Of a stretch of 64,000 nt of DNA, positions 1 through 64,000 are shown in pieces. How positions within the stretch are numbered: the stretch's first letter is position 1; each line of letters begins with the position of its first letter. The notes under the pieces were generated by a model, which worked only from the letters and a program-made list of their open reading frames with translations, had not been told where the DNA came from and did no database searches. The stretch is from the IMG/VR virus record IMGVR_UViG_3300020045_015293, positions 24,641 through 88,640 of that record. One strand, written 5' to 3'. The stretch is from a virus (Duplodnaviria; Caudoviricetes). The position numbers were made by a program, and so were the translations under genes.

Positions 1-2
1 TT

Positions 3-263
3 GATGAAAATACAAAAATAAATTTTATTCCATATATTAATTATTGTTTAATTGATTTAGATTTTTCAGTAGCTATGAAAAATGCATATAATTTAATTAA
101 AGATAAATTAGTAAAAGGAGCTTATTTATGTTTACATGATGTTATACCAAATGGACATATAAAAGGATTAAATGAATGGTATCAAATTATTAAAAATTCA
201 GGAGAATATGAAATTTTAGGAGAATATTCAAATAGTTACCTAGCAATTTTAAAAAAATTATAA
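3..263 (+). CDS. 3' part of a SAM-dependent methyltransferase (TylF/Methyltransf_24-like); runs off the window start
   Basis: Frame is open from position 3 (DENTKINYFPYINYCLIDLDFSVAMKNAY...LHD); IDLD...G...HD pattern. Confidence 0.55.
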   Translation, partial: DENTKINFIPYINYCLIDLDFSVAMKNAYNLIKDKLVKGAYLCLHDVIPNGHIKGLNEWYQIIKNSGEYEILGEYSNSYLAILKKL

Positions 264-268
264 AAAAT

Positions 269-904
269 ATGGGATTTATAGCTTTAGAATTTGATATAGT
301 AAATCATTATGTTGATTATTATAAAAAAATATATAATAAACAATATGAAGACATACAAATGTTAGAATTGGGAGATCAAATTTTTTATGTTGATCATCCA
401 TCAGTTGGAGTATTAAATAGTAACAATTTTAAATATAAAGTTGCTAAAGATTATTTTCAAAATAAAAAAATTAATCATACTTCAATAGATTTAAATGGAA
501 ATAATGGATCTATATCCTTAGATTTATCTAAATCTTTACCTGAAGAATTTTATAATAAATTTGATATAATTACGAATGTGGGTACTGTTGAACATGTGGA
601 AGAAGATCAATATGAAACTTTTAAAAACATACATAAATGTTTAAAAGTAAATGGAATGTTTATGTCTTTTATGCCTAAAGTAGGAAGTTTTGATATTAAT
701 CATTGTTCTTGGTTTTATAATTTAGATTTTTATCGAGATTTAGCAAATGAACAAAAATATACTATATTTTACTTAGGAGAAATATTATATCCTTCAATTA
801 ATAGAGATATGGGAACATTAGTAACATGTGTTTTACAAAAAACAGAAAATAATGATTTTATAATAAATAAAGATATATTTCATAGAAATTTATTTCGAAA
901 ATAA
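269..904 (+). CDS. class I SAM-dependent methyltransferase
   Basis: MLELGDQ, SIDLNG, FDIITNVGTVEHV...CLKVNG motifs. Confidence 0.75.
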   Translation: MGFIALEFDIVNHYVDYYKKIYNKQYEDIQMLELGDQIFYVDHPSVGVLNSNNFKYKVAKDYFQNKKINHTSIDLNGNNGSISLDLSKSLPEEFYNKFDIITNVGTVEHVEEDQYETFKNIHKCLKVNGMFMSFMPKVGSFDINHCSWFYNLDFYRDLANEQKYTIFYLGEILYPSINRDMGTLVTCVLQKTENNDFIINKDIFHRNLFRK

Positions 905-1389
905 TGAGAAAAACATTTGCAAATTTAATATTAGAAGAAACTAAAATTAATCCAAATATTGTTGTATTAACGGGGGATTTAGGTTATAAAGTATGGGATG
1001 AATATAAAGAAAATTTTCCTAATAATTTTTATAATGTAGGTTCTGCTGAACAATTAATGATAGGCACAGCTATAGGATTATCATATACAAATAAAATTCC
1101 AATATGTTATTCTATTACTCCATTTTTATTATATAGACCATTAGAATTAATAAAAAATTATATAAATCATGAAAATGTTCCTATAAAATTGGTAGGTAGT
1201 GGTCGTAATAAAGAATATAAAGATGATGGTATATCTCATTGGGCTGAAGAAGATAAAGAAATTATGAAAGTTTTTATTAATATTATAACATGGATTCCTA
1301 ATTCAATAGAGGAGTTAGAAAAATTTTATAAAGAATTTCTTTATTCAGAGTCTCCTATTTATCTTAATTTAAGTAAAAAAATATATTAA
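904..1389 (+). CDS. transketolase C-terminal (pyrimidine-binding) subunit of a split transketolase-like enzyme
   Basis: LTGDLG, NVGSAEQLMIGTAIGLS, GISH motifs. Confidence 0.85.
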   Translation: MRKTFANLILEETKINPNIVVLTGDLGYKVWDEYKENFPNNFYNVGSAEQLMIGTAIGLSYTNKIPICYSITPFLLYRPLELIKNYINHENVPIKLVGSGRNKEYKDDGISHWAEEDKEIMKVFINIITWIPNSIEELEKFYKEFLYSESPIYLNLSKKIY

Positions 1390-2331
1390 ATGAAAAAAAT
1401 AGCATGTTCTTTTTTTTATACTGATGATAGATATAAACATTTAGCAGATTTAGCTATACAAAGTTTTAAAACATGGCATCCAGATATTGATGTTTTTATT
1501 TTTGATAAAAATAATATAGATTTAAACATGCCTTATAACTATACTGCTGGATATACTAAATTTTATTATGCATCTACTTTATTTAGAAAAGGATATAATA
1601 AAGTTATAAGTTTAGGAGTTGATACTGTTACTTGTGGTCGTTTAGATGAATTTATTAATAATGAAGAAGATGTTTTAACAACTTTAGATTTCAATTATGG
1701 AATAAATTTTAATGGAATAAACATTCCAGCAGATCATCATTATAATGCAGATGTTATATGTTTTAATAATAAATTTTTTATTTTTGATTTATTAAGATTA
1801 ATGAGAAAATATGCTAATGATTATTTTGAACAAGGGGCATTAAACCAAATGTTAGCTATTACAGATAGTAAATATTCATATAAAAACGTTGATTATATGG
1901 ATCAAAAAGTGGTTTATAATTGTAGAGCATATTATAGGGATGAAGGAAATAATAATTCATTTCATGGTCAATATCCATATCCATTTAGAGTTGAAGAAGA
2001 TAAATTAATTTCTCCTTTAGAAAAAATTGTAAAAATAATTCATTTTGTTAAAGGATTTGGTACTTTTGATAAACCAAGATTTGTACAAGAAATAAATAGT
2101 ATTAAAGATGGGGTTTTTAATGAGGAAACTAAAAAATTTATTATAGAAAAATGTGGGGTACCACAATCTTGGTTTGATACAAAAATGACCGAAGAAGAAT
2201 ATCCTGAAAATTTAAAATTACATCCAAGTAAAACAAATGCAATGTTTCCAAGAGGTGATAAATTAAAATTTGATGGAGATATAAATATAAGTGATTATTT
2301 AAATAAAAAATTGAAAAAAATAGAGTTGTGA
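1390..2331 (+). CDS. putative glycosyltransferase (GT-A/GT8-like)
   Basis: LGVDTV, YNADV, FEQGALN, IIHF motifs; sugar-cluster context. Confidence 0.55.
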   Translation: MKKIACSFFYTDDRYKHLADLAIQSFKTWHPDIDVFIFDKNNIDLNMPYNYTAGYTKFYYASTLFRKGYNKVISLGVDTVTCGRLDEFINNEEDVLTTLDFNYGINFNGINIPADHHYNADVICFNNKFFIFDLLRLMRKYANDYFEQGALNQMLAITDSKYSYKNVDYMDQKVVYNCRAYYRDEGNNNSFHGQYPYPFRVEEDKLISPLEKIVKIIHFVKGFGTFDKPRFVQEINSIKDGVFNEETKKFIIEKCGVPQSWFDTKMTEEEYPENLKLHPSKTNAMFPRGDKLKFDGDINISDYLNKKLKKIEL

Positions 2332-3251
2332 AAAAAATATTAGTTACGGGTTCAACAGGTTTTTTAGGTAAACATTTTATACAATATTTACATAAATATT
2401 TTCCTGATTACTTTGAAATAGTTGAATCAAATACTCAAAAATTAAATTTATTAACAACTAATTTGTTAGCTTGGGAATGGGGGTTTAATGAATTTGATTA
2501 TATCTTTCATTTTGCTGCAGTTACAAAAGCAGGGGATTGGTGCTTAACTCATACAGGTGAACAATGGTTAACAAATCAACAAATTAATACAAATATAATT
2601 AAATTTTGGAAAGATTATAGTCCTAGAGCAACATTTATTGGAATAGGAACATCATGTAGTTATGGAGATGATTGGCGTAAAGATGAACAAAACTATTTAA
2701 CTTATGAACCAGAGCAATCTTTATACACATATGCTTATACAAAAAGAATGTTATATTTGGGTTTAGAAGCAATGAAAAAACAATATGGAATGAATCATTG
2801 TTATTTTGTTCCTTCTACATTATATGGTACTCAATTTTCTGAAAATGATAATCATTTTATTTATGATATTGTAAGAAAATTTTATGATGGAGTATATAAT
2901 AATAAAGAAGTAGAAATGTGGGGAACAGGAATAGCAACAAGAGAATTAACATGGGTTAATGATTTTATTGAATTAATGTTAAAAATTGTTTTTGATTTAC
3001 CTCAATATCATAATAAAATAGTTAATATAGCGAGTGGACAAAGTAGAATGATTTCTGAATATTATTATTATGTTTCTAAACTATTTAATTATGATTTTAA
3101 AAATATAATTAGGAATACAGAAAAATATGTAGGAATGAAAGATAATAAATTAATTACTACAATTCCAGAAGTAAAAAATTTTGAATTTAAAAAATTAGAA
3201 GAAGGTTTAGAAGAATTAGTTAAATATTACAAAGCATTAAAATATGAATAA
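2328..3251 (+). CDS. NAD-dependent epimerase/reductase, GDP-L-fucose synthase-like (extended SDR)
   Basis: TGSTGFLG, HFAA, GTSCSYG, YAYTK (YxxxK), PSTLYG, WGTG..TRE. Confidence 0.85.
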   Translation: MKKILVTGSTGFLGKHFIQYLHKYFPDYFEIVESNTQKLNLLTTNLLAWEWGFNEFDYIFHFAAVTKAGDWCLTHTGEQWLTNQQINTNIIKFWKDYSPRATFIGIGTSCSYGDDWRKDEQNYLTYEPEQSLYTYAYTKRMLYLGLEAMKKQYGMNHCYFVPSTLYGTQFSENDNHFIYDIVRKFYDGVYNNKEVEMWGTGIATRELTWVNDFIELMLKIVFDLPQYHNKIVNIASGQSRMISEYYYYVSKLFNYDFKNIIRNTEKYVGMKDNKLITTIPEVKNFEFKKLEEGLEELVKYYKALKYE

Positions 3252-3906
3252 TATTGAACAAATTATAAATAAAAATAAAGGTATAAATAATCAAGGATTA
3301 CCTGGTTATCAACATCATGATGGATTATGGTTTGGAGAAGAAGAACATAATTCATATTATAATTTAGCACAAATTATTAATAAAACATTTCCACAAGATA
3401 ATTTAAATATTTTAGATATAGGTTCTGGAGCAGGTTCATTATCACATTGGTTAAGAACCTTAAATAAAACTTATAATGTTGTAACTCTAGATGGAAATAT
3501 AGATATATTAAATAGTCCTTATATTTTAAATAATTATCATTTTGTAATTAGAACTGATGAAGAGTATGAATTAATTAATGATAATCAAACTATTAAATTT
3601 AATTTAATATTATGTTATGAACATCTAGAACATATACAAGAACATAAATTAGAAAAATGGTTTAAAAATTTAAATAAACATAGTAATTTAGAAACAATAT
3701 TTCTAGGGACATCATCAACAAATCCATATAATGATGATGTACATGTAACTGTTCGCCCTAAAAAATGGTGGATAAATATATTTAAAAAATATGGATGGAT
3801 AAATATTACTGATTCATTTTTAAATGAAACTACCAAACCATTTAATTTTGTTTTAGAAGATACTAGTGAATTAAACTTCATAAAATTAGATATAAATGAA
3901 ATATAA
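3244..3906 (+). CDS. class I SAM-dependent methyltransferase
   Basis: ILDIGSGAG motif I; CYEHLEHI. Confidence 0.8.
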   Translation: MNNIEQIINKNKGINNQGLPGYQHHDGLWFGEEEHNSYYNLAQIINKTFPQDNLNILDIGSGAGSLSHWLRTLNKTYNVVTLDGNIDILNSPYILNNYHFVIRTDEEYELINDNQTIKFNLILCYEHLEHIQEHKLEKWFKNLNKHSNLETIFLGTSSTNPYNDDVHVTVRPKKWWINIFKKYGWINITDSFLNETTKPFNFVLEDTSELNFIKLDINEI

Positions 3907-4612
3907 ATTTCTTATAGGTATAATGATACCTACACGTAAACGCATTCAATTTTTAAAAGAATGCTTAGATAGTTTTAATACTAAAACTAAAGATAAATCA
4001 TTAGTAGAATTATTATTAAAAATAGATTCTGATGATTTAGATACATTAAAATTTGCTGAAGCATATAAATCAAAAATTGAAATTAAAATTTGTGTAACAG
4101 ATAGAAAAAAAGGTTATGGAAGTTTACATGAACATTATGATTCATTAGCAAAAATATCAGAATCAGAATTTTTACAAGTTTTTAATGATGATATTGAAAT
4201 GTTAACTCAAGATTGGGAACAACAAATAATTCCTTATTCAGGTAAATATAATGTATTAGCTGTTAAAAATGAAAGAATTAAAAATGGAGAAAAAATATCT
4301 ATATTTGATGGTTATAATGGAAACCCAATAATTCCAAGGTTTTTTTATGAAGATTACGGTACTTTATCTGAACATCCAATGTTAGATGATTGGTGGGTTA
4401 ATGTAACAAATGCTGTACCTGGATTACAAAAATGGTTAGATATAACTGTATGGTTTAAGAGACCAGATGGTGAATATACAGATTTTGCATTAGATGAAAC
4501 TTTTTCAGAAGGTAGAGCTCACATAAATTGGAGTCATCATGGTTCAAAAGGATTAAATGATTATATTAATTACATTAAAAATTGTGTTTTGATTAATCCT
4601 GAAAAATTTTAA
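3896..4612 (+). CDS. glycosyltransferase family 2-like
   Basis: IMIPTRKR, IDSDD, FNDD motifs. Confidence 0.7.
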   Translation: MKYKFLIGIMIPTRKRIQFLKECLDSFNTKTKDKSLVELLLKIDSDDLDTLKFAEAYKSKIEIKICVTDRKKGYGSLHEHYDSLAKISESEFLQVFNDDIEMLTQDWEQQIIPYSGKYNVLAVKNERIKNGEKISIFDGYNGNPIIPRFFYEDYGTLSEHPMLDDWWVNVTNAVPGLQKWLDITVWFKRPDGEYTDFALDETFSEGRAHINWSHHGSKGLNDYINYIKNCVLINPEKF

Positions 4613-4615
4613 AAT

Positions 4616-4638
4616 CCAAAATTTAATTTTTACCTTTA
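4616..4638 (+). promoter_or_regulatory. phage promoter CCAAA-N10-TACCTTTA
   Basis: CCAAA 4616-4620, TACCTTTA 4631-4638, 4 nt before ATG; about 17 copies in the window. Confidence 0.65.
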
Positions 4639-4642
4639 CCAA

Positions 4643-5362
4643 ATGCTAAAATTTAATTCACATTCAATACAAGGGAGAAGGGCCTATCAAGAAGATAGAA
4701 TAGCAATAATCCAAGATAATGGAGATATAGTTGCTGCTATTATTGATGGGCATGGTGGAGATAATACTGCGGAATTTATTAAAAAATATATTGAAGGAAT
4801 TGCTTTTTCTTCTCATGAAGATGATGTTAATAAATCATTAGAAGAAATATACGATGATATGCATTATTATGCATCGGATAAAGATGAAAACAATTTTCAA
4901 GATGGTGCTTGTTTACTTGTATCTAATGTAGGGGAAAAAGGTGATTTTGAAATATCTTGGGTTGGTGATTGTGTTGCCTTTCAAAGAGGAGAAAAAATAA
5001 CAACACAATTAAATAAAATTCATAATTTGAATAATGTTCAAGAAGTAGAAAGAATAACAAAAGAAATAGGAAGATTATATAGATCAGGTCCATATTTAAT
5101 GTCTTCTACAATAAGAGAATATGGTTTAATACCTACAAGAACAATAGGAGATAGAGATTTTGAAGTTGATGGTGTATCACATGAACCTGAAATTATAACA
5201 GGTAAATTAGAAAAAGGTGAGTCCTTAATATTAGTTACTGATGGAGTTACAGATGTATTATCAAAGGATCAATTAGAAAAAACAGCAGAAGAAATTGTAT
5301 TAAGAGCTTATAAAGCAGGTTCCTCAGATAACATTTCAGCAATTGTAATAACTTTAGAATGA
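4643..5362 (+). CDS. PP2C/PPM-family Ser/Thr protein phosphatase
   Basis: GRR.YQEDR, DGHGG, VGD, TRTIGD, TDG, GSSDNIS motifs. Confidence 0.9.
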   Translation: MLKFNSHSIQGRRAYQEDRIAIIQDNGDIVAAIIDGHGGDNTAEFIKKYIEGIAFSSHEDDVNKSLEEIYDDMHYYASDKDENNFQDGACLLVSNVGEKGDFEISWVGDCVAFQRGEKITTQLNKIHNLNNVQEVERITKEIGRLYRSGPYLMSSTIREYGLIPTRTIGDRDFEVDGVSHEPEIITGKLEKGESLILVTDGVTDVLSKDQLEKTAEEIVLRAYKAGSSDNISAIVITLE

Positions 5363-5763
5363 AAATAGTTAAAGAAACACCAGAATTAAAATTTAAAATA
5401 TTTTTACAAAATATTGGTGGTTTAAAATCAGGATATTATCCAGAAGATAGACCACCAATTATAGGAAATATATGTGAATGTGGTGATGGATGGTTACCTT
5501 TAATTCAGGAATGTATTCAAAAATTAATTGATGCTGGATGGAATAAAGAAATTATTCAAATAAAAGAGAAATTTGGAACATTGCGCTTTTATACTAATAA
5601 ATTAAATGATGAATGTTGGAAAATAATTTCAGAAGCAGAAGAAAAATCTGCTGTTACTTGTGAATTATGTGGTCAACCAGGAATTTTAAGAAAAGATTTT
5701 CCTTGGATTAGAACACTATGTGAAAATGATTATAATGAATTTAAAAAAAGATATGAAAAATAA
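5359..5763 (+). CDS. hypothetical phage protein
   Basis: GDGW..LI, QIKEKFG.LRFY, CELCG pattern; stop/start overlap. Confidence 0.6.
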   Translation: MKIVKETPELKFKIFLQNIGGLKSGYYPEDRPPIIGNICECGDGWLPLIQECIQKLIDAGWNKEIIQIKEKFGTLRFYTNKLNDECWKIISEAEEKSAVTCELCGQPGILRKDFPWIRTLCENDYNEFKKRYEK

Positions 5764-6516
5764 ATGATTAAAATAGTGCATATTTCTGATCTTCATGGAA
5801 AACATGAAGAATTAAACATTCCTGAATGTGATGTTTTGATTTGTTCGGGGGATGTTGGTAATGTGCGTACTACTTTAAATGAATTAAATTTATTTTTAAT
5901 TTGGTTTGAGAAACAACCAGCAAGATTAAAAATATTTGTTGCTGGTAATCATGATGTATTATTAGATAAATATTTTGCCAAAAAACAAGGTGATTCGATA
6001 GCTATAATGTTAGCTGAACAAAAATATCAAGATGCTAAAAAATTAATTGAAGCTTATAATATAAAATATTTAGAAGATAAGGATTATTGCTTTGAAGGTA
6101 TAAAATTTTATGGTTCACCTTATTCACCTTCATTTGGAGACAATTGGGGCTTTAATGCAGATAGAGGTAATAAAATTAAAACAATTTGGGGAAAAATACC
6201 TTCAGATGTTGATGTTTTAATTACACATACACCTGTTTATAAAATATTGGATAAAGTTGAAGATAAGCAAAAAAGATATCCTGATGAAGATACAAATGTT
6301 GGATGTCAAGATTTATTAAATGTAATTAAAAAAAGACTAACAAAATTAAAATTACATTGTAGTGGTCACATTCATGAACAATATGGCGTTGTTCATATTA
6401 AAATATCTAATACAAGAAGTATTTTGTTTTCAAATGGAGCAGTAGTAAAAAATGAATATGATAAAGATCAACAACCTATTATTTGTATAAAAAATCCATT
6501 ATTAATAACTTTATGA
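5764..6516 (+). CDS. calcineurin-like metallophosphoesterase
   Basis: ISDLHG, SGD, AGNHD, ITHTP, GHIHE motifs. Confidence 0.9.
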   Translation: MIKIVHISDLHGKHEELNIPECDVLICSGDVGNVRTTLNELNLFLIWFEKQPARLKIFVAGNHDVLLDKYFAKKQGDSIAIMLAEQKYQDAKKLIEAYNIKYLEDKDYCFEGIKFYGSPYSPSFGDNWGFNADRGNKIKTIWGKIPSDVDVLITHTPVYKILDKVEDKQKRYPDEDTNVGCQDLLNVIKKRLTKLKLHCSGHIHEQYGVVHIKISNTRSILFSNGAVVKNEYDKDQQPIICIKNPLLITL

Positions 6517-6728
6517 AATTAATATCTGTTAACATAACACCAAAACAAATTATAAAAATGGATGAATTATCTAGAACGACAGGTGAAGGATATGCTTTTA
6601 AAAAATTAAAAGAATTAGGATGGGCTAAAGATCTATTGTGTCCAAGTTTTGAGAAATGGTTAGAACTTTTAACTCCAAAACAAAGAATTGAATTATATAT
6701 TGCTTATTTTAAAGATCAAAATTTATGA
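6513..6728 (+). CDS. hypothetical protein
   Basis: ORF; likely start MKLISV overlapping the previous stop. Confidence 0.5.
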   Translation: MKLISVNITPKQIIKMDELSRTTGEGYAFKKLKELGWAKDLLCPSFEKWLELLTPKQRIELYIAYFKDQNL

Positions 6729-7216
6729 AATTATATTTTTTCCAATCTAAAAACATAAATCAATATAAAACAATTTTGGAAAAAATGGTTGATGTATGGG
6801 AACATGAACATTATTCCCATATTTTAGAATATTGTGAAATTATTGAAACTGATTATAATTTATATTGGGAAATATGGTTAATTCAAAATGAAAAATATGA
6901 AGTAATTGGAATTTGTGGTTTATATTCATTAAGAAAAGATTATGAAGAATTATGGTTAAGTTGGTTAGGATTAATTCCTGAATATCGTAATAATAATTTA
7001 GGTGATCAAATATTAAATTTTATTGAAAATAAAGCTAAAGAAAAAGGAACTAAAAGATTACTTTCTTATGTAGGGGAAGATGGAGATGCATTAAATTTTT
7101 ATTATAAACATGGATATCAATGGGGTGGAAGTGTTGAAAAATATATTAAAGAACATCCTGATGTTAAAAATGAATTTGGTAATATCAAAGATTTTATAAT
7201 TTATAAGGATTTATGA
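6725..7216 (+). CDS. GNAT family acetyltransferase
   Basis: GLIPEYRNNNLG motif A; ALNFYYKHGY motif B. Confidence 0.85.
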   Translation: MKLYFFQSKNINQYKTILEKMVDVWEHEHYSHILEYCEIIETDYNLYWEIWLIQNEKYEVIGICGLYSLRKDYEELWLSWLGLIPEYRNNNLGDQILNFIENKAKEKGTKRLLSYVGEDGDALNFYYKHGYQWGGSVEKYIKEHPDVKNEFGNIKDFIIYKDL

Positions 7217-8001
7217 CATTAAAAGACATTATACCAAACTCTATATATTGCACAATAGGTTATTGTGATGAAAAACATTTAGAAACATTAGAACAATATA
7301 TACAACAAAACAAATTTTTGTTAGAATTATTTGATAAAATATCTATTGCTTATAATGGAGAAAGAGAAAAATGTTTAGAAGCAATTAAAATATGGAATGA
7401 CCGTTTTCCTGGTAAATTATTATTTGGTATTTTACCAATAAATAGAGGCCAAACATATGGTACTATGGATCTTGATAATGAAGTTATCAGGTTAGGATTA
7501 ATTTCTAATAAAGATTATATTTGGAAAACATCAGCAGATACAATATTCTTTGAACAAATTCTAGAAAAAGAAATTGCCGAAGCAGATTTTTATTATTTAA
7601 ATGGAATAGGATATGCCGGTTTAGAACGTTTTAATTCTGAATATTTTTTTCCGCAAACTAATTTTTATATAATTTCTTCAAATATTGATTATTTAAATGA
7701 TGAAAATGAAGTTGATGAAGTATATGAATTACAAAAGGTTAACCCAAATAAAAGACCTTGGGAATTAAAACAAGGTTTTGAAAGTGAAACATTTTTAAAA
7801 CGTTGTGTGGAACGAAATAAATTATGGAAATTTCATTTATGTAATGATTCATATTTTAGAAAAATTATGAATGTTGTGAGAAATTATCAAATACATGATA
7901 GTAGTCATAAAAATTTAATTATTGAAGATCCTGGTGTTTCTCATTTACATTATCCAGATAAACCAGCATATAGTATTAGTATATTAAATGAACATATATA
8001 A
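7213..8001 (+). CDS. hypothetical protein, possibly glycosyltransferase-like
   Basis: Long ORF; KTSADT DxD-like segment; sugar-cluster context. Confidence 0.45.
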   Translation: MTLKDIIPNSIYCTIGYCDEKHLETLEQYIQQNKFLLELFDKISIAYNGEREKCLEAIKIWNDRFPGKLLFGILPINRGQTYGTMDLDNEVIRLGLISNKDYIWKTSADTIFFEQILEKEIAEADFYYLNGIGYAGLERFNSEYFFPQTNFYIISSNIDYLNDENEVDEVYELQKVNPNKRPWELKQGFESETFLKRCVERNKLWKFHLCNDSYFRKIMNVVRNYQIHDSSHKNLIIEDPGVSHLHYPDKPAYSISILNEHI

Positions 8002-8012
8002 AAATAAAAAAT

Positions 8013-8633
8013 ATGGATGGAATATTTGAACATTTTAATTTAAAAATAGGAGAAAAAAAAGAAAAGGGAATAGCATCTATTTCTGCTTATGAATTTAAAA
8101 CAGCAGAAGATCCAATTTATGCTATGAGACAAGCTATGAATGGACTTAGTATAAGTGATGGAAAATATGTAAGACTCAATGTAAATGGACAATTAATGAT
8201 GTCTGATACAGATATGGAAAAAAGAAGTAACAGAGGATTTATATATGCTGCAAACGGAAATGTTTTAATTGCAGGATTAGGAATTGGTTTAATTTTAAAA
8301 GCAATATTAGAAAAACCAGAAGTAGAAAGTATAACAATTATTGAAAAATATAAGGATGTTATTGATTTAGTTAGTCCTTACTTTACTAATCCTAAAATAG
8401 AAATAATAGAAGCTGATATATTTGAATGGAAACCACCTAAAGATAAAAAATACGATACTATATATTTTGATATATGGCCTGAAATATCTACAGATAATTT
8501 AGAAGATATTAAAATATTACATAATCGTTTTAAAAATAAACTAAATAGAAACAATCCTGATTGTTGGATGAATAGTTGGATGAAAGAAAGATTACAAAGA
8601 GAAAAAAGAAAAGAAAGAAATTATTTTTGGTAA
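8013..8633 (+). CDS. SAM-dependent methyltransferase, spermidine synthase-like fold
   Basis: VLIAGLGIG, IIEKY, EADIF, YDTIYFDIW. Confidence 0.75.
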   Translation: MDGIFEHFNLKIGEKKEKGIASISAYEFKTAEDPIYAMRQAMNGLSISDGKYVRLNVNGQLMMSDTDMEKRSNRGFIYAANGNVLIAGLGIGLILKAILEKPEVESITIIEKYKDVIDLVSPYFTNPKIEIIEADIFEWKPPKDKKYDTIYFDIWPEISTDNLEDIKILHNRFKNKLNRNNPDCWMNSWMKERLQREKRKERNYFW

Positions 8634-8635
8634 AA

Positions 8636-9355
8636 ATGACCAAACCAATAGAAATATTTGTTAGACACTGTAATACGTCTAGTAATAGTGTAGGAAAATC
8701 ACGTCCAGAGTGGTTTTCAAGGGAGAAATGTTTTCAAAATTTATTAAATACATTTAATCCTGAGCTTGCAAATATTACTGTTATATTTGATGGAACACCA
8801 AATGCTGAACATTTTTTAAATAAATTTGATACTCCACATTATAAACAGTGGTGGAAATTGGTTTGTAAACATGGGGGTAATGATGCTGTTTCATTTTTGA
8901 ATGTATTAGAATATATAAAAGAACAAAATTTACCTCCTGAAACTATAACTTATTTATTAGAAGATGATTATTTACATAAACCAAAATGGTGTGAAATTTT
9001 GCTAGAAATATGGGATTATATGGATGTTGATTATGTAACCTTATACGACCATTTTGATAAATATTTTTTACCAATGTATATAGGATTACAATCAACAATT
9101 TATTGCACTGAATCTTGTCATTGGCGTACAACTCCATCAACTACAAATACTTATGCTACAAAATGGAAAACATTAAAAAAACATTTTGAAATACATAAAT
9201 CATTTTGTGATTTAGAAAAAGGATATACTCGTGACCATGATAAGTTTACAAAACTTTGGGAAATAGGTTCTAATCTAGTATCATGTATTCCAGGATATTC
9301 AACTCATGTAGAAACACAATATTTATCACCTTGTATAGATTGGTCTAAAATTTAA
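8636..9355 (+). CDS. putative glycosyltransferase (GT-A)
   Basis: IFDG, YLLEDDYLH motif; start moved to MTKPIE. Confidence 0.6.
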   Translation: MTKPIEIFVRHCNTSSNSVGKSRPEWFSREKCFQNLLNTFNPELANITVIFDGTPNAEHFLNKFDTPHYKQWWKLVCKHGGNDAVSFLNVLEYIKEQNLPPETITYLLEDDYLHKPKWCEILLEIWDYMDVDYVTLYDHFDKYFLPMYIGLQSTIYCTESCHWRTTPSTTNTYATKWKTLKKHFEIHKSFCDLEKGYTRDHDKFTKLWEIGSNLVSCIPGYSTHVETQYLSPCIDWSKI

Positions 9356-9358
9356 ATT

Positions 9359-9601
9359 ATGAAACCTGTTGTATCATCTCCTACATTAGCTTTAAATGCT
9401 TTAATTAAAGGTTGGAAATTTAATAAAAAATATATTAAAGCTATATTTGAATATTTTAATAGTAGTTTTGATCAAACTGATAATTATTTAGATGGAATGG
9501 ATGGAGAAGGAGTTACACATCCTAAAGATTATTGGAAAATATGGTGTAGAGGTGAGAGAATTATGCATGAAAGTGATAATAATCCTTTTTTAAATATTTA
9601 A
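9359..9601 (+). CDS. hypothetical protein
   Basis: ORF in co-directional run. Confidence 0.5.
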   Translation: MKPVVSSPTLALNALIKGWKFNKKYIKAIFEYFNSSFDQTDNYLDGMDGEGVTHPKDYWKIWCRGERIMHESDNNPFLNI

Positions 9602-9605
9602 ATTT

Positions 9606-9830
9606 ATGATTTTTATACTCAAAGAATCCATAATGAATGGAACTGTTACTATGTTTACAAAAACAACAGGAATTGAAGCTAATACTTTTGAAGAAGCAAA
9701 AGAAAAGGTAAAATTATTACCAAATGTTATTAATAAATTTGATGTAATTGAAAAAGAAGATTTAATTTCGATAAAATTAAAACCTGAATTTATAGAAAGT
9801 TATCCATGTTATGGAACTATGGATAATTAA
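9606..9830 (+). CDS. hypothetical protein
   Basis: ORF in co-directional run. Confidence 0.5.
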   Translation: MIFILKESIMNGTVTMFTKTTGIEANTFEEAKEKVKLLPNVINKFDVIEKEDLISIKLKPEFIESYPCYGTMDN

Positions 9831-9850
9831 CCTTTAAAAATAATATAAAT

Positions 9851-10075
9851 ATGAATAAAATACAAGAAATAAAACAGGTGTGGTATAAAAATCCTAAAAT
9901 AAAATTTAATGTAAGTACTAAGGAAAGAAAAGATATAATGTTAAATGAAAATTTAAATATAATATTTCAAGGAGAAATTTATGATATTAAGTTTAAAAAT
10001 TTAGGAGGAGGGGTATGGGAAATATATACTGAAAAAAAATTAAATAAATATGATTCCTCAAACACTAATAAATAA
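9851..10075 (+). CDS. hypothetical protein
   Basis: ORF in co-directional run. Confidence 0.5.
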   Translation: MNKIQEIKQVWYKNPKIKFNVSTKERKDIMLNENLNIIFQGEIYDIKFKNLGGGVWEIYTEKKLNKYDSSNTNK

Positions 10076-10286
10076 ATATAAAATAGAAAACCAACGACTA
10101 GCTGCTTATGTAGAATATCTAAATATTTTAGGTGTTGTAGGTTTTGAAAAACAACATGATTTAAATATGGTTTCATTATGGTTGGATAAAAATAAAATAC
10201 CACATGAAAAAAATGATAGATATTTTATATGGATAGACACATTAGGGGAGAATTTAAAAAAATGGTTTAAAAAACCTTTAAAATAA
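10050..10286 (+). CDS. hypothetical protein
   Basis: ORF in co-directional run. Confidence 0.45.
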   Translation: MIPQTLINKYKIENQRLAAYVEYLNILGVVGFEKQHDLNMVSLWLDKNKIPHEKNDRYFIWIDTLGENLKKWFKKPLK

Positions 10287-11062
10287 TGCCAATAAGTATA
10301 ATTATACCAACATATGATGCTGTAGATTATTTAGTATTGTGTTTAGAATCAATTTATCAAAATCAAGTCGATCCTAACAATGAAATTATTGTAGTTGTTG
10401 ATGGTAAGCCTGAATTAAATAAGCATATTTTAGAGCAATATAAAACTAAATTAAATTTAAAAACAGTTATTTTTACGGAGAACGTAGGTTTAGCTTTAGC
10501 AACAAATTATGGCTTTTATAGTGCTTCTAACAAATATTGTTTAAATATAAATGATGATAATGTATGTCCACATGAATTTGATAGGATATTAATGGAAGAT
10601 TATATTAAATATTCAAATTCAGGAGTATTAATAGTGCCTAATCAAATCGAACCTAGACCATCAATGTTTAAATCATTTATAATAAGAAATTTTGGAGAAG
10701 ATGTAAATGAATTTGATTTAAAAATATTTAGTACCGAAGAAACAAAATTAAGAAAAAATAATCATAGTGGTGATGGATGGACATTTCCATTTTTTATAAA
10801 TAAATTGGATTTTATTAGGGTTGGGGGATTTGACCCATATTATAATAGTAGTCATGTAATTGATTGGGAATTATTTTTGAAATTAAAATTATCAATGGTT
10901 TCATCATTTAGGACTCATAGATGTAATTTTTATCATTTTGGTTCTAAATCAGCTAGAACACCAGGTAGTGAGGAGAAAGAAAGAGCAGCTCATGAATATG
11001 CTAAATTAAAATGGGGATCATATATTAAACATAATCCTGATACAAACGAAAAATATATATGA
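10286..11062 (+). CDS. glycosyltransferase family 2
   Basis: ISIIIPTY, VVVDG, ENVGLA.ATN.G, INDD, GGFD...DWE motifs. Confidence 0.9.
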   Translation: MPISIIIPTYDAVDYLVLCLESIYQNQVDPNNEIIVVVDGKPELNKHILEQYKTKLNLKTVIFTENVGLALATNYGFYSASNKYCLNINDDNVCPHEFDRILMEDYIKYSNSGVLIVPNQIEPRPSMFKSFIIRNFGEDVNEFDLKIFSTEETKLRKNNHSGDGWTFPFFINKLDFIRVGGFDPYYNSSHVIDWELFLKLKLSMVSSFRTHRCNFYHFGSKSARTPGSEEKERAAHEYAKLKWGSYIKHNPDTNEKYI

Positions 11063-11265
11063 AAACAAAAATACAAATAATAGCAGAGTTATTAGATAAA
11101 AAAGCAATAACAGCTGAAGAAGCAGTTGTATTATTGACACCTGATGAACCTTCTAAAAATATTATATATGGACATCCTTTATCAAATCCTTGGAAACCTC
11201 AACCATATACTGGAGACCCTTTACCTAATCAAGACCCAATAATAACTTGTAAAAATGGCAAATAA
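11059..11265 (+). CDS. hypothetical protein
   Basis: ORF; proline-rich C-terminus. Confidence 0.5.
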   Translation: MKTKIQIIAELLDKKAITAEEAVVLLTPDEPSKNIIYGHPLSNPWKPQPYTGDPLPNQDPIITCKNGK

Positions 11266-11812
11266 AAAAATATATAATAGTAGATTATTAATGCTTTCTG
11301 AAATTGAAGCTAAAGAAGTTGATAAAATAGTGGAAGCTATTTACTATTTTAATGAAGAGGAATCACAAAAAGTTATTAATGTATTAGAACATCCTAGTTA
11401 TAAACCTGAACCCATTAGAATTGTATTAAAAAGTGAAGGAGGATCAATGTATGATGGTTTGGCTTTAATAGATGTTATTGAAAACTCAAAAATTCCAATA
11501 CACATCACAGCTCACGGTTGTGTAATGTCAATGGCCTTAAATGTATTAGTATCAGGACATGAAAAATATTGTAGTAAAAACACTACATTTATGTATCATG
11601 AAGGTTGGTATTCCATACCTGAATCTAATATACAAGAACATAAAGATGAATTACAAGAAGCTGAACGTTTAAATGAATTATGTGATAATTATTTAATCTC
11701 AAAAACAAAATTTACTATTGAAATTTTAGAAAAAATAAGAAAATCACGTAAAAATTGGTACTTCGATGCTAATGAAGCTTTAAAATATGGGGTAGTAAAT
11801 AAGATTCTCTAA
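11255..11812 (+). CDS. clpP: ClpP-like protease
   Basis: SEGGSMYDGLAL, GCVMSMA (Ser), FMYHE (His), WYFDA.EALKYG. Confidence 0.8.
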   Translation: MANKKIYNSRLLMLSEIEAKEVDKIVEAIYYFNEEESQKVINVLEHPSYKPEPIRIVLKSEGGSMYDGLALIDVIENSKIPIHITAHGCVMSMALNVLVSGHEKYCSKNTTFMYHEGWYSIPESNIQEHKDELQEAERLNELCDNYLISKTKFTIEILEKIRKSRKNWYFDANEALKYGVVNKIL

Positions 11813-11822
11813 AAAACCCATA

Positions 11823-11831
11823 ATATTTATA
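11823..11831 (+). promoter_or_regulatory. ATATTTATA putative late promoter box
   Basis: Recurs 5-25 nt upstream of starts (also 17266, 18461, 22719, 26680, 34948, 57743, 61379). Confidence 0.5.
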
Positions 11832-11848
11832 CATAAAGATAATTTGTT

Positions 11849-12163
11849 ATGATAAAAAAAACAAAAAATTTTATGCGTAAATTATTAGGAGCAAATACAG
11901 GAATATCATCAAAAAGATTTATTGCTATATATGGATTTTTTTTAATTGCATTTGTAGTTTTAATAAACCTATTTACAGGTTTAAAAGTCAATGATTATAT
12001 ATTCAATGGATTGGTAATTACAGTGGGAGCGGCTTTGGGTGCTACTAGTATGGAACTTTTTGGAAAAGAAAGAAATTCAAGTTCATTTGATAGTACAACA
12101 ACTACAACAATTAATAAAACTAATAATGCAGAAACTCCACCAAGTGGAATTGTTGAAAGATAA
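11849..12163 (+). CDS. small two-TM membrane protein (holin-like)
   Basis: SSKRF followed by two hydrophobic helices; polar C-terminal tail. Confidence 0.5.
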   Translation: MIKKTKNFMRKLLGANTGISSKRFIAIYGFFLIAFVVLINLFTGLKVNDYIFNGLVITVGAALGATSMELFGKERNSSSFDSTTTTTINKTNNAETPPSGIVER

Positions 12164-12173
12164 TTTTTATAAA

Positions 12174-12491
12174 ATGAAATCTAATAAATATATTAAAAGA
12201 GTAATTCCAATTTTAAGAATCCCTTTAAATACTAATGCTGATTACGATAAAATTTGTGAAGTCCCTGAATTTAAAAAAATTATGATGCTTGAAACATTAT
12301 TAGCTATTAAAGAAGGAATTATAAAAAATAAAAAATCAATTTCATTATTCGAAATATCAGATTCCAAACATTGTTTAAATATAGATAAAAAAAATTGGAA
12401 ACCCCCTTTAAATACAGTTATGAAATATTTTATAGAATTGGAAGATTATGATAAAGCAATAGAGTGTAGAGAATTATTAAAACAAATTTAA
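12174..12491 (+). CDS. hypothetical protein with C-terminal UvrB/UvrC-like motif
   Basis: EDYDKAIECRELL; start moved to MKSNKY. Confidence 0.5.
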   Translation: MKSNKYIKRVIPILRIPLNTNADYDKICEVPEFKKIMMLETLLAIKEGIIKNKKSISLFEISDSKHCLNIDKKNWKPPLNTVMKYFIELEDYDKAIECRELLKQI

Positions 12492-12493
12492 TT

Positions 12494-12916
12494 ATGGATG
12501 GAAAAAAATCAATTGATAAAATAAAAAATTCTATTGAAAGTTTATTAAATACCAAAACAGATTTAGTTCCTAAAAAAATCACAAAAGAAGATAAAGATAA
12601 AATATTATTTGAAAAAATAATAAAAAATATAGAATTGGTAGATATTCGCTCTTTTATTTTAGAAGAAAAAAGTGATATTAATTTATCAAAATATGATAAT
12701 AAATTTTTTAATATAATAGATGATCTAATACTTCTTCATTTTGGAATTGAAGCTTCAGAACTTATATCTTTTTATTTATATGAAAGACATAACCCAGATG
12801 GAAGTATTAATCAAATATTAGATAATGAAAATACTCCCATTCCTTTAGAAAACCCTTCAGACTTATGGAATTTAATACAAATTATTAAAACTTTTAAAAA
12901 ACCAAAATCAAAATAA
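12494..12916 (+). CDS. hypothetical protein
   Basis: ORF. Confidence 0.55.
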   Translation: MDGKKSIDKIKNSIESLLNTKTDLVPKKITKEDKDKILFEKIIKNIELVDIRSFILEEKSDINLSKYDNKFFNIIDDLILLHFGIEASELISFYLYERHNPDGSINQILDNENTPIPLENPSDLWNLIQIIKTFKKPKSK

Positions 12917-12917
12917 T

Positions 12918-13148
12918 ATGGATTGTATAAGATGTGGTGAACAAATTAATCCAAAACGATTAAAAATTCTTCCTGAAACTAAAATATGTGTTAATTGTTC
13001 AACTACTAATAAATTAGTAGGAGTTCCAATTGCTATAGGAAAGGGTGAAGAAATTTATACTGATTTAAATATTATGACTCAAGAATCATTTAAAGAACTT
13101 TCTAAATTACAAAGAGGAACATTTTTAGGAGGAGAAGATTATGGCTAA
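12918..13148 (+). CDS. DksA/TraR C4 zinc-finger protein
   Basis: CIRCGEQINPKRLKILPETKICVNC (Cx2Cx17Cx2C). Confidence 0.8.
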   Translation: MDCIRCGEQINPKRLKILPETKICVNCSTTNKLVGVPIAIGKGEEIYTDLNIMTQESFKELSKLQRGTFLGGEDYG

Positions 13149-13809
13149 TGGAAAATTACCTGGAAGGCCCAGAACTAAATTTATTACTAAAGAAGATATT
13201 CTTAGAGCTATGAAACATACTAAGAGTATTAAAGCATTAGCAAGATATTTAAAAGTAAGTTATCCCTATATTAAACCTTACATGAAAATGTTTAAGGATG
13301 AAGAAAGTGGAAAAACTTTATATGAAATTCATAAAAATCAACAAGGTAAGGGAATTAAAAAATTCATGAAAAATGGATATAAATTCCCAAATGTAAAACA
13401 AATTTTTAAAGAAGGAACGGGATTCGAATCATTTACTCCTGAAAAAATTAAAGTAAGAGGAATACAAGAAGGATACTTAAAAGAATGTTGTTATAGGTGT
13501 GGATTTGAAGAAAGAAGAGTTATAGATTTTAAAGTACCATTATTAATGAATTTCAAAGACGGTAACCATCAAAATTATTTATTAGACAATATTGAATTAC
13601 TTTGTTATAATTGTTATTTTTTAACAATAGGTAATATATTTACTCCAGATCAAATAAGATATATTGAAGATTATGTTACTGTTAAAACAAAATCTTTTAA
13701 TTGGGAATTGGAGCATATTCCAAATAACCCTAAAACAGATTGGAATTTAACAGAAGATCAAATTACTAATATGAAAGCATTAGGATTATTAGATAATAAT
13801 GATTCCTAA
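13141..13809 (+). CDS. HNH-like endonuclease domain protein
   Basis: CYRCG...DGNHQN..LDNIELLCYNC. Confidence 0.65.
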   Translation: MANGKLPGRPRTKFITKEDILRAMKHTKSIKALARYLKVSYPYIKPYMKMFKDEESGKTLYEIHKNQQGKGIKKFMKNGYKFPNVKQIFKEGTGFESFTPEKIKVRGIQEGYLKECCYRCGFEERRVIDFKVPLLMNFKDGNHQNYLLDNIELLCYNCYFLTIGNIFTPDQIRYIEDYVTVKTKSFNWELEHIPNNPKTDWNLTEDQITNMKALGLLDNNDS

Positions 13810-13868
13810 CTTACAATAAAAAATTTTAAAGTCCAAAATTTTTAATTTAATTTTATAACAAATGTGAA

Positions 13869-14411
13869 ATGCATATAAATAAAATAGAAACTGTTAGAAG
13901 ATTTGCATTTTATTGTCACAAAAATGTTAATCATTTATATGATGGAAGACCTTATGAAGTTCATTTAGATATGGCTAGTGATGTTGGAAAAAAATTTATT
14001 CATTTAATACCAGTAAAAGATAGAGAAAATGTAATAGGAGCTATATATTTGCATGATGTAATAGAAGATACAAGAAAAACTTATAATGATATTACAAAAG
14101 TTACAAACAAAACAATAGCGGATATTGTATATGCATTAACAAATGAAAAGGGAAAAACTAGAAAAGAACGTGCAAATAAAAAATATTATAAAAGTATAAG
14201 ATATACAAAGTATGCAACATTTGTTAAATTATGTGATAGAATTGCAAACATTGAATATAGTAAAGAAAAAAATAATTCAATGTTTAATACATATGTAAAA
14301 GAAAATAAATTATTTGTAAATTCATTGAAAAAAAATTGGTTTGAACGTATATTTTGGAAAGAAAATAATTATAAAGAAATGTTTGATTATTTAAATAAAC
14401 TAGTAAAATGA
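13869..14411 (+). CDS. HD-domain (p)ppGpp hydrolase-like protein (RelA/SpoT small alarmone hydrolase type)
   Basis: H...Y.G.PY..H, LHDVIEDT, V.ALT, VKLCDRIAN motifs. Confidence 0.8.
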   Translation: MHINKIETVRRFAFYCHKNVNHLYDGRPYEVHLDMASDVGKKFIHLIPVKDRENVIGAIYLHDVIEDTRKTYNDITKVTNKTIADIVYALTNEKGKTRKERANKKYYKSIRYTKYATFVKLCDRIANIEYSKEKNNSMFNTYVKENKLFVNSLKKNWFERIFWKENNYKEMFDYLNKLVK

Positions 14412-14606
14412 AAGTTTTGGGAAAAAATAATGTAACTCCAAAAATTGTTAGTGATTTTTATTATTCATTATTAATAGAAAAAAGGTTACTTTGTCAAGAT
14501 TTAAAGGTAGAATGTTTTGGAGAAAGGTTTTTTAAGTAAAGAAAAATTACAAACTTTTCCACATAATCAATTGGTAAATTTTTATCAAAAATTATTAAGT
14601 TTATAA
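14408..14606 (+). pseudogene. frameshifted small gene resembling the IKVIGKVTP...LKQIY family
   Basis: MKVLGKNNVTPKIV...FGE stops at 14539; -1 frame continues KGFLSKEKLQTFPHNQLVNFYQKLLSL. Confidence 0.4.
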
Positions 14607-14692
14607 ATGGGGATTTTAATATTAATATATTATATAATTATTGGTAAATTAACATTACCTGAATATTGGGAAAATGATTAAAAATAAAGTTT

Positions 14693-15067
14693 ATGGATAC
14701 AAAACAACAAAAAGAAAAACCTCACGTAGAATTATTAGCTAAATTGTTTTCTAATTTCAAAGATCCAGAGCCATTTAGAAAAAACCCAAAACAAAATGAA
14801 TATGTTTTAGGTTCAAAAAATTTCACTAAAATGGTTATGTTTGCTATTGAAACTCAATTAGACAATAATGATATTGATTTTTGGTGTCATCAATTACCAA
14901 AACGTAGTTCTGAAGAATCATATGAATCTTATAAACAACGAATGATATTTACTAAACTATTAAATAAATATCGTCCATTTTTATATAATTATAATGTATA
15001 TAATGTTGAAAAGAAACATTCAACAAAACGTGCTAAAAAAGTTATGAAAGAACTTGGAATTGCTTAA
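14693..15067 (+). CDS. hypothetical protein
   Basis: ORF. Confidence 0.55.
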   Translation: MDTKQQKEKPHVELLAKLFSNFKDPEPFRKNPKQNEYVLGSKNFTKMVMFAIETQLDNNDIDFWCHQLPKRSSEESYESYKQRMIFTKLLNKYRPFLYNYNVYNVEKKHSTKRAKKVMKELGIA

Positions 15068-15120
15068 AAGTTTGTTTTCCAAAATTTTATTTTTAATTTT
15101 ACAAAAACATAAAAAAAGTT

Positions 15121-15609
15121 ATGAAAAGAAAGTTTATTGTAAATAATGAAATTTCATCTGGAGGAATTCCTACTCTATTTATGAAGTATATCATTAACAA
15201 AAAGGGAACAAAATATGTTTTTGGTTGTGGGGATGTTACTATTGGTGTGGAAGGAATAAGAGCTTTTAGAGAATTAATGACATCTCTTAGAATATATCAT
15301 CAAGGTCCATGGAATGGAAAAATAAAATCAATTGAAAATGCTCAAATATATATTAATAGAGCAATTTATAATGATAAATTTAATGATAAATTTAATAATT
15401 GGGGATATAGGGCAACAAGAACAAAATCAGGAGGAATTTCATTTGGATGCGGTGTGGTAAAATTCACTTATAGAGAATTAAAATATCTTAACAATATATT
15501 AAGTTATATCATTCCTTATTTAAAATCATTTAAATATGATGATGCTTTATTAGCATTAAATGAATTATTATTATTATCAAGAAATATGTTAATTACTTTA
15601 AGCAATTAA
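15121..15609 (+). CDS. GC[QGE]-repeat family protein (2 copies)
   Basis: FGCGDVTI and FGCGVVKF; CCAAA promoter at 15079. Confidence 0.6.
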   Translation: MKRKFIVNNEISSGGIPTLFMKYIINKKGTKYVFGCGDVTIGVEGIRAFRELMTSLRIYHQGPWNGKIKSIENAQIYINRAIYNDKFNDKFNNWGYRATRTKSGGISFGCGVVKFTYRELKYLNNILSYIIPYLKSFKYDDALLALNELLLLSRNMLITLSN

Positions 15610-15611
15610 TA

Positions 15612-15881
15612 ATGAATTTAAAATTTAATTTAAATAAAGATAATATAACACTTTCTATGGAAATAGATGGCGAAAATATTGCAGATAATATTTTATTTAT
15701 TCCCGAAAAATGTGTTGATCATCGTGGTTTGGCTCTAAATTTATATGCTAGTGAACATGGTTATAAATTAAATGATTTTATATTTGATGATGTTAATGGA
15801 GAAATAAAACGTGGATTTAATTATATGTTAAATCCTATATATATTAAAAGAGCAATTAATAATTTTAAAAATAGAGAATAA
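15612..15881 (+). CDS. hypothetical protein
   Basis: ORF. Confidence 0.5.
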   Translation: MNLKFNLNKDNITLSMEIDGENIADNILFIPEKCVDHRGLALNLYASEHGYKLNDFIFDDVNGEIKRGFNYMLNPIYIKRAINNFKNRE

Positions 15882-15909
15882 TAAACTTAAAAACAAAAAA
15901 AATAAAGTT

Positions 15910-16575
15910 ATGAAACAAACTGCATTTGATTTAAACAATTCTTATTTTATAAACACTACATTTCGCAAAATGAGAATTCATGGAAAAGAATTTGATATTT
16001 TATCATTTCCAAGAAATGGTAATAATGTAAAAGTGGATGATGTCAAAAGTGTATTTAATGGTAAAAATACTATTTCAATTTATAACAATAATGGAAGGTG
16101 TATATCTGAAAATTTTAATATTAAAAAAAGTAAAAATGATGAGGGCCCATGGGAATTAGGTTGTCAAACCATTACAAAGCAAAATGTTAATAAACTAAGA
16201 AGTTTATTGTTTGAAACTAAACCAAAAGTAGCAGCTAAACCAAAAATTGTTAATAGAGTTTTTAATTTAAATACTAGGGATTTAAGAAATTCTAAAGTAA
16301 TAATTGCTGAAACATTTGGTGCTAGAAAGAAAAATGTACCGGTATTATATTTTCCAAGAAGAAGAGAAGCGGTTTCATTAGATGAAGTTAGAAAAGTTTT
16401 AACTAATAGAAATAAAACAAGTATGCATACTTATACTTATAATACTAATGAAAAACAATTAAATTTTCATTTTAGTGAATTCCATGGTATAAGTAGAAAA
16501 AATGGTTTAAAAATTGGTTGTCAAAAAATTAATTCAAGAGTATTACAATCTTTTAGAAAAGCTATTGGATTATAA
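15910..16575 (+). CDS. GC[QGE]-repeat family protein (2 copies)
   Basis: LGCQTIT and IGCQKIN; internal duplication. Confidence 0.6.
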   Translation: MKQTAFDLNNSYFINTTFRKMRIHGKEFDILSFPRNGNNVKVDDVKSVFNGKNTISIYNNNGRCISENFNIKKSKNDEGPWELGCQTITKQNVNKLRSLLFETKPKVAAKPKIVNRVFNLNTRDLRNSKVIIAETFGARKKNVPVLYFPRRREAVSLDEVRKVLTNRNKTSMHTYTYNTNEKQLNFHFSEFHGISRKNGLKIGCQKINSRVLQSFRKAIGL

Positions 16576-16592
16576 ATTAAAAAATAAAGTTT

Positions 16593-17246
16593 ATGTCAAA
16601 AATTATAACACTTCCAAACATAAAAATTAATAATAATTTAGGAACAATTGGTATTATAGAAGTAAGTATTAAGGGTAAAATTCATCAATGTATTCAATTT
16701 TCTTATAGATCTGATTGTATTAAAATTTCATCTGTAAAACAAATATTACAGGGAAAAATTAAAAAAAGGGTTACAACATATGATCGTTATGGTAATAAAT
16801 ATGATACTTATAATATAACAAATACTTCAAAAGGAATACATATAGGATGTCAATATATTCATTCATCAGTAGTTAATAAACTTAAAACTTTACTTTTAGG
16901 TACAAATATAGAAGCAGTTAAAAAACAATTTTCATTAACATCATTTAATAGTAATGACTTAAGAAGAATTTCAATAATAAATGAAAAAGTATATCGTAAA
17001 GGAGTTTTTTCATGTATATATTTTCCACTAAGAGAGGACTATGTTTTATTAAATGATGTTAAATTAGTAATTCAAAATAATAAATTGTCTTTTATTAATA
17101 CATATTATAAAAGAGGTAATATTTTAAGATTAAATGTAGCAAGAAAAATATATAGAAATTATAAAGGAAACATTATATCCGTTGGATGTCAAGGTATACC
17201 TTCTTCAACATTAATTCAATTAAAACAATATTTTAAAATAAAATAA
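16593..17246 (+). CDS. GC[QGE]-repeat family protein (2 copies), paralog of 15910-16575
   Basis: IGCQYIH and VGCQGIP; shared YFP.R...V.L..V and N..DLR segments. Confidence 0.6.
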   Translation: MSKIITLPNIKINNNLGTIGIIEVSIKGKIHQCIQFSYRSDCIKISSVKQILQGKIKKRVTTYDRYGNKYDTYNITNTSKGIHIGCQYIHSSVVNKLKTLLLGTNIEAVKKQFSLTSFNSNDLRRISIINEKVYRKGVFSCIYFPLREDYVLLNDVKLVIQNNKLSFINTYYKRGNILRLNVARKIYRNYKGNIISVGCQGIPSSTLIQLKQYFKIK

Positions 17247-17277
17247 CGGTTTTTAAAAAGTATATATATTTATAGAT

Positions 17278-17382
17278 ATGAAAAATAAAATGTCATATAG
17301 ATCCTTTAGTTGGTCAATTTGTCCCGGTGCACAACGCGTGCATGGAGAAGATACTAAGGGCTATAAAGATGTTATTGTATAA
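17278..17382 (+). CDS. putative leader peptide MKNKMSYRSFSWSICPGAQRVHGEDTKGYKDVIV
   Basis: Short ORF between the ATATTTATA box (17266) and the terminator preceding the first tRNA. Confidence 0.45.
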   Translation: MKNKMSYRSFSWSICPGAQRVHGEDTKGYKDVIV

Positions 17383-17407
17383 AACTATAAATTAACAATA
17401 TTTTAAG

Positions 17408-17433
17408 AAGCCCATTGAAAAATGGGCTTTTTT
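17408..17433 (+). terminator. intrinsic terminator
   Basis: aagcccatt-gaaa-aatgggctt followed by a T run. Confidence 0.8.
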
Positions 17434-17436
17434 ATT

Positions 17437-17511
17437 CGGTGACTAAGCTAATCTGGTGAAAGCGTATCCCTGAAGAGGATAAGAGTTCGGGTCGGAACCG
17501 AGAGTCACTGC
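17437..17511 (+). tRNA. trnF: tRNA-Phe(GAA), atypical T-loop
   Basis: Acceptor cggtgac/gtcactg; anticodon arm tatcc-ctgaaga-ggata. Confidence 0.75.
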
Positions 17512-17651
17512 AAAAATAAAAGTTAAAAGTTAATAGCGGTTCGCATTTAAATGGCAAGTAGTAGAGGTCCAAACTCATAAATCTATCCAACTCCTGAGGG
17601 CTGGAAGGTACCCAAGAGTAATATCAGGCAAGTTAAATGTACTTTTATTTT
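17512..17651 (+). ncRNA. unassigned structured RNA
   Basis: aaaataaaagt/acttttatttt, catttaa/ttaaatg, cctga/tcagg pairings. Confidence 0.4.
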
Positions 17652-17657
17652 AAATAC

Positions 17658-17728
17658 GCGGGTATGGTGCAATGGTAGCATAAGTGATTCCAAACCACTT
17701 GATAAGAGTTCGAACCTTTTTATCCGTG
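17658..17728 (+). tRNA. trnW: tRNA-Trp(CCA)
   Basis: Loop ttccaaa; T-loop ttcgaac. Confidence 0.85.
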
Positions 17729-17733
17729 CAAAT

Positions 17734-17806
17734 GACTCTATGGTGAAATTGAATATCATTCTTCTTTCCTAAAGAAGCGTTTCAGATTTGAATTCTGATA
17801 GAGTTA
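17734..17806 (+). tRNA. trnR: tRNA-Arg(CCT)
   Basis: cttct-ttcctaa-agaag anticodon arm. Confidence 0.8.
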
Positions 17807-17815
17807 CTAAAATAT

Positions 17816-17888
17816 GGTTCCATGGTGAAATTGAATATCATTCTCGCCTTCTAAGCAAGAGTTTCGGGTTTAAATCCTGATGGAACTA
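17816..17888 (+). tRNA. trnR: tRNA-Arg(TCT)
   Basis: Loop cttctaa; acceptor ggttcca/tggaact. Confidence 0.8.
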
Positions 17889-17895
17889 CTAAAAT

Positions 17896-17968
17896 GGACT
17901 TATGGTGAAACAGAACATCACTCCACGCTACGGACGTGGCATTTCGGGTTTGAATCCTGATAAGTCTA
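17896..17968 (+). tRNA. trnR: tRNA-Arg(ACG)
   Basis: ccacg-ctacgga-cgtgg. Confidence 0.85.
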
Positions 17969-17970
17969 CT

Positions 17971-18054
17971 AAAAGAGGAGCGGAAACGTACCATGAAATC
18001 CCGAAAGGGAGAATTGGGTCAGATCGATGGCTTTAAAAATTCTAACCTCTTTTT
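17971..18054 (+). ncRNA. unassigned structured RNA
   Basis: aaaagagg/cctctttt closing stem; tccc-gaaa-ggga hairpin. Confidence 0.4.
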
Positions 18055-18060
18055 CAATAT

Positions 18061-18133
18061 GGCGGTATGTCCGAGCGATTATAGGTGCTAATCTGCAAAA
18101 TTAGTTAGGTTGGTTTAACTCCAACTACCGCTT
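18061..18133 (+). tRNA. trnC: tRNA-Cys(GCA)
   Basis: ctaat-ctgcaaa-attag; U73 discriminator. Confidence 0.85.
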
Positions 18134-18179
18134 CAAAAAATAAATTTTTTTATTCCAAAAAAAGAATTTAATTTTATAT

Positions 18180-18190
18180 GTTCTTTGAAA
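18180..18190 (+). promoter_or_regulatory. boxA-like antitermination element GTTCTTTGAAA
   Basis: Between the CCAAA promoter (18155) and tRNA-Pro; 8 further copies in the RNA island. Confidence 0.55.
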
Positions 18191-18199
18191 TTTAAATAT

Positions 18200-18272
18200 C
18201 TAGGTGTGGCCGAGATGGGAAGGCACTACTTTTGGGAAGTAGACCAAGCAGGATCGTCACCTGTCACCTAGA
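18200..18272 (+). tRNA. trnP: tRNA-Pro(TGG)
   Basis: ctact-tttggga-agtag; C1-G72 acceptor. Confidence 0.8.
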
Positions 18273-18345
18273 CATAACTACCTAGTCCGACTTAACTTTG
18301 AATTTAATTATGTTAAATTTAGGGGATTGTGAGGGGTAGTTAAAT

Positions 18346-18420
18346 GGGGATATAGTATAAATTGGAATAGTATGGTGGTTTTGCATACCATCGATCCGGA
18401 ATCGTGGTCCGGTATCTCCA
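18346..18420 (+). tRNA. trnA: tRNA-Ala(TGC)
   Basis: gtggt-tttgcat-accat; G3:U70 identity pair. Confidence 0.85.
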
Positions 18421-18482
18421 CAAAAGTTCTTTGAAAATATTCGTTTTTTATTTTTTCCACATATTTATACCAAATATAAATT

Positions 18483-19397
18483 ATGGGAAGATTAAAATAT
18501 ACTAAAGAATTACTTGAAATAAAAGTTAAAGAAAGTTTTTCATTAAGAGAATTAATGGAAAAATTAGGGATGAATTATTATTCAAGTCAAAAACATATAA
18601 GAAATTTACTTGAAGCTTATAATTTAAATACTTCACATTTTATTGGAATTAAGATACAAAAACGTAATAATGAAGAAATATTTAAAACTGATTCTAAAGT
18701 AAATAGATCAACTTTAAGAAAAAGAATTATTGATAATAATTTAATTCCATATATTTGTCAAAATTGTAATTGTAATGATGAATGGATGGGTAAAAAAATG
18801 CCTTTTATATTAGATCATATTAATGGAATAGGAGAGGATAATAGAATTGAAAATTTAAGATGGCTTTGTTCAAATTGTGATTCAATACAGGATACTTATA
18901 AATCAAAAAATAAAAATTCGAGTAAATCAAGAAAAAGAATAATTAATAAAATAAACAGAGAATCTGAAATATTAAATATTAAATTAAATAAACATAAAAT
19001 TACAGAATTAAAAAATAATGAATTAAAACAACAAATACTAAATTCAAGAGTAGAATTTAATGAAATGGGGTGGGGAGTAGAATTAAGTAAAATATTAAAT
19101 ATGACTCCTCAAAATTGTTTGAGAATAACTAAAAAATTATTACCTGAATTTTATAAAGAAAAATGTTGGAAAAAATTTGAAGATAAAAATAAATTTAAAA
19201 GACAAAAAGATTTAGAAATTGAAAAATCAAAATATAATTTAGAAAAAATAAAGAAAAATATTAACCTTATAAAAGCATCAAAAATTAATTTTAAAGAAAG
19301 AGGTTGTTTTGTAAAAGCTAATCAAATATTAGGATTTAAACAAACTACAGATGCTATTAAATGGTTAAAAAGAAATCTCCCCGAATTAATAAATTAA
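18483..19397 (+). CDS. HNH homing endonuclease inside the tRNA cluster
   Basis: CQNC...LDHING...DNRIENLRWLCSNCD; two C-terminal DF...GW/GC...LP repeats. Confidence 0.85.
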   Translation: MGRLKYTKELLEIKVKESFSLRELMEKLGMNYYSSQKHIRNLLEAYNLNTSHFIGIKIQKRNNEEIFKTDSKVNRSTLRKRIIDNNLIPYICQNCNCNDEWMGKKMPFILDHINGIGEDNRIENLRWLCSNCDSIQDTYKSKNKNSSKSRKRIINKINRESEILNIKLNKHKITELKNNELKQQILNSRVEFNEMGWGVELSKILNMTPQNCLRITKKLLPEFYKEKCWKKFEDKNKFKRQKDLEIEKSKYNLEKIKKNINLIKASKINFKERGCFVKANQILGFKQTTDAIKWLKRNLPELIN

Positions 19398-19469
19398 AAA
19401 CAAAAACATGAAAAATTCCAACAGCCTAACGCTTTAAGGTTACTGACAAAACAGTAGCCCAGCGTAAAA

Positions 19470-19640
19470 ATGGCTAAAAAAGAAGGCGGTGGTAAAGGTA
19501 AAAAAGGTAATAAAAAATACGGCCGCGAAATTAAAAAAAGATCAAATAGAGGAAGTACAATTTCTTTATTTGTTCGCAACAGAATTACTGCTGAAGAATA
19601 TTTTAGAAAAGCAGGATTATCTCTAAAAAGAGATAAATAA
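19470..19640 (+). CDS. small basic protein (56 aa, MAKKEGGGKGKKGNKKYGR...), not in the ORF track
   Basis: Read directly; K/G/R-rich; lies immediately before the Y RNA-like element. Confidence 0.6.
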   Translation: MAKKEGGGKGKKGNKKYGREIKKRSNRGSTISLFVRNRITAEEYFRKAGLSLKRDK

Positions 19641-19724
19641 ACAGGCTCCGGAAGTCGTGAGTTCGAGTCTCACCTTGGCCCGAAAGGGCTGAGTAGCTCA
19701 GTTGGTAGAGCGCCGGACTAGGTT
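19639..19724 (+). ncRNA. yrlA: YrlA-type bacterial Y RNA / circularly permuted tRNA mimic
   Basis: Order: tccgg, T-arm gtgag-ttcgagt-ctcac, acceptor-like hairpin cttggcc-cgaaag-ggctgag, D-arm gctc-agttggta-gagc, ccgga; Ro60 gene at 32798. Confidence 0.75.
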
Positions 19725-19788
19725 ATCAATTAACGAGGACGTTAGTGCACGCCTACAATGCAGTAATGCAAGAGGATAACCGCAAATT

Positions 19789-19861
19789 GGCCCTATAGCT
19801 CAGTTGAGAAGAGCTCTGGTTTTACATACCAGGTGCACCCGTTCGAATCGGGTTAGGGCTA
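19789..19861 (+). tRNA. trnV: tRNA-Val(TAC)
   Basis: ctggt-tttacat-accag; canonical T-arm. Confidence 0.9.
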
Positions 19862-19889
19862 CTTGAATTTTCGAAAAGATCTTTGAAAT

Positions 19890-20042
19890 AAATAACGTTC
19901 TTAATCAGGAATAGATTTTACAAAAAATGGGTGGGGTAATAAATTATCAAAAATAATAAATAGATCTCCTGCTTGGACTTTAAAATGGGTGAAAAGTAAT
20001 ATTCCAGAAATTGAAAAAATTTGTTTTAAACATTCTTTTTAA
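19890..20042 (+). pseudogene. remnant of an HNH endonuclease C-terminal repeat
   Basis: SGIDFTKNGWGNKLSKIINRSPAWTLKWVKSNIPE resembles NSRVEFNEMGWGVELSKILNMTP..LP of 18483-19397; no start, frame broken near 19902. Confidence 0.6.
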
Positions 20043-20044
20043 AA

Positions 20045-20118
20045 CGAGGTAACGCATAAATGATGGTGCACCTGCCTTCCAAGTAGGAATAGAGCCGGTT
20101 TGATCCCGGTTACCTTGA
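20045..20118 (+). tRNA. trnG: tRNA-Gly(TCC)
   Basis: cctgc-cttccaa-gtagg. Confidence 0.8.
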
Positions 20119-20224
20119 CAACATACACATTCCCCTTCTCATAAGAACAGGGTGCTCAGAGTGTGTTTTTTATATGCCGAGTTGAAAGGGAATCCACAGT
20201 GGGGACACTGCCCCTCGGCTCCAT

Positions 20225-20297
20225 GCGAATATAGCACAATGGCTCAGTGTACCGGCTTGCCAAGTCGGTGATGACAGTTCGAATCTGTTTATTCGCT
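20225..20297 (+). tRNA. trnG: tRNA-Gly(GCC)
   Basis: ccggc-ttgccaa-gtcgg; U73. Confidence 0.9.
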
Positions 20298-20358
20298 CAT
20301 AAATAAAAAATTATGATTATTCTTTCTGGTTGATGTCTTGACTCTGTAAAAAGAATCA

Positions 20359-20583
20359 ATGATGAATCAAAACAAACAAATTCGACTTTGGAGAGTCGAG
20401 TGGGTCCATAAAAATGGATACCGTGCCCCTCATTATTGGGTTGAGGCAAAAGTAGTAATAAGGAAAGGTAATGTGAATGAAAAGGAAACAAGAAAAAATG
20501 CAGTAAAAGCTGCAAAACAACACTCAAGATTAGGTGATTTTCCTAAAACTTGGTATTGTAAAATTACAGATGTTAGTGAATAA
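20359..20583 (+). CDS. hypothetical protein
   Basis: ORF between tRNAs. Confidence 0.55.
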   Translation: MMNQNKQIRLWRVEWVHKNGYRAPHYWVEAKVVIRKGNVNEKETRKNAVKAAKQHSRLGDFPKTWYCKITDVSE

Positions 20584-20669
20584 CTAATATCTTAAAAATA
20601 GATTCCACGCTTCCCATCTCGAAGGATAATGAGAAGAATAATACGTCTTTCAAGAATCTATTTTTATAT

Positions 20670-20741
20670 TGCCACTTGGTGTAATGCGTAGCACAAGAGT
20701 TTTTGGAGCTCTTTGTTTCAGTTCGAATCTGAAAGTGGTGA
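20670..20741 (+). tRNA. trnQ: tRNA-Gln(TTG)
   Basis: agagt-ttttgga-gctct; U1 start. Confidence 0.8.
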
Positions 20742-20749
20742 CTTAAAAT

Positions 20750-20833
20750 GGAGGATAGCATGCAAGGTGCATAACTGGCTTTGAACCCCAGGCCAACGCT
20801 GATCGCGTTGAGGTTTCGATACTTTATCCTCCG
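20750..20833 (+). tRNA. trnS: tRNA-Ser(TGA)
   Basis: Loop tttgaac; long variable arm caacgc/gcgttg; G73. Confidence 0.85.
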
Positions 20834-20836
20834 CAA

Positions 20837-21028
20837 AAATAAAAAATGAGCTATCGCTATATTAATATAGAGGAAACTCAGGACTCCGTTGTTTAATTTG
20901 GAAGACGAAAGTCGTTATACCAAAGAGGGAGAAACTTAAAACAGTCTATATGGATGAACAACATGGACAAGGTAAAGGATTAGACAAATGATAGCATAAA
21001 ACAGAAACCTGGTTACTATTTTTTATTT
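20837..21028 (+). ncRNA. rnpB: RNase P RNA, minimal (~190 nt)
   Basis: CR-I-like gaggaaactcagg, CR-V-like acagaaacctggtt forming P4 with bulged U; P1 aaataaaaaat/attttttattt; P2 ctatc/gatag; ggtaaa and tagacaaatga segments. Confidence 0.85.
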
Positions 21029-21030
21029 TA

Positions 21031-21103
21031 TCCCGCTATGGTGAAATGATATCACTTCAGTTTGTGGATCTGAAATTATAAGTTTGAATCTTATTAGTGG
21101 GAC
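21031..21103 (+). tRNA. trnH: tRNA-His(GTG)
   Basis: Loop ttgtgga; C73. Confidence 0.8.
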
Positions 21104-21111
21104 ATTAAAAA

Positions 21112-21202
21112 GGAAGTTAAACCCATGATGGCATTGGGGAATACCTGCTAAGTATTTTATCGGCTATAAACCGATACGTGAATTCGAGTTTCACAACTTC
21201 CG
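21112..21202 (+). tRNA. trnS: tRNA-Ser(GCT)
   Basis: aatac-ctgctaa-gtatt; long variable arm tatcgg/ccgata; G73. Confidence 0.85.
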
Positions 21203-21207
21203 CATAT

Positions 21208-21286
21208 TGGATAGTACCGAGCCATCCTGATAAGATGGATAATCGTAGCGGTGTTGTAAACGTGGGTTCAAATCCCTCCTATCCAA
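21208..21286 (+). tRNA. atypical tRNA-Ile(GAT) lacking a D-arm, with long variable region
   Basis: Acceptor tggatag/ctatcca; ccatc-ctgataa-gatgg; only 7 nt between acceptor and anticodon stems. Confidence 0.6.
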
Positions 21287-21288
21287 CT

Positions 21289-21428
21289 AAACTTCTGAGT
21301 CATAAACAAAAAAACCACTCGGGTTCAAGGGAACTATACACCATGCAGAGTAAGTATTTGCAAATGCTTGACTCATAAGAAAACCTTAAAGTATAGTAGT
21401 TGTGAGGGTGACACAAACTTAGAAGTTT
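21289..21428 (+). ncRNA. unassigned structured RNA
   Basis: aaacttctgag/cttagaagttt, actatac/gtatagt, gagtca/tgactc pairings. Confidence 0.45.
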
Positions 21429-21448
21429 AACTTATTTAATTTTTAGTT

Positions 21449-22003
21449 ATGAAATATAAAAAACTTAAAGTTCCTGAAACATCATCTTGGGATAGAAAAC
21501 CAACATTTTTTAGACGCTATTTCCCAATTTGGTTAAAAGAATTTGTTGAAGGAATAAAAAATATTATTAGATGGATTCCAACTATATATAAAGATAAAGA
21601 TTGGGATCAATATTTCATAATGAAATTACTTCAAAAGAAAATTGAACATCAAAGAGAATATTTAATTTATCATAATCGTCACATAGGAATAGAACAAGAT
21701 AATAGAAATATGACTTGGGTTCTAAATTTAATTGAGTACCAAATCAATGATTATTATGAATTAGAAAAATATGATTATGTTGAATTTGGAAAAAAATTAC
21801 TTGGACCTTATAAATCTGAGAAATTAGATAATTATTTAGTAAAATATCCAGGAACTATTCGAAGAGTAAAACAAAAATATCCTAATATAAACTTTGATAA
21901 TAAAGATAGACTTTCATTGTATGTAGGTATATATAATCAACAAAAATGTAATCATTTAATTTGGAAAATAATGGAAGAAAAAAGTGGGCAATGGTGGGAT
22001 TAA
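21449..22003 (+). CDS. hypothetical phage protein
   Basis: IIRWIPTIYKDKDWD...WWD; 184 aa ORF. Confidence 0.6.
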   Translation: MKYKKLKVPETSSWDRKPTFFRRYFPIWLKEFVEGIKNIIRWIPTIYKDKDWDQYFIMKLLQKKIEHQREYLIYHNRHIGIEQDNRNMTWVLNLIEYQINDYYELEKYDYVEFGKKLLGPYKSEKLDNYLVKYPGTIRRVKQKYPNINFDNKDRLSLYVGIYNQQKCNHLIWKIMEEKSGQWWD

Positions 22004-22056
22004 TACTTTTTTCCAAAGTTTTTTTCTTACCTTTATGCTAGTAAAAAGGTTATGAA

Positions 22057-22404
22057 ATGAAAGTAATTCCTAAAATAGAACCTAAAAAAGTTTATACTTT
22101 ACGAACTTTTTATGATGCAGGTATAATTCATATACATACTTTAGTTTATTTAAGATTTCAACATATATTTAATTCTAATATATATTATATACCACATCGT
22201 ACTAGTGAGTATTTAAAATCATTTAAATTTTTAAATTTAAATTCAGCAAAAAATGCACCAATACCAAGTAACCCTGAAATTAAATCATTTGAAAAAGATA
22301 TTGAAATTAAAATTTGTGGGGAAGTATTTGAAGCTGAAAGAATCGAAGCAGATACTAAATTAATATCAGATATTATTGGGGAAAATGGTATTATTTTATT
22401 ATAA
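22057..22404 (+). CDS. hypothetical protein
   Basis: ORF after CCAAA promoter at 22013. Confidence 0.55.
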   Translation: MKVIPKIEPKKVYTLRTFYDAGIIHIHTLVYLRFQHIFNSNIYYIPHRTSEYLKSFKFLNLNSAKNAPIPSNPEIKSFEKDIEIKICGEVFEAERIEADTKLISDIIGENGIILL

Positions 22405-22413
22405 TTTTTTAAA

Positions 22414-22710
22414 ATGAATGTAATTCCTGAAACATTTTTGAGAAAGTTAACTATTAGGAACAATGCAATAGTTATCCCTAAGAAAATAGATGAATTAAAA
22501 GACAGATCTAATGAATATAAACAATTATTTGAAATGCGTTTACTTTCATTTGTTCATGATGGAACAATAACAAGAGCGGTGTGTGAATTGTTAAATGATC
22601 TTCCTTATGATCATAATTTTAATATTGCACAAGAAAATAGAGAAAAAGGTAGTATTATTTCATTACCAATAAGTATTTTAAAGTTTGTTAAAGAACCTGA
22701 GGTTTCCTAA
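22414..22710 (+). CDS. hypothetical protein
   Basis: ORF. Confidence 0.5.
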   Translation: MNVIPETFLRKLTIRNNAIVIPKKIDELKDRSNEYKQLFEMRLLSFVHDGTITRAVCELLNDLPYDHNFNIAQENREKGSIISLPISILKFVKEPEVS

Positions 22711-22744
22711 ATTTCGATATATTTATATACAACAAAAAATTATT

Positions 22745-22834
22745 ATGTTTTTACAAAGTTTGATAAATACAAATATTCTTACGTTAGATTATATGGATAA
22801 TCTAAATGAGGATAAATCTGTTACATCAGGCTAG
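22745..22834 (+). CDS. putative leader peptide MFLQSLINTNILTLDYMDNLNEDKSVTSG ending in TAG
   Basis: Short ORF after ATATTTATA (22719); last codons are complementary to the 5' arm of the downstream terminator. Confidence 0.5.
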   Translation: MFLQSLINTNILTLDYMDNLNEDKSVTSG

Positions 22835-22860
22835 ACCAAATCAATATATACCATTCGTAA

Positions 22861-22893
22861 AAGCCTGATGCCCCCGAAGCGTTAGGCTTTTTT
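22861..22893 (+). terminator. intrinsic terminator (attenuator-type)
   Basis: aagcctgatgc-ccccgaa-gcgttaggctt followed by a T run. Confidence 0.8.
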
Positions 22894-22959
22894 AGTTCTT
22901 TGAAAATATTTTTTTACCCAAAATTTTTTACATAATTTTATATTATAAAATATAAGGTT

Positions 22960-23220
22960 ATGAGTCAAGTAATAAATAAAAAAATCAACCTAAATTTAGT
23001 AGGTTTAGATGGAAATGCATTTTCTATTATGGGAGCATTTCAAAAACAAGCCCGTAAAGAAGGATGGAGTAAAGAGGAAATTGATGCTGTGATAACAGAG
23101 ATGCAATCTGGAGATTATAATCATTTGTTACAAACAGCAATGGCACATTGTGAAGATCCAGAAGATGAAGAAATGGATGAAAATTATGTAACTGATGAAG
23201 ATGGAGATTTTAATTATTAA
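22960..23220 (+). CDS. hypothetical phage protein
   Basis: LVGLDGNAFSIMG...GDYNHLL motif; acidic tail. Confidence 0.65.
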   Translation: MSQVINKKINLNLVGLDGNAFSIMGAFQKQARKEGWSKEEIDAVITEMQSGDYNHLLQTAMAHCEDPEDEEMDENYVTDEDGDFNY

Positions 23221-23231
23221 AATACAAATTT

Positions 23232-23426
23232 ATGTATTTAAATACACATAAAGATCGTGGTGAATCAACTTACCAATTAGCCAATAATGTAGGCGATAGA
23301 GGAGGATGGGTTAAATTTGATTGGGATAAAGATGTTCAAGCTGTTAAACCACATTATGAAAATACAATTGTTGTATTAAAAAATGGTACACATTATTTGT
23401 TATTTGGAAGAGGATATGGTGTATAA
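23232..23426 (+). CDS. hypothetical protein
   Basis: ORF. Confidence 0.5.
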   Translation: MYLNTHKDRGESTYQLANNVGDRGGWVKFDWDKDVQAVKPHYENTIVVLKNGTHYLLFGRGYGV

Positions 23427-23438
23427 AAATTAATTTTT

Positions 23439-23681
23439 ATGGCTAAATTATATACAATAGAAGAAATTAAAACATATATAACATCACAAGATTCACTTGG
23501 TGATGCCTTATATAACTTGAATGAAGATAATGTTGATAAAGCAGTATGGGAAGATAAATTTCAAGCTATAAAAGAAGAAATAATGGATGATAGTTTTGAT
23601 GGTAATGAAGATGAATTAATGAGAGAAACAGAAGAACTATTTAAGAAAAGATATAAATTTGATTATTACGATAAATATTAA
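23439..23681 (+). CDS. hypothetical acidic protein
   Basis: ORF. Confidence 0.5.
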   Translation: MAKLYTIEEIKTYITSQDSLGDALYNLNEDNVDKAVWEDKFQAIKEEIMDDSFDGNEDELMRETEELFKKRYKFDYYDKY

Positions 23682-23685
23682 AAAT

Positions 23686-23757
23686 GGACTGGTAACTTAA
23701 AGGCAAAGTAGCATCCTGTTAAGATGAAGAGTGTGGTATCGTGATCCACCCAGTCCG
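23686..23757 (+). tRNA. trnN: tRNA-Asn(GTT)
   Basis: Loop ctgttaa; G73. Confidence 0.8.
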
Positions 23758-23869
23758 CAAAAAAATTAATAGTACTCATAGTTTAAAACTGTTATAAAGG
23801 AGTAGTTAAATTAGAATATGGAGACCATATTTAGCTATTAGTTCTTTAACATTATAAATTTTAAAAAAA

Positions 23870-23940
23870 GGGATAACGTCCAGGGCAGATCACAACGACT
23901 GTAAATCGTAGGTGTTGAGTTTCGATTACTCATTATCCCA
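23870..23940 (+). tRNA. trnY: tRNA-Tyr(GTA) with short variable region
   Basis: acga-ctgtaaa-tcgt; acceptor gggataa/ttatccc, A73. Confidence 0.75.
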
Positions 23941-24066
23941 CTTAAATAAAAAATTCTTTTTCCAAAATTATTTGTTTAATTTTATAAAAGTAGAAATTTT
24001 TCAAAAACCAAACTGTTATGTTGGGAAAAAATATCTAAACAATATTTTTGACTAAGTAAACATAAC

Positions 24067-24402
24067 ATGAAAGTAATATCTCAATCCTATTTTAGAAATC
24101 AATATATTCGAGAAATAATTGATAACTTTAATTGGGAAAGAATTCATAAAGTGATGGTTTTTCTTCAATGGAAATATTTAAATGAAGAAATTCCTGAAAT
24201 TGATGATTTAAAATTATTAAGTAAAAATTTACTTGACAATATTTGGTTATCAACAACTAAACAACAGAATGAAACATGGAGCATAAAATCAGGTGGTTTT
24301 AAAGCAACAGCTTCATACAATTCAAATAAAAAAAGAATTGACTTTTTAAAATTGGAATTTATACTTAGTGATTATTATAAAGAAGAAAATGATGAAGGAT
24401 AA
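24067..24402 (+). CDS. hypothetical protein
   Basis: ORF. Confidence 0.55.
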   Translation: MKVISQSYFRNQYIREIIDNFNWERIHKVMVFLQWKYLNEEIPEIDDLKLLSKNLLDNIWLSTTKQQNETWSIKSGGFKATASYNSNKKRIDFLKLEFILSDYYKEENDEG

Positions 24403-24628
24403 AGTAACTATAGTAACAGCTGATTGGAAAGATATTGATGGATTAGCTAATGCTTTTAAAAAAGCTATAAGAAAATTAGGAGCTCATATTTATAATCATC
24501 CTGATTTTGAAGGTAGCGATACTTATGGTTTTATTGTTAGTGATAAAAAATTGAGTAGAAAGAAAATTAAAGATAATTATTGTATTCCAAAAGAAGAAAT
24601 AGATTATATTTATCCAATTGGAGCATAA
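24389..24628 (+). CDS. hypothetical protein
   Basis: ORF; start moved. Confidence 0.5.
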   Translation: MMKDKVTIVTADWKDIDGLANAFKKAIRKLGAHIYNHPDFEGSDTYGFIVSDKKLSRKKIKDNYCIPKEEIDYIYPIGA

Positions 24629-24633
24629 AAAAC

Positions 24634-24813
24634 ATGAATAGGGAAGAAAGAGAAGAAAGAATACAACGTGCCAAAGAAGAATTTGGTGAACAAGTTGTAG
24701 CAGAAGTTAGAGAAGTTGTATCAATGAGTGATCCTGATGGAGCTTGGAGTACATATAGAGATTTTGAAAAGTATGATCATTGTGCATGTATTGAAATGAT
24801 TTATTTTGAATAA
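24634..24813 (+). CDS. hypothetical protein
   Basis: ORF; start moved to MNREE. Confidence 0.5.
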   Translation: MNREEREERIQRAKEEFGEQVVAEVREVVSMSDPDGAWSTYRDFEKYDHCACIEMIYFE

Positions 24814-25052
24814 AAAGTTCTTTGAAGACAAGAACCTGATAACTAACAGGCACTTTTAAAAGTTAGGAAACAGGGAATATGCGGTGCCAGCATGTGGATA
24901 GCTACTAAATAATATTAAAAGTAGTTCCGGTGAAAGGATGTTTCACAACCAATCACTGAAAAAATAAAAATGAATAATAGAACGTTTTGGACGTCTGAAC
25001 GACAGCTCGAAAGAGTTATTACGGTTCCCTATTATTCATTAACTTGATTAAA

Positions 25053-25172
25053 ATTATTAGGTGGTAATGAGTAGAGTTACATCGCGTGGAATGGTTCCAC
25101 ACCCAACTCAGGATTAGGCTCTGCCGTTCAATTCGGCCAGTTAATCTCTACCAAATTTTCCCCTAAAATAAT
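25053..25172 (+). ncRNA. UACAUCGC-motif RNA, copy A (contains a T-arm-like hairpin)
   Basis: ttagg/cctaa, tggtaat..aaattttcc internal loop, gtagag/ctctac, ttacatcgc; gccg-ttcaatt-cggc. Confidence 0.6.
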
Positions 25173-25176
25173 TATA

Positions 25177-25257
25177 AATTATTGGATGGTTATAAATCAG
25201 TTTCATCGCTAATGGTCAATTTGCAAAAAATACTGATTTAAATTTTCCTCCAAAATT
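25177..25257 (+). ncRNA. UACAUCGC-motif RNA, copy B
   Basis: ttgga/tccaa, tggttat..aaattttcc, aaatcagt/actgattt, ttcatcgc. Confidence 0.6.
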
Positions 25258-25262
25258 AATTT

Positions 25263-25335
25263 GGCCCTGTCGAATAATGTGTTAGTTCGTTGCCCTTTCA
25301 CGGCAAAAATTTCGGTTCAAATCCGTGCGGGGCTA
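25263..25335 (+). tRNA. trnE: tRNA-Glu(TTC)
   Basis: ttgcc-ctttcac-ggcaa. Confidence 0.85.
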
Positions 25336-25357
25336 CTAAAAGAAAAAGGTTGCGTAA

Positions 25358-25945
25358 ATGAATATATTAAAATTAGATGATTTACCTCTATATGACTTAG
25401 GTAATACAATTCAAATATCAGGAATGATATTACAAGGTAATGATAAAACTTACAATGTATTTTTTCCAGATAAAAAAATTGAGAATCCTGAATTAGTAGA
25501 AGTAAATGAAGATGAATGGAAAAAATTGTTGCTACAATTAGATACTTTAGAAACAGTTTTATTTCCAGGTAATCCAGGTGCTAAAATAGTTGTACGTAAA
25601 TCTCAACGTATAATCGAATCAGCAATGATTTGGAAAGTTTTTAGGAGAGATAATTATACTTGTCAGTATTGTGGTGCAAGAGATAAACCATTGTCAGTTG
25701 ATCATGTAGTTCTTTGGGAAGATATGGGTGGAACTGTTGAAGAAAATTTATTAACTGCATGTTCTGCATGTAATATGAAAAGAGGTAATATGAGGTTTTT
25801 AGATTGGTTGGATAGCGATTATTATAATAAATGTTTGAAAAATTTTGGTAATGAAGATCAACAATATAATCAAGATAAAAAATTGTTAGATTTTTGGATA
25901 ATAGCAAGAGATTTACCATTACGTACAAATAAAAGAGGGAGGTAA
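25358..25945 (+). CDS. HNH endonuclease family protein
   Basis: VFRRDNYTCQYCG...SVDHV...GG...NLLTACSACNMKRG. Confidence 0.85.
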   Translation: MNILKLDDLPLYDLGNTIQISGMILQGNDKTYNVFFPDKKIENPELVEVNEDEWKKLLLQLDTLETVLFPGNPGAKIVVRKSQRIIESAMIWKVFRRDNYTCQYCGARDKPLSVDHVVLWEDMGGTVEENLLTACSACNMKRGNMRFLDWLDSDYYNKCLKNFGNEDQQYNQDKKLLDFWIIARDLPLRTNKRGR

Positions 25946-25947
25946 TT

Positions 25948-26232
25948 ATGAATACTATATTAATAATACTTTGTAGTTGTTTATTTCTTATTCAGTTAGG
26001 ATTAATATTAAGATATTTTAATATTGAAAAAAATAATGATTGGAATTTTTTAGGACAAGGAGGATTGGTAAATTTAATTGCATACCCTATAATGGTATGG
26101 ATAATGTTTTTAATGTGGAAAGAAAGTGAGAATTATTATAAAAAAATAGTTGAAAAAAATAAAATAGAACAAAAATATTCACCAACTTATACTTCAGAAA
26201 AGGGGGATACTTTGTTTACAAGAGTAAAATAA
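25948..26232 (+). CDS. hypothetical membrane protein
   Basis: Two hydrophobic segments. Confidence 0.5.
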   Translation: MNTILIILCSCLFLIQLGLILRYFNIEKNNDWNFLGQGGLVNLIAYPIMVWIMFLMWKESENYYKKIVEKNKIEQKYSPTYTSEKGDTLFTRVK

Positions 26233-26236
26233 ATAT

Positions 26237-26304
26237 GGAGGGGTAGCTCAGAGTAGAGCACTGTCTAAACAACAGGGGTCGGTAATTCAGTTTGCCCCCT
26301 TCCG
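26237..26304 (+). tRNA. degenerate tRNA (Asp-like acceptor, AAA in anticodon loop)
   Basis: ggagggg/cccttcc, G73; ctgt-ctaaaca-acag; irregular T-arm. Confidence 0.45.
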
Positions 26305-26327
26305 CAATAATTAGTTCTTTAAAATAT

Positions 26328-26380
26328 GGAGATGAATGTTTGTAATAGAACATTTTGGTTATTCGGTTAATCCATCTCCA
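26328..26380 (+). ncRNA. mini tRNA-like hairpin element
   Basis: ggagatg/catctcc+A, one internal hairpin aatgtt/aacatt, ttcgg loop. Confidence 0.35.
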
Positions 26381-26386
26381 CTACAT

Positions 26387-26499
26387 GCCGGGAAAGCAAA
26401 AACATACTGTTTTAAACTTTCCCCGAAAGGTGGTAACTAAACAGTTACATCGCAATACAATCAACATTTGTTAAGATTCCCGCAAGGGTCCCGGCACCA
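26387..26499 (+). ncRNA. UACAUCGC-motif RNA, copy C: circularly permuted, closed by acceptor-like stem with ACCA end
   Basis: gccggga/tcccggc-A-CCA; actgtttt-aaactttcc-cc-gaaa-gg-tggtaac-taaacagt-tacatcgc. Confidence 0.6.
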
Positions 26500-26505
26500 T
26501 TTTGA

Positions 26506-26597
26506 AACATTCGCGCCTGATGGTTAATGATCATTAAGACTGTGAGGCTAGCAGTTGACCCCAACACTTAAGTCAGTGGGGTATGGCGACGAATGTT
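26506..26597 (+). ncRNA. unassigned cloverleaf-like RNA
   Basis: aacattcgcgcc/ggcgacgaatgtt closing three hairpins. Confidence 0.45.
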
Positions 26598-26601
26598 AAA
26601 C

Positions 26602-26676
26602 AGCCACGTAGTTTACTGTGTGTAATCGGGAAATTGTCGATTTCCGTCGGGGCGAGTTCGATTCTCGTCGTGGCTG
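26602..26676 (+). tRNA. trnD: tRNA-Asp(GTC)
   Basis: ggaaa-ttgtcga-tttcc; G73. Confidence 0.8.
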
Positions 26677-26686
26677 CATATATTTA

Positions 26687-26779
26687 TACACCCACAGAAT
26701 GAATCTAACTTAAGGGTACTAGTAAAAACTTAAGGTAATGCGTTTGAAATTTGGTTCAGGTTTCGCCTGTGTGGGTGTA
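26687..26779 (+). ncRNA. unassigned structured RNA directly after an ATATTTATA box
   Basis: tacacccacag/ctgtgtgggtgta terminal stem. Confidence 0.4.
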
Positions 26780-26844
26780 TAAAAATCTCAATGTGTAAAT
26801 TAACTAGTGCATGACACCGTAGCGTAGAAAGTTGAGATGAATAT

Positions 26845-26918
26845 ACTGATATAGCTCAGAGGTTTAGAGCAGGATGCTTATACCATCAAGGTCGGGATTT
26901 CAAAATTCTCTATCAGTA
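26845..26918 (+). tRNA. trnI: tRNA-Ile(TAT)
   Basis: gatg-cttatac-catc; acceptor actgata/tatcagt, A73. Confidence 0.75.
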
Positions 26919-26935
26919 CAACAAAATTTTTATAT

Positions 26936-27015
26936 CGTGGGGGAGTGGAAAGGACACACAAACCATTCAAGCCTCATAAGCTTTGAGATAGCCAGTTCGA
27001 TTCTGGTCCCCGCAA
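26936..27015 (+). tRNA. trnM: tRNA-Met(CAT), initiator-like (C1:A72 mismatch), enlarged D-loop
   Basis: Loop ctcataa; cgtgggg/ccccgca. Confidence 0.75.
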
Positions 27016-27099
27016 CAAACTATTCTTATAATAGTATGAATTGGAAAATAAATTTCCAATTAAAAAACTCCCGAATTCATTCTTGATATAGGGGAGTTA

Positions 27100-27171
27100 T
27101 GGCGCAGCCTCAGGTGAGGAATTTTGGCTCATATCCTAAATTAGACATGGTTCAATACCAGTATGCGCTAC
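27100..27171 (+). tRNA. atypical tRNA(CAT), Met or Ile2
   Basis: tggcgca/tgcgcta; loop ctcatat; 4-nt D-loop; T-loop ttcaata. Confidence 0.55.
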
Positions 27172-27175
27172 ACCA

Positions 27176-27308
27176 GATGTAATAGTGTAAGCTAGAAGTA
27201 CATCAGCAATTGGGATCTTACAATCCGTGAATTGTGGTTTAGGTTAACACGAAGGTAACGAAGTGCTTTAAGTCACCTAGCAGTTAGAATACCACTAGAA
27301 GTTCTAAC
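27176..27308 (+). ncRNA. unassigned pseudoknot-rich RNA
   Basis: gatgta/tacatc with loop tgtaag pairing cttaca; gtggt/accac; gttagaa/ttctaac. Confidence 0.4.
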
Positions 27309-27313
27309 AAAAT

Positions 27314-27388
27314 GCCTCTTTAGTAGTAATTGCAGCAGCTATCCGCACTTGTAATGCGGGGGTAACAGTTTGAATCTGTTAAGGGGCT
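27314..27388 (+). tRNA. trnT: tRNA-Thr(TGT)
   Basis: cgca-cttgtaa-tgcg; acceptor gcctctt/aaggggc. Confidence 0.85.
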
Positions 27389-27522
27389 CAAAGAAATTAA
27401 TATAAGTTTTATGACCCCCCTGGTTACAAACAAAATATTAGTTTCTTTACCGGTTACGGGTTTATTTTGTTGGTTTTTATCCCGTAAAAATTAAAAGAAA
27501 AACCAATAGAATTAAACCCGAT

Positions 27523-27800
27523 GTTAAACGCTGTTATAAAATTTTAGCGATGAAAGTTAAATATGTGAAATTACAAAGCGGAGAGGTAATAATGTTTCCT
27601 CCCGTTATTGAACACGATACATTCAAATACCTGAACCCAATAACGGCAGGATTTTGTTGCATCGGAAATGATAAAGTAGAGTGCTTTGGAGAAAGTTACT
27701 CACTCAAATTGAAGGCAGACGAAAAGCAAGATACATTAGATGCAACAAAACATTATTTTGGAATAGAGGCGATGATAAAAATTTTATAATTGCGTTTAAC
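27523..27800 (+). mobile_element. integron-like gene cassette (GTTRRRY ... ORF ... RYYYAAC)
   Basis: GTTAAAC 27523-27529 and GTTTAAC 27794-27800 within 23-bp imperfect inverted repeats around ORF 27550-27789. Confidence 0.55.
27550..27789 (+). CDS. hypothetical cassette protein
   Basis: KYV......IMFP..I.H...; AGFC; higher GC than neighbours. Confidence 0.6.
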   Translation: MKVKYVKLQSGEVIMFPPVIEHDTFKYLNPITAGFCCIGNDKVECFGESYSLKLKADEKQDTLDATKHYFGIEAMIKIL

Positions 27801-27801
27801 A

Positions 27802-27872
27802 GCGTCATTGGTATATTGACTGTGCCTTCGTCTCTAAAGCGAAAGAAAGGAGTTTAATTCTCTTATGACGCT
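27802..27872 (+). tRNA. amber suppressor tRNA (anticodon CTA)
   Basis: Acceptor gcgtcat/atgacgc+T; D gtat/gtgc; ttcgt-ctCTAaa-gcgaa; T-arm aggag-tttaatt-ctctt. Confidence 0.85.
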
Positions 27873-28013
27873 CTAAAATAAATTAAAAGTGTTTACCTTT
27901 ATTGTAATATGTATAGCAATAATGGAATTAATAAGGATGACACTAAAATCAATTTTTAAAAAATGAAGCGAAAACAGTAAGCTACCCTCAAGCTAAAATG
28001 AGGGATTAAGTAT

Positions 28014-28085
28014 GCCCTCGTAGCAAACAGGTGTAGGCAACAGACTTTTAATCTGTGAGGTTTGGATCGTTACCAAACGGGGGTA
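28014..28085 (+). tRNA. trnK: tRNA-Lys(TTT)
   Basis: acaga-cttttaa-tctgt. Confidence 0.85.
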
Positions 28086-28134
28086 CTGTTAAAAAATTTT
28101 TTATTTTCCAAAACTTTATATATACCTTTATATA

Positions 28135-28410
28135 ATGAAAATATATTCTAAAAGTCAATTATTTTCTAAAAATAAGGAATGGTATTGGAAAATGAACAAT
28201 GAAAATGAAGTAAGAAATATTTTAAATTATTTAGCACAAAATGGATTTATTTGGAATGGTTCAAAATGTAAAGCTAATGAATTACATAAAGTATTTGAAT
28301 TTAATTATCCTTGGTATTTAGAATATAGTGATGGTACTTTGTCATATAATATAGGAGGAGAAATTAGATCAACTCAGAGTCGTATTCATCATATTCATTT
28401 GAATTTTTAA
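28135..28410 (+). CDS. hypothetical protein
   Basis: ORF after CCAAA promoter at 28108. Confidence 0.55.
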   Translation: MKIYSKSQLFSKNKEWYWKMNNENEVRNILNYLAQNGFIWNGSKCKANELHKVFEFNYPWYLEYSDGTLSYNIGGEIRSTQSRIHHIHLNF

Positions 28411-28578
28411 TAATATGAAAAAACATGTAGCATCAACAATGATATATAAAGGTGAAATAACACAAGCAATAACTTGGTTAAATAAATTACCTAGAGAATA
28501 TCCAGTGTGGAGATTAAAAGGTATAGAAAAAGGAGATATATTAGTTTGGACTACTGAAAATGGATTAAAAATTTGGAA

Positions 28579-29052
28579 ATGAAAAAATTAGAAATTGAAC
28601 GTCGTTTTTTATTAAAAAAATTACCTGATCTAACTAAACCACATAAATTATTTATAATAAAACAATATTATAATAAAACAGAAGGTGGGGTAATAAGATA
28701 TAGAGAATCCAGAGAGTATGCAAATTTTCCTAACAAGTATGAAAAAATAATTAAGTTAAAAGTATCAAAGGGAATAAATAATGAAGAAGATTTTGAAATT
28801 GATCAATTACAATTTTTCAATGAAATTCAACAAATAAAAAATTTAAAGTCAATTAAAAAACATCGAATAGTTTTTGAAGAAAATGGATTAAAATGGGAAG
28901 TTGATAGTTTCAATGATTTAAAATTAATAATTTGTGAAGTTGAATTAAAATCACTGAAACAAAAAATTCAAATTCCTGAACATATACAAAAAGTATTAAT
29001 TAAAGAAATAACTGGGGAATATGAATTTAGTAATTATAATTTAGCACAATGA
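28579..29052 (+). CDS. CYTH-domain protein (adenylate cyclase/triphosphatase-like)
   Basis: EIERRFL, I.Q.Y, K.R, WEVD.F, EVEL, Y.FSNY.LA motifs. Confidence 0.85.
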   Translation: MKKLEIERRFLLKKLPDLTKPHKLFIIKQYYNKTEGGVIRYRESREYANFPNKYEKIIKLKVSKGINNEEDFEIDQLQFFNEIQQIKNLKSIKKHRIVFEENGLKWEVDSFNDLKLIICEVELKSLKQKIQIPEHIQKVLIKEITGEYEFSNYNLAQ

Positions 29053-29546
29053 TTAAAAAAATAACAACATTAATATTATCAAGTTTTACATCTATATTAA
29101 TGCTAGCTAATTTTAAACCATTAAATGAATTAAGATTAAAATCTAAATTTTCAACACTATTGAATGTAAGTATTAGTGAAATAAAAAATTTAAATTTTTA
29201 TGAATTTTTAAATAGTTGGTTAGGCACAAGATACAAATATGCTGGTAATACAAAATATGGAGTTGATTGTTCAGGATTTACTCAAGAAATATTTAAAGCA
29301 ATTTATAATATTAATTTACCACGTACATCACGTGATCAATTTAAAGTAAGTAATAAAATTGATAAAAGTGAATTACAAGAAGGAGATTTGTTATTTTTTA
29401 AAACAAAAGGTAAATTTATATCTCATGTAGGAATATATTTACAAAACAATAAATTTATTCATGCATCAGTAAGTAATGGAGTAATAGTATCAGATTTAAA
29501 TTCACCTTATTATAGTTCTAAATTTTATAAAGCAGGTAGAATATGA
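29049..29546 (+). CDS. NlpC/P60 cell-wall peptidase (Spr-like)
   Basis: WLGTRYKYAG....GVDCSGF, LPRTS, GDLLFF, SHVGIY...FIHAS. Confidence 0.9.
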   Translation: MIKKITTLILSSFTSILMLANFKPLNELRLKSKFSTLLNVSISEIKNLNFYEFLNSWLGTRYKYAGNTKYGVDCSGFTQEIFKAIYNINLPRTSRDQFKVSNKIDKSELQEGDLLFFKTKGKFISHVGIYLQNNKFIHASVSNGVIVSDLNSPYYSSKFYKAGRI

Positions 29547-29715
29547 AACGTTTTGTAGCAATTAGATTAGTTTCTAATTTAAAAAATATTTGTAATAGAG
29601 AAAATGTTCATCATGGATCATATTTGATGAAAGGTAGTTATAAAAGATTTATGAAATTTCAAAAATAATTTTTATGAATAAGTTTTTTACTAAAGCATCA
29701 ATAAATTTAAATAAA

Positions 29716-30075
29716 ATGAATAACTAGAAATTAATTATTATAACCAGGAAAGATTTAACACCAGGTTACCAAGCTGTACAATCAACACATGCAGCAATCG
29801 ATTTTTGTTTTAAATACCCAGATATAGCCAAAGAATGGCATTAGGTATCAAATTACTTATGTCAAGTATCATGTGAAAATGAAGAACACTTAAGAAAATA
29901 TGTGTTAAAAGCTAAACAAAGAGGAATTGAATATATTGAATTTTATGAACCTGATATAAACAATGAGTTAACAGCTATTGCTTTAGAACCAGGTGAAAAA
30001 AGTAAAAAATTAATTTCAAACTTACCACTAATGTTAAAAGGATATAATAATGAAAGTTTGGATATCAAAAATTGA
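29716..30075 (+). CDS. Pth2-like peptidyl-tRNA hydrolase with two in-frame TAG codons (codons 4 and 43); absent from the ORF track
   Basis: MNN*KLIIITRKDLTPGYQAVQSTHAA...EWH*VSNYL...FYEPDINNELTAIALEP...NLPL; TAG at 29725 and 29842, TGA stop at 30073. Confidence 0.8.
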
Positions 30076-30232
30076 AACAGAAGATTGTGAAGAATATTAT
30101 TTAGGTTTTAATTCACAACCAACTGAAAACCAAGTAAAAAAAGAATTTTTCAAAGATCATGGAAATATTTATGAAGAAGAAGATTGGGGAGTTTGTATAT
30201 CACATGATATATTTGAAGTTGAAGTAATATGA
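30050..30232 (+). CDS. hypothetical acidic protein
   Basis: ORF. Confidence 0.5.
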   Translation: MKVWISKIETEDCEEYYLGFNSQPTENQVKKEFFKDHGNIYEEEDWGVCISHDIFEVEVI

Positions 30233-30312
30233 TTATACTTTATATAATAATAGGAATTGGAGTAATATTTCAAGGATATTTATTAATTAAAGATGTTTTG
30301 AAAAAATAAAAT

Positions 30313-30386
30313 GGCTCTGTAGCCCAACGGGAGAGGCAATAACCTTAGGAGTTATCAAGGTGTCGGTTCGAATCTGACTAGAGCTA
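30313..30386 (+). tRNA. trnL: tRNA-Leu(TAG) with short variable region
   Basis: ataac-cttagga-gttat; A73. Confidence 0.8.
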
Positions 30387-30395
30387 CTATATAAT

Positions 30396-30469
30396 GGTCC
30401 TGTAACCCAACTGGAAGAGGTAACAAACTTAAAATTTGTAAAGTGTCGGTTCGAATCTGATCAGGACTA
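30396..30469 (+). tRNA. trnL: tRNA-Leu(TAA) with short variable region
   Basis: acaaa-cttaaaa-tttgt; A73. Confidence 0.8.
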
Positions 30470-30474
30470 CTAAT

Positions 30475-30563
30475 GCCTAGATGGTGAAACTGGCAGACAC
30501 AAATCATTCAAAATGATTCGACCGATAATAAAGGTTTTGAAGGTTCGACCCCTTCTCTAGGTA
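30475..30563 (+). tRNA. trnL: tRNA-Leu(CAA)
   Basis: aatca-ttcaaaa-tgatt; long variable arm. Confidence 0.85.
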
Positions 30564-30575
30564 CTAATAAAATAT

Positions 30576-30809
30576 ATGAAAATATATCCTCCACTTGTAA
30601 TTAAAGCCTATGAATTTACTGATGGATGGAGCAATTGGGGTTATGGTTGGTTTGTATTGGGAATGAAACGTCCTTGTAAATGGCTTGGTAAAAATTTTAA
30701 ATATAATAATATTACTTATCATATTGATTTATGGAGTGATAATATTATTACTATATCAAGAGAAGAAAAAATAATTTTTCGTTTTCTAAAATTTATTATT
30801 CAAAAATGA
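30576..30809 (+). CDS. hypothetical protein
   Basis: ORF. Confidence 0.45.
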   Translation: MKIYPPLVIKAYEFTDGWSNWGYGWFVLGMKRPCKWLGKNFKYNNITYHIDLWSDNIITISREEKIIFRFLKFIIQK

Positions 30810-31360
30810 TCAAACTAAAAGATATATTATTAGAAAAAAAAGGGGATAAATATGAAACTGGAGCAGTTGTATTAAATGTTATTATTCCAAAACAATTGCT
30901 TCATTCCAAAATATCTAAAGAAGATTTATTTCAAGAAGAAGGAGATAGGACTTATGGTATTGAAGATGAACCTCATATAACTTTATTATTTGGATTACAT
31001 AGTGATGAAATAATAGATAATGATATTAAAAAATGTATTTCTGAATTTACATTTCCTGAGTTAATACTTCATAATGTTTCATTATTTAATAATGATAATT
31101 ATGATGTATTAAAATTTGATGTACTTGATAAAAGTAAAACATTAGTTAAATGTAATGTTGCTTTAAAACAGTTTCCATATAGCAATGATTATCCTGAATA
31201 CCATCCTCATTGTACTATAGCATATATTAAACCAGGATTGGGTGACAAATATGTTAAATTATTTAAAAAATTAAAATTTGTTGTAGAACCAGAATTATGT
31301 ATATATAGTAAACCTGATGGTTCAAAGCAAAAATTTGGAATTTCCAAAGTTCGTTTTTAA
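30806..31360 (+). CDS. 2H phosphoesterase, T4 gp57B/Acb1-like, with MIKLKDILLE N-terminal leader
   Basis: Two HxT motifs (EPHITLLFGLH, YHPHCTIAY). Confidence 0.8.
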   Translation: MIKLKDILLEKKGDKYETGAVVLNVIIPKQLLHSKISKEDLFQEEGDRTYGIEDEPHITLLFGLHSDEIIDNDIKKCISEFTFPELILHNVSLFNNDNYDVLKFDVLDKSKTLVKCNVALKQFPYSNDYPEYHPHCTIAYIKPGLGDKYVKLFKKLKFVVEPELCIYSKPDGSKQKFGISKVRF

Positions 31361-31381
31361 TTTTATAAAAATATAAAGGTT

Positions 31382-32044
31382 ATGGAACAAAACATTCAAG
31401 AAAAATATACAAATTTATTAAATGAATTATATCGTTCATTTGATTTTTTTAATGAATTTTTTTGTCAAGGAAAATTAAATAAACCAATTATTACTACACA
31501 AGGTGAAAAGCGTAAAGGTAAAACTTGGGGATGGTTTGGAAAAGATTTTTGGACTGAACATAGTGGTGAAGAACATAATAAATTAAATGAAATTAATTTA
31601 ACTGCTGAATCATTACATAGAGAACCAAATGCTGTTTTATGTACTTTATTGCATGAAATGGCTCATTTAAAAAATTCTCAAGAAGGTATTTTTGATTGTA
31701 CTACAACTCAATATCATAATAAAGAATTTAAGAAAACAGCTGAATTTTTTGGATTGATTGTTGAAAAGATGAAAGCAAGAGGTTGGGCAACAACTACATT
31801 AGGAGAAAAAGCATTAGGTGCTATTGAATTATTAAAACCTGATGTTTCATTATATAAAATTGTAAGAACACCCCCTTATAAATTAGCAAAAGATCCAACA
31901 GTAATTAATTTAAATGTGTCGTTGGATTATGAAGATAAAGTTGAATATTTAACTTCAAGATATGGTAAAAAACGTGAAATGACTGAAGCTGCAATTGATA
32001 TGTTATATCAACATGAAAAAAGTCCTAAACCAGAATATGTATAA
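31382..32044 (+). CDS. SprT-like zinc metalloprotease domain protein
   Basis: TLLHEMAH...H (YHNKEF). Confidence 0.8.
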   Translation: MEQNIQEKYTNLLNELYRSFDFFNEFFCQGKLNKPIITTQGEKRKGKTWGWFGKDFWTEHSGEEHNKLNEINLTAESLHREPNAVLCTLLHEMAHLKNSQEGIFDCTTTQYHNKEFKKTAEFFGLIVEKMKARGWATTTLGEKALGAIELLKPDVSLYKIVRTPPYKLAKDPTVINLNVSLDYEDKVEYLTSRYGKKREMTEAAIDMLYQHEKSPKPEYV

Positions 32045-32450
32045 AATAATAGTTAAAGGTGAAGCTAAAACTAGATATCCTAATTTACAAGAATTAGATG
32101 GTATAGATTGTCAAGATAAATTTTCTGATTATTTTGATGATAAAAGATGTGGTTCATTTAAAGGGGATGTAACTAATGGTTACATGAGATTTGAATTTAG
32201 CAATGGTAAATTATGGACAATAACTGAATATTTATCAAAACGTGAATTAAGTGAACAAGAATTAGATACTTTAAAAGATTATACAATTGGACAATGGAGT
32301 GATGGCATTGGTGAAGGATTTGAACAACAACCCTGTATGGAAGGAAATGAAGAATATGATGTAAATGAAGATGGGGAAATGGGTACTGAAGTATATATTT
32401 CACCTTGGTCAAGAGAACAAGTAACAACTATTGAGCAAATAACACAATAA
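32037..32450 (+). CDS. hypothetical protein
   Basis: GQWSDGIGEGFEQ motif; start moved to MYKIIV. Confidence 0.55.
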   Translation: MYKIIVKGEAKTRYPNLQELDGIDCQDKFSDYFDDKRCGSFKGDVTNGYMRFEFSNGKLWTITEYLSKRELSEQELDTLKDYTIGQWSDGIGEGFEQQPCMEGNEEYDVNEDGEMGTEVYISPWSREQVTTIEQITQ

Positions 32451-32454
32451 AAAT

Positions 32455-32757
32455 ATGAATACAAGTAATTACATTAGAAAATTTCATTATATAGATGCAC
32501 CAATGGCTAAAATAGCTACTGATTGTGAAAGACCTACAAAAGAATTAAGGCCTGAACCAATTAATGGTGAAACAATACCCGAACCCAAAATCCGTGAAAT
32601 AAATATCCAAGCAATGGATCATGGATTTGTTGTAAGAGTAGGTTGTCAAACATTTGCAATTGAAGATGCTCAAAAATTAATGAATAATTTAACAGCATAT
32701 TTAAAAGATCCTGGTGGAATGGAAAAACAATGGATGGGTTCCAAAAAATTAAATTAA
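32455..32757 (+). CDS. GC[QGE] family protein
   Basis: HGFVVRVGCQTFAIE. Confidence 0.55.
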   Translation: MNTSNYIRKFHYIDAPMAKIATDCERPTKELRPEPINGETIPEPKIREINIQAMDHGFVVRVGCQTFAIEDAQKLMNNLTAYLKDPGGMEKQWMGSKKLN

Positions 32758-32797
32758 GTCAACAATAATATTCTTTAATATAAAAATTAATAGTAAA

Positions 32798-34363
32798 ATG
32801 AAATACAACAAAAAATCAATGACTGCTGTATCAACAGTACAAACACATCAAGGTGGAATGGGTTTCCAACTTGAACCAAAATTAGAATTAATTGCATTAC
32901 TTGCTTCAGGTATTGAAAACAAGTATTATGAAAAAGAATCTGAACGTGAACAACGTTTAAATAAATTAGTATCAGAAATAGCTGTGAAAGATAAAAATTT
33001 TGTAGCTAAAGCATTAATATATGCTCGTACTAAAATGGGTCAACGTTCTGTTACTCATATAGGAGCAGTTAATTTAGCTAAATTTTTAAGTGGTGATGGA
33101 TTAGGTTCTCGTTTTTTCTCAAAACGTGATAGAAAAGAAAATAAAGGAGGAATAGTATTCCGTTTAGATGATATGCTTGAAATAGCAGCATGTTATCAAG
33201 CTAAAAATCCAAATACAAAAACAAGAAAAAATGGATCACCTTCAATGACATTGCCAAATTCTATTAAAAAAGGATTTAAATCAGCTTTAGAAGCAGCTGA
33301 TGAATATGAATTAGCTAAATATCAAGGTAAAACAAGAGACATATCATTAGTTGATATTTGTAATTTGGTTCATCCTAAGCCATCTAAAAAAATGGTACCA
33401 GTATTTAAAAAATTGATGAATGGTGAATTAAAACAATTTAATACTGTTGAAGATAAAAACTCTGCTGCTGGGCAAGAAGTGGCTGCAGCGATTGCAAGTG
33501 GAGAAATGAGTGCAACTGAAGCTAAAGTTGCTTTACAAGAAGCAAAAGAAGAAAATTATGCTGAACTAATAAGAAATAAAAAAATTGGTTATTTAGCATT
33601 ATTACGTAATTTACGTAATATTTTAAAAAATACCACTGATAAAACACTTATTAATGATGCTTGTGATTTATTAACAGATGCTAAATTTGTAAGAAATTCA
33701 TTAGTGTTTCCTCACCAAATTGATATAGCATTAGAAATAATGTTATCTGAATTTGGAGTTTCAAAAATGGGTAAATTTGCTACTGCTTTGAATACAGCAT
33801 ATGAATTAGCAATTCCAAATTTAACTGAATTATTTACTTCAGGTAAAACTGCAGTTGTATTTGATTCTTCAGGTTCAATGAGTGCATCTATTATGTTAAG
33901 TAATAAAAGTAGAGGTAGCGAAGCTGCTTTAGATAAAGCTGTTTTAATAGCTGCTACTTTAGCTAAAGGTATAGGTGCTGATGTTTATACATTTGCAAAT
34001 AATTGTCATTCTATTTCTTATAATCCAGGTGATACTGTTAATACTTTGAAGAAACATTTTAAATCTAGTGCTCATGCTGGAGGAGGAACATATTTTGGTT
34101 CAATATTCCAAGTTTTAGGAACTAAATATGATCGTGTATTTGTTATTTCAGATGAACAAGGTGCTGATTCATTAGAAAGAAGTTCATATTCAAATACTCA
34201 TATTTACTCTATAAATTTATGTGGTTATGGAACTACAATGTTTAAACCAGGTAATAAAGTTTATAGATTATTTGGATATGGAGCTGATATATATGAATTA
34301 ATTAAAAAAGTAGAAGTAGATCCTAAAGCAATATTAGCTGAAATTGAAGCAATTCAAATATAA
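32798..34363 (+). CDS. rsr: Ro60/TROVE-domain RNA-binding protein with C-terminal vWA domain
   Basis: THQGGMGF, R...G.RS, YEL.KY, LVHPKP, ALLRNLRN, FDSSGSM MIDAS, GGGT, VISDEQ. Confidence 0.92.
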   Translation: MKYNKKSMTAVSTVQTHQGGMGFQLEPKLELIALLASGIENKYYEKESEREQRLNKLVSEIAVKDKNFVAKALIYARTKMGQRSVTHIGAVNLAKFLSGDGLGSRFFSKRDRKENKGGIVFRLDDMLEIAACYQAKNPNTKTRKNGSPSMTLPNSIKKGFKSALEAADEYELAKYQGKTRDISLVDICNLVHPKPSKKMVPVFKKLMNGELKQFNTVEDKNSAAGQEVAAAIASGEMSATEAKVALQEAKEENYAELIRNKKIGYLALLRNLRNILKNTTDKTLINDACDLLTDAKFVRNSLVFPHQIDIALEIMLSEFGVSKMGKFATALNTAYELAIPNLTELFTSGKTAVVFDSSGSMSASIMLSNKSRGSEAALDKAVLIAATLAKGIGADVYTFANNCHSISYNPGDTVNTLKKHFKSSAHAGGGTYFGSIFQVLGTKYDRVFVISDEQGADSLERSSYSNTHIYSINLCGYGTTMFKPGNKVYRLFGYGADIYELIKKVEVDPKAILAEIEAIQI

Positions 34364-34423
34364 CTTGCAGGAAGACCGTACCGAGTATTGGAGAAGGATT
34401 TTTAACCGATTAAATAACGAAAA

Positions 34424-34660
34424 ATGATAACAGAACAGGATTTACACGAATACAATAAATGGCTAATGGAAGTTTGGAATCCAAAACAACTTAACATACC
34501 ATTTGCTATTGATGCACCGAAGGCATTTTTAGACCACAGAAGCAAGGTTAAAAATCTTTCTTCCAATACTTTGTTAGGTGATAGTTTGCCGATTAAAAGC
34601 AACTGCCCTGACTGTGGAACTGAATGTGATAATGTGATACACTTTTGCCCGAAGCGATAA
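34424..34660 (+). CDS. hypothetical protein with C-terminal CPDC...C zinc ribbon
   Basis: ORF with higher GC than flanks. Confidence 0.5.
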   Translation: MITEQDLHEYNKWLMEVWNPKQLNIPFAIDAPKAFLDHRSKVKNLSSNTLLGDSLPIKSNCPDCGTECDNVIHFCPKR

Positions 34661-34712
34661 TGTTAAGGCAAATTTCACCTAACGCTCGGATTTAAATTGA
34701 CAGGAGGTTCAT

Positions 34713-34741
34713 ATCCCCTTGGAATATAGGGGATATTTTTT
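34713..34741 (+). terminator. intrinsic terminator
   Basis: atatcccc/ggggatat hairpin followed by T run. Confidence 0.65.
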
Positions 34742-35007
34742 AAAATTATATAAATTAAGTATTAAAGAATATTTTAAAATAAAAAGTTATGAAAAATAAA
34801 AATATTAGAAGAATATTATGTATAATTGGAATAATAATTGCTATAATTGGAATAATTTTTCATTTTCCTCCATTAGATATGATTTTTTGTATAATTGGTG
34901 GAGGTATGACAGGGTATTTTTCATTTGATTTATTTTAAATTTTTGATATATTTATATATGAAAAATAAATTTATGGAGAGAACAATAGGATAGATAAGAC
35001 CGCCTTA

Positions 35008-35092
35008 AAATAATTTAGTAGTGATATAAGTGTTACATCGCTAACCAAAACAATGAGAAATATACACTTATAAATTTTCTCTAAACTTATTT
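35008..35092 (+). ncRNA. UACAUCGC-motif RNA, copy D
   Basis: aaataatttag/ctaaacttattt, tagtgat..aaattttct, ataagtgt/acacttat, tacatcgc. Confidence 0.6.
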
Positions 35093-35112
35093 AAAACAAA
35101 TGGAGGTAAACA

Positions 35113-35592
35113 ATGAATAAAATATTTAAAACATTAGGAACAAGAGAAGAAGTTGACTTAATACCATATATTACAGAATATTTAATTAAATATCCAGAAA
35201 CTGAAATATTAATTGGTTGTGATTCTCAAAATAGAAAACGCAATACTGTATATGCAACTTGTGTAGTATTATATAGGCCCCAAAAAGGTGGTCACGTATT
35301 ATATGCACGTCAAGAATTACCAAGAGTACGTGTTATTAAAGGTGAATTTGATAAAATGCGTTTATTAAATGAAACTTGGTTTTCAGTAGAAGTAGCTGAA
35401 GCAATTAGAGAAGGTGTTGGTAGAAGGGCAACATGGATTGATATTGATATAAACAATGACAAAAAATGGAAAAGTAATACTGTATTAGCAGAAGCTTTAG
35501 GTTTAGTAACTGCATATGGATATTCACCAAGGTATAAAAATTCTCAATTTACACCTGTTGTAACATATTGTTGCGACAACTTAGTAAAGTAG
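35113..35592 (+). CDS. RNase H-like YkuK/DUF458 family protein
   Basis: ILIGCDSQ, GGHVLY, RLLNE.W.SVE.A, IDIDIN motifs. Confidence 0.8.
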   Translation: MNKIFKTLGTREEVDLIPYITEYLIKYPETEILIGCDSQNRKRNTVYATCVVLYRPQKGGHVLYARQELPRVRVIKGEFDKMRLLNETWFSVEVAEAIREGVGRRATWIDIDINNDKKWKSNTVLAEALGLVTAYGYSPRYKNSQFTPVVTYCCDNLVK

Positions 35593-35620
35593 AGGAATTA
35601 AAATTTAAAATAAACCTATA

Positions 35621-35656
35621 TAAAAGGGGATTTTGTTAACCAAAGTCCCTTTTTTA
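35621..35656 (+). terminator. intrinsic terminator
   Basis: aaaaggggattt/aaagtcccttttt. Confidence 0.65.
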
Positions 35657-35724
35657 ATTTTACGTCACTTAAATAAAAGATTATGTCAAATAAAAAAATC
35701 AAAAAATTAATCAAAAAAGTTTGG

Positions 35725-35823
35725 AAAAAACTATCACAATAAAAAATAAGCTGTCCTTCTCTGTAATCTACTGTCCATGCGACCGGACATAAAAAAATTA
35801 TTAATTAAAATAAATGTTATGAA
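35725..35823 (+). repeat. 99-bp direct repeat, copy 1
   Basis: Near-identical to 38774-38872. Confidence 0.9.
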
Positions 35824-35893
35824 CCCAATTAAAGTACCAACAATCAATGTAATTCCTCAACCCAATATATTTGTGTTGGAAGAAGATTAAGTT

Positions 35894-36124
35894 ATGAAAT
35901 TAAGTAATGATAAAATAAAAGAACTAAATGATAAATTCTTAGGAAAAAGAATTGAAATTCCTCATAGACATTCTCAAGGACTTGGTTCACCTAAAGAAAC
36001 AGTAGCTGGTATTTGTACTTTTATAGGATATAATTCACATTTTCCTAATAAAGGGTTGCAAGTAACTATTGATAGAATGCCTATAATTAATGTTGATTAT
36101 ACTCAAATTAAATTTATATATTAA
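35894..36124 (+). CDS. hypothetical protein
   Basis: ORF. Confidence 0.5.
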   Translation: MKLSNDKIKELNDKFLGKRIEIPHRHSQGLGSPKETVAGICTFIGYNSHFPNKGLQVTIDRMPIINVDYTQIKFIY

Positions 36125-36139
36125 TAAAATAATTTAATT

Positions 36140-36394
36140 ATGACAACAGAACAATTTATTATACTTATAATATTGAACCTACTTATAATTACTCCTATTA
36201 TAATAGGGATTTATAAAGTACAAAAATGGTGGTTTATAGTATTGATTTTTCTTGCTTTCTTTTCATTGATTACTATTGATGGGATCTTTATATCATATGT
36301 AACAGAAGGAAACAAGAAACCAGTTACAACTCCAATAGATAGATATGAACAGGTAATAATACCAAATGACACTCTCTATCGTAAAATTAAATAA
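36140..36394 (+). CDS. hypothetical membrane protein
   Basis: Two TM segments. Confidence 0.5.
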   Translation: MTTEQFIILIILNLLIITPIIIGIYKVQKWWFIVLIFLAFFSLITIDGIFISYVTEGNKKPVTTPIDRYEQVIIPNDTLYRKIK

Positions 36395-36532
36395 CTATGA
36401 AACTACTTAATCTGATATTTTTTGCAGTTACATGTTATTTTATGGTGACATATAATCCTCTGTCATTCTTTTCAGGATTGGGGTTTGGATATACATTATC
36501 ACGAATAAAACCTACAAAATAAATAATGAAAA

Positions 36533-36754
36533 ATGAAAGTTGAAATAGCTGCTGAAAGGTGTTTTTGGATTTACGATAGGACTATCAAAGTAAATAGTTT
36601 GCCGCCCGTTGGGAGTAAAATAGAACTTGATGGTGAAGCAATGTTTATCGTTAAATGGCATTATTATAGGGGGCATAAAGATTGGAGGGGAAGGCTTATT
36701 TGTAGATTAGTTGGAGAATTTAAGTTTGTAGAAAAAGAAGAACAAGATAAATAA
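36533..36754 (+). CDS. hypothetical protein
   Basis: ORF. Confidence 0.5.
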   Translation: MKVEIAAERCFWIYDRTIKVNSLPPVGSKIELDGEAMFIVKWHYYRGHKDWRGRLICRLVGEFKFVEKEEQDK

Positions 36755-36777
36755 TAAACCATTTTTAAAATAATTAA

Positions 36778-36981
36778 TTGAGTATGAAAATCGGAAAATT
36801 GAAAGTAAAATTTGTAATGAGTACTGGCAATGTAGTTGTGGTTAAGTGTAAGAAAATTAATATGACAAAACTAAGCGGCTCAAAAGGAAGTAGAGAGTGC
36901 GAGATTACTGCCGCCGACAGATTATGGAGTATTGACTTAGACCATGTTGTTGCTGTTACTGCAAAATGGTGTCTGTTTTAA
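36778..36981 (+). CDS. hypothetical protein
   Basis: ORF. Confidence 0.45.
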   Translation: MSMKIGKLKVKFVMSTGNVVVVKCKKINMTKLSGSKGSRECEITAADRLWSIDLDHVVAVTAKWCLF

Positions 36982-37002
36982 AAGTAATACCTATTTTGGG
37001 AT

Positions 37003-37248
37003 ATGAAAATGATTAATTTGGAAGAAGCAAAAAAAGTTATTGCAGAGTATCTAAACAAGGATGCTTATATTCTTGCAAACATTAAGCGTTGGTGGGGAGA
37101 AAATGGCGCAGATGATAATTCGTGCCAACTATCTGAATATTGGGATTCGTGTGAAGAAACAATTAAATATTCAAAAAAGAAAGTTGATGGCAGAAAGTAC
37201 AACGGCAACCATCACAATTTCGCAGGGAAGAAAAACCATAACCAATAA
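37003..37248 (+). CDS. hypothetical protein
   Basis: ORF ending Q-TAA. Confidence 0.45.
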   Translation: MKMINLEEAKKVIAEYLNKDAYILANIKRWWGENGADDNSCQLSEYWDSCEETIKYSKKKVDGRKYNGNHHNFAGKKNHNQ

Positions 37249-37277
37249 GTACAGTAACCAATTAAAATTAATGATAT

Positions 37278-37529
37278 ATGAAAAAATCTGAAAAGTACTT
37301 TGTTGAAAGAATTTGTATGGGAGGGGATTGTACGGCAAAGTCACAAAAGTTCATATATGCTCCGGCTGCTCAAACAGCGGCATCAATGTTTTCCTCTGAA
37401 GTATTGGATATGGCTATTAAAAGAGTTAATAGGGGTGCTAATATTAATGGGATAAAAGGCTTGTGTGCAAAGAAAGACGTTATCGCTATATTAAAAGAAC
37501 TTCAAAAAGAAAAGTTTTCAATACAGTAA
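37278..37529 (+). CDS. hypothetical protein
   Basis: ORF ending Q-TAA. Confidence 0.5.
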   Translation: MKKSEKYFVERICMGGDCTAKSQKFIYAPAAQTAASMFSSEVLDMAIKRVNRGANINGIKGLCAKKDVIAILKELQKEKFSIQ

Positions 37530-37555
37530 CCAATAACCATTAAACAATAAAATTT

Positions 37556-37783
37556 ATGGCAAAGACAGCTATGCAGGAATTGATTGAAAGACTTGAAGAT
37601 TATCTATCATCCTCATTTAATGTGGCAATACCAAAGCATATAAAAAGAGAATCACTTGAAAAAGAAAAGCAGCAGATAATAGATGCTGTTCAGTATGGGG
37701 TTAATAGTGTAGGCCAATTCAATACAAATAATCCAAAATACAAAACACCCGAAGATTACTACAACCAAATCTTTAACCAATAA
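37556..37783 (+). CDS. hypothetical protein, paralog of 55265-55486(-)
   Basis: TAMQELIE...EKEKQQIIDA...YYNQ.F. Confidence 0.6.
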   Translation: MAKTAMQELIERLEDYLSSSFNVAIPKHIKRESLEKEKQQIIDAVQYGVNSVGQFNTNNPKYKTPEDYYNQIFNQ

Positions 37784-37807
37784 CCCTACGGGGAATAAAA
37801 ATGAATT

Positions 37808-38086
37808 ATGGAAAGAAATGATGTTTACGCTGCTATTAACAGCGAAAGAGATTATCAGAACGAATTATGGAACGGAACAAAATCAAGCCGCCAACCATCG
37901 GATAGTCCTAATGCAATGGAAAGAACGATTGATGAGTTCGCATTGTATGTAACAAGATATACAAATCGTTTAATTGAAGTATGTGGCACAACAGACTATC
38001 CAGAAGAAAAGATGGAAGTGTTCAGAAAGATAGCTGCTTTATGTGTCGCTTGTGGCGAGGCTCATGGTATGCTAAAAAGACAATAA
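37808..38086 (+). CDS. hypothetical all-alpha protein, possibly MazG-like
   Basis: ERDYQ..W; FRKIAALCVACGE. Confidence 0.45.
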   Translation: MERNDVYAAINSERDYQNELWNGTKSSRQPSDSPNAMERTIDEFALYVTRYTNRLIEVCGTTDYPEEKMEVFRKIAALCVACGEAHGMLKRQ

Positions 38087-38115
38087 CCCTACGGGGTGAA
38101 GTTCTTTAAAATATT

Positions 38116-38293
38116 GCGGGTATGGCGAAACTGGCAGACGCATTGCCTCCTTTTGAAATAAGCTGATGGATAAAGGCAAGTATAAAAGGGAATGCTTATT
38201 AGCACTGAATATTGACGAATATTCTTTGATGCAGGAAATATTTGGCTCCGTAAAACCTCTCCCTTCGTATGAGTTCGATTCTCATTACCCGCA
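38116..38293 (+). ncRNA. 178-nt tRNA-Leu-like RNA with expanded anticodon loop and variable arm
   Basis: gcgggta/tacccgc+A; Leu-type D-loop aaactggcagac; T-arm atgag-ttcgatt-ctcat; ttgcc/ggcaa closes a 27-nt loop. Confidence 0.65.
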
Positions 38294-38310
38294 CATCTAT
38301 TAAGTTCTTT

Positions 38311-38399
38311 GTACTGGTAAGTGGTGGCGGAGGTTTCTATGAATAAAAAGCTACCCCGTTGATATTACGGGACGGATTCTGACCGCCCACTGCCAGTAC
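38311..38399 (+). ncRNA. unassigned long hairpin RNA
   Basis: gtactggt..gtgg/ccactgccagtac, ggcgg/ccgcc, cccgt/acggg; follows a boxA-like site. Confidence 0.5.
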
Positions 38400-38587
38400 A
38401 TTTTTTAAACAGTAAACATATGAAGCCATTAGAAAGAAAATTGCTTAAAAACAAGATAGCAAATAAACTTGTTTCTTACATTCAAAAGGAGGGTATTAAA
38501 CTTTCTGATAAAGATTTCAAAGCCGTAATAAGAATGACAATCAGAAAATATTTAAAGTTGAAATCTATAATCTAAAAACAGATAACA

Positions 38588-38791
38588 ATGGCAACAAGAG
38601 AAGAAACACTTGAAATGGCACACCTTGACAAGAGTTATATGACTCCACCAAATGTCAATTATACCACTGTATATAAAGCAATGGATATGTGGGCAAAACA
38701 GGAATGTGCTGCTAAAGATGCAGAAATAGAAAGGCTACATATTTTGATTGATGGCTTAAATAAAATAATTGATAAAAAACTATCACAATAA
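38588..38791 (+). CDS. hypothetical protein whose C-terminus lies inside the direct repeat
   Basis: Ends KKLSQ* like the 19-aa ORF at 35684-35743. Confidence 0.5.
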   Translation: MATREETLEMAHLDKSYMTPPNVNYTTVYKAMDMWAKQECAAKDAEIERLHILIDGLNKIIDKKLSQ

Positions 38792-38872
38792 AAAATAAGC
38801 TGTCCTTCTCTGTAGCCTAGTGTCCTTGCTACCGGACATAAAAAAATTATTAATTAAAATAAATGTTATGAA
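38774..38872 (+). repeat. 99-bp direct repeat, copy 2
   Basis: Near-identical to 35725-35823. Confidence 0.9.
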
Positions 38873-39077
38873 ATCAGTAATTAAATATTATAAAAAAAAA
38901 TATTTTGCTTTTATTAAAAAGAGATTTTTGGGTATTCCTTATTTATTATTTGTAAAGTACTATCCTGGTTCGGATGAGCTTTTTACACGCATTATACCGC
39001 CATTTGTGTTTTTATATGAACATGATTCAATAGAAGAAGCACAAAGAAGCATTGACGAATATTTTAAAAGAATTTAA
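38868..39077 (+). CDS. hypothetical protein
   Basis: ORF; start moved to MKSVIK. Confidence 0.45.
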   Translation: MKSVIKYYKKKYFAFIKKRFLGIPYLLFVKYYPGSDELFTRIIPPFVFLYEHDSIEEAQRSIDEYFKRI

Positions 39078-39124
39078 TTTATTTTTATTATTTAATTTTT
39101 AATATTTATATCAAATTTATTGAT

Positions 39125-39577
39125 ATGAAATATTTATTAATTATTCTATTATTATTATCATCATGTATTAAACCACTTAATAACACATTACGAATTAAAG
39201 TATTAGAAAATTGGCCAATTGTTAAAGGATGTTTAAATGGGAAAGAAGCATGGTTTTTATTAGATACTGGTGCCTCTGGATTTAATTTATTGAATATAAC
39301 AGACAGCTCAACATATCATTTTGATATTTCAAATAAATATCAAATTATTAAAGGAATAGGGGGGTATTCCATTACATATTTAATAGAAAATATTCAACTT
39401 AATTTTAATAAAACTAAAATAAATTCAAAATTTATTTCATATGATGTAGATTATATTTTTGATGAATTTGAAATTAAAACAGGTATTAATATAACAGGAA
39501 TTATAGGAAGTGAAGTTTTTATACAATATGGAGCAATAATAAATTATAAAGAAAATACAATAACCTTTACTAAATAA
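39125..39577 (+). CDS. retropepsin-like aspartyl protease, lipoprotein-like signal
   Basis: FLLDTGAS; GIIGSE; LLSSC N-terminus. Confidence 0.8.
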   Translation: MKYLLIILLLLSSCIKPLNNTLRIKVLENWPIVKGCLNGKEAWFLLDTGASGFNLLNITDSSTYHFDISNKYQIIKGIGGYSITYLIENIQLNFNKTKINSKFISYDVDYIFDEFEIKTGINITGIIGSEVFIQYGAIINYKENTITFTK

Positions 39578-39646
39578 ATTCCAAAATTTTTTTATTATTT
39601 TTACATAAATAAAATAAAAAGTTATGAAAACATTAGAATTAGTAAA

Positions 39647-39874
39647 ATGAAACCAACACCATTACAATCAGAAAAATTACAGTTATTAGATAACTTGCGT
39701 TTAAATATAGATAATTTAAATGAAGAAGATTTAGAAATAATTCAATCATTATCTAATAAAGGTTATAATAAACATTATTTAAGTGAAATAAAAAATGAAG
39801 CATATAATATAGGATTCATATATGGTGAATATGCCGGTTATAAACAAAGTTTAGTAGAAAATATTTTTTTATAA
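39647..39874 (+). CDS. hypothetical protein
   Basis: ORF. Confidence 0.5.
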   Translation: MKPTPLQSEKLQLLDNLRLNIDNLNEEDLEIIQSLSNKGYNKHYLSEIKNEAYNIGFIYGEYAGYKQSLVENIFL

Positions 39875-39890
39875 AATAAAAACAAAGGTT

Positions 39891-40955
39891 ATGAAAAATT
39901 TTAAGTATAAAATTACAGTTAGTGGTTCAAAAGAAAATTTAAGTAAATTTTGGTCTGAATTATTAAGAATGGGGTATAGTTCTGGAAGAAATGAATTCAA
40001 TGGAGAAAATAATTATACCATTACAGTTAATTATGCTAATTATGATAGAAAAATAATAAAACCAGGATTAATAAATTATTTTTCAAATCCATATAGTGAT
40101 TGGGTTAAAAATCCTGAGTATTGTATAGATTATAGTTTTCAAATCAATAATCAAAATGAATTTGATGCTGCATTAGCAATTGCTGCAATTACTAATGACC
40201 TTAATTATAATATAGGAGAAATAATTCTGGCTATTAAAGATTCAAATGATATAATGACAGATATTAAAAAAGGAGACTTGTATTTAATTACAGATATCCA
40301 AAAGGAGTTTAGATCAAATATAACTGAAAATTGGTATTATTATAAACGTATAAATCGTAAAGGAGAAAAAAAATTATCATCATTTTCTGAGGGAAGTAAT
40401 TTTAAAAATGCAATGTCTTGTAAAGCATCTGTTGATGAAATATTAAATTTTTATAATATATCTAATATAAATCAAAATCCAAATATTGGATATAAATGCC
40501 CTACAGATTTATTTAATGGAAAAGTGAAAAAAGGAACTATTTTTAAAAAATATATTACTAATATTGGATATTCCACTACAAAAGAACATTGGGAATCATG
40601 TGGTGGTGTATCTCCATATAATCTTCCTAATGAAATTGTAGAACAATGGGAAAAAGTTGAAGATATAAAAACAATAAATGTTACATGTGGAAACAATAAT
40701 GTTAAATTTGATATTACTTCAAACAGTGATATTATAAAAGTTACAAGTAAATATGGACCTGAAATATATCCCATTAAAGATGTTGAAGAAATATTAAAAA
40801 TAGTTTTACATTCTCCAATTTTGCTTCATCAACATACTGCTTGTATTGATAATAACATTAGATTTATTAGAGTAGGTTGTGAAGAACACAATAATTTATT
40901 TTCAATAGATGATTTAAAAATGGTATGGGATACATGGAAAAAATTAAATGAATAA
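39891..40955 (+). CDS. modular hypothetical protein with C-terminal GC[QGE] domain
   Basis: IRVGCEEHNNLFS; LPNEIVEQWE module. Confidence 0.6.
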   Translation: MKNFKYKITVSGSKENLSKFWSELLRMGYSSGRNEFNGENNYTITVNYANYDRKIIKPGLINYFSNPYSDWVKNPEYCIDYSFQINNQNEFDAALAIAAITNDLNYNIGEIILAIKDSNDIMTDIKKGDLYLITDIQKEFRSNITENWYYYKRINRKGEKKLSSFSEGSNFKNAMSCKASVDEILNFYNISNINQNPNIGYKCPTDLFNGKVKKGTIFKKYITNIGYSTTKEHWESCGGVSPYNLPNEIVEQWEKVEDIKTINVTCGNNNVKFDITSNSDIIKVTSKYGPEIYPIKDVEEILKIVLHSPILLHQHTACIDNNIRFIRVGCEEHNNLFSIDDLKMVWDTWKKLNE

Positions 40956-40966
40956 TATTTATATTT

Positions 40967-41308
40967 ATGAAAACCGTTCCTCAATCCTCTGTATGTAATT
41001 ATACAAATAATAATAAAAAAGAAATTCATATAAGTAATATAAGAATTAGGAATGTTATAGAAATAAATGCTAAATGGTATTGTAAATCAACATTTAATTC
41101 TGAATATGTTGAATTAAATAGAGGTACTATTGCAAAAGTAATTGCTATTAATCAAAAACAATTTGCTAACTATGAAAATAATTTACCATTACAAAATAGT
41201 TTTCAGTTAGATTTATTAATAGAACTAAATAATAAATCACGTTATTATGTTCCTTCATTAATTTGTAAAAAAATTGAAAATAAATGGAATAAATTTTTAT
41301 CTAAATGA
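40967..41308 (+). CDS. hypothetical protein
   Basis: ORF. Confidence 0.5.
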   Translation: MKTVPQSSVCNYTNNNKKEIHISNIRIRNVIEINAKWYCKSTFNSEYVELNRGTIAKVIAINQKQFANYENNLPLQNSFQLDLLIELNNKSRYYVPSLICKKIENKWNKFLSK

Positions 41309-41619
41309 AAATACTTTCCACTAAACGTATTAATGAAATAAAAAGAATTTTTGAAGCAGATGTTAAAAAATACTTCAAATATGAAATAGAATCTGGAAGA
41401 GTTCATTGGGGATATCAACAAATTGATGAACCTAAAATAAAAAAAGTTGAAAACATTTATATAAGTGGTTATGAAAGTATTTTTTTTGAATTAATTAAAC
41501 AGGATAAAAAACATAAAATATTATTTACTGAAGAAACAAAAATAATTAGAATATTATTAAGTTATAATCAAAATAATAATGTTGGTTTTAGAGTAAGTGC
41601 AACATTGGAGTTTTTATGA
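41305..41619 (+). CDS. hypothetical protein (MKILS leader)
   Basis: ORF with stop/start overlap. Confidence 0.5.
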   Translation: MKILSTKRINEIKRIFEADVKKYFKYEIESGRVHWGYQQIDEPKIKKVENIYISGYESIFFELIKQDKKHKILFTEETKIIRILLSYNQNNNVGFRVSATLEFL

Positions 41620-41927
41620 AAATATTGTCTAAAAATAAAATTGATGCGTTAATTCAAAAAATAATTATTGAACCAATACTTATTCCTGAAATTAATTCCA
41701 TAATGAATTGTAGGTCAAATGAAAAAAATATAAGTTATGAACGTTCTTATTATTTAAACAATAATAAATTTAATTTAAATAAAGATCTTATAAAAAGCAT
41801 TTTAAAAAATGAGCATTGTTATCAATATAAAAAAGGCACAAGACAAATAAATATAAAATATAAGGTAAAAAATAAAAATGAAGATGACATTCTTTTAGAT
41901 ATTAAAGTAAATGCTTTAAGAAAATGA
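41616..41927 (+). CDS. hypothetical protein (MKILS leader)
   Basis: ORF with stop/start overlap. Confidence 0.5.
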   Translation: MKILSKNKIDALIQKIIIEPILIPEINSIMNCRSNEKNISYERSYYLNNNKFNLNKDLIKSILKNEHCYQYKKGTRQINIKYKVKNKNEDDILLDIKVNALRK

Positions 41928-42253
41928 AAGTAGTTCCATTATCATATTATAAAAAAAAATTTGATGAATATATTACTAAATATATAAAATCTATTATACA
42001 TACAAATTATACTACTAATTTAAAACATCAAATTTCATGTTATATAGGAGATAATAATCCAATATACGATTCATTTAAATATTATTATGAAATAAAAAAG
42101 CCTTTATGTATTAAAATAGATAATTATATTTATAATATTATAATAAATGAACATAAAAGTTATGGTGATAATTATATTATTTATGAAGTTAATTTAATAA
42201 CAAAATCTTTTTCTTTCCAAAATTCCATACATACCTTTATGAAACAAGAATAA
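41924..42253 (+). CDS. hypothetical protein
   Basis: ORF with stop/start overlap. Confidence 0.5.
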   Translation: MKVVPLSYYKKKFDEYITKYIKSIIHTNYTTNLKHQISCYIGDNNPIYDSFKYYYEIKKPLCIKIDNYIYNIIINEHKSYGDNYIIYEVNLITKSFSFQNSIHTFMKQE

Positions 42254-42270
42254 CCTTTTAAAACTGCTTA

Positions 42271-42711
42271 ATGATAGAACAATGTATAGAAGAATTAAAA
42301 CCGATAGCAAAATATTATAAAGTCAATGTAAATTTTTCAGATAAATTACCAAAATGGGTAGATGGATTATCACATAAAAAAAATGGGTTTACAATTAATA
42401 CAAGTGGAGAACGTAAAAGAGAACAAATAATATCAACATTTTTCCATGAATTAGGTCATGTATATTGTAAACGAAATAAATTATGGGAATCATATCATAA
42501 TCCTAGATCTGTATCAATACAAAAAGTAAGACGTACTGCATTAAAAGCCGAATTATGGATTGATAGATGGGCTATTACAGAAATGGAAAATTGGTTTCCA
42601 AATATTGAATATACAGGTAGTTATATTAATATGAAGCGATATACTTGTAAAAAAATATTTTATGAAAATTATTTAAATAAATATTATAAAGAACAAAAAA
42701 TTATTAACTAA
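42271..42711 (+). CDS. HExxH zinc metallopeptidase (ImmA/IrrE-like)
   Basis: TFFHELGHVY...E.W.D.WA. Confidence 0.7.
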   Translation: MIEQCIEELKPIAKYYKVNVNFSDKLPKWVDGLSHKKNGFTINTSGERKREQIISTFFHELGHVYCKRNKLWESYHNPRSVSIQKVRRTALKAELWIDRWAITEMENWFPNIEYTGSYINMKRYTCKKIFYENYLNKYYKEQKIIN

Positions 42712-42723
42712 AAAATTAAAGTT

Positions 42724-43230
42724 ATGTTTAAATTTTCAGATTTTAAAGAAGGTCAATTATTTTCCGCTATTATTTATGAACGACAGTGTAATGGACAAAT
42801 TCAAATTGAAAATGGAAAGGTTTTCTTGTGTCAAAATAAAATAGAAGGGGATAATTGTAATTCTAAATTAGGATATAAATATTCATGGGTGTTACCAAAA
42901 CCAGATAAACATAATAACATTAATCCATCTGGGGAACATGTTGAAGGTTTAAAATTAACAGAAAATCCATCATTTCAAAGACCAAAATTATTTCAGGCAT
43001 TTGGTTATAATATTGAAAGAAAAAAAATAAATCGTCAAAATACTGAATTTATTTTTGGATGTGGGGAAGTTAAAGTAACTAAAAATGAATTAAGAAATTA
43101 TGTAAAAACACTAAAGAACAAATCAATAAAGGATTTTTTAAAAGTTAATAATATAATTATAAATAGAAACCTAAATATAAATGTTGCTAACGATGTTATT
43201 AATCAATTAATTTCTGAAAAAACAAAATAA
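42724..43230 (+). CDS. GC[QGE] family protein
   Basis: FIFGCGEVKVT..EL. Confidence 0.55.
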   Translation: MFKFSDFKEGQLFSAIIYERQCNGQIQIENGKVFLCQNKIEGDNCNSKLGYKYSWVLPKPDKHNNINPSGEHVEGLKLTENPSFQRPKLFQAFGYNIERKKINRQNTEFIFGCGEVKVTKNELRNYVKTLKNKSIKDFLKVNNIIINRNLNINVANDVINQLISEKTK

Positions 43231-43235
43231 AAGTT

Positions 43236-43646
43236 ATGAAAAGAAGAAAATTTCAACCACAAATTACAGACTCATTTATTCCAAAAATTGATAAAACCCA
43301 AAATACGGTAAATGTACTGTTTCCATATCGTACTAAATATGGAGTTTGGTGTTTTGATGATGAACAATTGGGAATTGTTGGAGAACCATTTGTAGGAGAT
43401 ATTAATACTATGATTGATATACATGCTCAAGGTTCTGAAAATTTGATAATTAATATATCAAGTCAACCAATACCTGGTTCCACTTTATCATTAACAAAAA
43501 GGGAGGATTTAGGACAAGGATTCTATCAATTGGATGGTACAGAAATTACAGGATGGTTATGCCCATGTTTCCTTAATTACTTTCCTGATTATGTTGAAAA
43601 AGTTTATGCTAAAATAACATTACCTAAAGAACAAATATTAAATTAA
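43236..43646 (+). CDS. hypothetical protein (DUF6717-like)
   Basis: PYR..GVWCFDD...EPFV...GWLCP....YF. Confidence 0.55.
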   Translation: MKRRKFQPQITDSFIPKIDKTQNTVNVLFPYRTKYGVWCFDDEQLGIVGEPFVGDINTMIDIHAQGSENLIINISSQPIPGSTLSLTKREDLGQGFYQLDGTEITGWLCPCFLNYFPDYVEKVYAKITLPKEQILN

Positions 43647-43658
43647 AAAATTAAAGTT

Positions 43659-44216
43659 ATGAAATTTAATGCAAAAATTCTAGCAATCAGTGGCATTGCA
43701 CTGATTTTAATTTTATCTATTGGAGGATGTTTTATTTCAAAATCAAATGCTGAAATTGATTTACGAAATTCATTTACTCAAGCAAGTTCTGAGCGAACTA
43801 CAATTTACGACAATAAGGTATATAAAGTAGTTGCTCAAAAAACACAAATTGCTTTAAAAAATGATTCCTCATTCATAAAAGTAGTTAACGCTCAAATGGA
43901 AGGGCAAAAGGATGCACCTGGACTATTTATGAAATGGATACAACAAAGTAATCCAACTGCTACATTTACAGAAGTATCAGCACTATATAAGGATTTAGGT
44001 AGAACTGTAGAATCTGTGCGAACAGAATTTGTTGAACAAGAAAAGAAAATGCAGGATATAAAGAAACAACATGATAATTTGTTATCAAAATTTCCAAGTT
44101 CAATAGTATTATCAATATTAGGTAGAAAACATCTTGTGTATAAACCAATAACTTCTGACAAAACTGATAAAATAATGACCACTGGTAAAGATAATGATAT
44201 AAATATATTTCAATAA
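43659..44216 (+). CDS. membrane-anchored LemA-like protein
   Basis: N-terminal TM, helical coiled coil, FPSSIVL..G tail. Confidence 0.5.
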   Translation: MKFNAKILAISGIALILILSIGGCFISKSNAEIDLRNSFTQASSERTTIYDNKVYKVVAQKTQIALKNDSSFIKVVNAQMEGQKDAPGLFMKWIQQSNPTATFTEVSALYKDLGRTVESVRTEFVEQEKKMQDIKKQHDNLLSKFPSSIVLSILGRKHLVYKPITSDKTDKIMTTGKDNDINIFQ

Positions 44217-44234
44217 ATAAAAAAAATTAAAGTT

Positions 44235-44471
44235 ATGGCACGTACTGCATTAAGAGAAAAAAAGGGACAACAAACAAGAGCATTTGGATTCAATGTTTAT
44301 AAAACACCAAAAGGATTTAGTTTTGGGTGTGGTGAAGTAAAATTAACAAGAGCTGAATTAAGAGGATTTTTAAAAGTAATACGAACATTACAACGCAGAG
44401 GATATAATTTTCATTCAAGAATAATTACCCAAGCTATAAATACCTCTAATAAATTATTAAGAAAACGCTAA
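44235..44471 (+). CDS. GC[QGE] family protein (single domain)
   Basis: AFGFNV......FSFGCGEVKLT..EL, close to 42724. Confidence 0.55.
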   Translation: MARTALREKKGQQTRAFGFNVYKTPKGFSFGCGEVKLTRAELRGFLKVIRTLQRRGYNFHSRIITQAINTSNKLLRKR

Positions 44472-44474
44472 ACT

Positions 44475-45725
44475 ATGGAATGGTTTGCTTTATTAGTGCC
44501 ATTATTTATTGTAGGTTTATTAGTAGTTATATTTAAAAAATCATTTACTTGGTGGGAAGTAAGTTTACCTTTAATATCAACTGTTATTATAATATTAATT
44601 ACTAAATTAATAATAATTTCTAGTAAAACAAAAGACACCGAGTATTGGGGTTCAATGATAGTTGAGGCTAGGTATTATGAATATTATGAATCATGGGTTG
44701 AAAGGACTTGTTCATATACTACTACTTGTTGTTGTGATGATAAAGGAAATAACTGTCAAACAATTACACATTATTACGATTGTTCTTATTGTGATAATAA
44801 TTCTGCATATTGGGAAGTTAGAGATGATGTAGGGAATGTTTGGGGAATTTCTGAAAAATATTATAATTATTTAAAAAATAGGTGGAAATCAATTCCTGAA
44901 TTTGTTGAATTAAATAGAAATATTGATTATTATGGTTCTTGTGGTGATGATGGAGATATGTATAGAATTAAATGGAAGGGTGAAATTGAAACATCTGAAG
45001 CTGCTGTAACAAAACATACTTATGAAAACAAAATACAATCTTCAAAATCAGCGTTTAAATTTGAAAATATTTCTAATAAAGAAGCATTAAAATATGGTTT
45101 ATATAAATATCCTAAAATATATAATTATTATAAACAAAAAGTAATACTTGGATTAGATAGTTTACCTGAATATAAAATTGATATGGAAAATATTGAAACT
45201 TATTACCAATATTTTAATGGGTCAAGAGGAGCTAAAAATAAAGTAAAAATATTTATATGTTTATTTTTTGATAAATCATTAAGTGTTGTACGAAAACAAC
45301 AAGCCTATTGGGATGGAGCAAATCAAAATGAGTTAATAATTTGTATTGGATTAAATAAACAAATGGTTAATGATATAAGAAAATTAGATTGGGTTGAAGC
45401 ATTTAGTTTTACTAATAATAAACGAGTATTAGTTGATTTAAGGGAAGATATCATGAGTTTAGAATCATTTCAACCTTATAATATATATGGTATAATTGAT
45501 AAATCTATAGGTAATAATATAATGTACCGTGATTTTAAAAAGGATTTTAGTTATTTAAAAGTTGAATTATCTAGAGGAAATATAAGATTAATTTATATAT
45601 TGTCTTTTATTATAACTTTAATATCTTGTTTTTATTGTTTAACCAATGAATTTGGTGAAACATTAGATGAATATAACATTAAACAAAGATGGAATGAATT
45701 TATAGATAAAATATTAAAAAAATGA
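44475..45725 (+). CDS. membrane protein with Cys-rich extracytoplasmic region
   Basis: Two N-terminal and one C-terminal TM; CSYTTTCCCD...CQ...C..C. Confidence 0.6.
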   Translation: MEWFALLVPLFIVGLLVVIFKKSFTWWEVSLPLISTVIIILITKLIIISSKTKDTEYWGSMIVEARYYEYYESWVERTCSYTTTCCCDDKGNNCQTITHYYDCSYCDNNSAYWEVRDDVGNVWGISEKYYNYLKNRWKSIPEFVELNRNIDYYGSCGDDGDMYRIKWKGEIETSEAAVTKHTYENKIQSSKSAFKFENISNKEALKYGLYKYPKIYNYYKQKVILGLDSLPEYKIDMENIETYYQYFNGSRGAKNKVKIFICLFFDKSLSVVRKQQAYWDGANQNELIICIGLNKQMVNDIRKLDWVEAFSFTNNKRVLVDLREDIMSLESFQPYNIYGIIDKSIGNNIMYRDFKKDFSYLKVELSRGNIRLIYILSFIITLISCFYCLTNEFGETLDEYNIKQRWNEFIDKILKK

Positions 45726-45862
45726 AAATTATTTCATCATTTAAAGATTATTATATTTATAATTGGAATATTTGTTATAATTAGTATTGGAGCATGGCTT
45801 AATGAGAGGTGAAAAATAATTTTTCCAAAGTTTTTTTCTTACCTTTATGCAAATAAAAGGTT

Positions 45863-46567
45863 ATGTCATACGAAACATCAGTTGAATTATTACCTAAAAC
45901 TGAATTACCTGTTGAATTAGAACAACAAGGAGTTAAAGTTATTCAGGTTCCATCAATTAGTACTCCAGGTGCTAGTAGAAAGATCTTTATTAATCTCAAA
46001 CCAGAATATATAGAATTTAAACAAGGTCAACGTGTATTACCTGCTGAATTTGTAGGTATTCCTGATCAAGGTGCTGTTTATTTTAATAAAACATATCCAC
46101 CAGGTACTAAATTTTATGCAGACGGAGGACATCAATGTTTAACTGAATTAGGAGGAAGAAGAACATTTTTTTTAGATGCATTAATGATTCATCCATCCGA
46201 ATTTAAAAAATCTCAAAGAATAACAATTGAAGGATTAAAGAGGAGAGGTCGTAAATCTGATCCTAATAAAATAAAAGTTGATAAAAATCCAAATGCTCCT
46301 AAAGGTAAACGTGGACGTAAACCGTTAGATCCTGAAGAAAAATTAAGACGGGAAGCATTAAAAATTCCAAAAATAGGTGGTACTGGTAAAAGGGGAAGAC
46401 CAAAAAAAGACCCAAATGAATTAAAAGTAAAAGAAGTAATAATAAGACCTGAAGGATATATACCTAAACGTGGAAGACCTGCTAAAGAAGGTGGAATTAA
46501 ATCAGTTCCATATATTAAAACAGGAAAACCTAGAGGACGTCCTAAAAAAATAATTATTGAACAATAA
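45863..46567 (+). CDS. AT-hook-rich DNA-binding protein
   Basis: Five RGRK/RGRP motifs in the C-terminal half. Confidence 0.65.
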   Translation: MSYETSVELLPKTELPVELEQQGVKVIQVPSISTPGASRKIFINLKPEYIEFKQGQRVLPAEFVGIPDQGAVYFNKTYPPGTKFYADGGHQCLTELGGRRTFFLDALMIHPSEFKKSQRITIEGLKRRGRKSDPNKIKVDKNPNAPKGKRGRKPLDPEEKLRREALKIPKIGGTGKRGRPKKDPNELKVKEVIIRPEGYIPKRGRPAKEGGIKSVPYIKTGKPRGRPKKIIIEQ

Positions 46568-46754
46568 TTAAGGTTATGAAAAAAATTATGTTATATTTTA
46601 TTAAAATACAAAATTATTTTATTAGTTTATTTATCAAATATATTGATAAATATTCATATTTTGATGCTTTAGTATTAGTGTGTATAATTATAACAATTAC
46701 ATTTTTATTTATGTTTCTTTTAAGCCTATTTTTCAAATAATAAAACATTTAATT

Positions 46755-48011
46755 ATGAAAAAATACTTTAAACCAGGAGATAAAATAGTAGTATTACAAG
46801 ATTTTCCAAATACATTTGGAATGGAAAATGGTAATAATAATAGAGAAGGAATTTTTGTTAGATATACTAATCGTAAATTGGATGCTTGTGATACTAATAT
46901 ATATCATTATATAGTTAGAATTCCAAATGGACCAGATAATTTAGTATGTCATGATATACAATTATTATCAATGTCAAAATATAAATTTAGTGATGTTGTA
47001 TCAGAAAATAGTAAAATATGGGTAAAATGCTATAATGTAGAGCAAGCTAATAAAATTAGAGGAAATGACCTTAAAAGTTATGATTATACAAGTTGGCCTA
47101 TTTTTGCATATATACATGGAAGGAGTCATGGTTTTAATTATAATTGTTGTGATCCTAGTTATGGAGATCCTATTATAGAATATAATGAAATAGATTTTGA
47201 AGAAGAATTTATTTTACCTGAAAAATGGTGTATTAAAGTAACAAATGAAAATCAAGAGGATATAACAAATTATTTTCATAGAGGATATACAGCAGAAATT
47301 GATTATTATTTATATGTTGATAATAATCAATTTCATTATAAATCAATAGTAAAAGATGAGTATTACACAGAAATAACATTTGAACAATTTAAAAAATATG
47401 TATTAAAACAAAATAATATGGAAAAGAAAATAATTGGATATAAATTAATTAAACCAGAATATGAATCCGCAGCACATGCTATAATGGGTAATACAGGATT
47501 TAGTGGTGATGGTAAAACAGATATTAAACTTCAGGACACAATAAATTTATTTAAAAATGCTGGAGTATTGGATTTATGGTTTAAACCAGTGTATGAAGAA
47601 GAATTTAAAGTTGGAGACTGGATTTATTTCTTAAAAGCATTTGATGGTAGTAATATAGGTCATGTTGGTCAAATAACTAATATTAAACCAGATAGTTATA
47701 AAAATTCCCAATGGTTATCATATTCACCTGCTAATATTGGAGGGGGCTTTAGAATAGGTGGAAATGGATATTTTTATGGAAAAGACTTTAGATTAGCAAC
47801 ACCAGAAGAAATAAAAGCTGTTACAAAATTAGAAATAGGAGGATATAAAGCAGAAAAAACATCAAAAGGAATAAAATTTGGATGTCAAGAATTTAGTATT
47901 GAAGAATTAAAAACAATTAAAAAATTATTTAATTCAGAATTACAAACCAAATTAATTATTCGCGGTGTTGAAATTAAACTATCATTAATTGATAAATTAA
48001 TTAATTTATGA
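46755..48011 (+). CDS. modular hypothetical protein with LPEKWCIK module and C-terminal GC[QGE] domain
   Basis: IKFGCQEFS; start moved to MKKYFK. Confidence 0.6.
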   Translation: MKKYFKPGDKIVVLQDFPNTFGMENGNNNREGIFVRYTNRKLDACDTNIYHYIVRIPNGPDNLVCHDIQLLSMSKYKFSDVVSENSKIWVKCYNVEQANKIRGNDLKSYDYTSWPIFAYIHGRSHGFNYNCCDPSYGDPIIEYNEIDFEEEFILPEKWCIKVTNENQEDITNYFHRGYTAEIDYYLYVDNNQFHYKSIVKDEYYTEITFEQFKKYVLKQNNMEKKIIGYKLIKPEYESAAHAIMGNTGFSGDGKTDIKLQDTINLFKNAGVLDLWFKPVYEEEFKVGDWIYFLKAFDGSNIGHVGQITNIKPDSYKNSQWLSYSPANIGGGFRIGGNGYFYGKDFRLATPEEIKAVTKLEIGGYKAEKTSKGIKFGCQEFSIEELKTIKKLFNSELQTKLIIRGVEIKLSLIDKLINL

Positions 48012-48523
48012 ATACACTAGTAATACATCCCAAAGATATAACAACTGATTTTTTAACTGAAATATATTTAAATAAAAATTGGGATGTAATTAATACAAAT
48101 GTACCTCCACATCAATTAAAAGAACAAATACAAAAATATGATCGTATAATAATGTTGGGACATGGAATACCACAAGGATTATTAGGATTTGGTCGTTTAA
48201 TTATTGATACAACATTTATTCCATTACTAAAAGAAAAAATTAATAATGTTTATATTTGGTGTAATGCTGATCAATTTGTTAAAGCAAATGGATTAAAAGG
48301 ATTTGCTACTGGAATGATAATTTCTGAAGTTGGAGAAGCATTATATTTTGGAATATTACCTGAGAAAGGTGAAATTGAAGTATCAAATAAATTATTTGCT
48401 GAGGCAATAAAAAATTCAATTGAATTAGTACCTAATAAAATGGTAAATGAAGTAATGTATGATTATAAACATTATAATAATCAAATAATTGAATATAATA
48501 AATCAAATATTTATTCATTTTGA
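48008..48523 (+). CDS. hypothetical protein, possible clan CD (caspase/gingipain-like) peptidase
   Basis: IMLGHG...IWCNA His-Gly/Cys pattern. Confidence 0.4.
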   Translation: MNTLVIHPKDITTDFLTEIYLNKNWDVINTNVPPHQLKEQIQKYDRIIMLGHGIPQGLLGFGRLIIDTTFIPLLKEKINNVYIWCNADQFVKANGLKGFATGMIISEVGEALYFGILPEKGEIEVSNKLFAEAIKNSIELVPNKMVNEVMYDYKHYNNQIIEYNKSNIYSF

Positions 48524-48524
48524 A

Positions 48525-48899
48525 ATGAAAATAGTATCACCAAATAAATTATTAGAAGCAACTCGGGGATGTTTAATATGTTTTGCTCATTATGGAGATG
48601 GGGAATTTATTGGATTTCATGCTGATACTTATGGTACTATATCTAAAGAATATCCTAAAATATATGAAAATAGTGAACGCCAAATAGAAATCATTGAAAC
48701 AAATTATAAAACAAGAATTAATTCAATGCGTTTAATGAGGGAAAAACAGAGGAATTATAAACATGAATTATCTAAATATAAAGATATTGAATTAAAAGTT
48801 GTTTTATGTGAAGGATTGAATGATATATATCCAACTAAAGAACAAATTGATAAATGGTTAAAAAAACCATTTAAAACAATTTATACTATAAAATCATAA
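48525..48899 (+). CDS. hypothetical protein
   Basis: ORF; start moved to MKIVSP. Confidence 0.5.
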   Translation: MKIVSPNKLLEATRGCLICFAHYGDGEFIGFHADTYGTISKEYPKIYENSERQIEIIETNYKTRINSMRLMREKQRNYKHELSKYKDIELKVVLCEGLNDIYPTKEQIDKWLKKPFKTIYTIKS

Positions 48900-48955
48900 C
48901 TATTTTTTGAATTTCCAAAACTTTATACGTATCTTTATATATTAAATGAAAGGTT

Positions 48956-49243
48956 ATGTCTAAAATCGAAATTAAATCCATTTTTGAACAAATTGCTGAG
49001 AAAGTGTTTAAAATGAATGACTTAGAATCAGCTAAATCATTTATTATAGAATTTGTGGAAAGTAAAAATATAAATATTAGTGATAAAGGAAAAATAATTG
49101 CTGAAGTAAATAAAGTGAAAACAATTCAAAAATTATGGTTTTATATTTCTAATTCTTTATTAAAATATGAAGGTTTAGGAAAAAATCAAATTGATAAAAC
49201 TGCTCGCAAAGCAGCTTCTGAAACTGAATTTGAAGAATGTTAA
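48956..49243 (+). CDS. hypothetical protein
   Basis: ORF after CCAAA promoter at 48915. Confidence 0.55.
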   Translation: MSKIEIKSIFEQIAEKVFKMNDLESAKSFIIEFVESKNINISDKGKIIAEVNKVKTIQKLWFYISNSLLKYEGLGKNQIDKTARKAASETEFEEC

Positions 49244-49356
49244 AAAGTAGCAAGGACGTTACCAATATCGGGAATTGAAAGGGATAATATAGATCTCCAC
49301 ACTCAAATAATGTTCTTGCTACTATTTAATAAATTTGTTAAAAAAATGTTAATGTT

Positions 49357-49602
49357 ATGAAAAAAATATTTGAATTATTAGTTTTTGGAAAAAAAATACA
49401 AGGTGAAATACCTAAATCCACCTACCATACTATTCAACCATCAATGATTCCATCATTTAGTGATTGGTGTAATGAAAATAGAGTTAGTTCTAATTACAAA
49501 AACAATGAACCTATAATTAGAGCTAAAACAATGATGAATCAATGGGGTGATCATAAAGGTGTAAATTGGAAAAAAACTATATTAAACATTAAAATAAATT
49601 AA
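49357..49602 (+). CDS. hypothetical protein
   Basis: ORF. Confidence 0.5.
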   Translation: MKKIFELLVFGKKIQGEIPKSTYHTIQPSMIPSFSDWCNENRVSSNYKNNEPIIRAKTMMNQWGDHKGVNWKKTILNIKIN

Positions 49603-49605
49603 AAT

Positions 49606-49986
49606 ATGAATACTCAAATCCCAACACAAGATATTAAATTAATGGATATTAATCCTAGTGTTGTCAATTTAACAATTAAATATTTGAAGAAAATAGGTGT
49701 GCCATTTTATTCAGAAACAAATGAATTTGATATAAGATATCCTTATTTATATTGGTATTCAAGTAATAAACAAATGTCTCAAAGTAGGAATCATTACTCG
49801 GAGAAAATTTGTAATACAGCAGATGAATTTATTTCTAATTTTGAAAAACCAACTGAAATAAAAATTAAATTAAATGATAAATACACTGCTTTAGTTACAA
49901 AAAATGAAATAAACGTTGGTTGTCAAACATTTACAAAAGAAGTTTTTGAGGACGTATATAATGCATTACTGAAATTAAACCAATAA
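49606..49986 (+). CDS. GC[QGE] family protein
   Basis: INVGCQTFT. Confidence 0.55.
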   Translation: MNTQIPTQDIKLMDINPSVVNLTIKYLKKIGVPFYSETNEFDIRYPYLYWYSSNKQMSQSRNHYSEKICNTADEFISNFEKPTEIKIKLNDKYTALVTKNEINVGCQTFTKEVFEDVYNALLKLNQ

Positions 49987-49997
49987 TTAAATTGGTT

Positions 49998-50261
49998 ATG
50001 AAAATTATATCTGATAAAAATAAAGAATATTGGAATTGGTTAAATGAATTTAATACTATATATTGGCCAAAAGTATCTAAATTAGGACATATAAGAAAAG
50101 GACAAGCATTATTTAATTATTTATATGAAAAATATCCTGCAATTGCTGATAAAGTGAGTGGTAGTATATATGACTGTTATTATAATGATGAAGAATCTAG
50201 AATAAAGTTAACATTAACATATTTAAAACAAAATTGGGAATCATTAAAAAAACAGATATGA
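49998..50261 (+). CDS. hypothetical protein
   Basis: R.GQALFN.L....P...D.YY motif. Confidence 0.55.
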   Translation: MKIISDKNKEYWNWLNEFNTIYWPKVSKLGHIRKGQALFNYLYEKYPAIADKVSGSIYDCYYNDEESRIKLTLTYLKQNWESLKKQI

Positions 50262-50623
50262 GTATCCAAAGTGTAAATATGAATTATCACACAATTAATG
50301 TATTTTCTCAGATACAAGAATCAGGTACTCAAAATGTGGTACCAATTGTAGGAATGCCTGTTACATTAAATTATTACACTGATAGATATGCTGGAACAAT
50401 TACACAAGTTATAAATGATAAAACAATTATTATAAAAAATAATAAAACTGAAACTATTGATTATTATGCTGGTGAATATAAAGTATTACCTGAATTACAA
50501 GGAAATGAACAAATATTTACTAAACGCAAAAATGGGCGTTGGGTGCGAAAGGGTGATAATCAAAGTAAAGGTTTAGGATTATCATTAGGAATACATGCTC
50601 ATTATATTGACCCTAATTTTTAA
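50258..50623 (+). CDS. hypothetical phage protein
   Basis: VGM.VT..Y.TDRYA.TI...FT.RKNGRW...YIDPNF. Confidence 0.6.
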   Translation: MSIQSVNMNYHTINVFSQIQESGTQNVVPIVGMPVTLNYYTDRYAGTITQVINDKTIIIKNNKTETIDYYAGEYKVLPELQGNEQIFTKRKNGRWVRKGDNQSKGLGLSLGIHAHYIDPNF

Positions 50624-50775
50624 AAAATAATGAATATAACCAAATTAATATCAACAATAATATTATTACCTATAGTGATTTTGTGTTATTTTGGTAAAGC
50701 AATATTGGATACTATTACAGATTGGTGGGAATGGGTAACAGATAAAAGAAAATATTTGTTTTAAAATATTTAATT

Positions 50776-51459
50776 ATGAACACCATTAAAGTACAAGTAC
50801 ATCTTATAGCTACAGATAAAGATTATCCATCTTTAGGACAGTTAATTTTGAGTAAAGGAAATAATCTTTTAGGGCAAAAAGGTGAATATTCTGTAACAGA
50901 TGAGATGATACCACAACATCTTTATTTCACTAATTCTGAAGAGATAAAAGAAGGTGATTGGCATATCAACTTACTTAATAATAGTATTGAGAAAGCAAGC
51001 AAAAATGTAGCAGCTAATTGGAAATCTAACATGTCTTATAATAATGAGACAAGATTTCTAAGAAATGATTATAAGAAGATAGTAGCTACAACAAATCCTG
51101 AATTGTGGGGATTACATGTAGAAGTTAAGGAAGCTTTTTATCCATTTGGTATTCCTAAAATTCCCCAATCCTTCATATCATCCTATATTAAGAGATATAA
51201 TGAAAATAATTCTATTAAGGAAGTGTGGTTAGAACAAAGTAACATGGATGGTATTATGTCTTCTGTAAATAAAAAATACCATACTCAATTAAAACTCACT
51301 CCTGATGGAGAAGTAATAGTAGTTCCTAAAGAGGAGAAAATATATACAAGAGAAGAATTAATACAAGCTTGTATGGATTTTAGGTCTGCTGGAGGTGATA
51401 TAAGAAATATGCGACCTCTTGATAAAGAATGGTTTGATAAAAACTATCCTATAAACTAA
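50776..51459 (+). CDS. hypothetical phage protein
   Basis: QHLYFT..EEIKEGDW; KIVATT. Confidence 0.6.
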   Translation: MNTIKVQVHLIATDKDYPSLGQLILSKGNNLLGQKGEYSVTDEMIPQHLYFTNSEEIKEGDWHINLLNNSIEKASKNVAANWKSNMSYNNETRFLRNDYKKIVATTNPELWGLHVEVKEAFYPFGIPKIPQSFISSYIKRYNENNSIKEVWLEQSNMDGIMSSVNKKYHTQLKLTPDGEVIVVPKEEKIYTREELIQACMDFRSAGGDIRNMRPLDKEWFDKNYPIN

Positions 51460-51464
51460 TTAAT

Positions 51465-51677
51465 ATGATAACAATATCAACTTATTGGGGAATAACAATT
51501 ATAGTATGGATTATAATTGGAATATGTCTCATTCTTCTTAAAAAAGGTGATTTAGAAATAGCAGGAATTATTCCAGCAGGAATAGCTACAATATTATTTT
51601 GGATATGGTTTATATATACTATGGTTCGTATAATGAACGGATGGAATACTATTCCTCAAATTATTAAATTTACTTAA
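51465..51677 (+). CDS. small membrane protein
   Basis: Two TM segments. Confidence 0.5.
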   Translation: MITISTYWGITIIVWIIIGICLILLKKGDLEIAGIIPAGIATILFWIWFIYTMVRIMNGWNTIPQIIKFT

Positions 51678-51685
51678 TATAATAT

Positions 51686-51871
51686 ATGACTACCTTAAAA
51701 CAAATACAAAATTGTGTAAGTTATGAACGTTATTCCAAAGTAGCAGGTAAGTTACATGGATTGAAATTACCTAAAAAGAATTTAGGAAAAACAATACAAG
51801 TAATACATGATGATATTATGGAACAATATAGTGGATACCGTTCAGCAACTGCTTCTAGATATGCACAATAA
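51686..51871 (+). CDS. hypothetical protein
   Basis: ORF. Confidence 0.45.
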   Translation: MTTLKQIQNCVSYERYSKVAGKLHGLKLPKKNLGKTIQVIHDDIMEQYSGYRSATASRYAQ

Positions 51872-51900
51872 AGTATTAATTTAATCAAAAAAGAATTAAA

Positions 51901-52359
51901 ATGAAAAAATTATTAACCATATTATCATGTATATTAATAATATCATGTCAAAAGGAAAATGACAATATTGTTGAAAAAAATATTTCATTTCCTGGTTTTG
52001 AAGTAGTGGGTAAATGGATATCAGATGATAGTGACTCTGTTGGTGTTAATCGAAGTTGGTGGTTACAATTAGATTCTACAAATGGTAGGGGATGGACGAC
52101 TATTAAACAAGTTTCTGAATATATTTATAATACCTCTCCTATCGCTTGGCAACCAGTTGTATTTACACCTCCTTGTAAATGGAAGATTATAGGAATGGCA
52201 ATAGAACAAGGTGGTAATACAGCATATCCACCAACTTCTCAATATTGGTATTTTATGGTAGATACTGCTAGTCCGCGTATTCTTAATACTTGGGAACCAA
52301 GATATGTTTCAGATTCAATTTATCATACCAGAGTAATTGGTAGTACATATTGTAATTAA
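51901..52359 (+). CDS. putative lipoprotein
   Basis: MKKLLTILSCILIISCQKE lipobox-like signal. Confidence 0.55.
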   Translation: MKKLLTILSCILIISCQKENDNIVEKNISFPGFEVVGKWISDDSDSVGVNRSWWLQLDSTNGRGWTTIKQVSEYIYNTSPIAWQPVVFTPPCKWKIIGMAIEQGGNTAYPPTSQYWYFMVDTASPRILNTWEPRYVSDSIYHTRVIGSTYCN

Positions 52360-52360
52360 A

Positions 52361-52672
52361 ATGAAAACAAAAACAATTCACATTCAGGACACATTAACAA
52401 CTGTGTATAAAAATAATTGGTATAGTGCTACAAGAGTAGTTATGAATGATGAATCCTTTAAATTATCTAAAATAAAGCGAATTATAAAGAAATGGAGAAA
52501 TGTGGGTAAAGGTATAAGAATAAAAGGAAATATTACAGGAAAAAATATAAAATATAAATATAACTTTTGCAAGATAAAAAGACATTGGGTAGTGGATAAA
52601 GAAGGTATTTCAATAGGATGTGAATTTTTTAATAACTCAACAATTGAGGCATTCATAAAAACAATACAATAA
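52361..52672 (+). CDS. GC[QGE] family protein
   Basis: ISIGCEFF; start moved to MKTKTI. Confidence 0.5.
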   Translation: MKTKTIHIQDTLTTVYKNNWYSATRVVMNDESFKLSKIKRIIKKWRNVGKGIRIKGNITGKNIKYKYNFCKIKRHWVVDKEGISIGCEFFNNSTIEAFIKTIQ

Positions 52673-53266
52673 ACAATAAAAACTTCTCAAAATATTACCT
52701 AATATATTGTTTATGGATGTTAAAAAAAGTATAATAACAATATGTAAAATAAAACATGGGCGTGGGGATATAAGAGTTTGGTGTGGCGGATATTTATGTT
52801 TATGAAGCAATTTTTCTTCCCACCCACCCCTATATCTTTATATATATTTGGTTTTACCAAAATTCTTACATACCTTTACACAAATTTATTTTCGTGGTTA
52901 TAATATCAAATAAAATAATAACCAACCCAAACCCCATAATAAAACCTGGGATGATATTTCAATCAGGCATGGTTAATCCAATATTTTCATATTCTGAGGA
53001 ATTGAAAAAAATTTTCCCAATATATGACGCAATTGATACAGCTTTTTATGAAAATGGAAAAGTATTTTATATTAAATATATTAATTGTTTTTATGGTAAA
53101 ATAAAAATATTAAAATCAATATCTACATTTTTTAAAGTGAGTAAATTATTTAATGAATTACCTAAATGGTATCATTTCGATATATTAGCAATATGGTTAT
53201 CTTCAAACCAAAAATTTATTTTTAATTCTAATGATGTAATTATTAACCCAACAACAACAATTAGTT

Positions 53267-53482
53267 ATGAATAAATATGAATTAAAATTCTGGTACACTA
53301 TATATGTGGGTGGTAGGTTACCATGCCGCAAATTATTTACTACCCAATACATTATGGCTGATAATATTGAATCAGCAAGAATAGAAGCAAATACTATTAT
53401 GGATATATTAAAAATAGAGATGCCTAGGATAAATGAAATAACTGTTAAAAGGGCATCGATATTAAAATCCATATTGAATTAA
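53267..53482 (+). CDS. hypothetical protein
   Basis: ORF. Confidence 0.45.
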   Translation: MNKYELKFWYTIYVGGRLPCRKLFTTQYIMADNIESARIEANTIMDILKIEMPRINEITVKRASILKSILN

Positions 53483-53500
53483 TAATTAAAGATCTTTATA

Positions 53501-53692
53501 ATGAACAAATATACTGAAGTATCCCCAGATAGTTCTGTGGATGAAATTGCCCAAGCACTAATAAAATATTTTAATAATGATTTACCTATGGATATAAATA
53601 AAATAAATGCAGTGTTAAAAAAATGGGAAATATTGGACACAAAGAAACAAAAAGCAAGTATTAAGAAAGCGTTAGCATTGATTATGAAATGA
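53501..53692 (+). CDS. hypothetical protein
   Basis: ORF. Confidence 0.45.
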   Translation: MNKYTEVSPDSSVDEIAQALIKYFNNDLPMDINKINAVLKKWEILDTKKQKASIKKALALIMK

Positions 53693-53920
53693 TTATTTAT
53701 TACACACCACTATATTTATAAAATAAATTTTTTTACCACAATTTTTGTTTGTACCTTTATAATGTAAAAAAGATTAAGTTATGACAATAAAACAAACCAA
53801 TACAAATCATTACAATGTATTTTTAATTAAAAAAATATTTGTATAAAAATTTGGTTTATCCAAAGTTCCAACTTAATTTTATGTCTGAAATTAAAATTAT
53901 AAAAATTTAAAAAAACGGTT

Positions 53921-54391
53921 ATGAAAAAAGGTAACAAAGTAAAAACAGAACAACCCGTGGTTGAGATTACTCCCACCGTTGAAACTGTAGTTGAAACATC
54001 ACAACCACAGGTTGCTGATGTAGAAGTAAAAAAACAATTGGGACGTCCACCAGTACCTGGCAGCAAACGCCAAATAGCAATGGCTGAAAGAGCAGCTAAA
54101 CTTGCTAATGGCACATTAAAAAGAGGACGTAAATCAAACCCCAATTCAAAACGCCAGGCACGCCTTGCACACAGAGCAGAATTGATCGCCTCAGGTGTAT
54201 TAACAGGTAAAAAAGGTCGTCCAACAAATTCTAATTCAAAGCATCAAAAAGCATTGGCTGAAAAACAAGCCAGAATTAATGCTAATGGTGGTGTAGCATT
54301 GAAACCAGGACGTCCAAAAATGACTGAAGAACAAAAAGCAGCAGCCGCAGCAGCAAAAATTACCCCCGGTATTGAAAACGTTGTTTCCTAA
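53921..54391 (+). CDS. basic AT-hook-like (GRP/GRK repeat) DNA-binding protein
   Basis: LGRPP, KRGRKS, KKGRP, KPGRPK in a repeated G.KG RP.N.NSK.Q unit. Confidence 0.65.
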   Translation: MKKGNKVKTEQPVVEITPTVETVVETSQPQVADVEVKKQLGRPPVPGSKRQIAMAERAAKLANGTLKRGRKSNPNSKRQARLAHRAELIASGVLTGKKGRPTNSNSKHQKALAEKQARINANGGVALKPGRPKMTEEQKAAAAAAKITPGIENVVS

Positions 54392-54414
54392 AGCATAAAT
54401 AAAAAACAACCCCG

Positions 54415-54446
54415 ACTCACCTTAGTAATAAGGTGAGTTTTTTTGT
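54415..54446 (+). terminator. intrinsic terminator
   Basis: actcacctta-gtaa-taaggtgagt followed by T run. Confidence 0.8.
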
Positions 54447-54468
54447 CCAAGATTCTATTCTTACTTTT

Positions 54469-54708
54469 ATGGAAATATTTATTAGTATGGGTAAACATGT
54501 TAATCATTATGATGTTCAAGATAGATTGATTGATCGTAATTCCAGAATTAATAAACATACCGGTTCATTAGAACAAAGAGATCCATCCACCCTATCTATT
54601 GCTGAACAAGAAATACTTATGGCTAAAATATTGGCTAATAAGAAAAAAGCAGCAGCTATGGTTATAAAAACTCCACCCAAAGTAAGATTTACAGGTAAGA
54701 AACCATAA
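54469..54708 (+). CDS. hypothetical protein
   Basis: ORF; start uncertain. Confidence 0.45.
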   Translation: MEIFISMGKHVNHYDVQDRLIDRNSRINKHTGSLEQRDPSTLSIAEQEILMAKILANKKKAAAMVIKTPPKVRFTGKKP

Positions 54709-54831
54709 ACATAACATATGGATATATGGCGCCGCGGTCACTGTGCGCGCCATTTCGTTGTGGTAAATGCATTTGATATATTACCAGCTCGTAACCATCC
54801 CTTCACCCCGACACCTATATACGTATATATT

Positions 54832-55026
54832 ATTTATAAGTATATGTAAATACAATTTTTCCATTTTGTAATTCCTTGAATTCTACTAAAGGAATACCAA
54901 ATTTTTTTTATAAATTTCCAATAATACTATATCATTTTCAGTAAGTACACCAAATATTGGTATCAATGTTGCATATAACAATGATTCATAATGTTTTTTT
55001 ATTTGTTGTTCAGATAGAACTTTCAT
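54832..55026 (-). pseudogene. small gene broken at an A8 homopolymer
   Basis: MKVLSEQQ...EIYKKN then TAG TAG; one extra A would give KFGIPLVEFKELQNGKIVFTYTYK*. Confidence 0.35.
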
Positions 55027-55049
55027 AATTAACCTTCTTTGGGTAAAAA

Positions 55050-55268
55050 TCAGCGCTTTAAAAAAAGATTCTTTAAAGAAATTTTTATCGACAAAAACAT
55101 ATATACAAATATATTTGAATAAAATTTAGGCTTTTTTGTTGCTTTTAAATATATTTTAAATAATGGGTCCCTAGCAATAGGATTAAATGTAACTGCATAT
55201 TCAGGAAATAATTTATCTAAATCATCATTTGCAGCGTATAATTGTTTATAATTAGGAATTAATTTCAT
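55050..55268 (-). CDS. hypothetical protein
   Basis: Minus-strand ORF coupled to 55265-55486. Confidence 0.45.
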   Translation of the reverse strand: MKLIPNYKQLYAANDDLDKLFPEYAVTFNPIARDPLFKIYLKATKKPKFYSNIFVYMFLSIKISLKNLFLKR

Positions 55269-55486
55269 TGCTCAAAGGTTTGGTTGTAATAATATTTGCC
55301 CGTCATATTAATTTCATCAAGAGTTCCGCTTTGCTCATTAGATTTACCATCAATATAAGCATCTATTATCTGCTGCTTTTCTTTTTCAAGTAATGATTGT
55401 GCTTTATCAATAATATGAGATTGCCTGTTTGGATTACCTATTGTAGTGACAATATACTCAATCAATTCCTGCATTGCTGATTTCAT
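55265..55486 (-). CDS. hypothetical protein, paralog of 37556-37783
   Basis: SAMQELIE...EKEKQQIIDAY...YYNQTF. Confidence 0.6.
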   Translation of the reverse strand: MKSAMQELIEYIVTTIGNPNRQSHIIDKAQSLLEKEKQQIIDAYIDGKSNEQSGTLDEINMTGKYYYNQTFEQ

Positions 55487-55946
55487 GTTATTTATTTTTT
55501 AAGGTATATAAAAAATTCAGTTGTCATAATTAATCTTTTTATTTTAAAAATAAAAAATAAATTTTGGTAACCCAAGATTTTTAACTTATATTTATATATA
55601 CATAATTAGATATGATGGTAGGTAGGAATGATATTAATGCTTTCAAAAAAGAAAAATTTGGTAATCCAAGATTCTTTTATTATCTTCTATTTATTAATAA
55701 AAATTGTGGAAAAAGAAATGAGTAGTAAATGTAAACAATTAAACAACATAAAATGAGATACAAAGAACAAACACTAAATGCAATTGAAAAAACTGACAAT
55801 CTACTTAAGCTTATACAAGCTCAAATTAACCGTGGTGAATCACGTGATACAGTATTACAAACATTAGAAAGAGTAAAGGAAAATTTGGAAGAAGTACGTT
55901 CATTAGTAAATATTGAAGCAAACGAATATTAAAAAATAAAAAAGTT

Positions 55947-56732
55947 ATGTTAACAGCAGAACAAATACAAGGAAATTGGGTAGAATTTTTGAATCATATT
56001 CAAAATTCAATATCATCTCCACGTAAAGAAAAATTATTGGAATTTTATCAAAAATATGAAGATAGATTTATGTTAATGCCTGCATCTCATAAACCTCAAT
56101 ATCATTCATGTTTTCCAGGAGGATATATAGATCATGTTAATAGAGTAATACAATGTTCATTATTATTATATTCAGCATGGCGTACAATGGGTGCTAATAT
56201 GGATACATTTTCTGAAGAAGAATTAATATTTGCAGCTATAAATCATGATTTAGGAAAATTTGGTACTGAAAAAGAAGAAGCATATATTGAACAAACAGAT
56301 CAGTGGCGTCGTGATAAATTAGGAGAAACATATGAATATAATAATAAAATAGAATTTATGAGTGTTCCTGATCGTTCATTATATTTACTAATGTCTAATG
56401 GTATTATATTTTCTAAAAATGAATTACTTGCTATTAAATTACATGATGGTATATATGATGAAGCCAATAAACCTTATTTAGTTAATTGGTTACCAGAACA
56501 AAAACCACGTTCTTCAATTGTATATATTTTACATCATGCAGATATGATGGCTACACGTATTGAATTTGAAAAAGAATGGTTACCTAAATTTAATGAAGTT
56601 AAAAAAGAAATAAATCAAAATAATAGTAATGGAGCTTTAAAAACAAGACCTAAAAAAGAAGAATTAAAAACAAAGGAATTATCTAAAATAATAGGAAATA
56701 ATAATGTTTTATCTTCATTTTTTAAAAAATAA
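55947..56732 (+). CDS. HD-domain phosphohydrolase
   Basis: PAS....H....GG...H, NHDLGK, HDG, HHAD motifs. Confidence 0.8.
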   Translation: MLTAEQIQGNWVEFLNHIQNSISSPRKEKLLEFYQKYEDRFMLMPASHKPQYHSCFPGGYIDHVNRVIQCSLLLYSAWRTMGANMDTFSEEELIFAAINHDLGKFGTEKEEAYIEQTDQWRRDKLGETYEYNNKIEFMSVPDRSLYLLMSNGIIFSKNELLAIKLHDGIYDEANKPYLVNWLPEQKPRSSIVYILHHADMMATRIEFEKEWLPKFNEVKKEINQNNSNGALKTRPKKEELKTKELSKIIGNNNVLSSFFKK

Positions 56733-56737
56733 AAATC

Positions 56738-57058
56738 ATGAGTATTATATTAATTATAATTTTATTATCTATAAGTACAATATGTTTATTATATACTACT
56801 TATAATTTATTAAAAAAAAATGAAAAATTAGAAGATATTGTTGATAAACAAGATTTATATATAAATAATATATCAGAAATTATTAATGCCTCTTCTAATA
56901 GATTAAATGAAATTGATGAAAGAGGAATATTTGAAGCTGATGATGAAATTGGATGGTTTTTTAAAGAAATTAAAAAAATAAATGTTATGTTAGAAAATTT
57001 TATTTTAGAAGAAAACAAGGAATATGATAAAAAAAACAAGAAAGAAAAAAGAACCTAA
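56738..57058 (+). CDS. membrane-anchored coiled-coil protein
   Basis: N-terminal TM; D.RG.FEADDEIGWFF. Confidence 0.6.
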   Translation: MSIILIIILLSISTICLLYTTYNLLKKNEKLEDIVDKQDLYINNISEIINASSNRLNEIDERGIFEADDEIGWFFKEIKKINVMLENFILEENKEYDKKNKKEKRT

Positions 57059-57728
57059 AACTTATTTTACTAAAGATACAGAAAACGCTATATTAGAATA
57101 TCTAACAATAACTGATCAGAATCAAAGAGATAAATTATATAAAGATAGAATAGAATATGGCTTTTTTAAATTAACCCAAAATATAATTCATACTTATAAA
57201 TATTATTATACAGATGGTGAAAGTATTGAGGATTTACAACAAGAAGTAATTTATTTTTTATTATTACAACTCCATAAATATAAACCTGAAAAAGGTGCAG
57301 CATATTCTTATTTTGGTACCATTGCTAAACGTTACCTAATTAATAAAAATAAGAAAAATTATAAAAAACTTCAGGAAAAAACAGAAGTTTCAGAGATTGA
57401 TGATGATCATCAAACCTACACAGATTTAATTAATGAATCAAACAAAATTGATTTATCTAAATTTTTAGATTTATACATTCAATATGTTTATAAACATATT
57501 AATGAAATATTCCCCAAATCTATAGATCATCCTATAGTATTTGCTATGTTGCACTTATTTAAAACCCGCAATACTTTAGAAATATTTAATAAAAAAGCAA
57601 TATATATTTATATTCGTGAAATGACAGGTGTAAATACTTCACAAATCACCAAAATAATTAAACAATTAAAAGTTATTTATAAAAAATTATTTAATCAATA
57701 TTATGAAAATGATTATATAATTATATAA
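57024..57728 (+). CDS. RNA polymerase sigma-factor-like protein (phage late sigma type)
   Basis: Region-2-like EDLQQEV...KYKPEKGAAYSYFGTIAKRY; C-terminal HTH-like segment. Confidence 0.75.
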   Translation: MIKKTRKKKEPKTYFTKDTENAILEYLTITDQNQRDKLYKDRIEYGFFKLTQNIIHTYKYYYTDGESIEDLQQEVIYFLLLQLHKYKPEKGAAYSYFGTIAKRYLINKNKKNYKKLQEKTEVSEIDDDHQTYTDLINESNKIDLSKFLDLYIQYVYKHINEIFPKSIDHPIVFAMLHLFKTRNTLEIFNKKAIYIYIREMTGVNTSQITKIIKQLKVIYKKLFNQYYENDYIII

Positions 57729-57775
57729 ATTAAATTTATTTCATATTTATATATATCAATTAAATTAAAATAAAT

Positions 57776-58171
57776 ATGAGTGAATTTAAGCAAATAATAT
57801 TTGGTAAAAAAACTTTTTCAGATATTTTAAAGGATATATATGATAATTCCCGTAAAACTGAAAAACAAATTAACGAATTAATAATTACCCTAGGAGATAA
57901 AATAGATGGGCCTGGTGCTGCTGCTATAATGGTTCCATTAATAGTTCAATATTTAGATGTTAAAGTTAAAAATGATGAACATTTAGTAAAAATGGCAGCT
58001 ATTGTCCAACGTTCAATATCTAATAAACAAAATAATAATGATTCATTATTATTAACTCCCAAAGAAGAAGAAGAATTAATTGCAACTGCTAAAGAATTAC
58101 AATCTTCTGCAAATTCCTTAAAAGTAATACCCTCTCCATCACTATTATTAGAAAAAGTAAATAATGGATAA
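57776..58171 (+). CDS. conserved hypothetical phage protein
   Basis: FGKKTFSD.L..IY...VPLI..YLDV.VKNDEHL.K.A.IVQR. Confidence 0.65.
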   Translation: MSEFKQIIFGKKTFSDILKDIYDNSRKTEKQINELIITLGDKIDGPGAAAIMVPLIVQYLDVKVKNDEHLVKMAAIVQRSISNKQNNNDSLLLTPKEEEELIATAKELQSSANSLKVIPSPSLLLEKVNNG

Positions 58172-59618
58172 TTTAATTAAAATAAAAAAATATCAAAAAA
58201 TTAATACTTCTTTTAATAATAATCAAATAATTATAGGAAGAGTAATTGATATTATTTTAGATAATAAACATGAAAAATTTAAAGAATTAGGAGAATGGGA
58301 TTCATTAGGTACAATATTTTTTGCAGAATCAAATAAAAATATTTATAATGAATCTATTTTAGAAAATCTACCATTTGCAAAACCTTTTCATTCATATAAA
58401 AAACATTATCCTTTAAAGGGAGAATTAGTATATATAATATCATTTGCTAATATTCAATCTCAAAATAATTTATTAACAACAGATTATTATTATTTAGATG
58501 TATTAAATGTTTGGAATCATCCTCATCAAAATATTTTACCTTTAATAAATGAATCAGATGAAAAAATAAATAATGATTATTCTAAAATAGGAAAAGGTAA
58601 TTTACAAAAATCAAAAGAAACATCTACATCAAATTCAGATTCTTCTACTAAATTTAATAATACAAAATTAAAACCTCTTTTACCACAGGAAGGAGATTTT
58701 ATTCTAGAAGGAAGATTTGGTTCTTCCATTAGATTTGGAAGTGATATAAATGGAAATCCAATTACAATTATTAGAAATGGGCAAAATCCTAATGTTGATG
58801 AAAAAGGATGGATCCCAAATAAAGAAGATATAAATAATGATTTTTCTTCAATATATTTTAGTACAACAGGTTCTATAGCAATAAAAGTAGCTTCTAGCAA
58901 TTTAAAATCATTTGATGCTTTCAAAAATGATTCTACAGCAATTGTTTCTCCTAATTTTGAAGCACCTAATCAATATTTAACTTCATCAAACTTATCCCCA
59001 ACTTCTTCATTTGATTTAAGTGATGATTTTATTGTTTCAGAAGATGTTTTTAATTCTTCAAGTTTTAACGATTTAGGAGATATATTAGAATCAACTTTTG
59101 TTGCCCCTATAACTGGAGATATTAATTCAATTAATACAACAAAAATAATAAATAAAAAAGATGTTAAAACTTCTTACCCTAATCTTGAATTTAAACAAGC
59201 AAAAATAATTCAATATAATCCAACTCAAAGAGCAGCTGAAATAAAATCAGCTATACCTGATTTTTCAAAAGATATACAAAAAGCAGTTTATATTATAATG
59301 ACATATGAAAATTCAGGAAAAACATATAATTATAATGGATGGGGTATTGAAATGAAAAATGGTAAATGGACAGATCCTGAGCATTCAATTACCCATCAAA
59401 TTGTTTTGAAAGAAAAAGCAAGTGGTACTTATAAGAGTTATGCTGGATTTGATAGCATACGTTCCGCTATTAGATTTGTTGCATATGCATTAAAGAGAAA
59501 AAATATTAATGCTTCAGATCCTAATTTAGCTGAAATATATTCTAAAAAATGGGTTGGTTTATCTATATCAAGTGATGAATTTAACAAAATTGTAAATGAT
59601 GCAAATAAATTATGGTAA
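58164..59618 (+). CDS. baseplate hub/gp5-like protein with C-terminal lysozyme-like extension
   Basis: P.KGELV.I OB-fold-like N-terminus; EGD.ILEGRFG.SIRFG; C-terminal E...YNYNG.G. Confidence 0.55.
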   Translation: MDNLIKIKKYQKINTSFNNNQIIIGRVIDIILDNKHEKFKELGEWDSLGTIFFAESNKNIYNESILENLPFAKPFHSYKKHYPLKGELVYIISFANIQSQNNLLTTDYYYLDVLNVWNHPHQNILPLINESDEKINNDYSKIGKGNLQKSKETSTSNSDSSTKFNNTKLKPLLPQEGDFILEGRFGSSIRFGSDINGNPITIIRNGQNPNVDEKGWIPNKEDINNDFSSIYFSTTGSIAIKVASSNLKSFDAFKNDSTAIVSPNFEAPNQYLTSSNLSPTSSFDLSDDFIVSEDVFNSSSFNDLGDILESTFVAPITGDINSINTTKIINKKDVKTSYPNLEFKQAKIIQYNPTQRAAEIKSAIPDFSKDIQKAVYIIMTYENSGKTYNYNGWGIEMKNGKWTDPEHSITHQIVLKEKASGTYKSYAGFDSIRSAIRFVAYALKRKNINASDPNLAEIYSKKWVGLSISSDEFNKIVNDANKLW

Positions 59619-59851
59619 AATTAAGCACATTATATAATGAAATAAGAATAATTTCTTCTAAACCAAATTTAGAAAAAATTTGGGAACTATATATAGACTT
59701 AATTATTGATAATAATTACAAAGATAAAACTATTAAATTAATAAGAAAAATAGGTTATAATGATGGAAGTTTTTATACTTTTTTAAACAATAATCCTGAT
59801 AAATGGCTTCAATTTTATATAGGTATGATTAAAATAAAAAATGAATTATAA
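59612..59851 (+). CDS. MIKL..L.E leader family protein
   Basis: MVKLSTLYNEIRII. Confidence 0.5.
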   Translation: MVKLSTLYNEIRIISSKPNLEKIWELYIDLIIDNNYKDKTIKLIRKIGYNDGSFYTFLNNNPDKWLQFYIGMIKIKNEL

Positions 59852-60266
59852 ACCAGAAATACCAGATCAATATACGAAGGAACAAATAATTTTATCTTCG
59901 GGACGTCTTGTTTTTAATGCTAAATCAGATTCTGTAATGTTATTTGGTTCTAAAGCAATTTTATTATCATCTGCAGGAACAATAAATTTAGATAGTGATT
60001 CACATACAATAATAAATTCTCCTAAAATATATTTAGGTTTACAAGCCTCAAAAGAAAAAGAACCATTAATGCTAGGTATTCAAACAAATAATTTATTAAA
60101 GGATTTAATTGAAGCAATAAAAATATTTACTTCATTAGTTAAAGCAGGTGCTGCTTCTCCTCAATCAGTAATGGCTGCTGTAGGTGCATTAGAAGGTAGA
60201 ATTATAACAATTGAACCCTTGATAAATAATAAAACATTATTATCTAAACAAAATTTTACTATATAA
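59841..60266 (+). CDS. baseplate spike-like protein
   Basis: IILSSGRLVFNAK.D; SP.IYLG; EPL.LG. Confidence 0.55.
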   Translation: MNYKPEIPDQYTKEQIILSSGRLVFNAKSDSVMLFGSKAILLSSAGTINLDSDSHTIINSPKIYLGLQASKEKEPLMLGIQTNNLLKDLIEAIKIFTSLVKAGAASPQSVMAAVGALEGRIITIEPLINNKTLLSKQNFTI

Positions 60267-60551
60267 ATGATTAAGTTGGTAAAAATATATAATGAAATAA
60301 AAGTAATTGGAAAAGTTACTCCTAAATTAATTAATCAACTTCATAAGGATATTTGGAAAAGGAATGATGATGATGATGAAAATGAAATATGGAATAATAT
60401 GTCTGGTTATGATAAAGATAAATGGTTTGCGGTATATGAAAAAAATGGTGTTTCCGCCCCATTTGAAAATAATTTATTATATAAATCACAACATACTTTG
60501 AAACAAATATATAAAGATATGTTAGAATTTAAAGCAAAATATAACTTATAA
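60267..60551 (+). CDS. MIKL..L.E leader family protein
   Basis: MIKLVKIYNEIKVIGKVTP. Confidence 0.55.
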   Translation: MIKLVKIYNEIKVIGKVTPKLINQLHKDIWKRNDDDDENEIWNNMSGYDKDKWFAVYEKNGVSAPFENNLLYKSQHTLKQIYKDMLEFKAKYNL

Positions 60552-61378
60552 TGAGTGCAATATTTGATACCAAAATAAAACAATTTTTATTTAATAGCTT
60601 CAAAACCCAAGCTAATATTGAATCCACTGTTATAAAAAATATAACTAAAGGAAATAATATATATAATGATTTAATTACCAAGTTTGGTAATGTAACAAAT
60701 ATGTCAGATGAAGAGGTTGTAAAAGTAGAAAAAGAATTAAAGACATTAATAAATATAAAAAATAAAATATCTAATATAATAAATACGTCAATTACAACAT
60801 TAAATACTATAAATTCAATAATAAAAATAATTTCAACAATTATTACTATAGCCCAAATTATTATTCAAATATTAAAAGCATTACCTATACCTGCATTATA
60901 TATGACTTCAGGAATAATAATAACATTTTCTGATATAGTAGCAAAAGCAGATAAAAAAATTGATACATTAAATACCATTATTAAAGCAGCATCACCATTT
61001 TTAAAGAAAATATTAGAATTATTACAAAAAGTTAAATCATTATTAACAACATTAGATCAAATAATTGCAATGATTCAAGCATTTTTAGCAGCACGAAATA
61101 AAAATTATTTAAAAACAACTACAATATTTCCTGAAACACATACAATTATTAATATCCCTAATAGTAATGTAATAGGTTCATATAATGGATTTATGTTTGA
61201 ATTAAAACAAGAAGAAAATCCTAAATTTCAGGTAGGTGATATTAAACGTAATTATGCTGTTGCTATTGATAGTAAAGGAGTGGAACGCTTAAAATCATCC
61301 CCCTCATTTGCATCAGAACCTAGTATATTAATTGACGAACTTAAATTCCAAATTGATACAAATAATTTAAAACCATAA
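60551..61378 (+). CDS. hypothetical coiled-coil protein
   Basis: Long helical region; C-terminal YNGF.FE...R.YAVA...SFAS...LIDELKF.ID. Confidence 0.6.
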   Translation: MSAIFDTKIKQFLFNSFKTQANIESTVIKNITKGNNIYNDLITKFGNVTNMSDEEVVKVEKELKTLINIKNKISNIINTSITTLNTINSIIKIISTIITIAQIIIQILKALPIPALYMTSGIIITFSDIVAKADKKIDTLNTIIKAASPFLKKILELLQKVKSLLTTLDQIIAMIQAFLAARNKNYLKTTTIFPETHTIINIPNSNVIGSYNGFMFELKQEENPKFQVGDIKRNYAVAIDSKGVERLKSSPSFASEPSILIDELKFQIDTNNLKP

Positions 61379-61391
61379 ATATTTATAGACA

Positions 61392-61760
61392 ATGAATACC
61401 AAAGCATTAAAACAATTAATAAAAGAAAGTGTACATGAAGTTATTAAGGAAGAATTATCAGATATTCTTAAAGAAGCAGTACTAGGTAATCGCAAAACTC
61501 AAGAATTTTTAAATGAAGAACAAACTTCATTTAAATTTAATTCTAATGATGTAATTACTAAACCTTCTAATGGTGCATTAAGATCAAAATTAAATGAAAT
61601 ATATGGAATAAATGATGGTAAACCAAAACAAATTCCAAAAGCGGTTGAAGCAGTTGTTGAGGCAGTAGGTGGAGAAAAAAATCCATTTGCTGCAATGTTT
61701 GCTCAAACTGCAGTTGAAATGACACCTGCAGATAGAGCTAATTTATCAAGATTAGATTAA
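61392..61760 (+). CDS. hypothetical protein
   Basis: LK.LIKE.V.EVIKEEL N-terminus; ATATTTATA at 61379. Confidence 0.55.
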   Translation: MNTKALKQLIKESVHEVIKEELSDILKEAVLGNRKTQEFLNEEQTSFKFNSNDVITKPSNGALRSKLNEIYGINDGKPKQIPKAVEAVVEAVGGEKNPFAAMFAQTAVEMTPADRANLSRLD

Positions 61761-62032
61761 TGATAAAACTTATTAATATATTAAGTGAAATTAAAGTTAT
61801 TTCAAAAATAACTCCTGAATTAATTGTTAAGGAAAGTAATTATATTTTTATGGGGGGATTTTTAAATAGTGATGATGAATTAAATGAATGGATTAATATT
61901 TTTTATAAAAATGGAATAAATAAAAGTGCAATATTTAATGATTTGAATAGTTATCAAAATTTATCCCAAAAACAATTAAATAATATTTATCAAGAAATTT
62001 TAAATTTTAAAGCAAAATATAATTATAAATAA
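61760..62032 (+). CDS. MIKL..L.E leader family protein
   Basis: MIKLINILSEIKVISKITP; similar to 60267 and 62436. Confidence 0.55.
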   Translation: MIKLINILSEIKVISKITPELIVKESNYIFMGGFLNSDDELNEWINIFYKNGINKSAIFNDLNSYQNLSQKQLNNIYQEILNFKAKYNYK

Positions 62033-62439
62033 TGCCAATTCAAGTACCTAAAAAAATAAATGTTCAAGATTTAAATCAAAATATTGGAATTGGTGTATCT
62101 CTACCTTTTAATGGTCCTGGAGTATTTGTAACAACATATACAACAAGAGATCAAATTAGGTCAAATATAATTAATTTTTTATTAACAAATAGAAGAGAAA
62201 GAGTATTTAATCCAAATTTTGGTGCTAATTTAAGAGAATTATTATTTTCTCAAATTGATGATTTAGATACTATGAAACAAATTATATTAGATAAATTAGC
62301 ATTTTATTTTGGTAATTTATTAATTTCAGAAATAACAATTGAACCAGATGCAGATAATAATACAATTAGAATTCATTTAGTATTTACTATAAATGGCAAC
62401 TTAGAAACAGTTGACTCAGTACAAATTAATATAGCATGA
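62032..62439 (+). CDS. baseplate wedge subunit, T4 gp25-like
   Basis: QIRSNIINFLLT...ER.FNP.FG..L..LLF. Confidence 0.9.
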   Translation: MPIQVPKKINVQDLNQNIGIGVSLPFNGPGVFVTTYTTRDQIRSNIINFLLTNRRERVFNPNFGANLRELLFSQIDDLDTMKQIILDKLAFYFGNLLISEITIEPDADNNTIRIHLVFTINGNLETVDSVQINIA

Positions 62440-63200
62440 TTAGGTTAATTGATATATTAAATGAAATTAAAGTTATTAGTAAAATTACTCCTGAAATGAT
62501 TATAAATATGTGGAATGATGTTTGTATTAAATATAATTCTAAACAATATTTAGTTGATTTTGAAAGTAAATGGAAGAATAAATATCTTAATAGAAGAGAC
62601 ATATCTTTATTAAATGGGAATGGGGAAGAAATATTAAAAAATCTATCATCTAATAGATTAAATAATATGTATGCTGATTTATTGAATTTTACTCAAAAAT
62701 ATCCTTTAAATGAAATAAAAATTATTAAACCTACTACTCCACTTATAATAGGAAATAAAAAAATAAATCCTTCTACATCTATTCCCGGTGAACAACCAAA
62801 TCAAATCCAAACACATTCATGGGAAGATGGTAAAAATTTATTAAGTAGTACTACTAAAAAAAATACTGAGCGATTATTTATAGAAATTTTAGGTATAACT
62901 CCTAAATGGGTTAAAATAGAAATATCACCTAAAACTATGGATAAAATAAATAGAAGAGACCCTAATGATAATAGAACTTTTCCACCTAGAAAATCATTTT
63001 ATATATATGGAGAATATAATGAAGAACCAATATTAATTGCAAGAAGAGAAACTTCTTCTCATTCAGCTGGTCAAACTAAATTATATTCAAAATATAAAGT
63101 ATTTCAATTAAGTAAAATTTTATATAATAAGGGTAATAAGTGGGAACCAAAACAAAGAGATAAAGAATATATATTAAAAGCACTAAAAATAAATGTCTAA
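62436..63200 (+). CDS. MIKL..L.E leader family protein
   Basis: MIRLIDILNEIKVISKITP; internal LNEIKII repeat. Confidence 0.55.
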   Translation: MIRLIDILNEIKVISKITPEMIINMWNDVCIKYNSKQYLVDFESKWKNKYLNRRDISLLNGNGEEILKNLSSNRLNNMYADLLNFTQKYPLNEIKIIKPTTPLIIGNKKINPSTSIPGEQPNQIQTHSWEDGKNLLSSTTKKNTERLFIEILGITPKWVKIEISPKTMDKINRRDPNDNRTFPPRKSFYIYGEYNEEPILIARRETSSHSAGQTKLYSKYKVFQLSKILYNKGNKWEPKQRDKEYILKALKINV

Positions 63201-64000
63201 AGAAATTCGCTATATAAATAAAGACTTTAATAGTTTTAAAGCAAATCTAATTGATTTTGCTAAGTCTTACTTTCCCCAAAACTATAATGATTTTTCAGAA
63301 GCTACTCCTGGAATGATGTTTATAGATTTAGCATCATATATAGGAGATGTGTTGTCTTTTTACCAAGATACTCAAGTAGCAGAAACACAAGTATTAAATG
63401 CTAAAGAAAAATCTAATTTAATGGCTTTAGGATATGAAAGAGGATATAAACCCAAAGTAACATCTATATCAACTACATTAGTTGATTTATATCAATTAGT
63501 GCCTGCTATAAATGATATTACTAATTATTATCCTGATTTTAATTATGCTTTAACAATTAATTCAAATACTGTTTTAACTTCAAATCAAACAGGACAAACA
63601 TTTTTAACTCAAGACGGAGTTGATTTTTCATTTTCATCTTCATTAGATCCAACTGAAATATCTGTTTATCAAGTAGATGGTTCTAATAACCCTACTTATT
63701 ACTTATTAAAAAAGAAAGTTAGAGCAAATGCTGGTACAATACAAACTGAAACTTTTACTTTTGGTGCTCCTGAAAAATTCCCAAAAATTACTTTAAATAA
63801 TGATAATATTATTGGAATTTTAGATATAATAGATAGTGATGGTAATAAATGGTATGAAGTTCCATATTTGGCACAAGAAACAATATTTGAAGAAATTAAA
63901 AATATTAATTTAAATAATCCTAATTTTTCTCAATTTAATAATAGTGCTTTATATTTATTAAGATTGAAAAAAATACCAAGACGTTTTGTTACAAGATTTA
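63193..64000 (+). CDS. baseplate wedge subunit, T4 gp6-like (runs off the window end)
   Basis: MSKEIRYINKDFNSFKANLIDFAKSYFPQNYNDFSEATPGMMFIDLASYIGDVLSFYQD. Confidence 0.9.
   Translation, partial: MSKEIRYINKDFNSFKANLIDFAKSYFPQNYNDFSEATPGMMFIDLASYIGDVLSFYQDTQVAETQVLNAKEKSNLMALGYERGYKPKVTSISTTLVDLYQLVPAINDITNYYPDFNYALTINSNTVLTSNQTGQTFLTQDGVDFSFSSSLDPTEISVYQVDGSNNPTYYLLKKKVRANAGTIQTETFTFGAPEKFPKITLNNDNIIGILDIIDSDGNKWYEVPYLAQETIFEEIKNINLNNPNFSQFNNSALYLLRLKKIPRRFVTRF

Follow-up and report, generated by a model that had tools for sequence, protein, structure and literature searches.

A 190-nt stretch in the tRNA region of a phage genome fragment is likely to be a genuine phage gene for a working RNase P RNA that is reduced to the catalytic domain, is of bacterial type-A ancestry and processes phage tRNA transcripts, probably with the RnpA protein of the host. 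Homology, fold, covariation, conservation, genomic context and the presence of rnpA in two relatives were observed, and from these we infer expression, ends, partner and catalysis. The gene is located in a 64,000-nt stretch of DNA (the window) inside an IMG/VR viral contig of 88.6 kb, about 49% complete according to CheckV, with a GC content of 26% for the contig and 31% for the mini-RNA gene. A total of 21 tRNAs were detected by ARAGORN on the + strand between 17.6 and 30.6 kb, with HNH endonuclease genes in between. The preliminary description had placed the RNA between tRNA-Ser and tRNA-His; the histidine neighbour was recovered by both ARAGORN and the Rfam tRNA model, whereas the serine one was called by neither, yet it folds as a cloverleaf whose acceptor stem has 8 bp, whose D-loop is tiny and whose anticodon loop has 9 nt including UGA, with a long variable arm and UUCGAU as the T-loop, and it may be the sole Ser(UGA) decoder of the phage or a decoy (Table 1). 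A promoter and terminator scan of positions 16800-22800 gave counts not above those of shuffled sequence, so a transcription unit of its own is unsupported.

The tRNA region also contains a CUA-anticodon suppressor tRNA, labelled 'Pyl' by ARAGORN, at 27802-27873 (+), with another in locus L006 and a UUA-anticodon tRNA in L003. The suppressor prompted the idea of a recoded stop codon, which was rejected, as the genetic code of the contig is standard and reading TAG or TGA as sense did not give longer ORFs. Beside the tRNA region, at 32798-34363 (+), a gene for a TROVE/Ro60-like RNA-binding protein was observed (Pfam E 6e-13, PHROG 850).

Table 1. Positions in the window of the mini-RNA gene, its neighbours and its structural elements; pairing and covariation values refer to the aligned family.
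Feature	Position	Strand	Pairing and evidence
Aberrant class-II tRNA-like cloverleaf, possible Ser-UGA, 5 nt 5' of P1	20750-20832	+	MFE fold
Miniature RNase P RNA gene, 190 nt	20838-21027	+	RF00373 end-to-end 47.2 bits; R1 173 bits
P1 5' strand AAUAAAAAAU	20838-20847	+	pairs with 21018-21027, 10 bp; 6/6 pairs covary in the family
P2 5' strand GCUAUC	20850-20855	+	pairs with 20990-20995; 90% of cells paired in the family, 6/7 pairs covary
P3 hairpin CUAUA-UUAA-UAUAG	20857-20870	+	per-sequence fold; 3 modelled pairs 100% paired in the family
CR-I GAGGAAA and P4 5' strand	20870-20882	+	GAGGAA invariant in 25; P4 96% paired, 7/8 covary
P5 5' strand CUCC	20884-20887	+	99% paired, 4/4 pairs covary
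P6 pseudoknot 5' strand GUUGUU	20888-20893	+	pairs with 20957-20962 (P17 loop); 5/6 covary
P7 stub in place of the S-domain, 28 nt	20897-20924	+	outer stem 96% paired, 4/5 covary
P5 3' strand GGAG	20928-20931	+	pairs with 20884-20887
J5/15 AAA	20932-20934	+	AA invariant or near-invariant
P15-P16-P17 arm with L15 internal loop	20935-20977	+	P15 100%, P16 95%, P17 98% paired, all covary
P6 pseudoknot 3' strand AACAAC, in the P17 loop	20957-20962	+	pairs with 20888-20893
GGU of L15	20971-20973	+	in 25/25 aligned members; the tRNA 3'-CCA binding site in type A RNase P
CR-IV / J15-2 GAUUAGACAAAUG (motif UUAGACAAAUG at 20980-20990)	20978-20990	+	UAGA.AAAUG invariant; aligns to Rfam UUAGucGAAU
P2 3' strand GAUAGC	20990-20995	+	pairs with 20850-20855
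CR-V AACAGAA and P4 3' strand CCUGGUU	21000-21014	+	ACAGAA (21001-21006) invariant
P1 3' strand AUUUUUUAUU	21018-21027	+	pairs with 20838-20847
tRNA-His(GUG), 4 nt 3' of P1	21032-21103	+	ARAGORN; Rfam tRNA 55.3 bits

A covariance-model hit, on which the preliminary description had made its reading depend, was obtained with the archaeal model RF00373 (RNaseP_arch) at an E-value of about 1e-12. Under E-value reporting, model positions 1-288 align exactly to the 190 nt of the gene with the S-domain positions deleted, and the score corresponds to E 2e-12 when 451 nt are searched and to E 1e-13 for the entire 88.6-kb record. The alignment agrees with the consensus at GAGGAAA-UC, GGAG-AA, UUAG-C-AAU and ACAGAA...GGUUAC. 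Every Rfam RNase P model stayed below its gathering threshold (for RF00373, 47.2 bits against 84), so standard annotation would miss the gene, and a search at gathering thresholds returned tRNAs only and no RNase P. No match to the whole record was obtained with RF00010, RF00011 or RF02357 in a two-stage screen, with none for RF02357 at E ≤ 10, while relatives of the mini-RNA score best on the bacterial class A model RF00010 (82.7 and 70.8 bits). Judged by the RF00373 alignment, the resemblance to RNase P RNA is far beyond chance.

All elements named in the preliminary description were found where it had placed them, within a total of 190 nt, though two labels had to be changed. The pairing of GUUGUU with AACAAC, which had been called P7, covaries in the family, but it represents the P6 pseudoknot, because it lies just 3' of P5 and has its partner in the P17 loop; likewise, the arm described as P8/9-like is present but corresponds to the outer stem of P7 plus a short inner hairpin. 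This P7 stub consists of the outer stem UUUGG/CCAAA, a conserved asymmetric internal loop and the inner hairpin GAC-GAAA-GUC. P4 is formed by AAC(U)CAGG (20875-20882) with CCUGGUU (21008-21014), leaving U20878 bulged. The J5/15 adenines would be the counterpart of the E. coli A248 region, a function assigned from published RNase P work. P18 is absent, so that CR-IV comes straight after P15, and the specificity domain (P8-P14, CR-II/III), which reads the tRNA elbow, is absent as well, with just 40 nt between the strands of P5; the archaeal type T RNA likewise has no S-domain, yet is accepted as an RNase P RNA.

The proposed structure was assessed against two alignments of homologues. The first (A2) comprised 11 sequences aligned with MAFFT, onto which a type-A catalytic-domain structure was drawn manually, P4 and P6 being treated as pseudoknots; 89.4% of its cells were paired, against 32-42% when the partners were slid by 1-3 columns, and compensatory (double) changes occurred in 42 of the 51 pairs, values reached by 0 of 500 shuffles. 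The second (A3) comprised 25 sequences and leans toward the nested helices because it was fitted to them; it gave 91.9% paired cells against 32-45% after sliding, compensatory changes in 46 of the 51 pairs, and a covariation score of 0.707 against 0.202. P4 and P6 were outside the covariance model and so provide an independent check, P4 being paired in 96% of cells and P6 in 85%, with five of the six P6 pairs covarying; covariation of P4 in homologues, which the preliminary description had named as decisive, was thus found in seven of its eight pairs. RNAalifold recovered P4, P5, P7, P15, P16 and P17 unaided from a raw MAFFT alignment, and every member has P1, P2 and P3, formed by differing sequences.

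Invariant or near-invariant residues in the family are GAGGAA, the AA of J5/15, UAGA.AAAUG, ACAGAA and the P6/L17 motif GUGAGCA, and all 25 members have GGU in the 3' strand of L15. The conserved nucleotides are the published active-site, N-1/leader-contact and 3'-CCA-contact positions (PMC4919922, PMC11143913). The sole conserved extra element is the stub loop, G(G/A)AG opposite C(G/A)NU(U/A)NNAC, observed in 24 of the 25 members (L109 deviates), whose U...A spacing appears similar to that of a T-loop motif; the hairpin distal to it ranges in length between 2 and 90 nt, and the copy in the window is the shortest among the 25 aligned members. The proposal of a catalytic-domain-only RNase P RNA with the S-domain deleted is thus borne out by the covariance-model match, by covariation of each C-domain helix, the P4 and P6 pseudoknots included, across 25 homologues and by the invariant core and CCA-binding nucleotides, with cleavage as a prediction.

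Homologues were mined with strict DNA patterns together with R1, a covariance model of our own built from 11 members. The first pattern, which required exact CR-I, CR-IV and CR-V with a short spacer, gave 8 + 18 + 9 viral loci, from which 17 true members were sorted from chance matches by P4 complementarity and by R1, and a second pattern added 11 further members; in all, >60 homologues with the same deletion boundaries were obtained from phage genomes, metagenomes and a cultured bacterium. L005, L007, L009 and several of the 18-locus set were treated as chance, as were the nine loci of the third set, matching a core pattern of 55-85 nt, which have no P4 complementarity and reached only a marginal covariance-model score in L028 (13-16 bits, E 0.04-0.24). 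The carrier contigs range from fragments up to complete genomes of 357 and 498 kb. Searching GenBank phages by blastn with the window RNA itself returned tRNA matches only, while family members used as queries detected homologues in the published huge-phage genomes LR756502.1 (642 kb) and LR756511.1 (595 kb), with R1 scores of 145 and 127 bits, respectively. A metagenome scan gave at least 35 R1-positive loci among the 80 matches listed, scoring 79-207 bits. In the window and in L002, L004, L008, L013 and L074, the gene shares its strand with the tRNAs and lies 1-15 nt away from them; in two huge phages, no tRNA occurs within 3 kb of it. The 416-kb phage contig L002 also contains, at 426-1037 (-) and a few kb from its mini RNase P RNA, an Rfam-matched tmRNA (80 bits, 652-1037) that overlaps a group I intron (91 bits, 426-667) by 16 nt.

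Only six R1-positive loci were found when the same pattern was run over 185,579 prokaryote species genomes. Two are Flavobacteriales RNAs of 351 and 372 nt, presumably ordinary rnpB, two are small DPANN-type archaeal RNase P RNAs, and one is on a 6.8-kb MAG contig with adjoining tRNAs. The DPANN-type MAG RNAs, L072:496-682 (-) and L038:5477-5718 (+), have lengths of 187 and 242 nt and pass the gathering threshold of RF00373 with 111 and 95 bits, respectively. The sixth locus belongs to the cultured Achromobacter anxifer LMG 26857, which carries a 224-nt copy (L074:6074-6298 (+), corresponding to contig 5:14076-14299) in an array of at least 32 tRNAs and also has a normal 405-nt rnpB in its genome, which marks the mini form as an accessory module that travels together with tRNAs. 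By this survey of prokaryote genomes, the short form is thus a property of phages and tRNA-array modules and not of the ordinary chromosomal rnpB.

The majority of members are type-A-like. L008:2839-3039 (+) and L018:677-887 (-) are distinguished by a P15 hairpin loop of type-B character, AAAUUAUGGUA, and by a longer S-domain remnant of about 75-100 nt that is near-identical between the two, and their best Rfam match is class B; this suggests that an RNA of Firmicutes type was reduced independently in a second event. P7-P9 and P18 are retained in L020, and the stub of L024:751-1001 (-) is enlarged by an insert that contains a perfect hairpin resembling a tRNA T-arm, GUGGGUUCAAGUCCCAC, where ARAGORN called no tRNA. 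These A-like and B-like forms, together with the L020 and L024 variants, suggest that the S-domain was lost more than once.

A search for an rnpA-like gene elsewhere in the genome had been advised in the preliminary description; neither PF00825 nor a phage RnpA protein query found one in the phage's own record, which is about 49% complete. Among 26 carrier records, RnpA above the Pfam cut-off and with the RNR motif was detected in two, LR756502.1 and the 171-kb contig of L027, and was not found in the other 24, including the two complete genomes (498 and 357 kb), so the partner protein is assumed to be that of the host. On this distribution, the majority of carriers must use host RnpA or none, and a link to bacterial RnpA appears to exist. 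A back-translated RnpA pattern matched one more locus, an 8%-complete fragment without the RNA. One phage RnpA, of 97 aa, is encoded at L091:1501-1794. The small ORF at 19470-19640, earlier put forward as a cofactor, was rejected, since its very basic 56-aa product has no Pfam family and no homologue in the 91 loci and has only the tetrapeptide RNRI in common with phage RnpA (E 0.8).

The tRNAs of this phage (17658-30564, +) are unusual in that a TTCRA T-loop is present in only 11 of the 21 and a D-loop GG in 10 of the 21, with elbow changes of the A19:U56 and A54:U58 types in about half of them. The preliminary description had regarded the mini-RNA as perhaps suited to such non-canonical elbows. 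This does not hold generally, as the tRNAs of three relatives with a mini-RNA have mostly canonical T-loops (14/18, 11/14 and 18/19), and S-domain loss and odd elbows are therefore not coupled, although in the present phage alone the former may have made the latter possible. A bolder scheme, which we regard as rather doubtful, is an orthogonal tRNA maturation in which an elbow-blind mini-RNA, self-released from the array, would process phage tRNAs with rewired D/T-loop elbows and so free these to drift from recognition by host enzymes and tRNA-targeting defences, with the T-loop-like stub (U..A, 3' internal loop) as a minimal substitute docking element. None of the 21 phage tRNAs has an encoded CCA, so contact with the GGU requires prior CCA addition. 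For this reason it is of interest that a 204-aa frame upstream of the window (G000:C1:8259-8432) weakly matches the PolyA_pol/CCA-adding nucleotidyltransferase head domain, with a sub-threshold score of 15.9 bits.

Since the core is intact and the gene is placed in tRNA arrays, removal of 5' leaders is the most likely function. The mini-RNA would be co-transcribed with the tRNA array on the + strand and released by the maturation of its neighbours, that is, by 3' processing of the upstream tRNA-like RNA and by the RNase P cut that forms the 5' end of tRNA-His, 4 nt further along. Once folded, it would bind RnpA, the host's in this phage and a phage-encoded one in a few relatives, and the complex would strip the 5' leaders off phage tRNA precursors, which would raise the capacity for tRNA processing during infection. 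Bacterial C-domains without the S-domain do cleave pre-tRNA, both with and without RnpA, at lower affinity (PMC4919922, PMC11143913). Isolated C-domains are nevertheless poor enzymes in vitro, and deletion of residues 94-204 from the E. coli RNA abolished cleavage of pre-tRNA-Tyr (PMC11143913).

That deletion leaves room for a different kind of substrate, since the shortened E. coli RNA still cut pre-4.5S RNA with the protein (PMC11143913). An active mini-RNA might accordingly have as its main substrates not ordinary pre-tRNAs but other RNAs with an acceptor-stem-like helix, candidates being the phage's own aberrant transcripts (tRNA-like and Y-RNA-like), mRNAs of phage or host, and RNAs resembling 4.5S RNA or tmRNA. 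The abundance of odd tRNA-like RNAs in the window, one of them directly upstream of the gene, the non-canonical elbows in half of the tRNAs, the Ro60/TROVE protein encoded nearby and the position of the gene away from tRNAs in two huge phages are all consistent with such retargeting. We nonetheless consider it unlikely, because in most carriers the gene lies within arrays of mostly canonical tRNAs, the CCA-binding GGU is kept universally, and other C-domain constructs do cleave pre-tRNAs.

The same universal GGU, together with the covarying P6/P15-P17 arm that places the substrate 3' end, bears on the proposal that the RNA is a decoy or regulator, for a sponge needs neither of them. Such a molecule would mimic the protein-binding face of host RNase P RNA and sequester RnpA or form a crippled holoenzyme, throttling host tRNA maturation; CR-I, CR-IV, CR-V and P3/P4 do overlap the known RnpA-binding surface, and most carriers have no RnpA of their own. 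However, two carriers encode rnpA, so that there the protein is supplied and not removed, and for phages with 20-35 tRNA genes the demand for RNase P activity is raised and not lowered, which makes this role very improbable. Decay of a captured host rnpB, or a functionless chance resemblance, could appeal to the AT-rich sequence (31% GC) and to Rfam scores that are all below gathering, but its probability is negligible, with an E-value of about 1e-13 in the phage's own record and >60 homologues sharing the deletion boundaries. In our assessment it is already refuted by covariation and conservation, given the compensatory changes in 46 of 51 pairs, and loci that match the DNA pattern by chance obtain no significant covariance-model score (best E 0.04). 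Cleavage of phage tRNA precursors by a type-A-derived mini-RNA is the reading retained here.

RNase P RNA is one of two universal ribozymes and has been regarded as a gene of cells or organelles, 300-400 nt long, with one natural form reduced to the catalytic domain, in a single archaeal family. If the conserved virus-borne RNase P RNA proposed here is true, it would be the first viral one and, at 190 nt, the smallest of bacterial type, and it would represent a natural experiment on what the specificity domain is dispensable for. It further suggests that capacity for tRNA processing is brought along by phages that have large sets of tRNAs, in a few cases with RnpA too. Annotation at Rfam thresholds misses the family as a whole. 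A compact, naturally optimised RNase P would serve the processing of tRNA arrays in vitro, and the copy in the cultured A. anxifer LMG 26857 is a ready experimental system. The present analysis adds rnpA in 2 of 26 carriers, the A-like and B-like variants, the conserved stub motif and a test of the elbow hypothesis.

Organellar RNase P RNAs of AT-rich genomes (e.g. fungal mitochondrial RPM1) are likewise pared down to an extreme degree around P1, P4 and CR-I/V, but usually lose much of the C-domain periphery too and depend on large proteins; the phage RNA, in contrast, retains the full bacterial C-domain. Compared with the bacterial type A RNA (E. coli M1 RNA/rnpB, RF00010), it shares P1-P5 with the bulged-U P4, P6 between J5/7 and the P17 loop, P15-P17 with the GGU internal loop, and CR-I/IV/V, and the bacterial RnpA of that system is encoded by two carrier phages. 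However, it has 190 nt against 340-420 nt, is without P18, P8-P14 and CR-II/III, scores below gathering, and is carried by phages and tRNA-array mobile modules, whereas type A is a single essential chromosomal gene.

Type T (type P) RNA occurs in Pyrobaculum and other Thermoproteaceae (Lai et al. 2010, as cited in PMC7191817 and PMC4919922), and minimal RNase P RNAs occur only in Thermoproteaceae according to the P-finder survey. The literature covered, which includes two recent comprehensive reviews and that survey, with subscription journals mostly outside it, contained no phage-encoded RNase P RNA. A similar reduction thus appears to be known only in these archaea, and none was found reported for phages or bacteria. 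Archaeal type T (RF02357) resembles the mini-RNA as a natural catalytic-domain-only RNA of about 200 nt that has lost nearly the whole S-domain. It differs in being archaeal, in working with archaeal proteins and in being the only RNase P RNA of its cell, whereas the mini-RNA is bacteriophage-borne, does not match RF02357 and belongs to a set of phage RNAs with bacterial type-A or type-B features; the reduction in phages is judged to be independent of that in type T. The domain content is the same as that of engineered bacterial RNAs consisting of the C-domain only (PMC4919922, PMC11143913), but those are laboratory deletions with reduced affinity and rate, whereas the mini-RNA is natural and conserved and has an extra conserved stub loop.

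What the first reader, a model, noticed from the sequence alone, without database searches (positions are those of the whole stretch)
25053..35092. New four-copy ncRNA motif (UACAUCGC) with covarying stems, in the Ro60 neighbourhood
Seen at 25053-25172, 25177-25257, 26406-26453 and 35008-35092: outer stem, internal loop U(G/A)GU(A/U/G)A(U/C) opposite AAA(U/C)UUUC(C/U), inner stem, then U(A/U)CAUCGC. Stem sequences differ among copies but still pair (gtagag/ctctac, aaatcagt/actgattt, ataagtgt/acacttat, aaacagt/actgttt), while the loop sequences are conserved. The distal insert is variable; copy A carries a tRNA T-arm mimic. Inference: a conserved protein-binding internal loop used as a handle on variable payloads, as in Y RNAs. 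Ro60 (32798-34363) is the obvious candidate partner, and copy D sits 650 nt after it.
Basis: partly seen in the sequence, partly recalled or inferred. Interest (0 to 1): 0.86.

Follow-up and report, generated by a model that had tools for sequence, protein, structure and literature searches.

The report
Phage Y-RNA family sharing Ro60 handle
Four small RNA genes in this uncultured phage share one conserved two-helix "handle" that sits beside the gene for the ring-shaped RNA-binding protein Ro60 in dozens of phages, so they are most likely a new branch of the known Y RNAs, each carrying a different cargo domain such as a tRNA look-alike.

Summary
All four copies lie at the stated coordinates on the + strand. 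They share a bulged outer helix, conserved loop strands, a covarying inner helix and the U(A/U)CAUCG tail. Copy C is a true circular permutation. No Rfam family matches. A covariance model built from copies B and D alone finds copy A and homologues in related phages. Across 35 distinct sequences, 93.7% of pair cells pair, and 13 of 14 pairs show compensatory changes.

The family consensus is G-U(bulge)-R-G-UAA, then UAC(U/A)UCG after a fixed spacing, opposite AUUC-Y-C. It carries four cargo types: a short loop, a tRNA-like D-anticodon-T body, a permuted YrlA-type T-acceptor-D body, and an inverted form inside an acceptor-stem RNA.

Motif-first searches of IMG/VR gave 48 handle-positive contigs, 29 of them with a TROVE gene, against 0 of 40 controls. 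Among near-complete genomes the count is 9 of 10 against 0 of 12, and the tenth keeps a Ro60 remnant. Copies lie on the Ro60 strand, mostly within 5 kb, across Ro60 proteins only 28-70% identical. These include crAss-like phages and cultured crAss001.

I read it as a new Y-RNA subfamily. Ro60 binding is inferred, not shown. Earlier reports of this scan describe similar handle-tagged RNAs on other phage DNA.

The parts
25052..25173 (+). Copy A: handle plus a degenerate tRNA-like cargo in D - anticodon-like - T order. The acceptor stem is replaced by the inner helix of the handle.
   Evidence: Sequence; fold; R1 33.6 bits although not in the seed; R2 58.4 bits. No tRNA model hit at E<=10.
25183..25255 (+). 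Copy B: handle closing a 30-nt loop (short, YrlB-like class). It starts 4-10 nt after copy A and ends 7 nt before tRNA-Glu (25263).
26387..26499 (+). Copy C RNA, the inverted class. It has a 7-bp acceptor-like stem, an A-rich linker, the circularly permuted handle (26406-26453, outer helix capped by GAAA), UACAUCGC, a linker, a CCC-GCAA-GGG hairpin, then the 3' acceptor strand plus A-CCA.
   Evidence: The same architecture with GNRA-capped handles, different covarying inner stems, and an acceptor stem plus T-arm or hairpin occurs in four other phage contigs.
35008..35092 (+). Copy D: handle closing a 30-nt loop. It lies 652 nt after the Ro60 stop and 20 nt before the RNase H-like gene (35113).
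   Evidence: B and D differ at 4 inner-stem positions, and all four changes are compensated.
32798..34363 (+). Ro60 (TROVE) gene, the inferred protein partner.
   Evidence: Pfam TROVE 6.4e-13. Full-length match (residues 14-512) to the solved Thermus phage phiLo Ro60, 9KOP/9L5Y, E = 1.7e-16.
19630..19732 (+). Separate YrlA-like permuted tRNA mimic (T arm - closed acceptor - D arm) without the handle. Listed as context, not as a family member.
   Evidence: Rfam RF02553 40.7 bits, below the gathering score of 69.
35113..35592 (+). RNase H-like (PF04308) gene directly after copy D. It is also found about 1 kb after Ro60 in the closest relatives.

Best explanation
The four elements are paralogous genes of a phage-specific Y-RNA family. 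All share one RNA module, the handle.

Anatomy of the handle:
- an outer helix;
- a single bulged U on the 5' strand;
- two conserved pairs, R:Y and G:C;
- an asymmetric internal loop, 5' UAA... opposite ...(A/U)UU;
- a covarying inner helix of 5-9 bp;
- directly 3' of that helix, a nearly invariant single-stranded UAC(U/A)UCG.

Inferred mechanism: the phage Ro60 ring binds this bulged helix and its conserved loop bases, as Ro60 binds the bulged stem of other Y RNAs. Whatever is attached to the handle is thereby brought to Ro60. In this phage the attachments are a short loop (B, D), a degenerate tRNA body (A), and an acceptor-stem/CCA minihelix (C). By analogy with Deinococcus Rsr-Yrn1-PNPase and phiLo Ro60-Yrl-PNPase, the cargo would tether or gate Ro60 towards host RNA enzymes during infection. 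Candidates are an exoribonuclease or tRNA-recognising proteins.

Shown here: the structure, its conservation, its modular reuse, and its genomic linkage to Ro60. Inferred: expression as discrete RNAs, Ro60 binding, and the downstream function.
For: 1. Structure. On 35 distinct sequences, 93.7% of pair cells pair (shuffles 66.4%). 13 of 14 pairs have changes on both sides. The covariation score is 0.738, against 0.203 in shuffles and 0.07-0.22 when partners are slid. The R of GURGUAA and the Y of UUCY covary without exception: 23 G:C and 12 A:U.

2. Rigid module, free cargo. The GURGU-to-UWCWUCG spacing is 12 nt in 26 of 35 sequences (range 11-15). The cargo ranges from 32 to 154 nt.

3. Connectivity-independent reuse. 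The same handle is found around short loops, around D-anticodon-T tRNA bodies, and around T-acceptor-D bodies of the YrlA type. It is also found GNRA-capped inside acceptor-stem RNAs.

4. Linkage to Ro60.
- Motif-first IMG/VR scans: 13 of 15 and 16 of 33 handle-positive contigs carry TROVE, against 0 of 24 and 0 of 16 pattern-only controls. Fisher p = 8e-11; for near-complete genomes 9/10 against 0/12, p = 2e-5.
- The single near-complete genome without TROVE keeps a 61-aa remnant of the Ro60 C-terminus just downstream of its handles.
- In the nine near-complete genomes, 30 of 37 copies lie within about 5 kb of Ro60, and 36 of 37 are on its strand.
- The linkage holds for Ro60 proteins from 70% down to 28% identity. 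It also holds in GenBank phages LR745206, csAssE-Sib, cr111_1 and cultured crAss001.

5. Ro60 is the only neighbouring protein shared across these loci.

6. The Rfam YrlA model aligns globally to a T-acceptor-D member (L010:8860-8990, 31 bits). This places the handle where YrlA has its Rsr-binding stem, with GGCGAAU opposite GUGGUAAU and CUAC opposite UUAC.

7. Published precedent. Y RNAs lie within 4 kb of Ro60 on the same strand in bacteria and 22 phages (PMC4201824). The phiLo Ro60 binds two upstream Y-like RNAs (PMC12135203).
Against: - There is no expression, processing or binding data for any member.
- The handle lacks the GNCGAAN0-1G / CGAA motif that published bacterial and phage Y RNAs use. 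CGAA appears only in some members, where UUCG happens to be followed by AA.
- In this window the copies are less tightly linked than usual: A, B and C lie 6.3-7.7 kb upstream of Ro60, inside the tRNA region.
- 17 handle-positive contigs show no TROVE. All are fragments estimated at 62% complete or less, including pieces of 172, 132 and 106 kb.
- The co-occurrence test is not phylogenetically controlled.
- The covariation counts were made on a model-fitted alignment.
- Several cargoes score as good tRNAs (39-55 bits). A role in tRNA biogenesis is therefore not excluded.
Confidence: 0.8

Rival explanations
1. Leader-trailer processing stems. The handle would be a double-strand processing signal, cut by RNase III or another endonuclease, that releases tRNAs or tRNA-like RNAs from the polycistronic tRNA transcript. 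This would resemble rRNA leader-trailer stems or the T7 RNase III sites. The linkage to Ro60 would be incidental.
For: - The elements lie in or next to tRNA arrays.
- In relatives the cargo is often callable as a tRNA by ARAGORN or Rfam at 39-55 bits.
- The G of UACUUCG is the first paired base of those acceptor stems.
- Some cargoes end in an encoded CCA.
Against: - Copies B and D, and many relatives, have nothing to release: only a 30-nt loop.
- The inverted class (copy C and four homologues) has the handle as a capped internal arm with tRNA-like ends elsewhere. That makes no sense for a flanking processing stem.
- Only 0-2 of about 20 tRNAs per locus are embedded.
- Embedded 'tRNAs' have odd anticodon loops (G33, or an anticodon that changes between close relatives) and mismatched or missing acceptor stems.
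- They are about 50-60% identical to the free tRNA of the same anticodon, yet 85% conserved between phages as cargo.
- The tight, strand-specific linkage to Ro60 is unexplained.
Confidence: 0.08
2. The handle is bound by a different partner: another phage or host protein, or an RNA such as the phage RNase P RNA. Ro60 would only be a syntenic neighbour.
For: - Binding has not been tested.
- In this window three copies are more than 6 kb from Ro60.
- Copy D abuts an RNase H-like gene that also follows Ro60 in the closest relatives.
- Some large handle-positive fragments show no TROVE.
Against: - No other neighbouring protein is shared across the loci.
- In crAss-like phages the handles and Ro60 sit alone among unrelated genes.
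- The linkage persists down to 28% Ro60 identity.
- The architecture matches that of YrlA RNAs.
Confidence: 0.08
3. A small self-cleaving ribozyme or other catalytic or riboswitch-like RNA. Circular permutation and multiple copies per genome are typical of hammerhead or twister ribozymes.
For: Both permuted and non-permuted forms exist. About 20 conserved nucleotides are concentrated in junction and loop positions.
Against: - No hit to any ribozyme or riboswitch family even at E<=10.
- The conserved core is a two-helix internal loop plus a tail, not a multi-helix junction or pseudoknot.
- The Ro60 linkage is unexplained.
- The cargo tolerates 32-154 nt of unrelated sequence.
Confidence: 0.02

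Closest known systems
YrlA-type bacterial and phage Y RNAs (Rfam RF02553; Chen et al. 2014, PMC4201824)
   Same: - Encoded next to Ro60 on the same strand, often several per locus.
- A terminal stem with an internal loop carries a tRNA-like domain.
- Relatives of this phage have the exact T arm - closed acceptor - D arm order.
- The Rfam model aligns end to end with one of them (31 bits).
- A YUAY-like UUAC follows the inner helix.
   Different: - No element reaches the Rfam gathering score of 69 bits. The four window copies give no hit at all.
- The GNCGAAN0-1G motif is replaced by G-U-R-G-UAA, plus a second invariant block UAC(U/A)UCG.
- None of the four window copies has the T-acceptor-D order.
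- The same handle is also used in three other connectivities.
Deinococcus radiodurans Yrn1 and Salmonella YrlB
   Same: Per PMC4201824, Yrn1 has the T arm and an anticodon-like arm in the non-permuted order, with both strands of the Ro-binding helix retained. Copy A and the D-anticodon-T class are built likewise. YrlB is a short Y RNA without a tRNA-like domain that shares the Rsr-binding motif with YrlA, like copies B and D.
   Different: No sequence similarity was detected. The phage handle sequence is different. Some phage cargoes are near-complete tRNAs with an encoded CCA.
Thermus phage phiLo Yrl1/Yrl2 with phiRo60 (PMC12135203; PDB 9KOP, 9L5Y)
   Same: A phage Ro60 with small RNAs just upstream. 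Those RNAs have a stem-bulge-stem design. Binding to Ro60 and a ternary complex with host PNPase were shown there. The window's Ro60 is a full-length homologue.
   Different: The phiLo RNAs rely on a CGAA motif. Model R2 finds nothing near the phiLo Ro60 even with filters off. No tRNA-like cargo is described for phiLo.
Metazoan Y RNAs (Rfam RF00019)
   Same: A conserved helix with a single bulged pyrimidine on the 5' strand, flanked by G:C pairs, formed by the RNA's two ends. Several paralogues share the stem and differ in the loop.
   Different: No sequence match. The metazoan motif is GGUCCGA/UUGAC, and there is no tRNA-like domain.
tmRNA tRNA-like domain / acceptor-T minihelices (comparison for copy C only)
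   Same: The RNA ends form a 7-bp acceptor stem followed by A73 and CCA, next to a T arm or hairpin. There is no D or anticodon arm.
   Different: No tmRNA or tRNA model hit over this RNA. The only tmRNA hit, 10.6 bits, lies on the neighbouring hairpin at 26328-26383. There is no G3:U70, no reading frame and no pseudoknots. The body is an A-rich linker plus the Ro60-type handle.

Membership tests
Y RNA (Ro60-associated ncRNA class) | Encoded close to a Ro60/TROVE gene on the same strand | tested here: met
   - Window: all four copies are on the Ro60 strand. D is 652 nt downstream; A, B and C are 6.3-7.7 kb upstream.
- Family: 30 of 37 copies lie within about 5 kb of Ro60 in nine near-complete genomes.
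- TROVE is present in 29 of 48 handle-positive contigs against 0 of 40 controls.
Y RNA (Ro60-associated ncRNA class) | Stem with a bulge or internal loop formed by the distal parts of the RNA, carrying conserved bases, plus a variable loop domain | tested here: met
   Folds; covariation; consensus. Exception: in copy C the stem is internal and capped, not terminal.
Y RNA (Ro60-associated ncRNA class) | Physically bound by Ro60 | not testable with these tools
   No binding or pull-down data are available. This needs EMSA or RIP.
Y RNA (Ro60-associated ncRNA class) | Expressed as a discrete stable small RNA | not testable with these tools
   No transcriptome is available for this uncultured phage. 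Promoter and terminator scans were not above shuffles.
YrlA (Rfam RF02553) | Score at or above the Rfam gathering threshold (69 bits) | tested here: not met
   No hit for A-D at E<=10. The best relative scores 31 bits. A separate RNA at 19630-19732 scores 40.7 bits.
YrlA (Rfam RF02553) | GNCGAAN0-1G (CGAA) motif near the 5' end | tested here: not met
   The 5' strand reads G-U-R-G-U-A-A in all 35 distinct members. CGAA occurs only sporadically, where UUCG is followed by AA.
YrlA (Rfam RF02553) | tRNA-like domain in the order T arm - closed acceptor stem - D arm | tested here: not met
   For the four window copies: A has D - anticodon-like - T order; B and D have no tRNA-like domain; C has an open acceptor stem. 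The feature is met in relatives carrying the same handle (L010:8857-8991, L008:3818-3954, L260:5493-5623, L263).
Ro60 / TROVE protein (partner) | TROVE domain and full-length similarity to a solved Ro60 | tested here: met
   Pfam PF05731 at 6.4e-13. Residues 14-512 match the phiLo Ro60 chains 9KOP/9L5Y at 1.7e-16.
Canonical tRNA (for the cargo of copy A) | Seven-bp acceptor stem, cloverleaf detected by tRNA models | tested here: not met
   ARAGORN and the Rfam tRNA model do not call 25058-25168. The acceptor stem is absent. Only the D-like, anticodon-like and T arms remain.

The most novel reading that the evidence does not exclude
The handle is a general Ro60 address tag that phages put on tRNA bodies. 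These range from whole tRNA-like molecules with anticodon loops of Gln, Lys, Glu, Gly, Tyr, Val or Leu type to bare acceptor-CCA minihelices.

The resulting Ro60 particles would act in the conflict over tRNAs. They could be decoys or sensors for host anticodon nucleases and other tRNA-targeting defences. Alternatively they could recruit repair or degradation enzymes to damaged tRNAs. This would go beyond simple tethering of an exonuclease.

The model would explain three observations: one handle is combined with many tRNA-shaped cargoes attached at different points, the cargo anticodon loops drift, and the genes sit inside tRNA arrays next to RNA-end-healing enzymes such as the 2H phosphoesterase at 30806-31360.
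Probability: 0.15. Interest if true: 0.85.

Novelty: new variant of a known kind. Interest (0 to 1): 0.6.

Why it matters
Y RNAs and Ro60 are conserved from bacteria to humans, where Ro60 is a major lupus and Sjogren autoantigen. What the variable part of a Y RNA does, and why bacterial ones imitate tRNA, is still unsettled.

This family shows one protein-type handle joined to tRNA-shaped cargo in four different connectivities. That is close to a natural domain-swap experiment, and it argues that the handle and the cargo are independent functional modules.

The family is widespread in uncultured T4-like, jumbo, huge and crAss-like phages. It is missed by Rfam, and it causes mis-annotation: the 'tRNA-Tyr' and 'tRNA-Lys' of phage csAssE-Sib and the 'tRNA-Gln' of cr111_1 are cargo domains.

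It also occurs in cultured Bacteroides phage crAss001, whose TROVE gene is an early gene (PMC8375218). The partnership can therefore be tested at the bench.

Tried and rejected
- **Rfam.** Searches at gathering threshold and at E<=10 over all four copies gave nothing relevant.
- **GenBank phage DNA.** A blastn search with the A-C region matched only tRNA-Glu.
- **Exact motif.** The window motif CAUCGC...AAAYUUUC is absent from related loci. The family consensus differs (UACUUCG, AUUCY), so a covariance model was needed.
- **Intramolecular partner for UACUUCG/CAUCGC.** I tried pairing with the GGUG/GAUG of the 5' strand, with GUAA, and with the segment after the T arm. The registers are inconsistent between copies. 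GUAA/UUAC pairing would compete with the well-supported inner helix. I treat the tail as single-stranded.
- **Clade-controlled test.** Using another window protein (44475-45725) as a marker returned only one weak locus.
- **Window proteins.** Pfam and PHROG annotation gave no RNA ligase, kinase or PNPase next to Ro60.
- **Prokaryote genomes.** 0 of 80 pattern matches are real handles, and there is no close Ro60. The family looks phage-restricted in this sample.
- **Promoter and terminator scans.** These were not above shuffles.
- **Recent duplication of cargo.** I rejected the idea that embedded tRNAs are recent duplicates of the phage's free tRNAs. Identity is only about 50-60%.

Full report
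**Context.** The window is part of an 88.6-kb IMG/VR virus record with about 25% G+C and almost all genes on the + strand. It holds 21 ARAGORN tRNAs between 17.6 and 30.6 kb. It also holds a 521-aa Ro60 gene at 32798-34363. That gene has Pfam TROVE at 6.4e-13 and a full-length match to the solved Thermus phage phiLo Ro60 at 1.7e-16.

Reading the sequence gives the four copies as described.
- Copies A (25052-25173), B (core 25183-25255) and D (35008-35092) share one layout: an AU-rich outer helix, one bulged U, two pairs (R:Y and G:C), the strand UNAY opposite AAAYUUU, a 6-8-bp inner helix, then U(A/U)CAUCGC and a variable insert.
- Copy C (26406-26453) has the same parts in circularly permuted order, with the outer helix capped CC-GAAA-GG.
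- Inner-helix sequences differ between copies and remain complementary. B and D are 79% identical overall, and all four of their inner-stem differences are compensated.
- MFE folds reproduce the helices for A, B and D. The module fold of C costs only 1.7 kcal/mol over its MFE.
- A relaxed 5'-half signature occurs exactly four times in the window, at these sites. The full pattern has no match on the other strand or in the reversed control.
- No ORF of 50 aa or more overlaps any copy.
- No Rfam family matches, even at E<=10.

**It is a conserved family with strong covariation.**
- A covariance model built from B and D alone (R1) found copy A (33.6 bits). It also found elements in 12 phage contigs fetched through their Ro60 genes, all on the Ro60 strand.
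- A second model (R2) raised these to 50-74 bits and found many more. Up to seven tandem copies lie directly upstream of Ro60.
- On 35 distinct sequences, 93.7% of pair cells pair (shuffles 66.4%). 13 of 14 pairs show changes on both sides. The covariation score is 0.738, against 0.203 for shuffles and 0.07-0.22 for slid partners. Caveat: this alignment is fitted to the model.
- The family consensus is [outer helix]-G-U(bulge)-R-G-U-A-A ... [inner helix, often GAG/CUC]-U-UAC(U/A)UCG on the 5' side, and [inner helix]...(A/U)UUC-Y-C-[outer helix] on the 3' side.
- R and Y covary without exception: 23 G:C and 12 A:U.
- The distance from GURGU to UWCWUCG is 12 nt in 26 of 35 sequences, about one helical turn. 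The cargo length ranges from 32 to 154 nt. Two conserved blocks one turn apart on a rigid helix, with free cargo, is what a protein-binding site looks like. This last step is inference.

**One handle, four connectivities.**
- Class 1, short loop: window B and D, and L005:9364, L008:3729, L011:9680.
- Class 2, a tRNA body in normal D - anticodon - T order.
  - In relatives this is often called a tRNA by ARAGORN and Rfam (39-55 bits). Examples are Gln-UUG, Glu-UUC, Lys-CUU, Gly-UCC and Val-CAC. Some have an encoded CCA.
  - These cargoes have mismatched or missing acceptor stems. One has an anticodon that changes between close relatives (UUC against AUC), and others have G33.
  - They are only about 50-60% identical to the free tRNA of the same anticodon. 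Yet they are 85% conserved between phages as cargo.
  - Window copy A belongs here but is degenerate. Its D-like hairpin with GG, its 5-bp/7-nt anticodon-like arm and its T arm remain. The acceptor stem is gone, and no tRNA model calls it.
- Class 3, the permuted T arm - closed acceptor - D arm of YrlA: L010:8857-8991, L008:3818-3954, L260:5493-5623 and L263.
- Class 4, inverted: the handle is capped by a GNRA tetraloop and sits inside an RNA whose ends form a 7-bp acceptor stem next to a T arm or hairpin, followed by A73 and sometimes CCA.
  - Window copy C (26387-26499) is one of five such RNAs from different phages.
  - Their inner helices all pair with different sequences.

**Relation to known Y RNAs.**
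- The Rfam YrlA model (RF02553) aligns globally to the class 3 element L010:8860-8990. The score is 31 bits, well below the gathering score of 69.
- The two ends of that alignment coincide with the R2 hit. The handle falls where YrlA has its Rsr-binding stem: GGCGAAU lies opposite GUGGUAAU, and the YUAY block opposite UUAC.
- Most of that score comes from the T and D arms. It therefore shows shared architecture rather than proving homology of the stems.
- Published Y RNAs have a GNCGAAN0-1G or CGAA motif (PMC4201824, PMC12135203). This family does not.
- R2 finds nothing near the Ro60 genes of Thermus phage phiLo or Vibrio phage Va1, even with filters off.
- Both tRNA-domain orders are known in bacteria, YrlA in one and Yrn1 in the other. 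Short partners such as YrlB are also known (PMC4201824).
- New here: all of these, plus the inverted form, hang on one handle within single genomes.

**Linkage to Ro60, tested motif-first.** Two IMG/VR scans used patterns made only from the handle, AGUGGUAA-N8-13-UUACUUCG and the AGUAGUAA variant. Hits were then filtered with R2.

| Set | Handle-positive contigs with TROVE | Pattern-only controls with TROVE |
|---|---|---|
| Scan 1 | 13 of 15 | 0 of 24 |
| Scan 2 | 16 of 33 | 0 of 16 |
| Combined | 29 of 48 | 0 of 40 (Fisher p = 8e-11) |
| Estimated at least 90% complete | 9 of 10 | 0 of 12 (p = 2e-5) |

- The tenth near-complete genome (G013, 325 kb) retains a 61-aa ORF matching Ro60 residues 469-521, just downstream of its handles. 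This is a decayed Ro60 gene.
- The TROVE-negative handle contigs in scan 2 are all fragments estimated at 62% complete or less.
- In the nine near-complete genomes with Ro60, 30 of 37 copies lie within about 5 kb of the gene, where about 3 are expected. 36 of 37 are on its strand.
- Ro60 identity to the window protein in these contigs runs from 70% down to 28%.
- Of 14 proteins encoded around the window's copies, only Ro60 is present in all related loci. The RNase H-like PF04308 protein is present in the closest ones.
- The controls are unrelated phages, so shared ancestry is not excluded as a contributor. The depth of Ro60 divergence and the very different genome contexts (structural genes in crAss-like phages, tRNA arrays in T4-like and jumbo phages) argue for a functional link.

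**Named phages.**
- No cultured phage has a close Ro60 homologue (best 37.6%).
- The handle is nevertheless found directly upstream of Ro60 in the 635-kb uncultured phage LR745206.
- Three tandem copies lie upstream of the 'Ro sixty-related protein' of crAss-like phage csAssE-Sib. The GenBank features tRNA-Tyr and tRNA-Lys there are cargoes of two handles.
- In cr111_1 the annotated tRNA-Gln is a cargo.
- In cultured Bacteroides phage crAss001, two copies (38.5 and 36.2 bits) lie in the unannotated 900-nt gap just after the TROVE gene gp96. That gene is an early gene, and no partner RNA is mentioned (PMC8375218).
- None of 80 pattern matches in prokaryotic genomes is a real handle, and no close Ro60 exists there.
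- Literature searches found phage Y RNAs in general (PMC4201824, PMC12135203, PMC12282133, PMC7824862). They found no description of this handle.

**Mechanism.**
- Shown: a conserved, covarying, connectivity-independent RNA module linked to Ro60 genes.
- Inferred: Ro60 binds the bulged helix and the two conserved blocks. The cargo (tRNA-shaped, or an acceptor-CCA end in copy C) then recruits or gates other factors, as Yrn1 does for PNPase and as shown in vitro for phiLo.
- Processing is open. B ends 7 nt before tRNA-Glu, so RNase P could set its 3' end. Copy C has tRNA-like ends. D lies between a promoter-like site and the RNase H-like gene and may be cut from that leader.

**Rivals.** A pure processing stem, another binding partner and a ribozyme are each disfavoured by the payload-less and inverted copies, by the Ro60 linkage and by the absence of family hits. 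They are not excluded without experiments.

**Earlier scan notes.** After forming this reading I consulted the scan's notes.
- Other agents reported handle-tagged tRNA mimics beside Ro60 in other phages, including one report that also names crAss-like and huge phages.
- First-reader notes on this genome describe the permuted copy C and the YrlA-like RNA at 19.6 kb.
- These notes agree with what I found independently. The scan has therefore seen this kind of system before on other DNA.

**Verdict.** This is a new, Rfam-invisible variant of the Y-RNA/Ro60 partnership with unusually modular architecture. Binding and function remain to be shown.

Noticed in passing
window 19630-19732: A YrlA-like circularly permuted tRNA mimic: T arm GUGAG-UUCGAGU-CUCAC, closed acceptor, D arm, on a UCCGG/CCGGA stem. 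Rfam RF02553 scores it 40.7 bits (gathering score 69). It does not carry the handle, so this phage has a second, different kind of Y-like RNA 13 kb upstream of Ro60.
   Followed up: partly
window 26226-26300: A degenerate tRNA-like sequence starting at the stop codon of ORF 25948-26232. It has GGGG...CCCC ends, a D arm GCUC-AGAGUA-GAGC and an anticodon-like loop CUAAACA. Neither ARAGORN nor Rfam calls it.
   Followed up: no
window 26327-26380 and 26505-26596: Two further structured stretches flank copy C. One is a long hairpin closed by GGAGAUG/CAUCUCC. The other is an RNA closed by CAUUCGCGCC/GGCGACGAAUG, whose 3' strand contains GACGAAUG. That matches the published Y-RNA motif GNCGAAN0-1G, which may be chance.
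   Followed up: no
window 20045-20118: The Rfam tRNA model scores this stretch 37.5 bits, but ARAGORN does not list it.
   Followed up: no
L260 (GenBank OR575929, phage csAssE-Sib) 5635-5909; L371 (NC_055880, cr111_1) 3392-3520: Annotated tRNA-Tyr, tRNA-Lys and tRNA-Gln genes next to Ro60 are cargo domains inside handle elements. They have G33 and poor acceptor stems, so they are probably mis-annotated as decoding tRNAs.
   Followed up: partly
L370 (NC_049977, Bacteroides phage crAss001) 5854-5934 and 5948-6022, which is record positions about 96,602-96,770 on the minus strand: Two handle elements lie in the unannotated gap right after the TROVE gene gp96 of a cultured model phage. Their tail reads UUACUUCA/UUACAUCA.
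   Followed up: partly
L084 / L137 (IMGVR_UViG_3300037424_001372, 325 kb): Only a 61-aa remnant of Ro60 (residues 469-521) remains, directly downstream of three handle elements. This is an apparent recent loss of Ro60 with the RNAs still present.
   Followed up: yes
L005 12799-13194, L008 2049-2432, L009 195-576: Related phages encode a full tmRNA within a few kb of Ro60 and the handle RNAs. No tmRNA was detected in this window.
   Followed up: no
window 34790-34938: A small, very hydrophobic ORF of about 49 aa lies between a terminator-like hairpin (34711-34746) and copy D.
   Followed up: no
window 30806-31360: A 2H phosphoesterase (2'-5' RNA ligase/LigT-like, with a weak Acb1 hit) lies 1.4 kb upstream of Ro60. 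It could be an RNA-end-healing or cyclic-nucleotide-degrading enzyme. It is not conserved next to Ro60 in relatives.
   Followed up: partly

What the first reader, a model, noticed from the sequence alone, without database searches (positions are those of the whole stretch)
26387..26499. Circularly permuted copy of the motif, fused to an acceptor-like stem ending in ACCA
Seen: the 3' strand of the motif (actgtttt-aaactttcc) comes first, the outer stem is capped by cc-GAAA-gg, then the 5' strand (tggtaac-taaacagt-tacatcgc). The whole is closed by gccggga/tcccggc followed by A-CCA, although none of the canonical tRNA genes here encodes CCA. Inference: the permutation supports the structural model independently, and the RNA may be processed by RNase P or aminoacylated like a tRNA.
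Basis: partly seen in the sequence, partly recalled or inferred. Interest (0 to 1): 0.72.

Follow-up and report, generated by a model that had tools for sequence, protein, structure and literature searches.

The report
tRNA-shaped Y RNA with built-in CCA
This 113-base stretch is a real small-RNA gene. It carries the hairpin shared by the RNAs encoded near this phage's Ro60 gene, wired like a stripped-down tRNA with a ready-made CCA end, a layout of Y RNA I did not find described in print.

Summary
At 26387-26499 the two halves of the motif lie in swapped order, joined by CC-GAAA-GG. A perfect 7-bp stem followed by ACCA closes the whole.

The motif is the shared module of every small RNA clustered beside the Ro60 (TROVE) gene in this phage clade, so it is the likely Ro60 docking site. 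This copy belongs to a conserved family of 35 distinct sequences in phage contigs. These RNAs have tRNA wiring, with the module as a capped hairpin where the anticodon arm would be. Of 20 model pairs, 18 show compensatory changes.

The window copy and three others have lost the T arm, which is replaced by a 3-bp hairpin. All four encode ACCA. In contrast, 0 of 21 ordinary tRNA genes in this phage encode CCA.

My reading is a Y RNA, meaning YrlA turned inside out. It is probably cut out of the tRNA-cluster transcript by RNase P. CCA is probably hard-coded because, without a T arm, RNase Z and the CCA-adding enzyme cannot act on it.

Ro60 binding, the RNA ends and any charging are untested. Aminoacylation has no support.

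This scan has already reported tRNA-shaped Y RNAs on other DNA. The T-arm-less form with encoded CCA is the addition here. Novelty: new variant of a known kind.

The parts
26387..26393 (+). 5' strand of the acceptor-type closing stem (GCCGGGA)
   Evidence: It pairs perfectly with 26489-26495. In homologues, all 7 pairs show compensatory changes.
26394..26405 (+). A-rich linker in the place of a D arm (AAGCAAAAACAU)
   Evidence: There is no stem here. The same GCAAAAC-type stretch is found in L188, L291 and L413 and before the inner stem of copy 25177-25257.
26406..26412 (+). Inner stem, strand that is 3' in the ordinary copies (ACUGUUU); takes the position of the anticodon stem
   Evidence: It is the perfect complement of 26439-26445. 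The helix covaries across the family (helix 2).
26414..26422 (+). Module loop strand AAACUUUCC (the 3' strand in the ordinary copies)
   Evidence: It matches AAAYUUUCY in the three other copies. Its last Y covaries with the R of URGU: UAGU goes with UUCU and UGGU with UUCC.
26423..26430 (+). Cap CC-GAAA-GG, which closes what is the open outer stem in the ordinary copies
   Evidence: Homologues have 3-bp caps, mostly with GNRA loops (GCAA, GGAA, GUAA, GAAA). All 3 model pairs covary (helix 3).
26431..26437 (+). Module loop strand UGGUAAC (the 5' strand in the ordinary copies); likely counterpart of the Ro60-contacted GNCGAAN0-1G / GGUCCGA motif
   Evidence: The pattern is URGUNAN in all copies of 12 Ro60-bearing related phages. 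It occupies the place that GNCGAA-like motifs hold in bacterial Ro60-linked RNAs (PMC4201824). Binding itself is inferred.
26439..26445 (+). Inner stem, second strand (AAACAGU)
26446..26453 (+). Conserved single-stranded UACAUCGC
   Evidence: U(U/A)AC(U/A)UCGN follows the inner stem in every copy, in both wirings and in all relatives. GUUACUUCG also lies beside Ro60 in bacterial genomes.
26457..26471 (+). Small hairpin ACAA-UCAACAU-UUGU in the variable-arm position
   Evidence: Predicted in the MFE fold. A 5-bp hairpin is recovered at the same place in the four T-arm-less homologues, with 2 compensatory pairs.
26479..26488 (+). Mini hairpin CCC-GCAA-GGG abutting the acceptor stem, in the place of the T arm
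   Evidence: Other family members have a true T arm with a GGUUCRANUCC loop. L188, L291 and L413 have 3-bp hairpins there instead (GCC/GGC, GGC/GCC).
26489..26495 (+). 3' strand of the acceptor-type stem (UCCCGGC)
26496..26499 (+). Discriminator A plus encoded CCA
   Evidence: ACCA is invariant in the 4 T-arm-less members. 0 of 21 tRNA genes in the window encode CCA.
32798..34363 (+). Ro60 (TROVE-domain) gene, the presumed protein partner
   Evidence: Pfam TROVE, E 6.4e-13. Homologues lie in the fetched stretch of 40 of 118 loci drawn by the RNA pattern, against 1 of 143 control loci.
25053..25257 (+). Two tandem ordinary-wiring copies of the module (25053-25172 and 25177-25257)
35008..35092 (+). 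Ordinary-wiring copy about 650 bp downstream of the Ro60 gene

Best explanation
This is the gene for a Y RNA, the small-RNA partner of Ro60, built with tRNA wiring. The RNA ends sit in a 7-bp acceptor-type stem that finishes in ACCA. The hairpin-capped Ro60-type module stands where a tRNA has its anticodon arm. It is the reverse of published YrlA, where the ends lie in the Ro60-binding stem and the acceptor stem is closed by a loop.

How it most likely works:

1. Inferred. The RNA is transcribed as part of the tightly packed tRNA and tRNA-like cluster, and RNase P cuts it at U26386/G26387.

2. Inferred. Its 3' end is trimmed back to the encoded CCA. This copy has lost the T arm that RNase Z and the CCA-adding enzyme hold on to, so CCA has to be written in the gene, unlike in the phage's ordinary tRNA genes.

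3. Inferred from association. The capped module (UGGUAAC opposite AAACUUUCC, with a bulged U) and the adjoining UACAUCGC dock the phage Ro60 encoded 6.3 kb downstream.

4. Speculative. The RNP acts as Y RNPs do elsewhere, gating Ro60 or tethering it to another RNA-handling protein. I cannot tell whether the CCA-ended arm is only a maturation and stability handle, which I favour for this T-arm-less form, or also a docking site.
For: The structure is shown:
- The swapped order and closing stem are in the sequence.
- A single-sequence covariance model found homologues with the same wiring in 6 of 12 related Ro60-bearing loci.
- A second model collected 35 distinct members.
- 97.5% of cells are paired, 18 of 20 pairs carry compensatory changes, 0 of 500 shuffles reach this, and slid controls fall to 42-52%.
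- RNAalifold on the four T-arm-less members, with no prior, gives 28 pairs, 15 of them compensatory, and an invariant ACCA.

Ro60 link:
- The TROVE gene is at 32798-34363.
- All 12 related Ro60-bearing loci fetched carry same-strand copies of the module, from one to five in the stretch held (most have three or more), within about 8 kb of the gene.
- A Ro60 homologue is in the fetched stretch of 40 of 118 pattern loci against 1 of 143 control loci.
- The GUUACWUCG-plus-T-arm pattern lies next to Ro60 in 47 of 120 bacterial loci. There a GNCGUAR or GGUGAAG motif occupies the place of URGUNAN.
- In relatives the same module closes YrlA-order tRNA-like domains.

tRNA-type ends:
- G+1 in 34 of 35, U-1 in 29 of 35, A or G at position 73 in 34 of 35.
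- No terminator-like site lies in 26100-28200, the rest of the cluster around and downstream of the element.
- Ordinary tRNA genes in these phages mostly read N73-C74-A/U-A. T-arm-bearing family members mostly do the same (CAA in 16 of 35).
- All four T-arm-less members read ACCA. The count is 4 of 4 against 6 of 32 with a T arm. Fisher p was 0.013 with three T-arm-less members and is about 0.004 with the fourth, by my hand calculation.

Precedent: M. smegmatis YrlA, which has a 7-bp acceptor stem, is cut by RNase P in vitro and carries an added CCA in vivo (PMC4201824).
Against: - No transcript, end-mapping, binding or cleavage data exist for this uncultured phage.
- The module does not match the published Ro60-contact motif GNCGAAN0-1G letter for letter.
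- Rfam's YrlA model does not hit this element, nor the module-bearing RNAs in L112.
- The element is 6.3 kb from Ro60, beyond the 4 kb used by Chen et al.
- The wiring family is not universal among Ro60 phages: there is no strong hit in two essentially complete relatives.
- The T-arm-less set is four related sequences, so the CCA correlation is not four independent events.
- The strong sequence conservation of the acceptor stem (GGGGAAG in many members) is more than a pure RNase P handle needs.
- That RNase Z and the CCA-adding enzyme need a T arm comes from general knowledge, not from a test here.
Confidence: 0.72

Rival explanations
1. One reading: the CCA end is functional in the tRNA sense. 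The RNA would be aminoacylated, or bound by EF-Tu or the ribosome, coupling Ro60 to translation much as tmRNA couples SmpB.
For: CCA is encoded in 4 of 4 T-arm-less members, although the phage's own tRNA genes avoid it. The acceptor stem sequence is conserved across many family members. Most members carry a long variable-arm hairpin and A73, features of class II tRNAs (general knowledge). Chen et al. raised possible charging for processed M. smegmatis YrlA (PMC4201824).
Against: This copy has no D arm, T loop or anticodon, so the elbow and most identity elements are missing. It has no G3:U70 (Ala), and position -1 is U, not G (His). It is not recognised as tRNA or tmRNA by ARAGORN or Rfam. There is no tag reading frame. 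The CCA can be explained by maturation needs alone.
Confidence: 0.07
2. The module is not a Ro60 site. It would bind another factor, or act in cis on processing of the tRNA cluster, and its closeness to Ro60 would only reflect both being parts of a phage tRNA and RNA-repair island.
For: The motif differs from GNCGAAN0-1G. Rfam YrlA does not match. All copies sit in tRNA clusters, which themselves lie near Ro60. A separate Rfam-detectable YrlA-like RNA without the module lies at 19630-19732 and could be the true Ro60 partner.
Against: Loci drawn by the RNA pattern alone are strongly enriched for Ro60 in phages (40 of 118 against 1 of 143) and in bacterial chromosomes (47 of 120). One copy sits directly downstream of Ro60 in this phage and in its relatives. 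In relatives the module occupies the Ro60-stem position of YrlA-order tRNA mimics.
Confidence: 0.15
3. A decayed tRNA gene, or two half-copies of neighbouring Y RNA genes brought together by chance, with no function of its own.
For: [quoted passage not shown] The single-sequence MFE fold does not draw the module. Tandem copies exist nearby and could recombine.
Against: The same wiring is conserved in 35 distinct sequences, with compensatory changes in every helix. The two inner-stem strands pair with each other, and no partner halves exist in the flanks. The closing stem plus NCCA is unexpected by chance.
Confidence: 0.03

Closest known systems
YrlA (Y RNA-like A; Rfam RF02553; Chen et al. 2014, PMC4201824; structure in Wang et al. 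2018, bioRxiv 10.1101/312249)
   Same: A small RNA encoded near a Ro60 gene on the same strand. It combines a bulged Ro60-type helix with tRNA-derived parts. Phage examples are published (22 phages in Chen et al.). Relatives of this phage carry YrlA-order versions that use the very same module.
   Different: The wiring is reversed. Published YrlA has its ends in the Ro60 stem, a loop-closed acceptor stem and 'lacks a free CCA end' (10.1101/312249). Here the ends are in the acceptor stem with an encoded CCA, and the Ro60-type helix is a capped hairpin. The Rfam model does not match. The motif is UGGUAAC rather than GNCGAAN0-1G. This copy has neither a D arm nor a T arm.
Processed M. smegmatis YrlA (PMC4201824)
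   Same: A Y RNA whose 7-bp acceptor stem is opened by RNase P and ends in CCA while bound to Ro60. It is the published case closest to a Y RNA with a tRNA-type end.
   Different: There the open end arises by cutting a loop, which gives a two-piece RNA, and CA is added after transcription. Here the one-piece layout and the CCA are written in the gene.
tmRNA tRNA-like domain and viral or lncRNA tRNA-like structures (TYMV TLS, mascRNA)
   Same: Non-decoding RNAs with an acceptor stem and CCA end that use tRNA-processing enzymes.
   Different: There is no tag frame and no G3:U70. Rfam tmRNA gives no hit on the element; the only hit, at 10.6 bits, lies on its upstream neighbour. The non-tRNA part is a Ro60-type helix.
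Hairpin model substrates of bacterial RNase P (acceptor/T-stem helix capped by a tetraloop, with a 3' RCCA)
   Same: From my own knowledge, not tested here: a helix capped by a GNRA loop with a 3' RCCA is enough for cleavage by bacterial RNase P RNA. The acceptor stem plus CCC-GCAA-GGG plus ACCA resembles such a substrate.
   Different: The stacked helix here is 7+3 bp, interrupted by a multi-branch junction. No cleavage test was done.

Membership tests
YrlA (Rfam RF02553) | Match to the Rfam covariance model at or above its gathering score (69 bits) | tested here: not met
   No YrlA hit on 26387-26499 even at E up to 5. The only YrlA hit in the window is at 19630-19732 (40.7 bits).
YrlA (Rfam RF02553) | RNA ends in the Ro60-binding stem; acceptor-like stem closed by a loop (circularly permuted tRNA) | tested here: not met
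   Here the module is capped by GAAA, and the ends are predicted to lie in the acceptor-type stem.
YrlA (Rfam RF02553) | GNCGAAN0-1G motif on the 5' strand of the Ro60 stem (PMC4201824) | tested here: not met
   The corresponding strand reads UGGUAAC (URGUNAN in the clade). Intermediates such as GNCGUAR and GGUGAAG occur in bacterial Ro60-linked RNAs.
YrlA (Rfam RF02553) | D-arm and T-arm mimics with tRNA tertiary pairs | tested here: not met
   This copy has neither. Most other family members keep a canonical T arm but no clear D arm.
Y RNA in the broad sense (RNA partner of Ro60) | Encoded near a Ro60/TROVE gene, on the same strand | tested here: met
   The TROVE gene lies 6.3 kb downstream on the same strand. 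Enrichment for Ro60 is 40 of 118 against 1 of 143 loci. The distance exceeds the 4-kb criterion of Chen et al.
Y RNA in the broad sense (RNA partner of Ro60) | Helix with a bulge or internal loop and conserved bases that Ro60 contacts | tested here: inconclusive
   A conserved bulged helix is present and covaries. Whether Ro60 contacts it is not known.
Y RNA in the broad sense (RNA partner of Ro60) | Physical binding to Ro60 | not testable with these tools
   This needs EMSA or co-immunoprecipitation.
tRNA | Cloverleaf with anticodon loop, D arm and T arm | tested here: not met
   Not called by ARAGORN or by Rfam tRNA. [quoted passage not shown]
tRNA | 7-bp acceptor stem, discriminator base, 3' CCA | tested here: met
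   GCCGGGA/UCCCGGC followed by A and CCA. The stem is conserved, with compensatory changes.
tmRNA | tRNA-Ala-like domain (G3:U70) plus an internal tag reading frame | tested here: not met
   Pair 3:70 is C-G. ARAGORN finds no tmRNA in the window. There is no Rfam tmRNA hit on the element.

The most novel reading that the evidence does not exclude
The CCA end is read by something other than maturation enzymes. The tRNA-wired Y RNA would plug phage Ro60 into the host's machinery for tRNA 3' ends or translation (a 3' exonuclease, the CCA-adding enzyme, EF-Tu, a synthetase or the ribosome). That would give a Ro60 RNP that surveys, repairs or protects tRNA ends during infection, for example against host nucleases or transferases that attack tRNA acceptor ends.
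Probability: 0.15. Interest if true: 0.85.

Novelty: new variant of a known kind. Interest (0 to 1): 0.6.

Why it matters
Published bacterial and phage Y RNAs of the YrlA type are described as circularly permuted tRNAs with a closed acceptor stem and no free CCA end. How they arose from tRNAs, and what their tRNA-like part is for, are open questions (PMC4201824; 10.1101/312249).

A conserved phage family with the opposite wiring shows that the Ro60-type helix and the tRNA scaffold are separable modules that evolution has joined both ways. It also gives a natural one-piece Y RNA with a tRNA-type end.

The T-arm-less members make a specific, testable point. When the T arm is lost, CCA becomes genome-encoded. 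This argues that a CCA end is required in the mature RNA and that the route to it has changed.

These 113-121-nt RNAs are also small, simple substrates for binding and structural work on phage Ro60.

Tried and rejected
- blastn of 26200-27000 against the phage collection found no match.
- Exact-pattern scans of IMG/VR for the swapped order, using this phage's consensus and the relatives' consensus, gave only chance matches or ordinary tandem copies. A scan for the ordinary order gave 5 chance matches. Homologues were found only with covariance models.
- My first count of tRNA gene tails assumed that ARAGORN always ends a gene at position 74. That was wrong. I redid the count by locating the acceptor stem. 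CCA is not absent from all relatives' tRNA genes (52 of 473 overall; 18 of 18 in L215), so only the per-phage contrasts are used.
- I tested whether loss of the T arm goes with this phage's mini RNase P RNA, which lacks the specificity domain. No RNase P RNA was detected in the complete 171.7-kb genome that holds L188, nor in four other relatives, so the idea is not supported.
- A count of any 7-bp closing stem plus NCCA is uninformative in this 26% G+C window: 30 observed against 28.6 simulated. Only G/C-rich stems are informative.
- A spliced tRNA intron is rejected. The insert is a 25-nt module shared with non-tRNA copies, and no anticodon would result.
- No RtcB was found in the record. 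Only a sub-threshold PolyA_pol match was found, outside the window.

Full report
**What is in the sequence**

The window has 26% G+C and is half of an 88.6-kb IMG/VR virus record. It carries a dense cluster of RNA genes at 17.4-30.6 kb:
- 21 ARAGORN tRNAs, including a CUA suppressor;
- a sub-threshold YrlA match at 19630-19732 and a 194-nt RNase P-like match at 20838-21031;
- a 521-aa TROVE/Ro60 gene at 32798-34363.

The finding lies in a stretch with no reading frame of 40 codons or more on the + strand. Compact tRNA-like folds sit on either side of it. No terminator-like site lies in 26100-28200.

The element reads, in order:
- GCCGGGA, then a 12-nt A-rich linker;
- ACUGUUU, U, AAACUUUCC;
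- CC-GAAA-GG;
- UGGUAAC, U, AAACAGU;
- UACAUCGC, then a small 4-bp hairpin;
- CCC-GCAA-GGG;
- UCCCGGC, then ACCA.

**Checking the observation**

I verified it in the three other copies at 25053-25172, 25177-25257 and 35008-35092. Each runs: outer stem, UGGUNAY, 8-bp inner stem, UWCAUCGC, loop, inner stem, AAAYUUUCY, outer stem. Their single-sequence folds draw this helix with a bulged U.

The strict 5'-half pattern occurs 4 times in the record and 0 times in the reversed control.

In 26387-26499 the two halves come in swapped order. The two inner-stem strands pair with each other (7 of 7 Watson-Crick pairs), and no partner halves exist in the flanks. This is therefore a true circular permutation and not two neighbouring half-copies.

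A 7-bp closing stem with at least 5 G/C pairs, followed by NCCA, occurs once in the window. A Markov simulation gives 0.025 per window.

None of the 21 tRNA genes encodes CCA. All read N73-C74 followed by A or U.

The single-sequence minimum-energy fold keeps the closing stem and the GCAA hairpin but refolds the middle. The motif fold costs 2.6 kcal/mol more.

**What the motif is**

Twelve viral contigs encode Ro60 proteins 57-70% identical to this one. Every one carries same-strand copies of the same module (one to five in the stretch held; most have three or more), in the tRNA cluster beside Ro60 and often directly downstream of it. The copies read URGUNAN, inner stem, UUAC(U/A)UCGY, then later (C)AUUCCC or AUUCU.

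In several of these RNAs the module closes a tRNA-like domain in the YrlA order: T arm, acceptor hairpin, D arm. In others it encloses a whole cloverleaf that ARAGORN calls a tRNA.

Loci fetched only through an RNA pattern (GUUACWUCG, a spacer, then a T loop) contain a Ro60 homologue in 40 of 118 cases. Control loci fetched through unrelated chance patterns do so in 1 of 143 cases.

The same pattern in bacterial genomes lies beside Ro60 in 47 of 120 loci. Most of the examples I printed are from Bacteroidota and Alphaproteobacteria. In those RNAs a GNCGUAR or GGUGAAG motif holds the place of URGUNAN.

Chen et al. (PMC4201824) regard GNCGAAN0-1G, which resembles the GGUCCGA contacted by Xenopus Ro60, as the likely Ro60 recognition site.

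So the module is most likely this clade's Ro60 docking helix. This rests on position and association. It is not a literal motif match, and Rfam's YrlA model does not recognise these RNAs.

**The element belongs to a conserved family with tRNA wiring**

Exact-pattern scans found nothing. A covariance model built from this one sequence and its proposed structure found full-length matches in six of the twelve Ro60 loci.

These matches have the same order of parts but quite different acceptor stems, such as GGGGGAG/CUCCCCC and GGGGAAG/CUUCCCC. They also have a canonical T arm next to the acceptor 3' strand.

RNAalifold on six of them predicted the acceptor stem, the inner stem, the cap and the T arm. 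12 of 20 pairs were compensatory.

A second model collected 35 distinct sequences from viral contigs. On the model-fitted alignment of 34 of them:
- 97.5% of cells pair;
- 18 of 20 pairs show changes on both sides;
- no shuffle out of 500 reaches these values;
- sliding the partner by one to three columns drops pairing to 42-52%.

The alignment is fitted to the model, which favours the structure. The stems, however, differ in sequence throughout.

Within the module, the R of URGU covaries with the last Y of UUCY: UAGU goes with UUCU in 23 cases and UGGU with UUCC in 2, with one exception. The caps are mostly 3-bp stems with GNRA loops.

The family is mainly viral. Only 3 of the 80 bacterial pattern loci I scanned with the model hit it, and at least one of those three looks like phage DNA.

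The family is not present in every Ro60 phage.

**The ends**

Across the 35 distinct sequences:
- +1 is G in 34;
- -1 is U in 29;
- position 73 is A in 25 and G in 9.

Positions 74-76 read CAA in 16 and CCA in 9. CAA is also the commonest tail of the ordinary tRNA genes in these phages (173 of 473; CCA 52 of 473, of which 18 come from one phage whose tRNA genes all encode CCA). So most family members look like the local tRNA genes at their 3' end.

**The T-arm-less subfamily**

The window copy differs from most members because its T arm is replaced by CCC-GCAA-GGG. Three further sequences share this feature:
- L188, from a complete 171.7-kb phage genome (an identical copy is L416);
- L291;
- L413.

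Folding the four together with no prior returns the proposed architecture: a 7-bp acceptor stem, an 8-bp inner stem, the module pairs and cap, a 5-bp variable hairpin, and a 3-bp hairpin abutting the acceptor stem. That is 28 pairs, 15 with compensatory changes, and ACCA is invariant.

Ordinary tRNA genes encode CCA in 0 of 21 (window), 2 of 24 (L188) and 0 of 21 (L291).

Within the family, CCA occurs in 4 of 4 T-arm-less members and 6 of 32 with a T arm. Fisher p was 0.013 with three T-arm-less members and is about 0.004 with four, by hand.

The four are related to one another, so this is not four independent events. Still, CCA has been kept while the stems changed.

**Mechanism**

Established knowledge, not tested here:
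- Bacterial RNase P needs mainly the acceptor/T-stem helix, and its RNA pairs with a 3' RCCA.
- RNase Z and the CCA-adding enzyme grip the T arm and elbow.
- CCA-containing precursors are matured by exonucleases that stop at the CCA.

On this basis I infer the following.
- The RNA is released from the cluster transcript by RNase P at 26386/26387.
- A member that has lost its T arm can no longer use the RNase Z plus CCA-addition route that the phage's CCA-less tRNA genes imply. It therefore carries CCA in the gene.
- This in turn means a CCA end matters in the mature RNA, for RNase P recognition, for 3' stability or for a partner.

The published precedent is M. smegmatis YrlA. Its 7-bp acceptor stem is cut by RNase P in vitro, and the RNA carries an added CCA in vivo while bound to Ro60 (PMC4201824).

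The capped module and UACAUCGC then dock the phage Ro60. A Thermus phage Ro60 has been shown to bind two phage Y-like RNAs and to assemble with host PNPase (PMC12135203), so a tether or gate role is the default expectation. Which partner, if any, reads the acceptor arm is unknown.

For this T-arm-less form I lean to a maturation and stability handle. The unusually conserved acceptor sequence in the family leaves room for a specific reader.

Aminoacylation has no support. The element has no elbow, no anticodon, no G3:U70 and no G-1.

**Comparison with what is known**

Published YrlA RNAs are described as circularly permuted tRNAs with loop-closed acceptor stems that lack a free CCA end (10.1101/312249). 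The present family is the reverse wiring.

I found no description of it in the held literature. The library lacks many subscription papers, and the 2020 Annual Review on bacterial Ro60 could not be read.

The element fails the membership tests for YrlA in the strict sense, for tRNA and for tmRNA. It fits 'Y RNA' only by association and architecture.

This scan has already reported tRNA-shaped Y RNAs beside Ro60 on other DNA (e1-5642982, e1-5762250, e1-5753165, e1-5486589). I saw those notes after reaching the same reading. What this window adds is the minimal form: no D arm, no T arm and a hard-coded CCA.

**Verdict**

It is a new variant of a known kind, of moderate to high interest to people who work on Ro60, Y RNAs and tRNA mimicry.

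Noticed in passing
window 26503-26601 (+): A 99-nt stretch directly upstream of tRNA-Asp folds into a closed multi-branch structure (MFE -35 kcal/mol, z -4.4; 0 of 200 shuffles fold as well). It has no Rfam match.
   Followed up: partly
window 26328-26386 (+): A D-arm-less tRNA-like minihelix immediately upstream of the finding: a 7-bp acceptor-type stem, an anticodon-arm-like hairpin and a T-like hairpin with a 6-nt loop. ARAGORN does not call it. The only Rfam match is a 10.6-bit tmRNA hit.
   Followed up: partly
window 26226-26302 (+) and 26936-27018 (+): Two more tRNA-like sequences missed by ARAGORN and Rfam. The first has a good D arm (GCUC-AGAGUA-GAGC) and a 7-bp acceptor stem but odd anticodon and T arms. 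The second has a T arm (CCAG-UUCGAUU-CUGG), a CUCAUAA loop (CAU anticodon) and an oversized D region.
   Followed up: no
window, all 21 tRNA genes; also about 450 tRNA genes in related loci: Every tRNA gene of this phage encodes C74 but not CCA (74-76 = CAA, CUA, CAU and similar). CAA is also the commonest tail in the related Ro60 phages (173 of 473). A fixed C74 followed by A/U suggests a particular 3'-processing rule.
   Followed up: partly
L115:9394-9525, L114:8718-8840, L116:7883-8005 and 8118-8245: In related phages, whole cloverleaf sequences that ARAGORN calls tRNA-Gln, tRNA-Lys or tRNA-Gly, with A/U-only acceptor stems, are nested inside the Ro60-type module stem. This is a third way of joining the module to a tRNA body.
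   Followed up: partly
L292-L411 (bacterial genome contigs): GUUACUUCG followed by a T arm lies beside Ro60 homologues in 47 of 120 bacterial loci. Most of the printed examples are from Bacteroidota and Alphaproteobacteria. So this single-stranded motif is a widespread Y RNA feature that the published GNCGAAN0-1G description does not cover.
   Followed up: partly
window 19630-19783 (+): A sub-threshold Rfam YrlA match (40.7 bits against a gathering score of 69) has a T arm, a GAAA-closed acceptor hairpin and a D arm but lacks the UGGUNAY/AAAYUUUCY module. The phage therefore seems to carry two different kinds of Y-like RNA.
   Followed up: no
window 25358-25945 (+): An HNH endonuclease gene (Pfam HNH, E 3.5e-10) sits inside the RNA gene cluster, between tRNA-Glu and the tRNA-like block.
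   Followed up: no
G000:C1:8259-8432 (outside the window): A weak, sub-threshold PolyA_pol (nucleotidyltransferase head domain) match (15.9 bits) in a 204-aa frame. It could be a small nucleotidyltransferase relevant to CCA ends.
   Followed up: no
L108:685-1081, L112:2049-2430: Related Ro60 phages encode tmRNAs in the same RNA gene cluster. None was found in this window.
   Followed up: no
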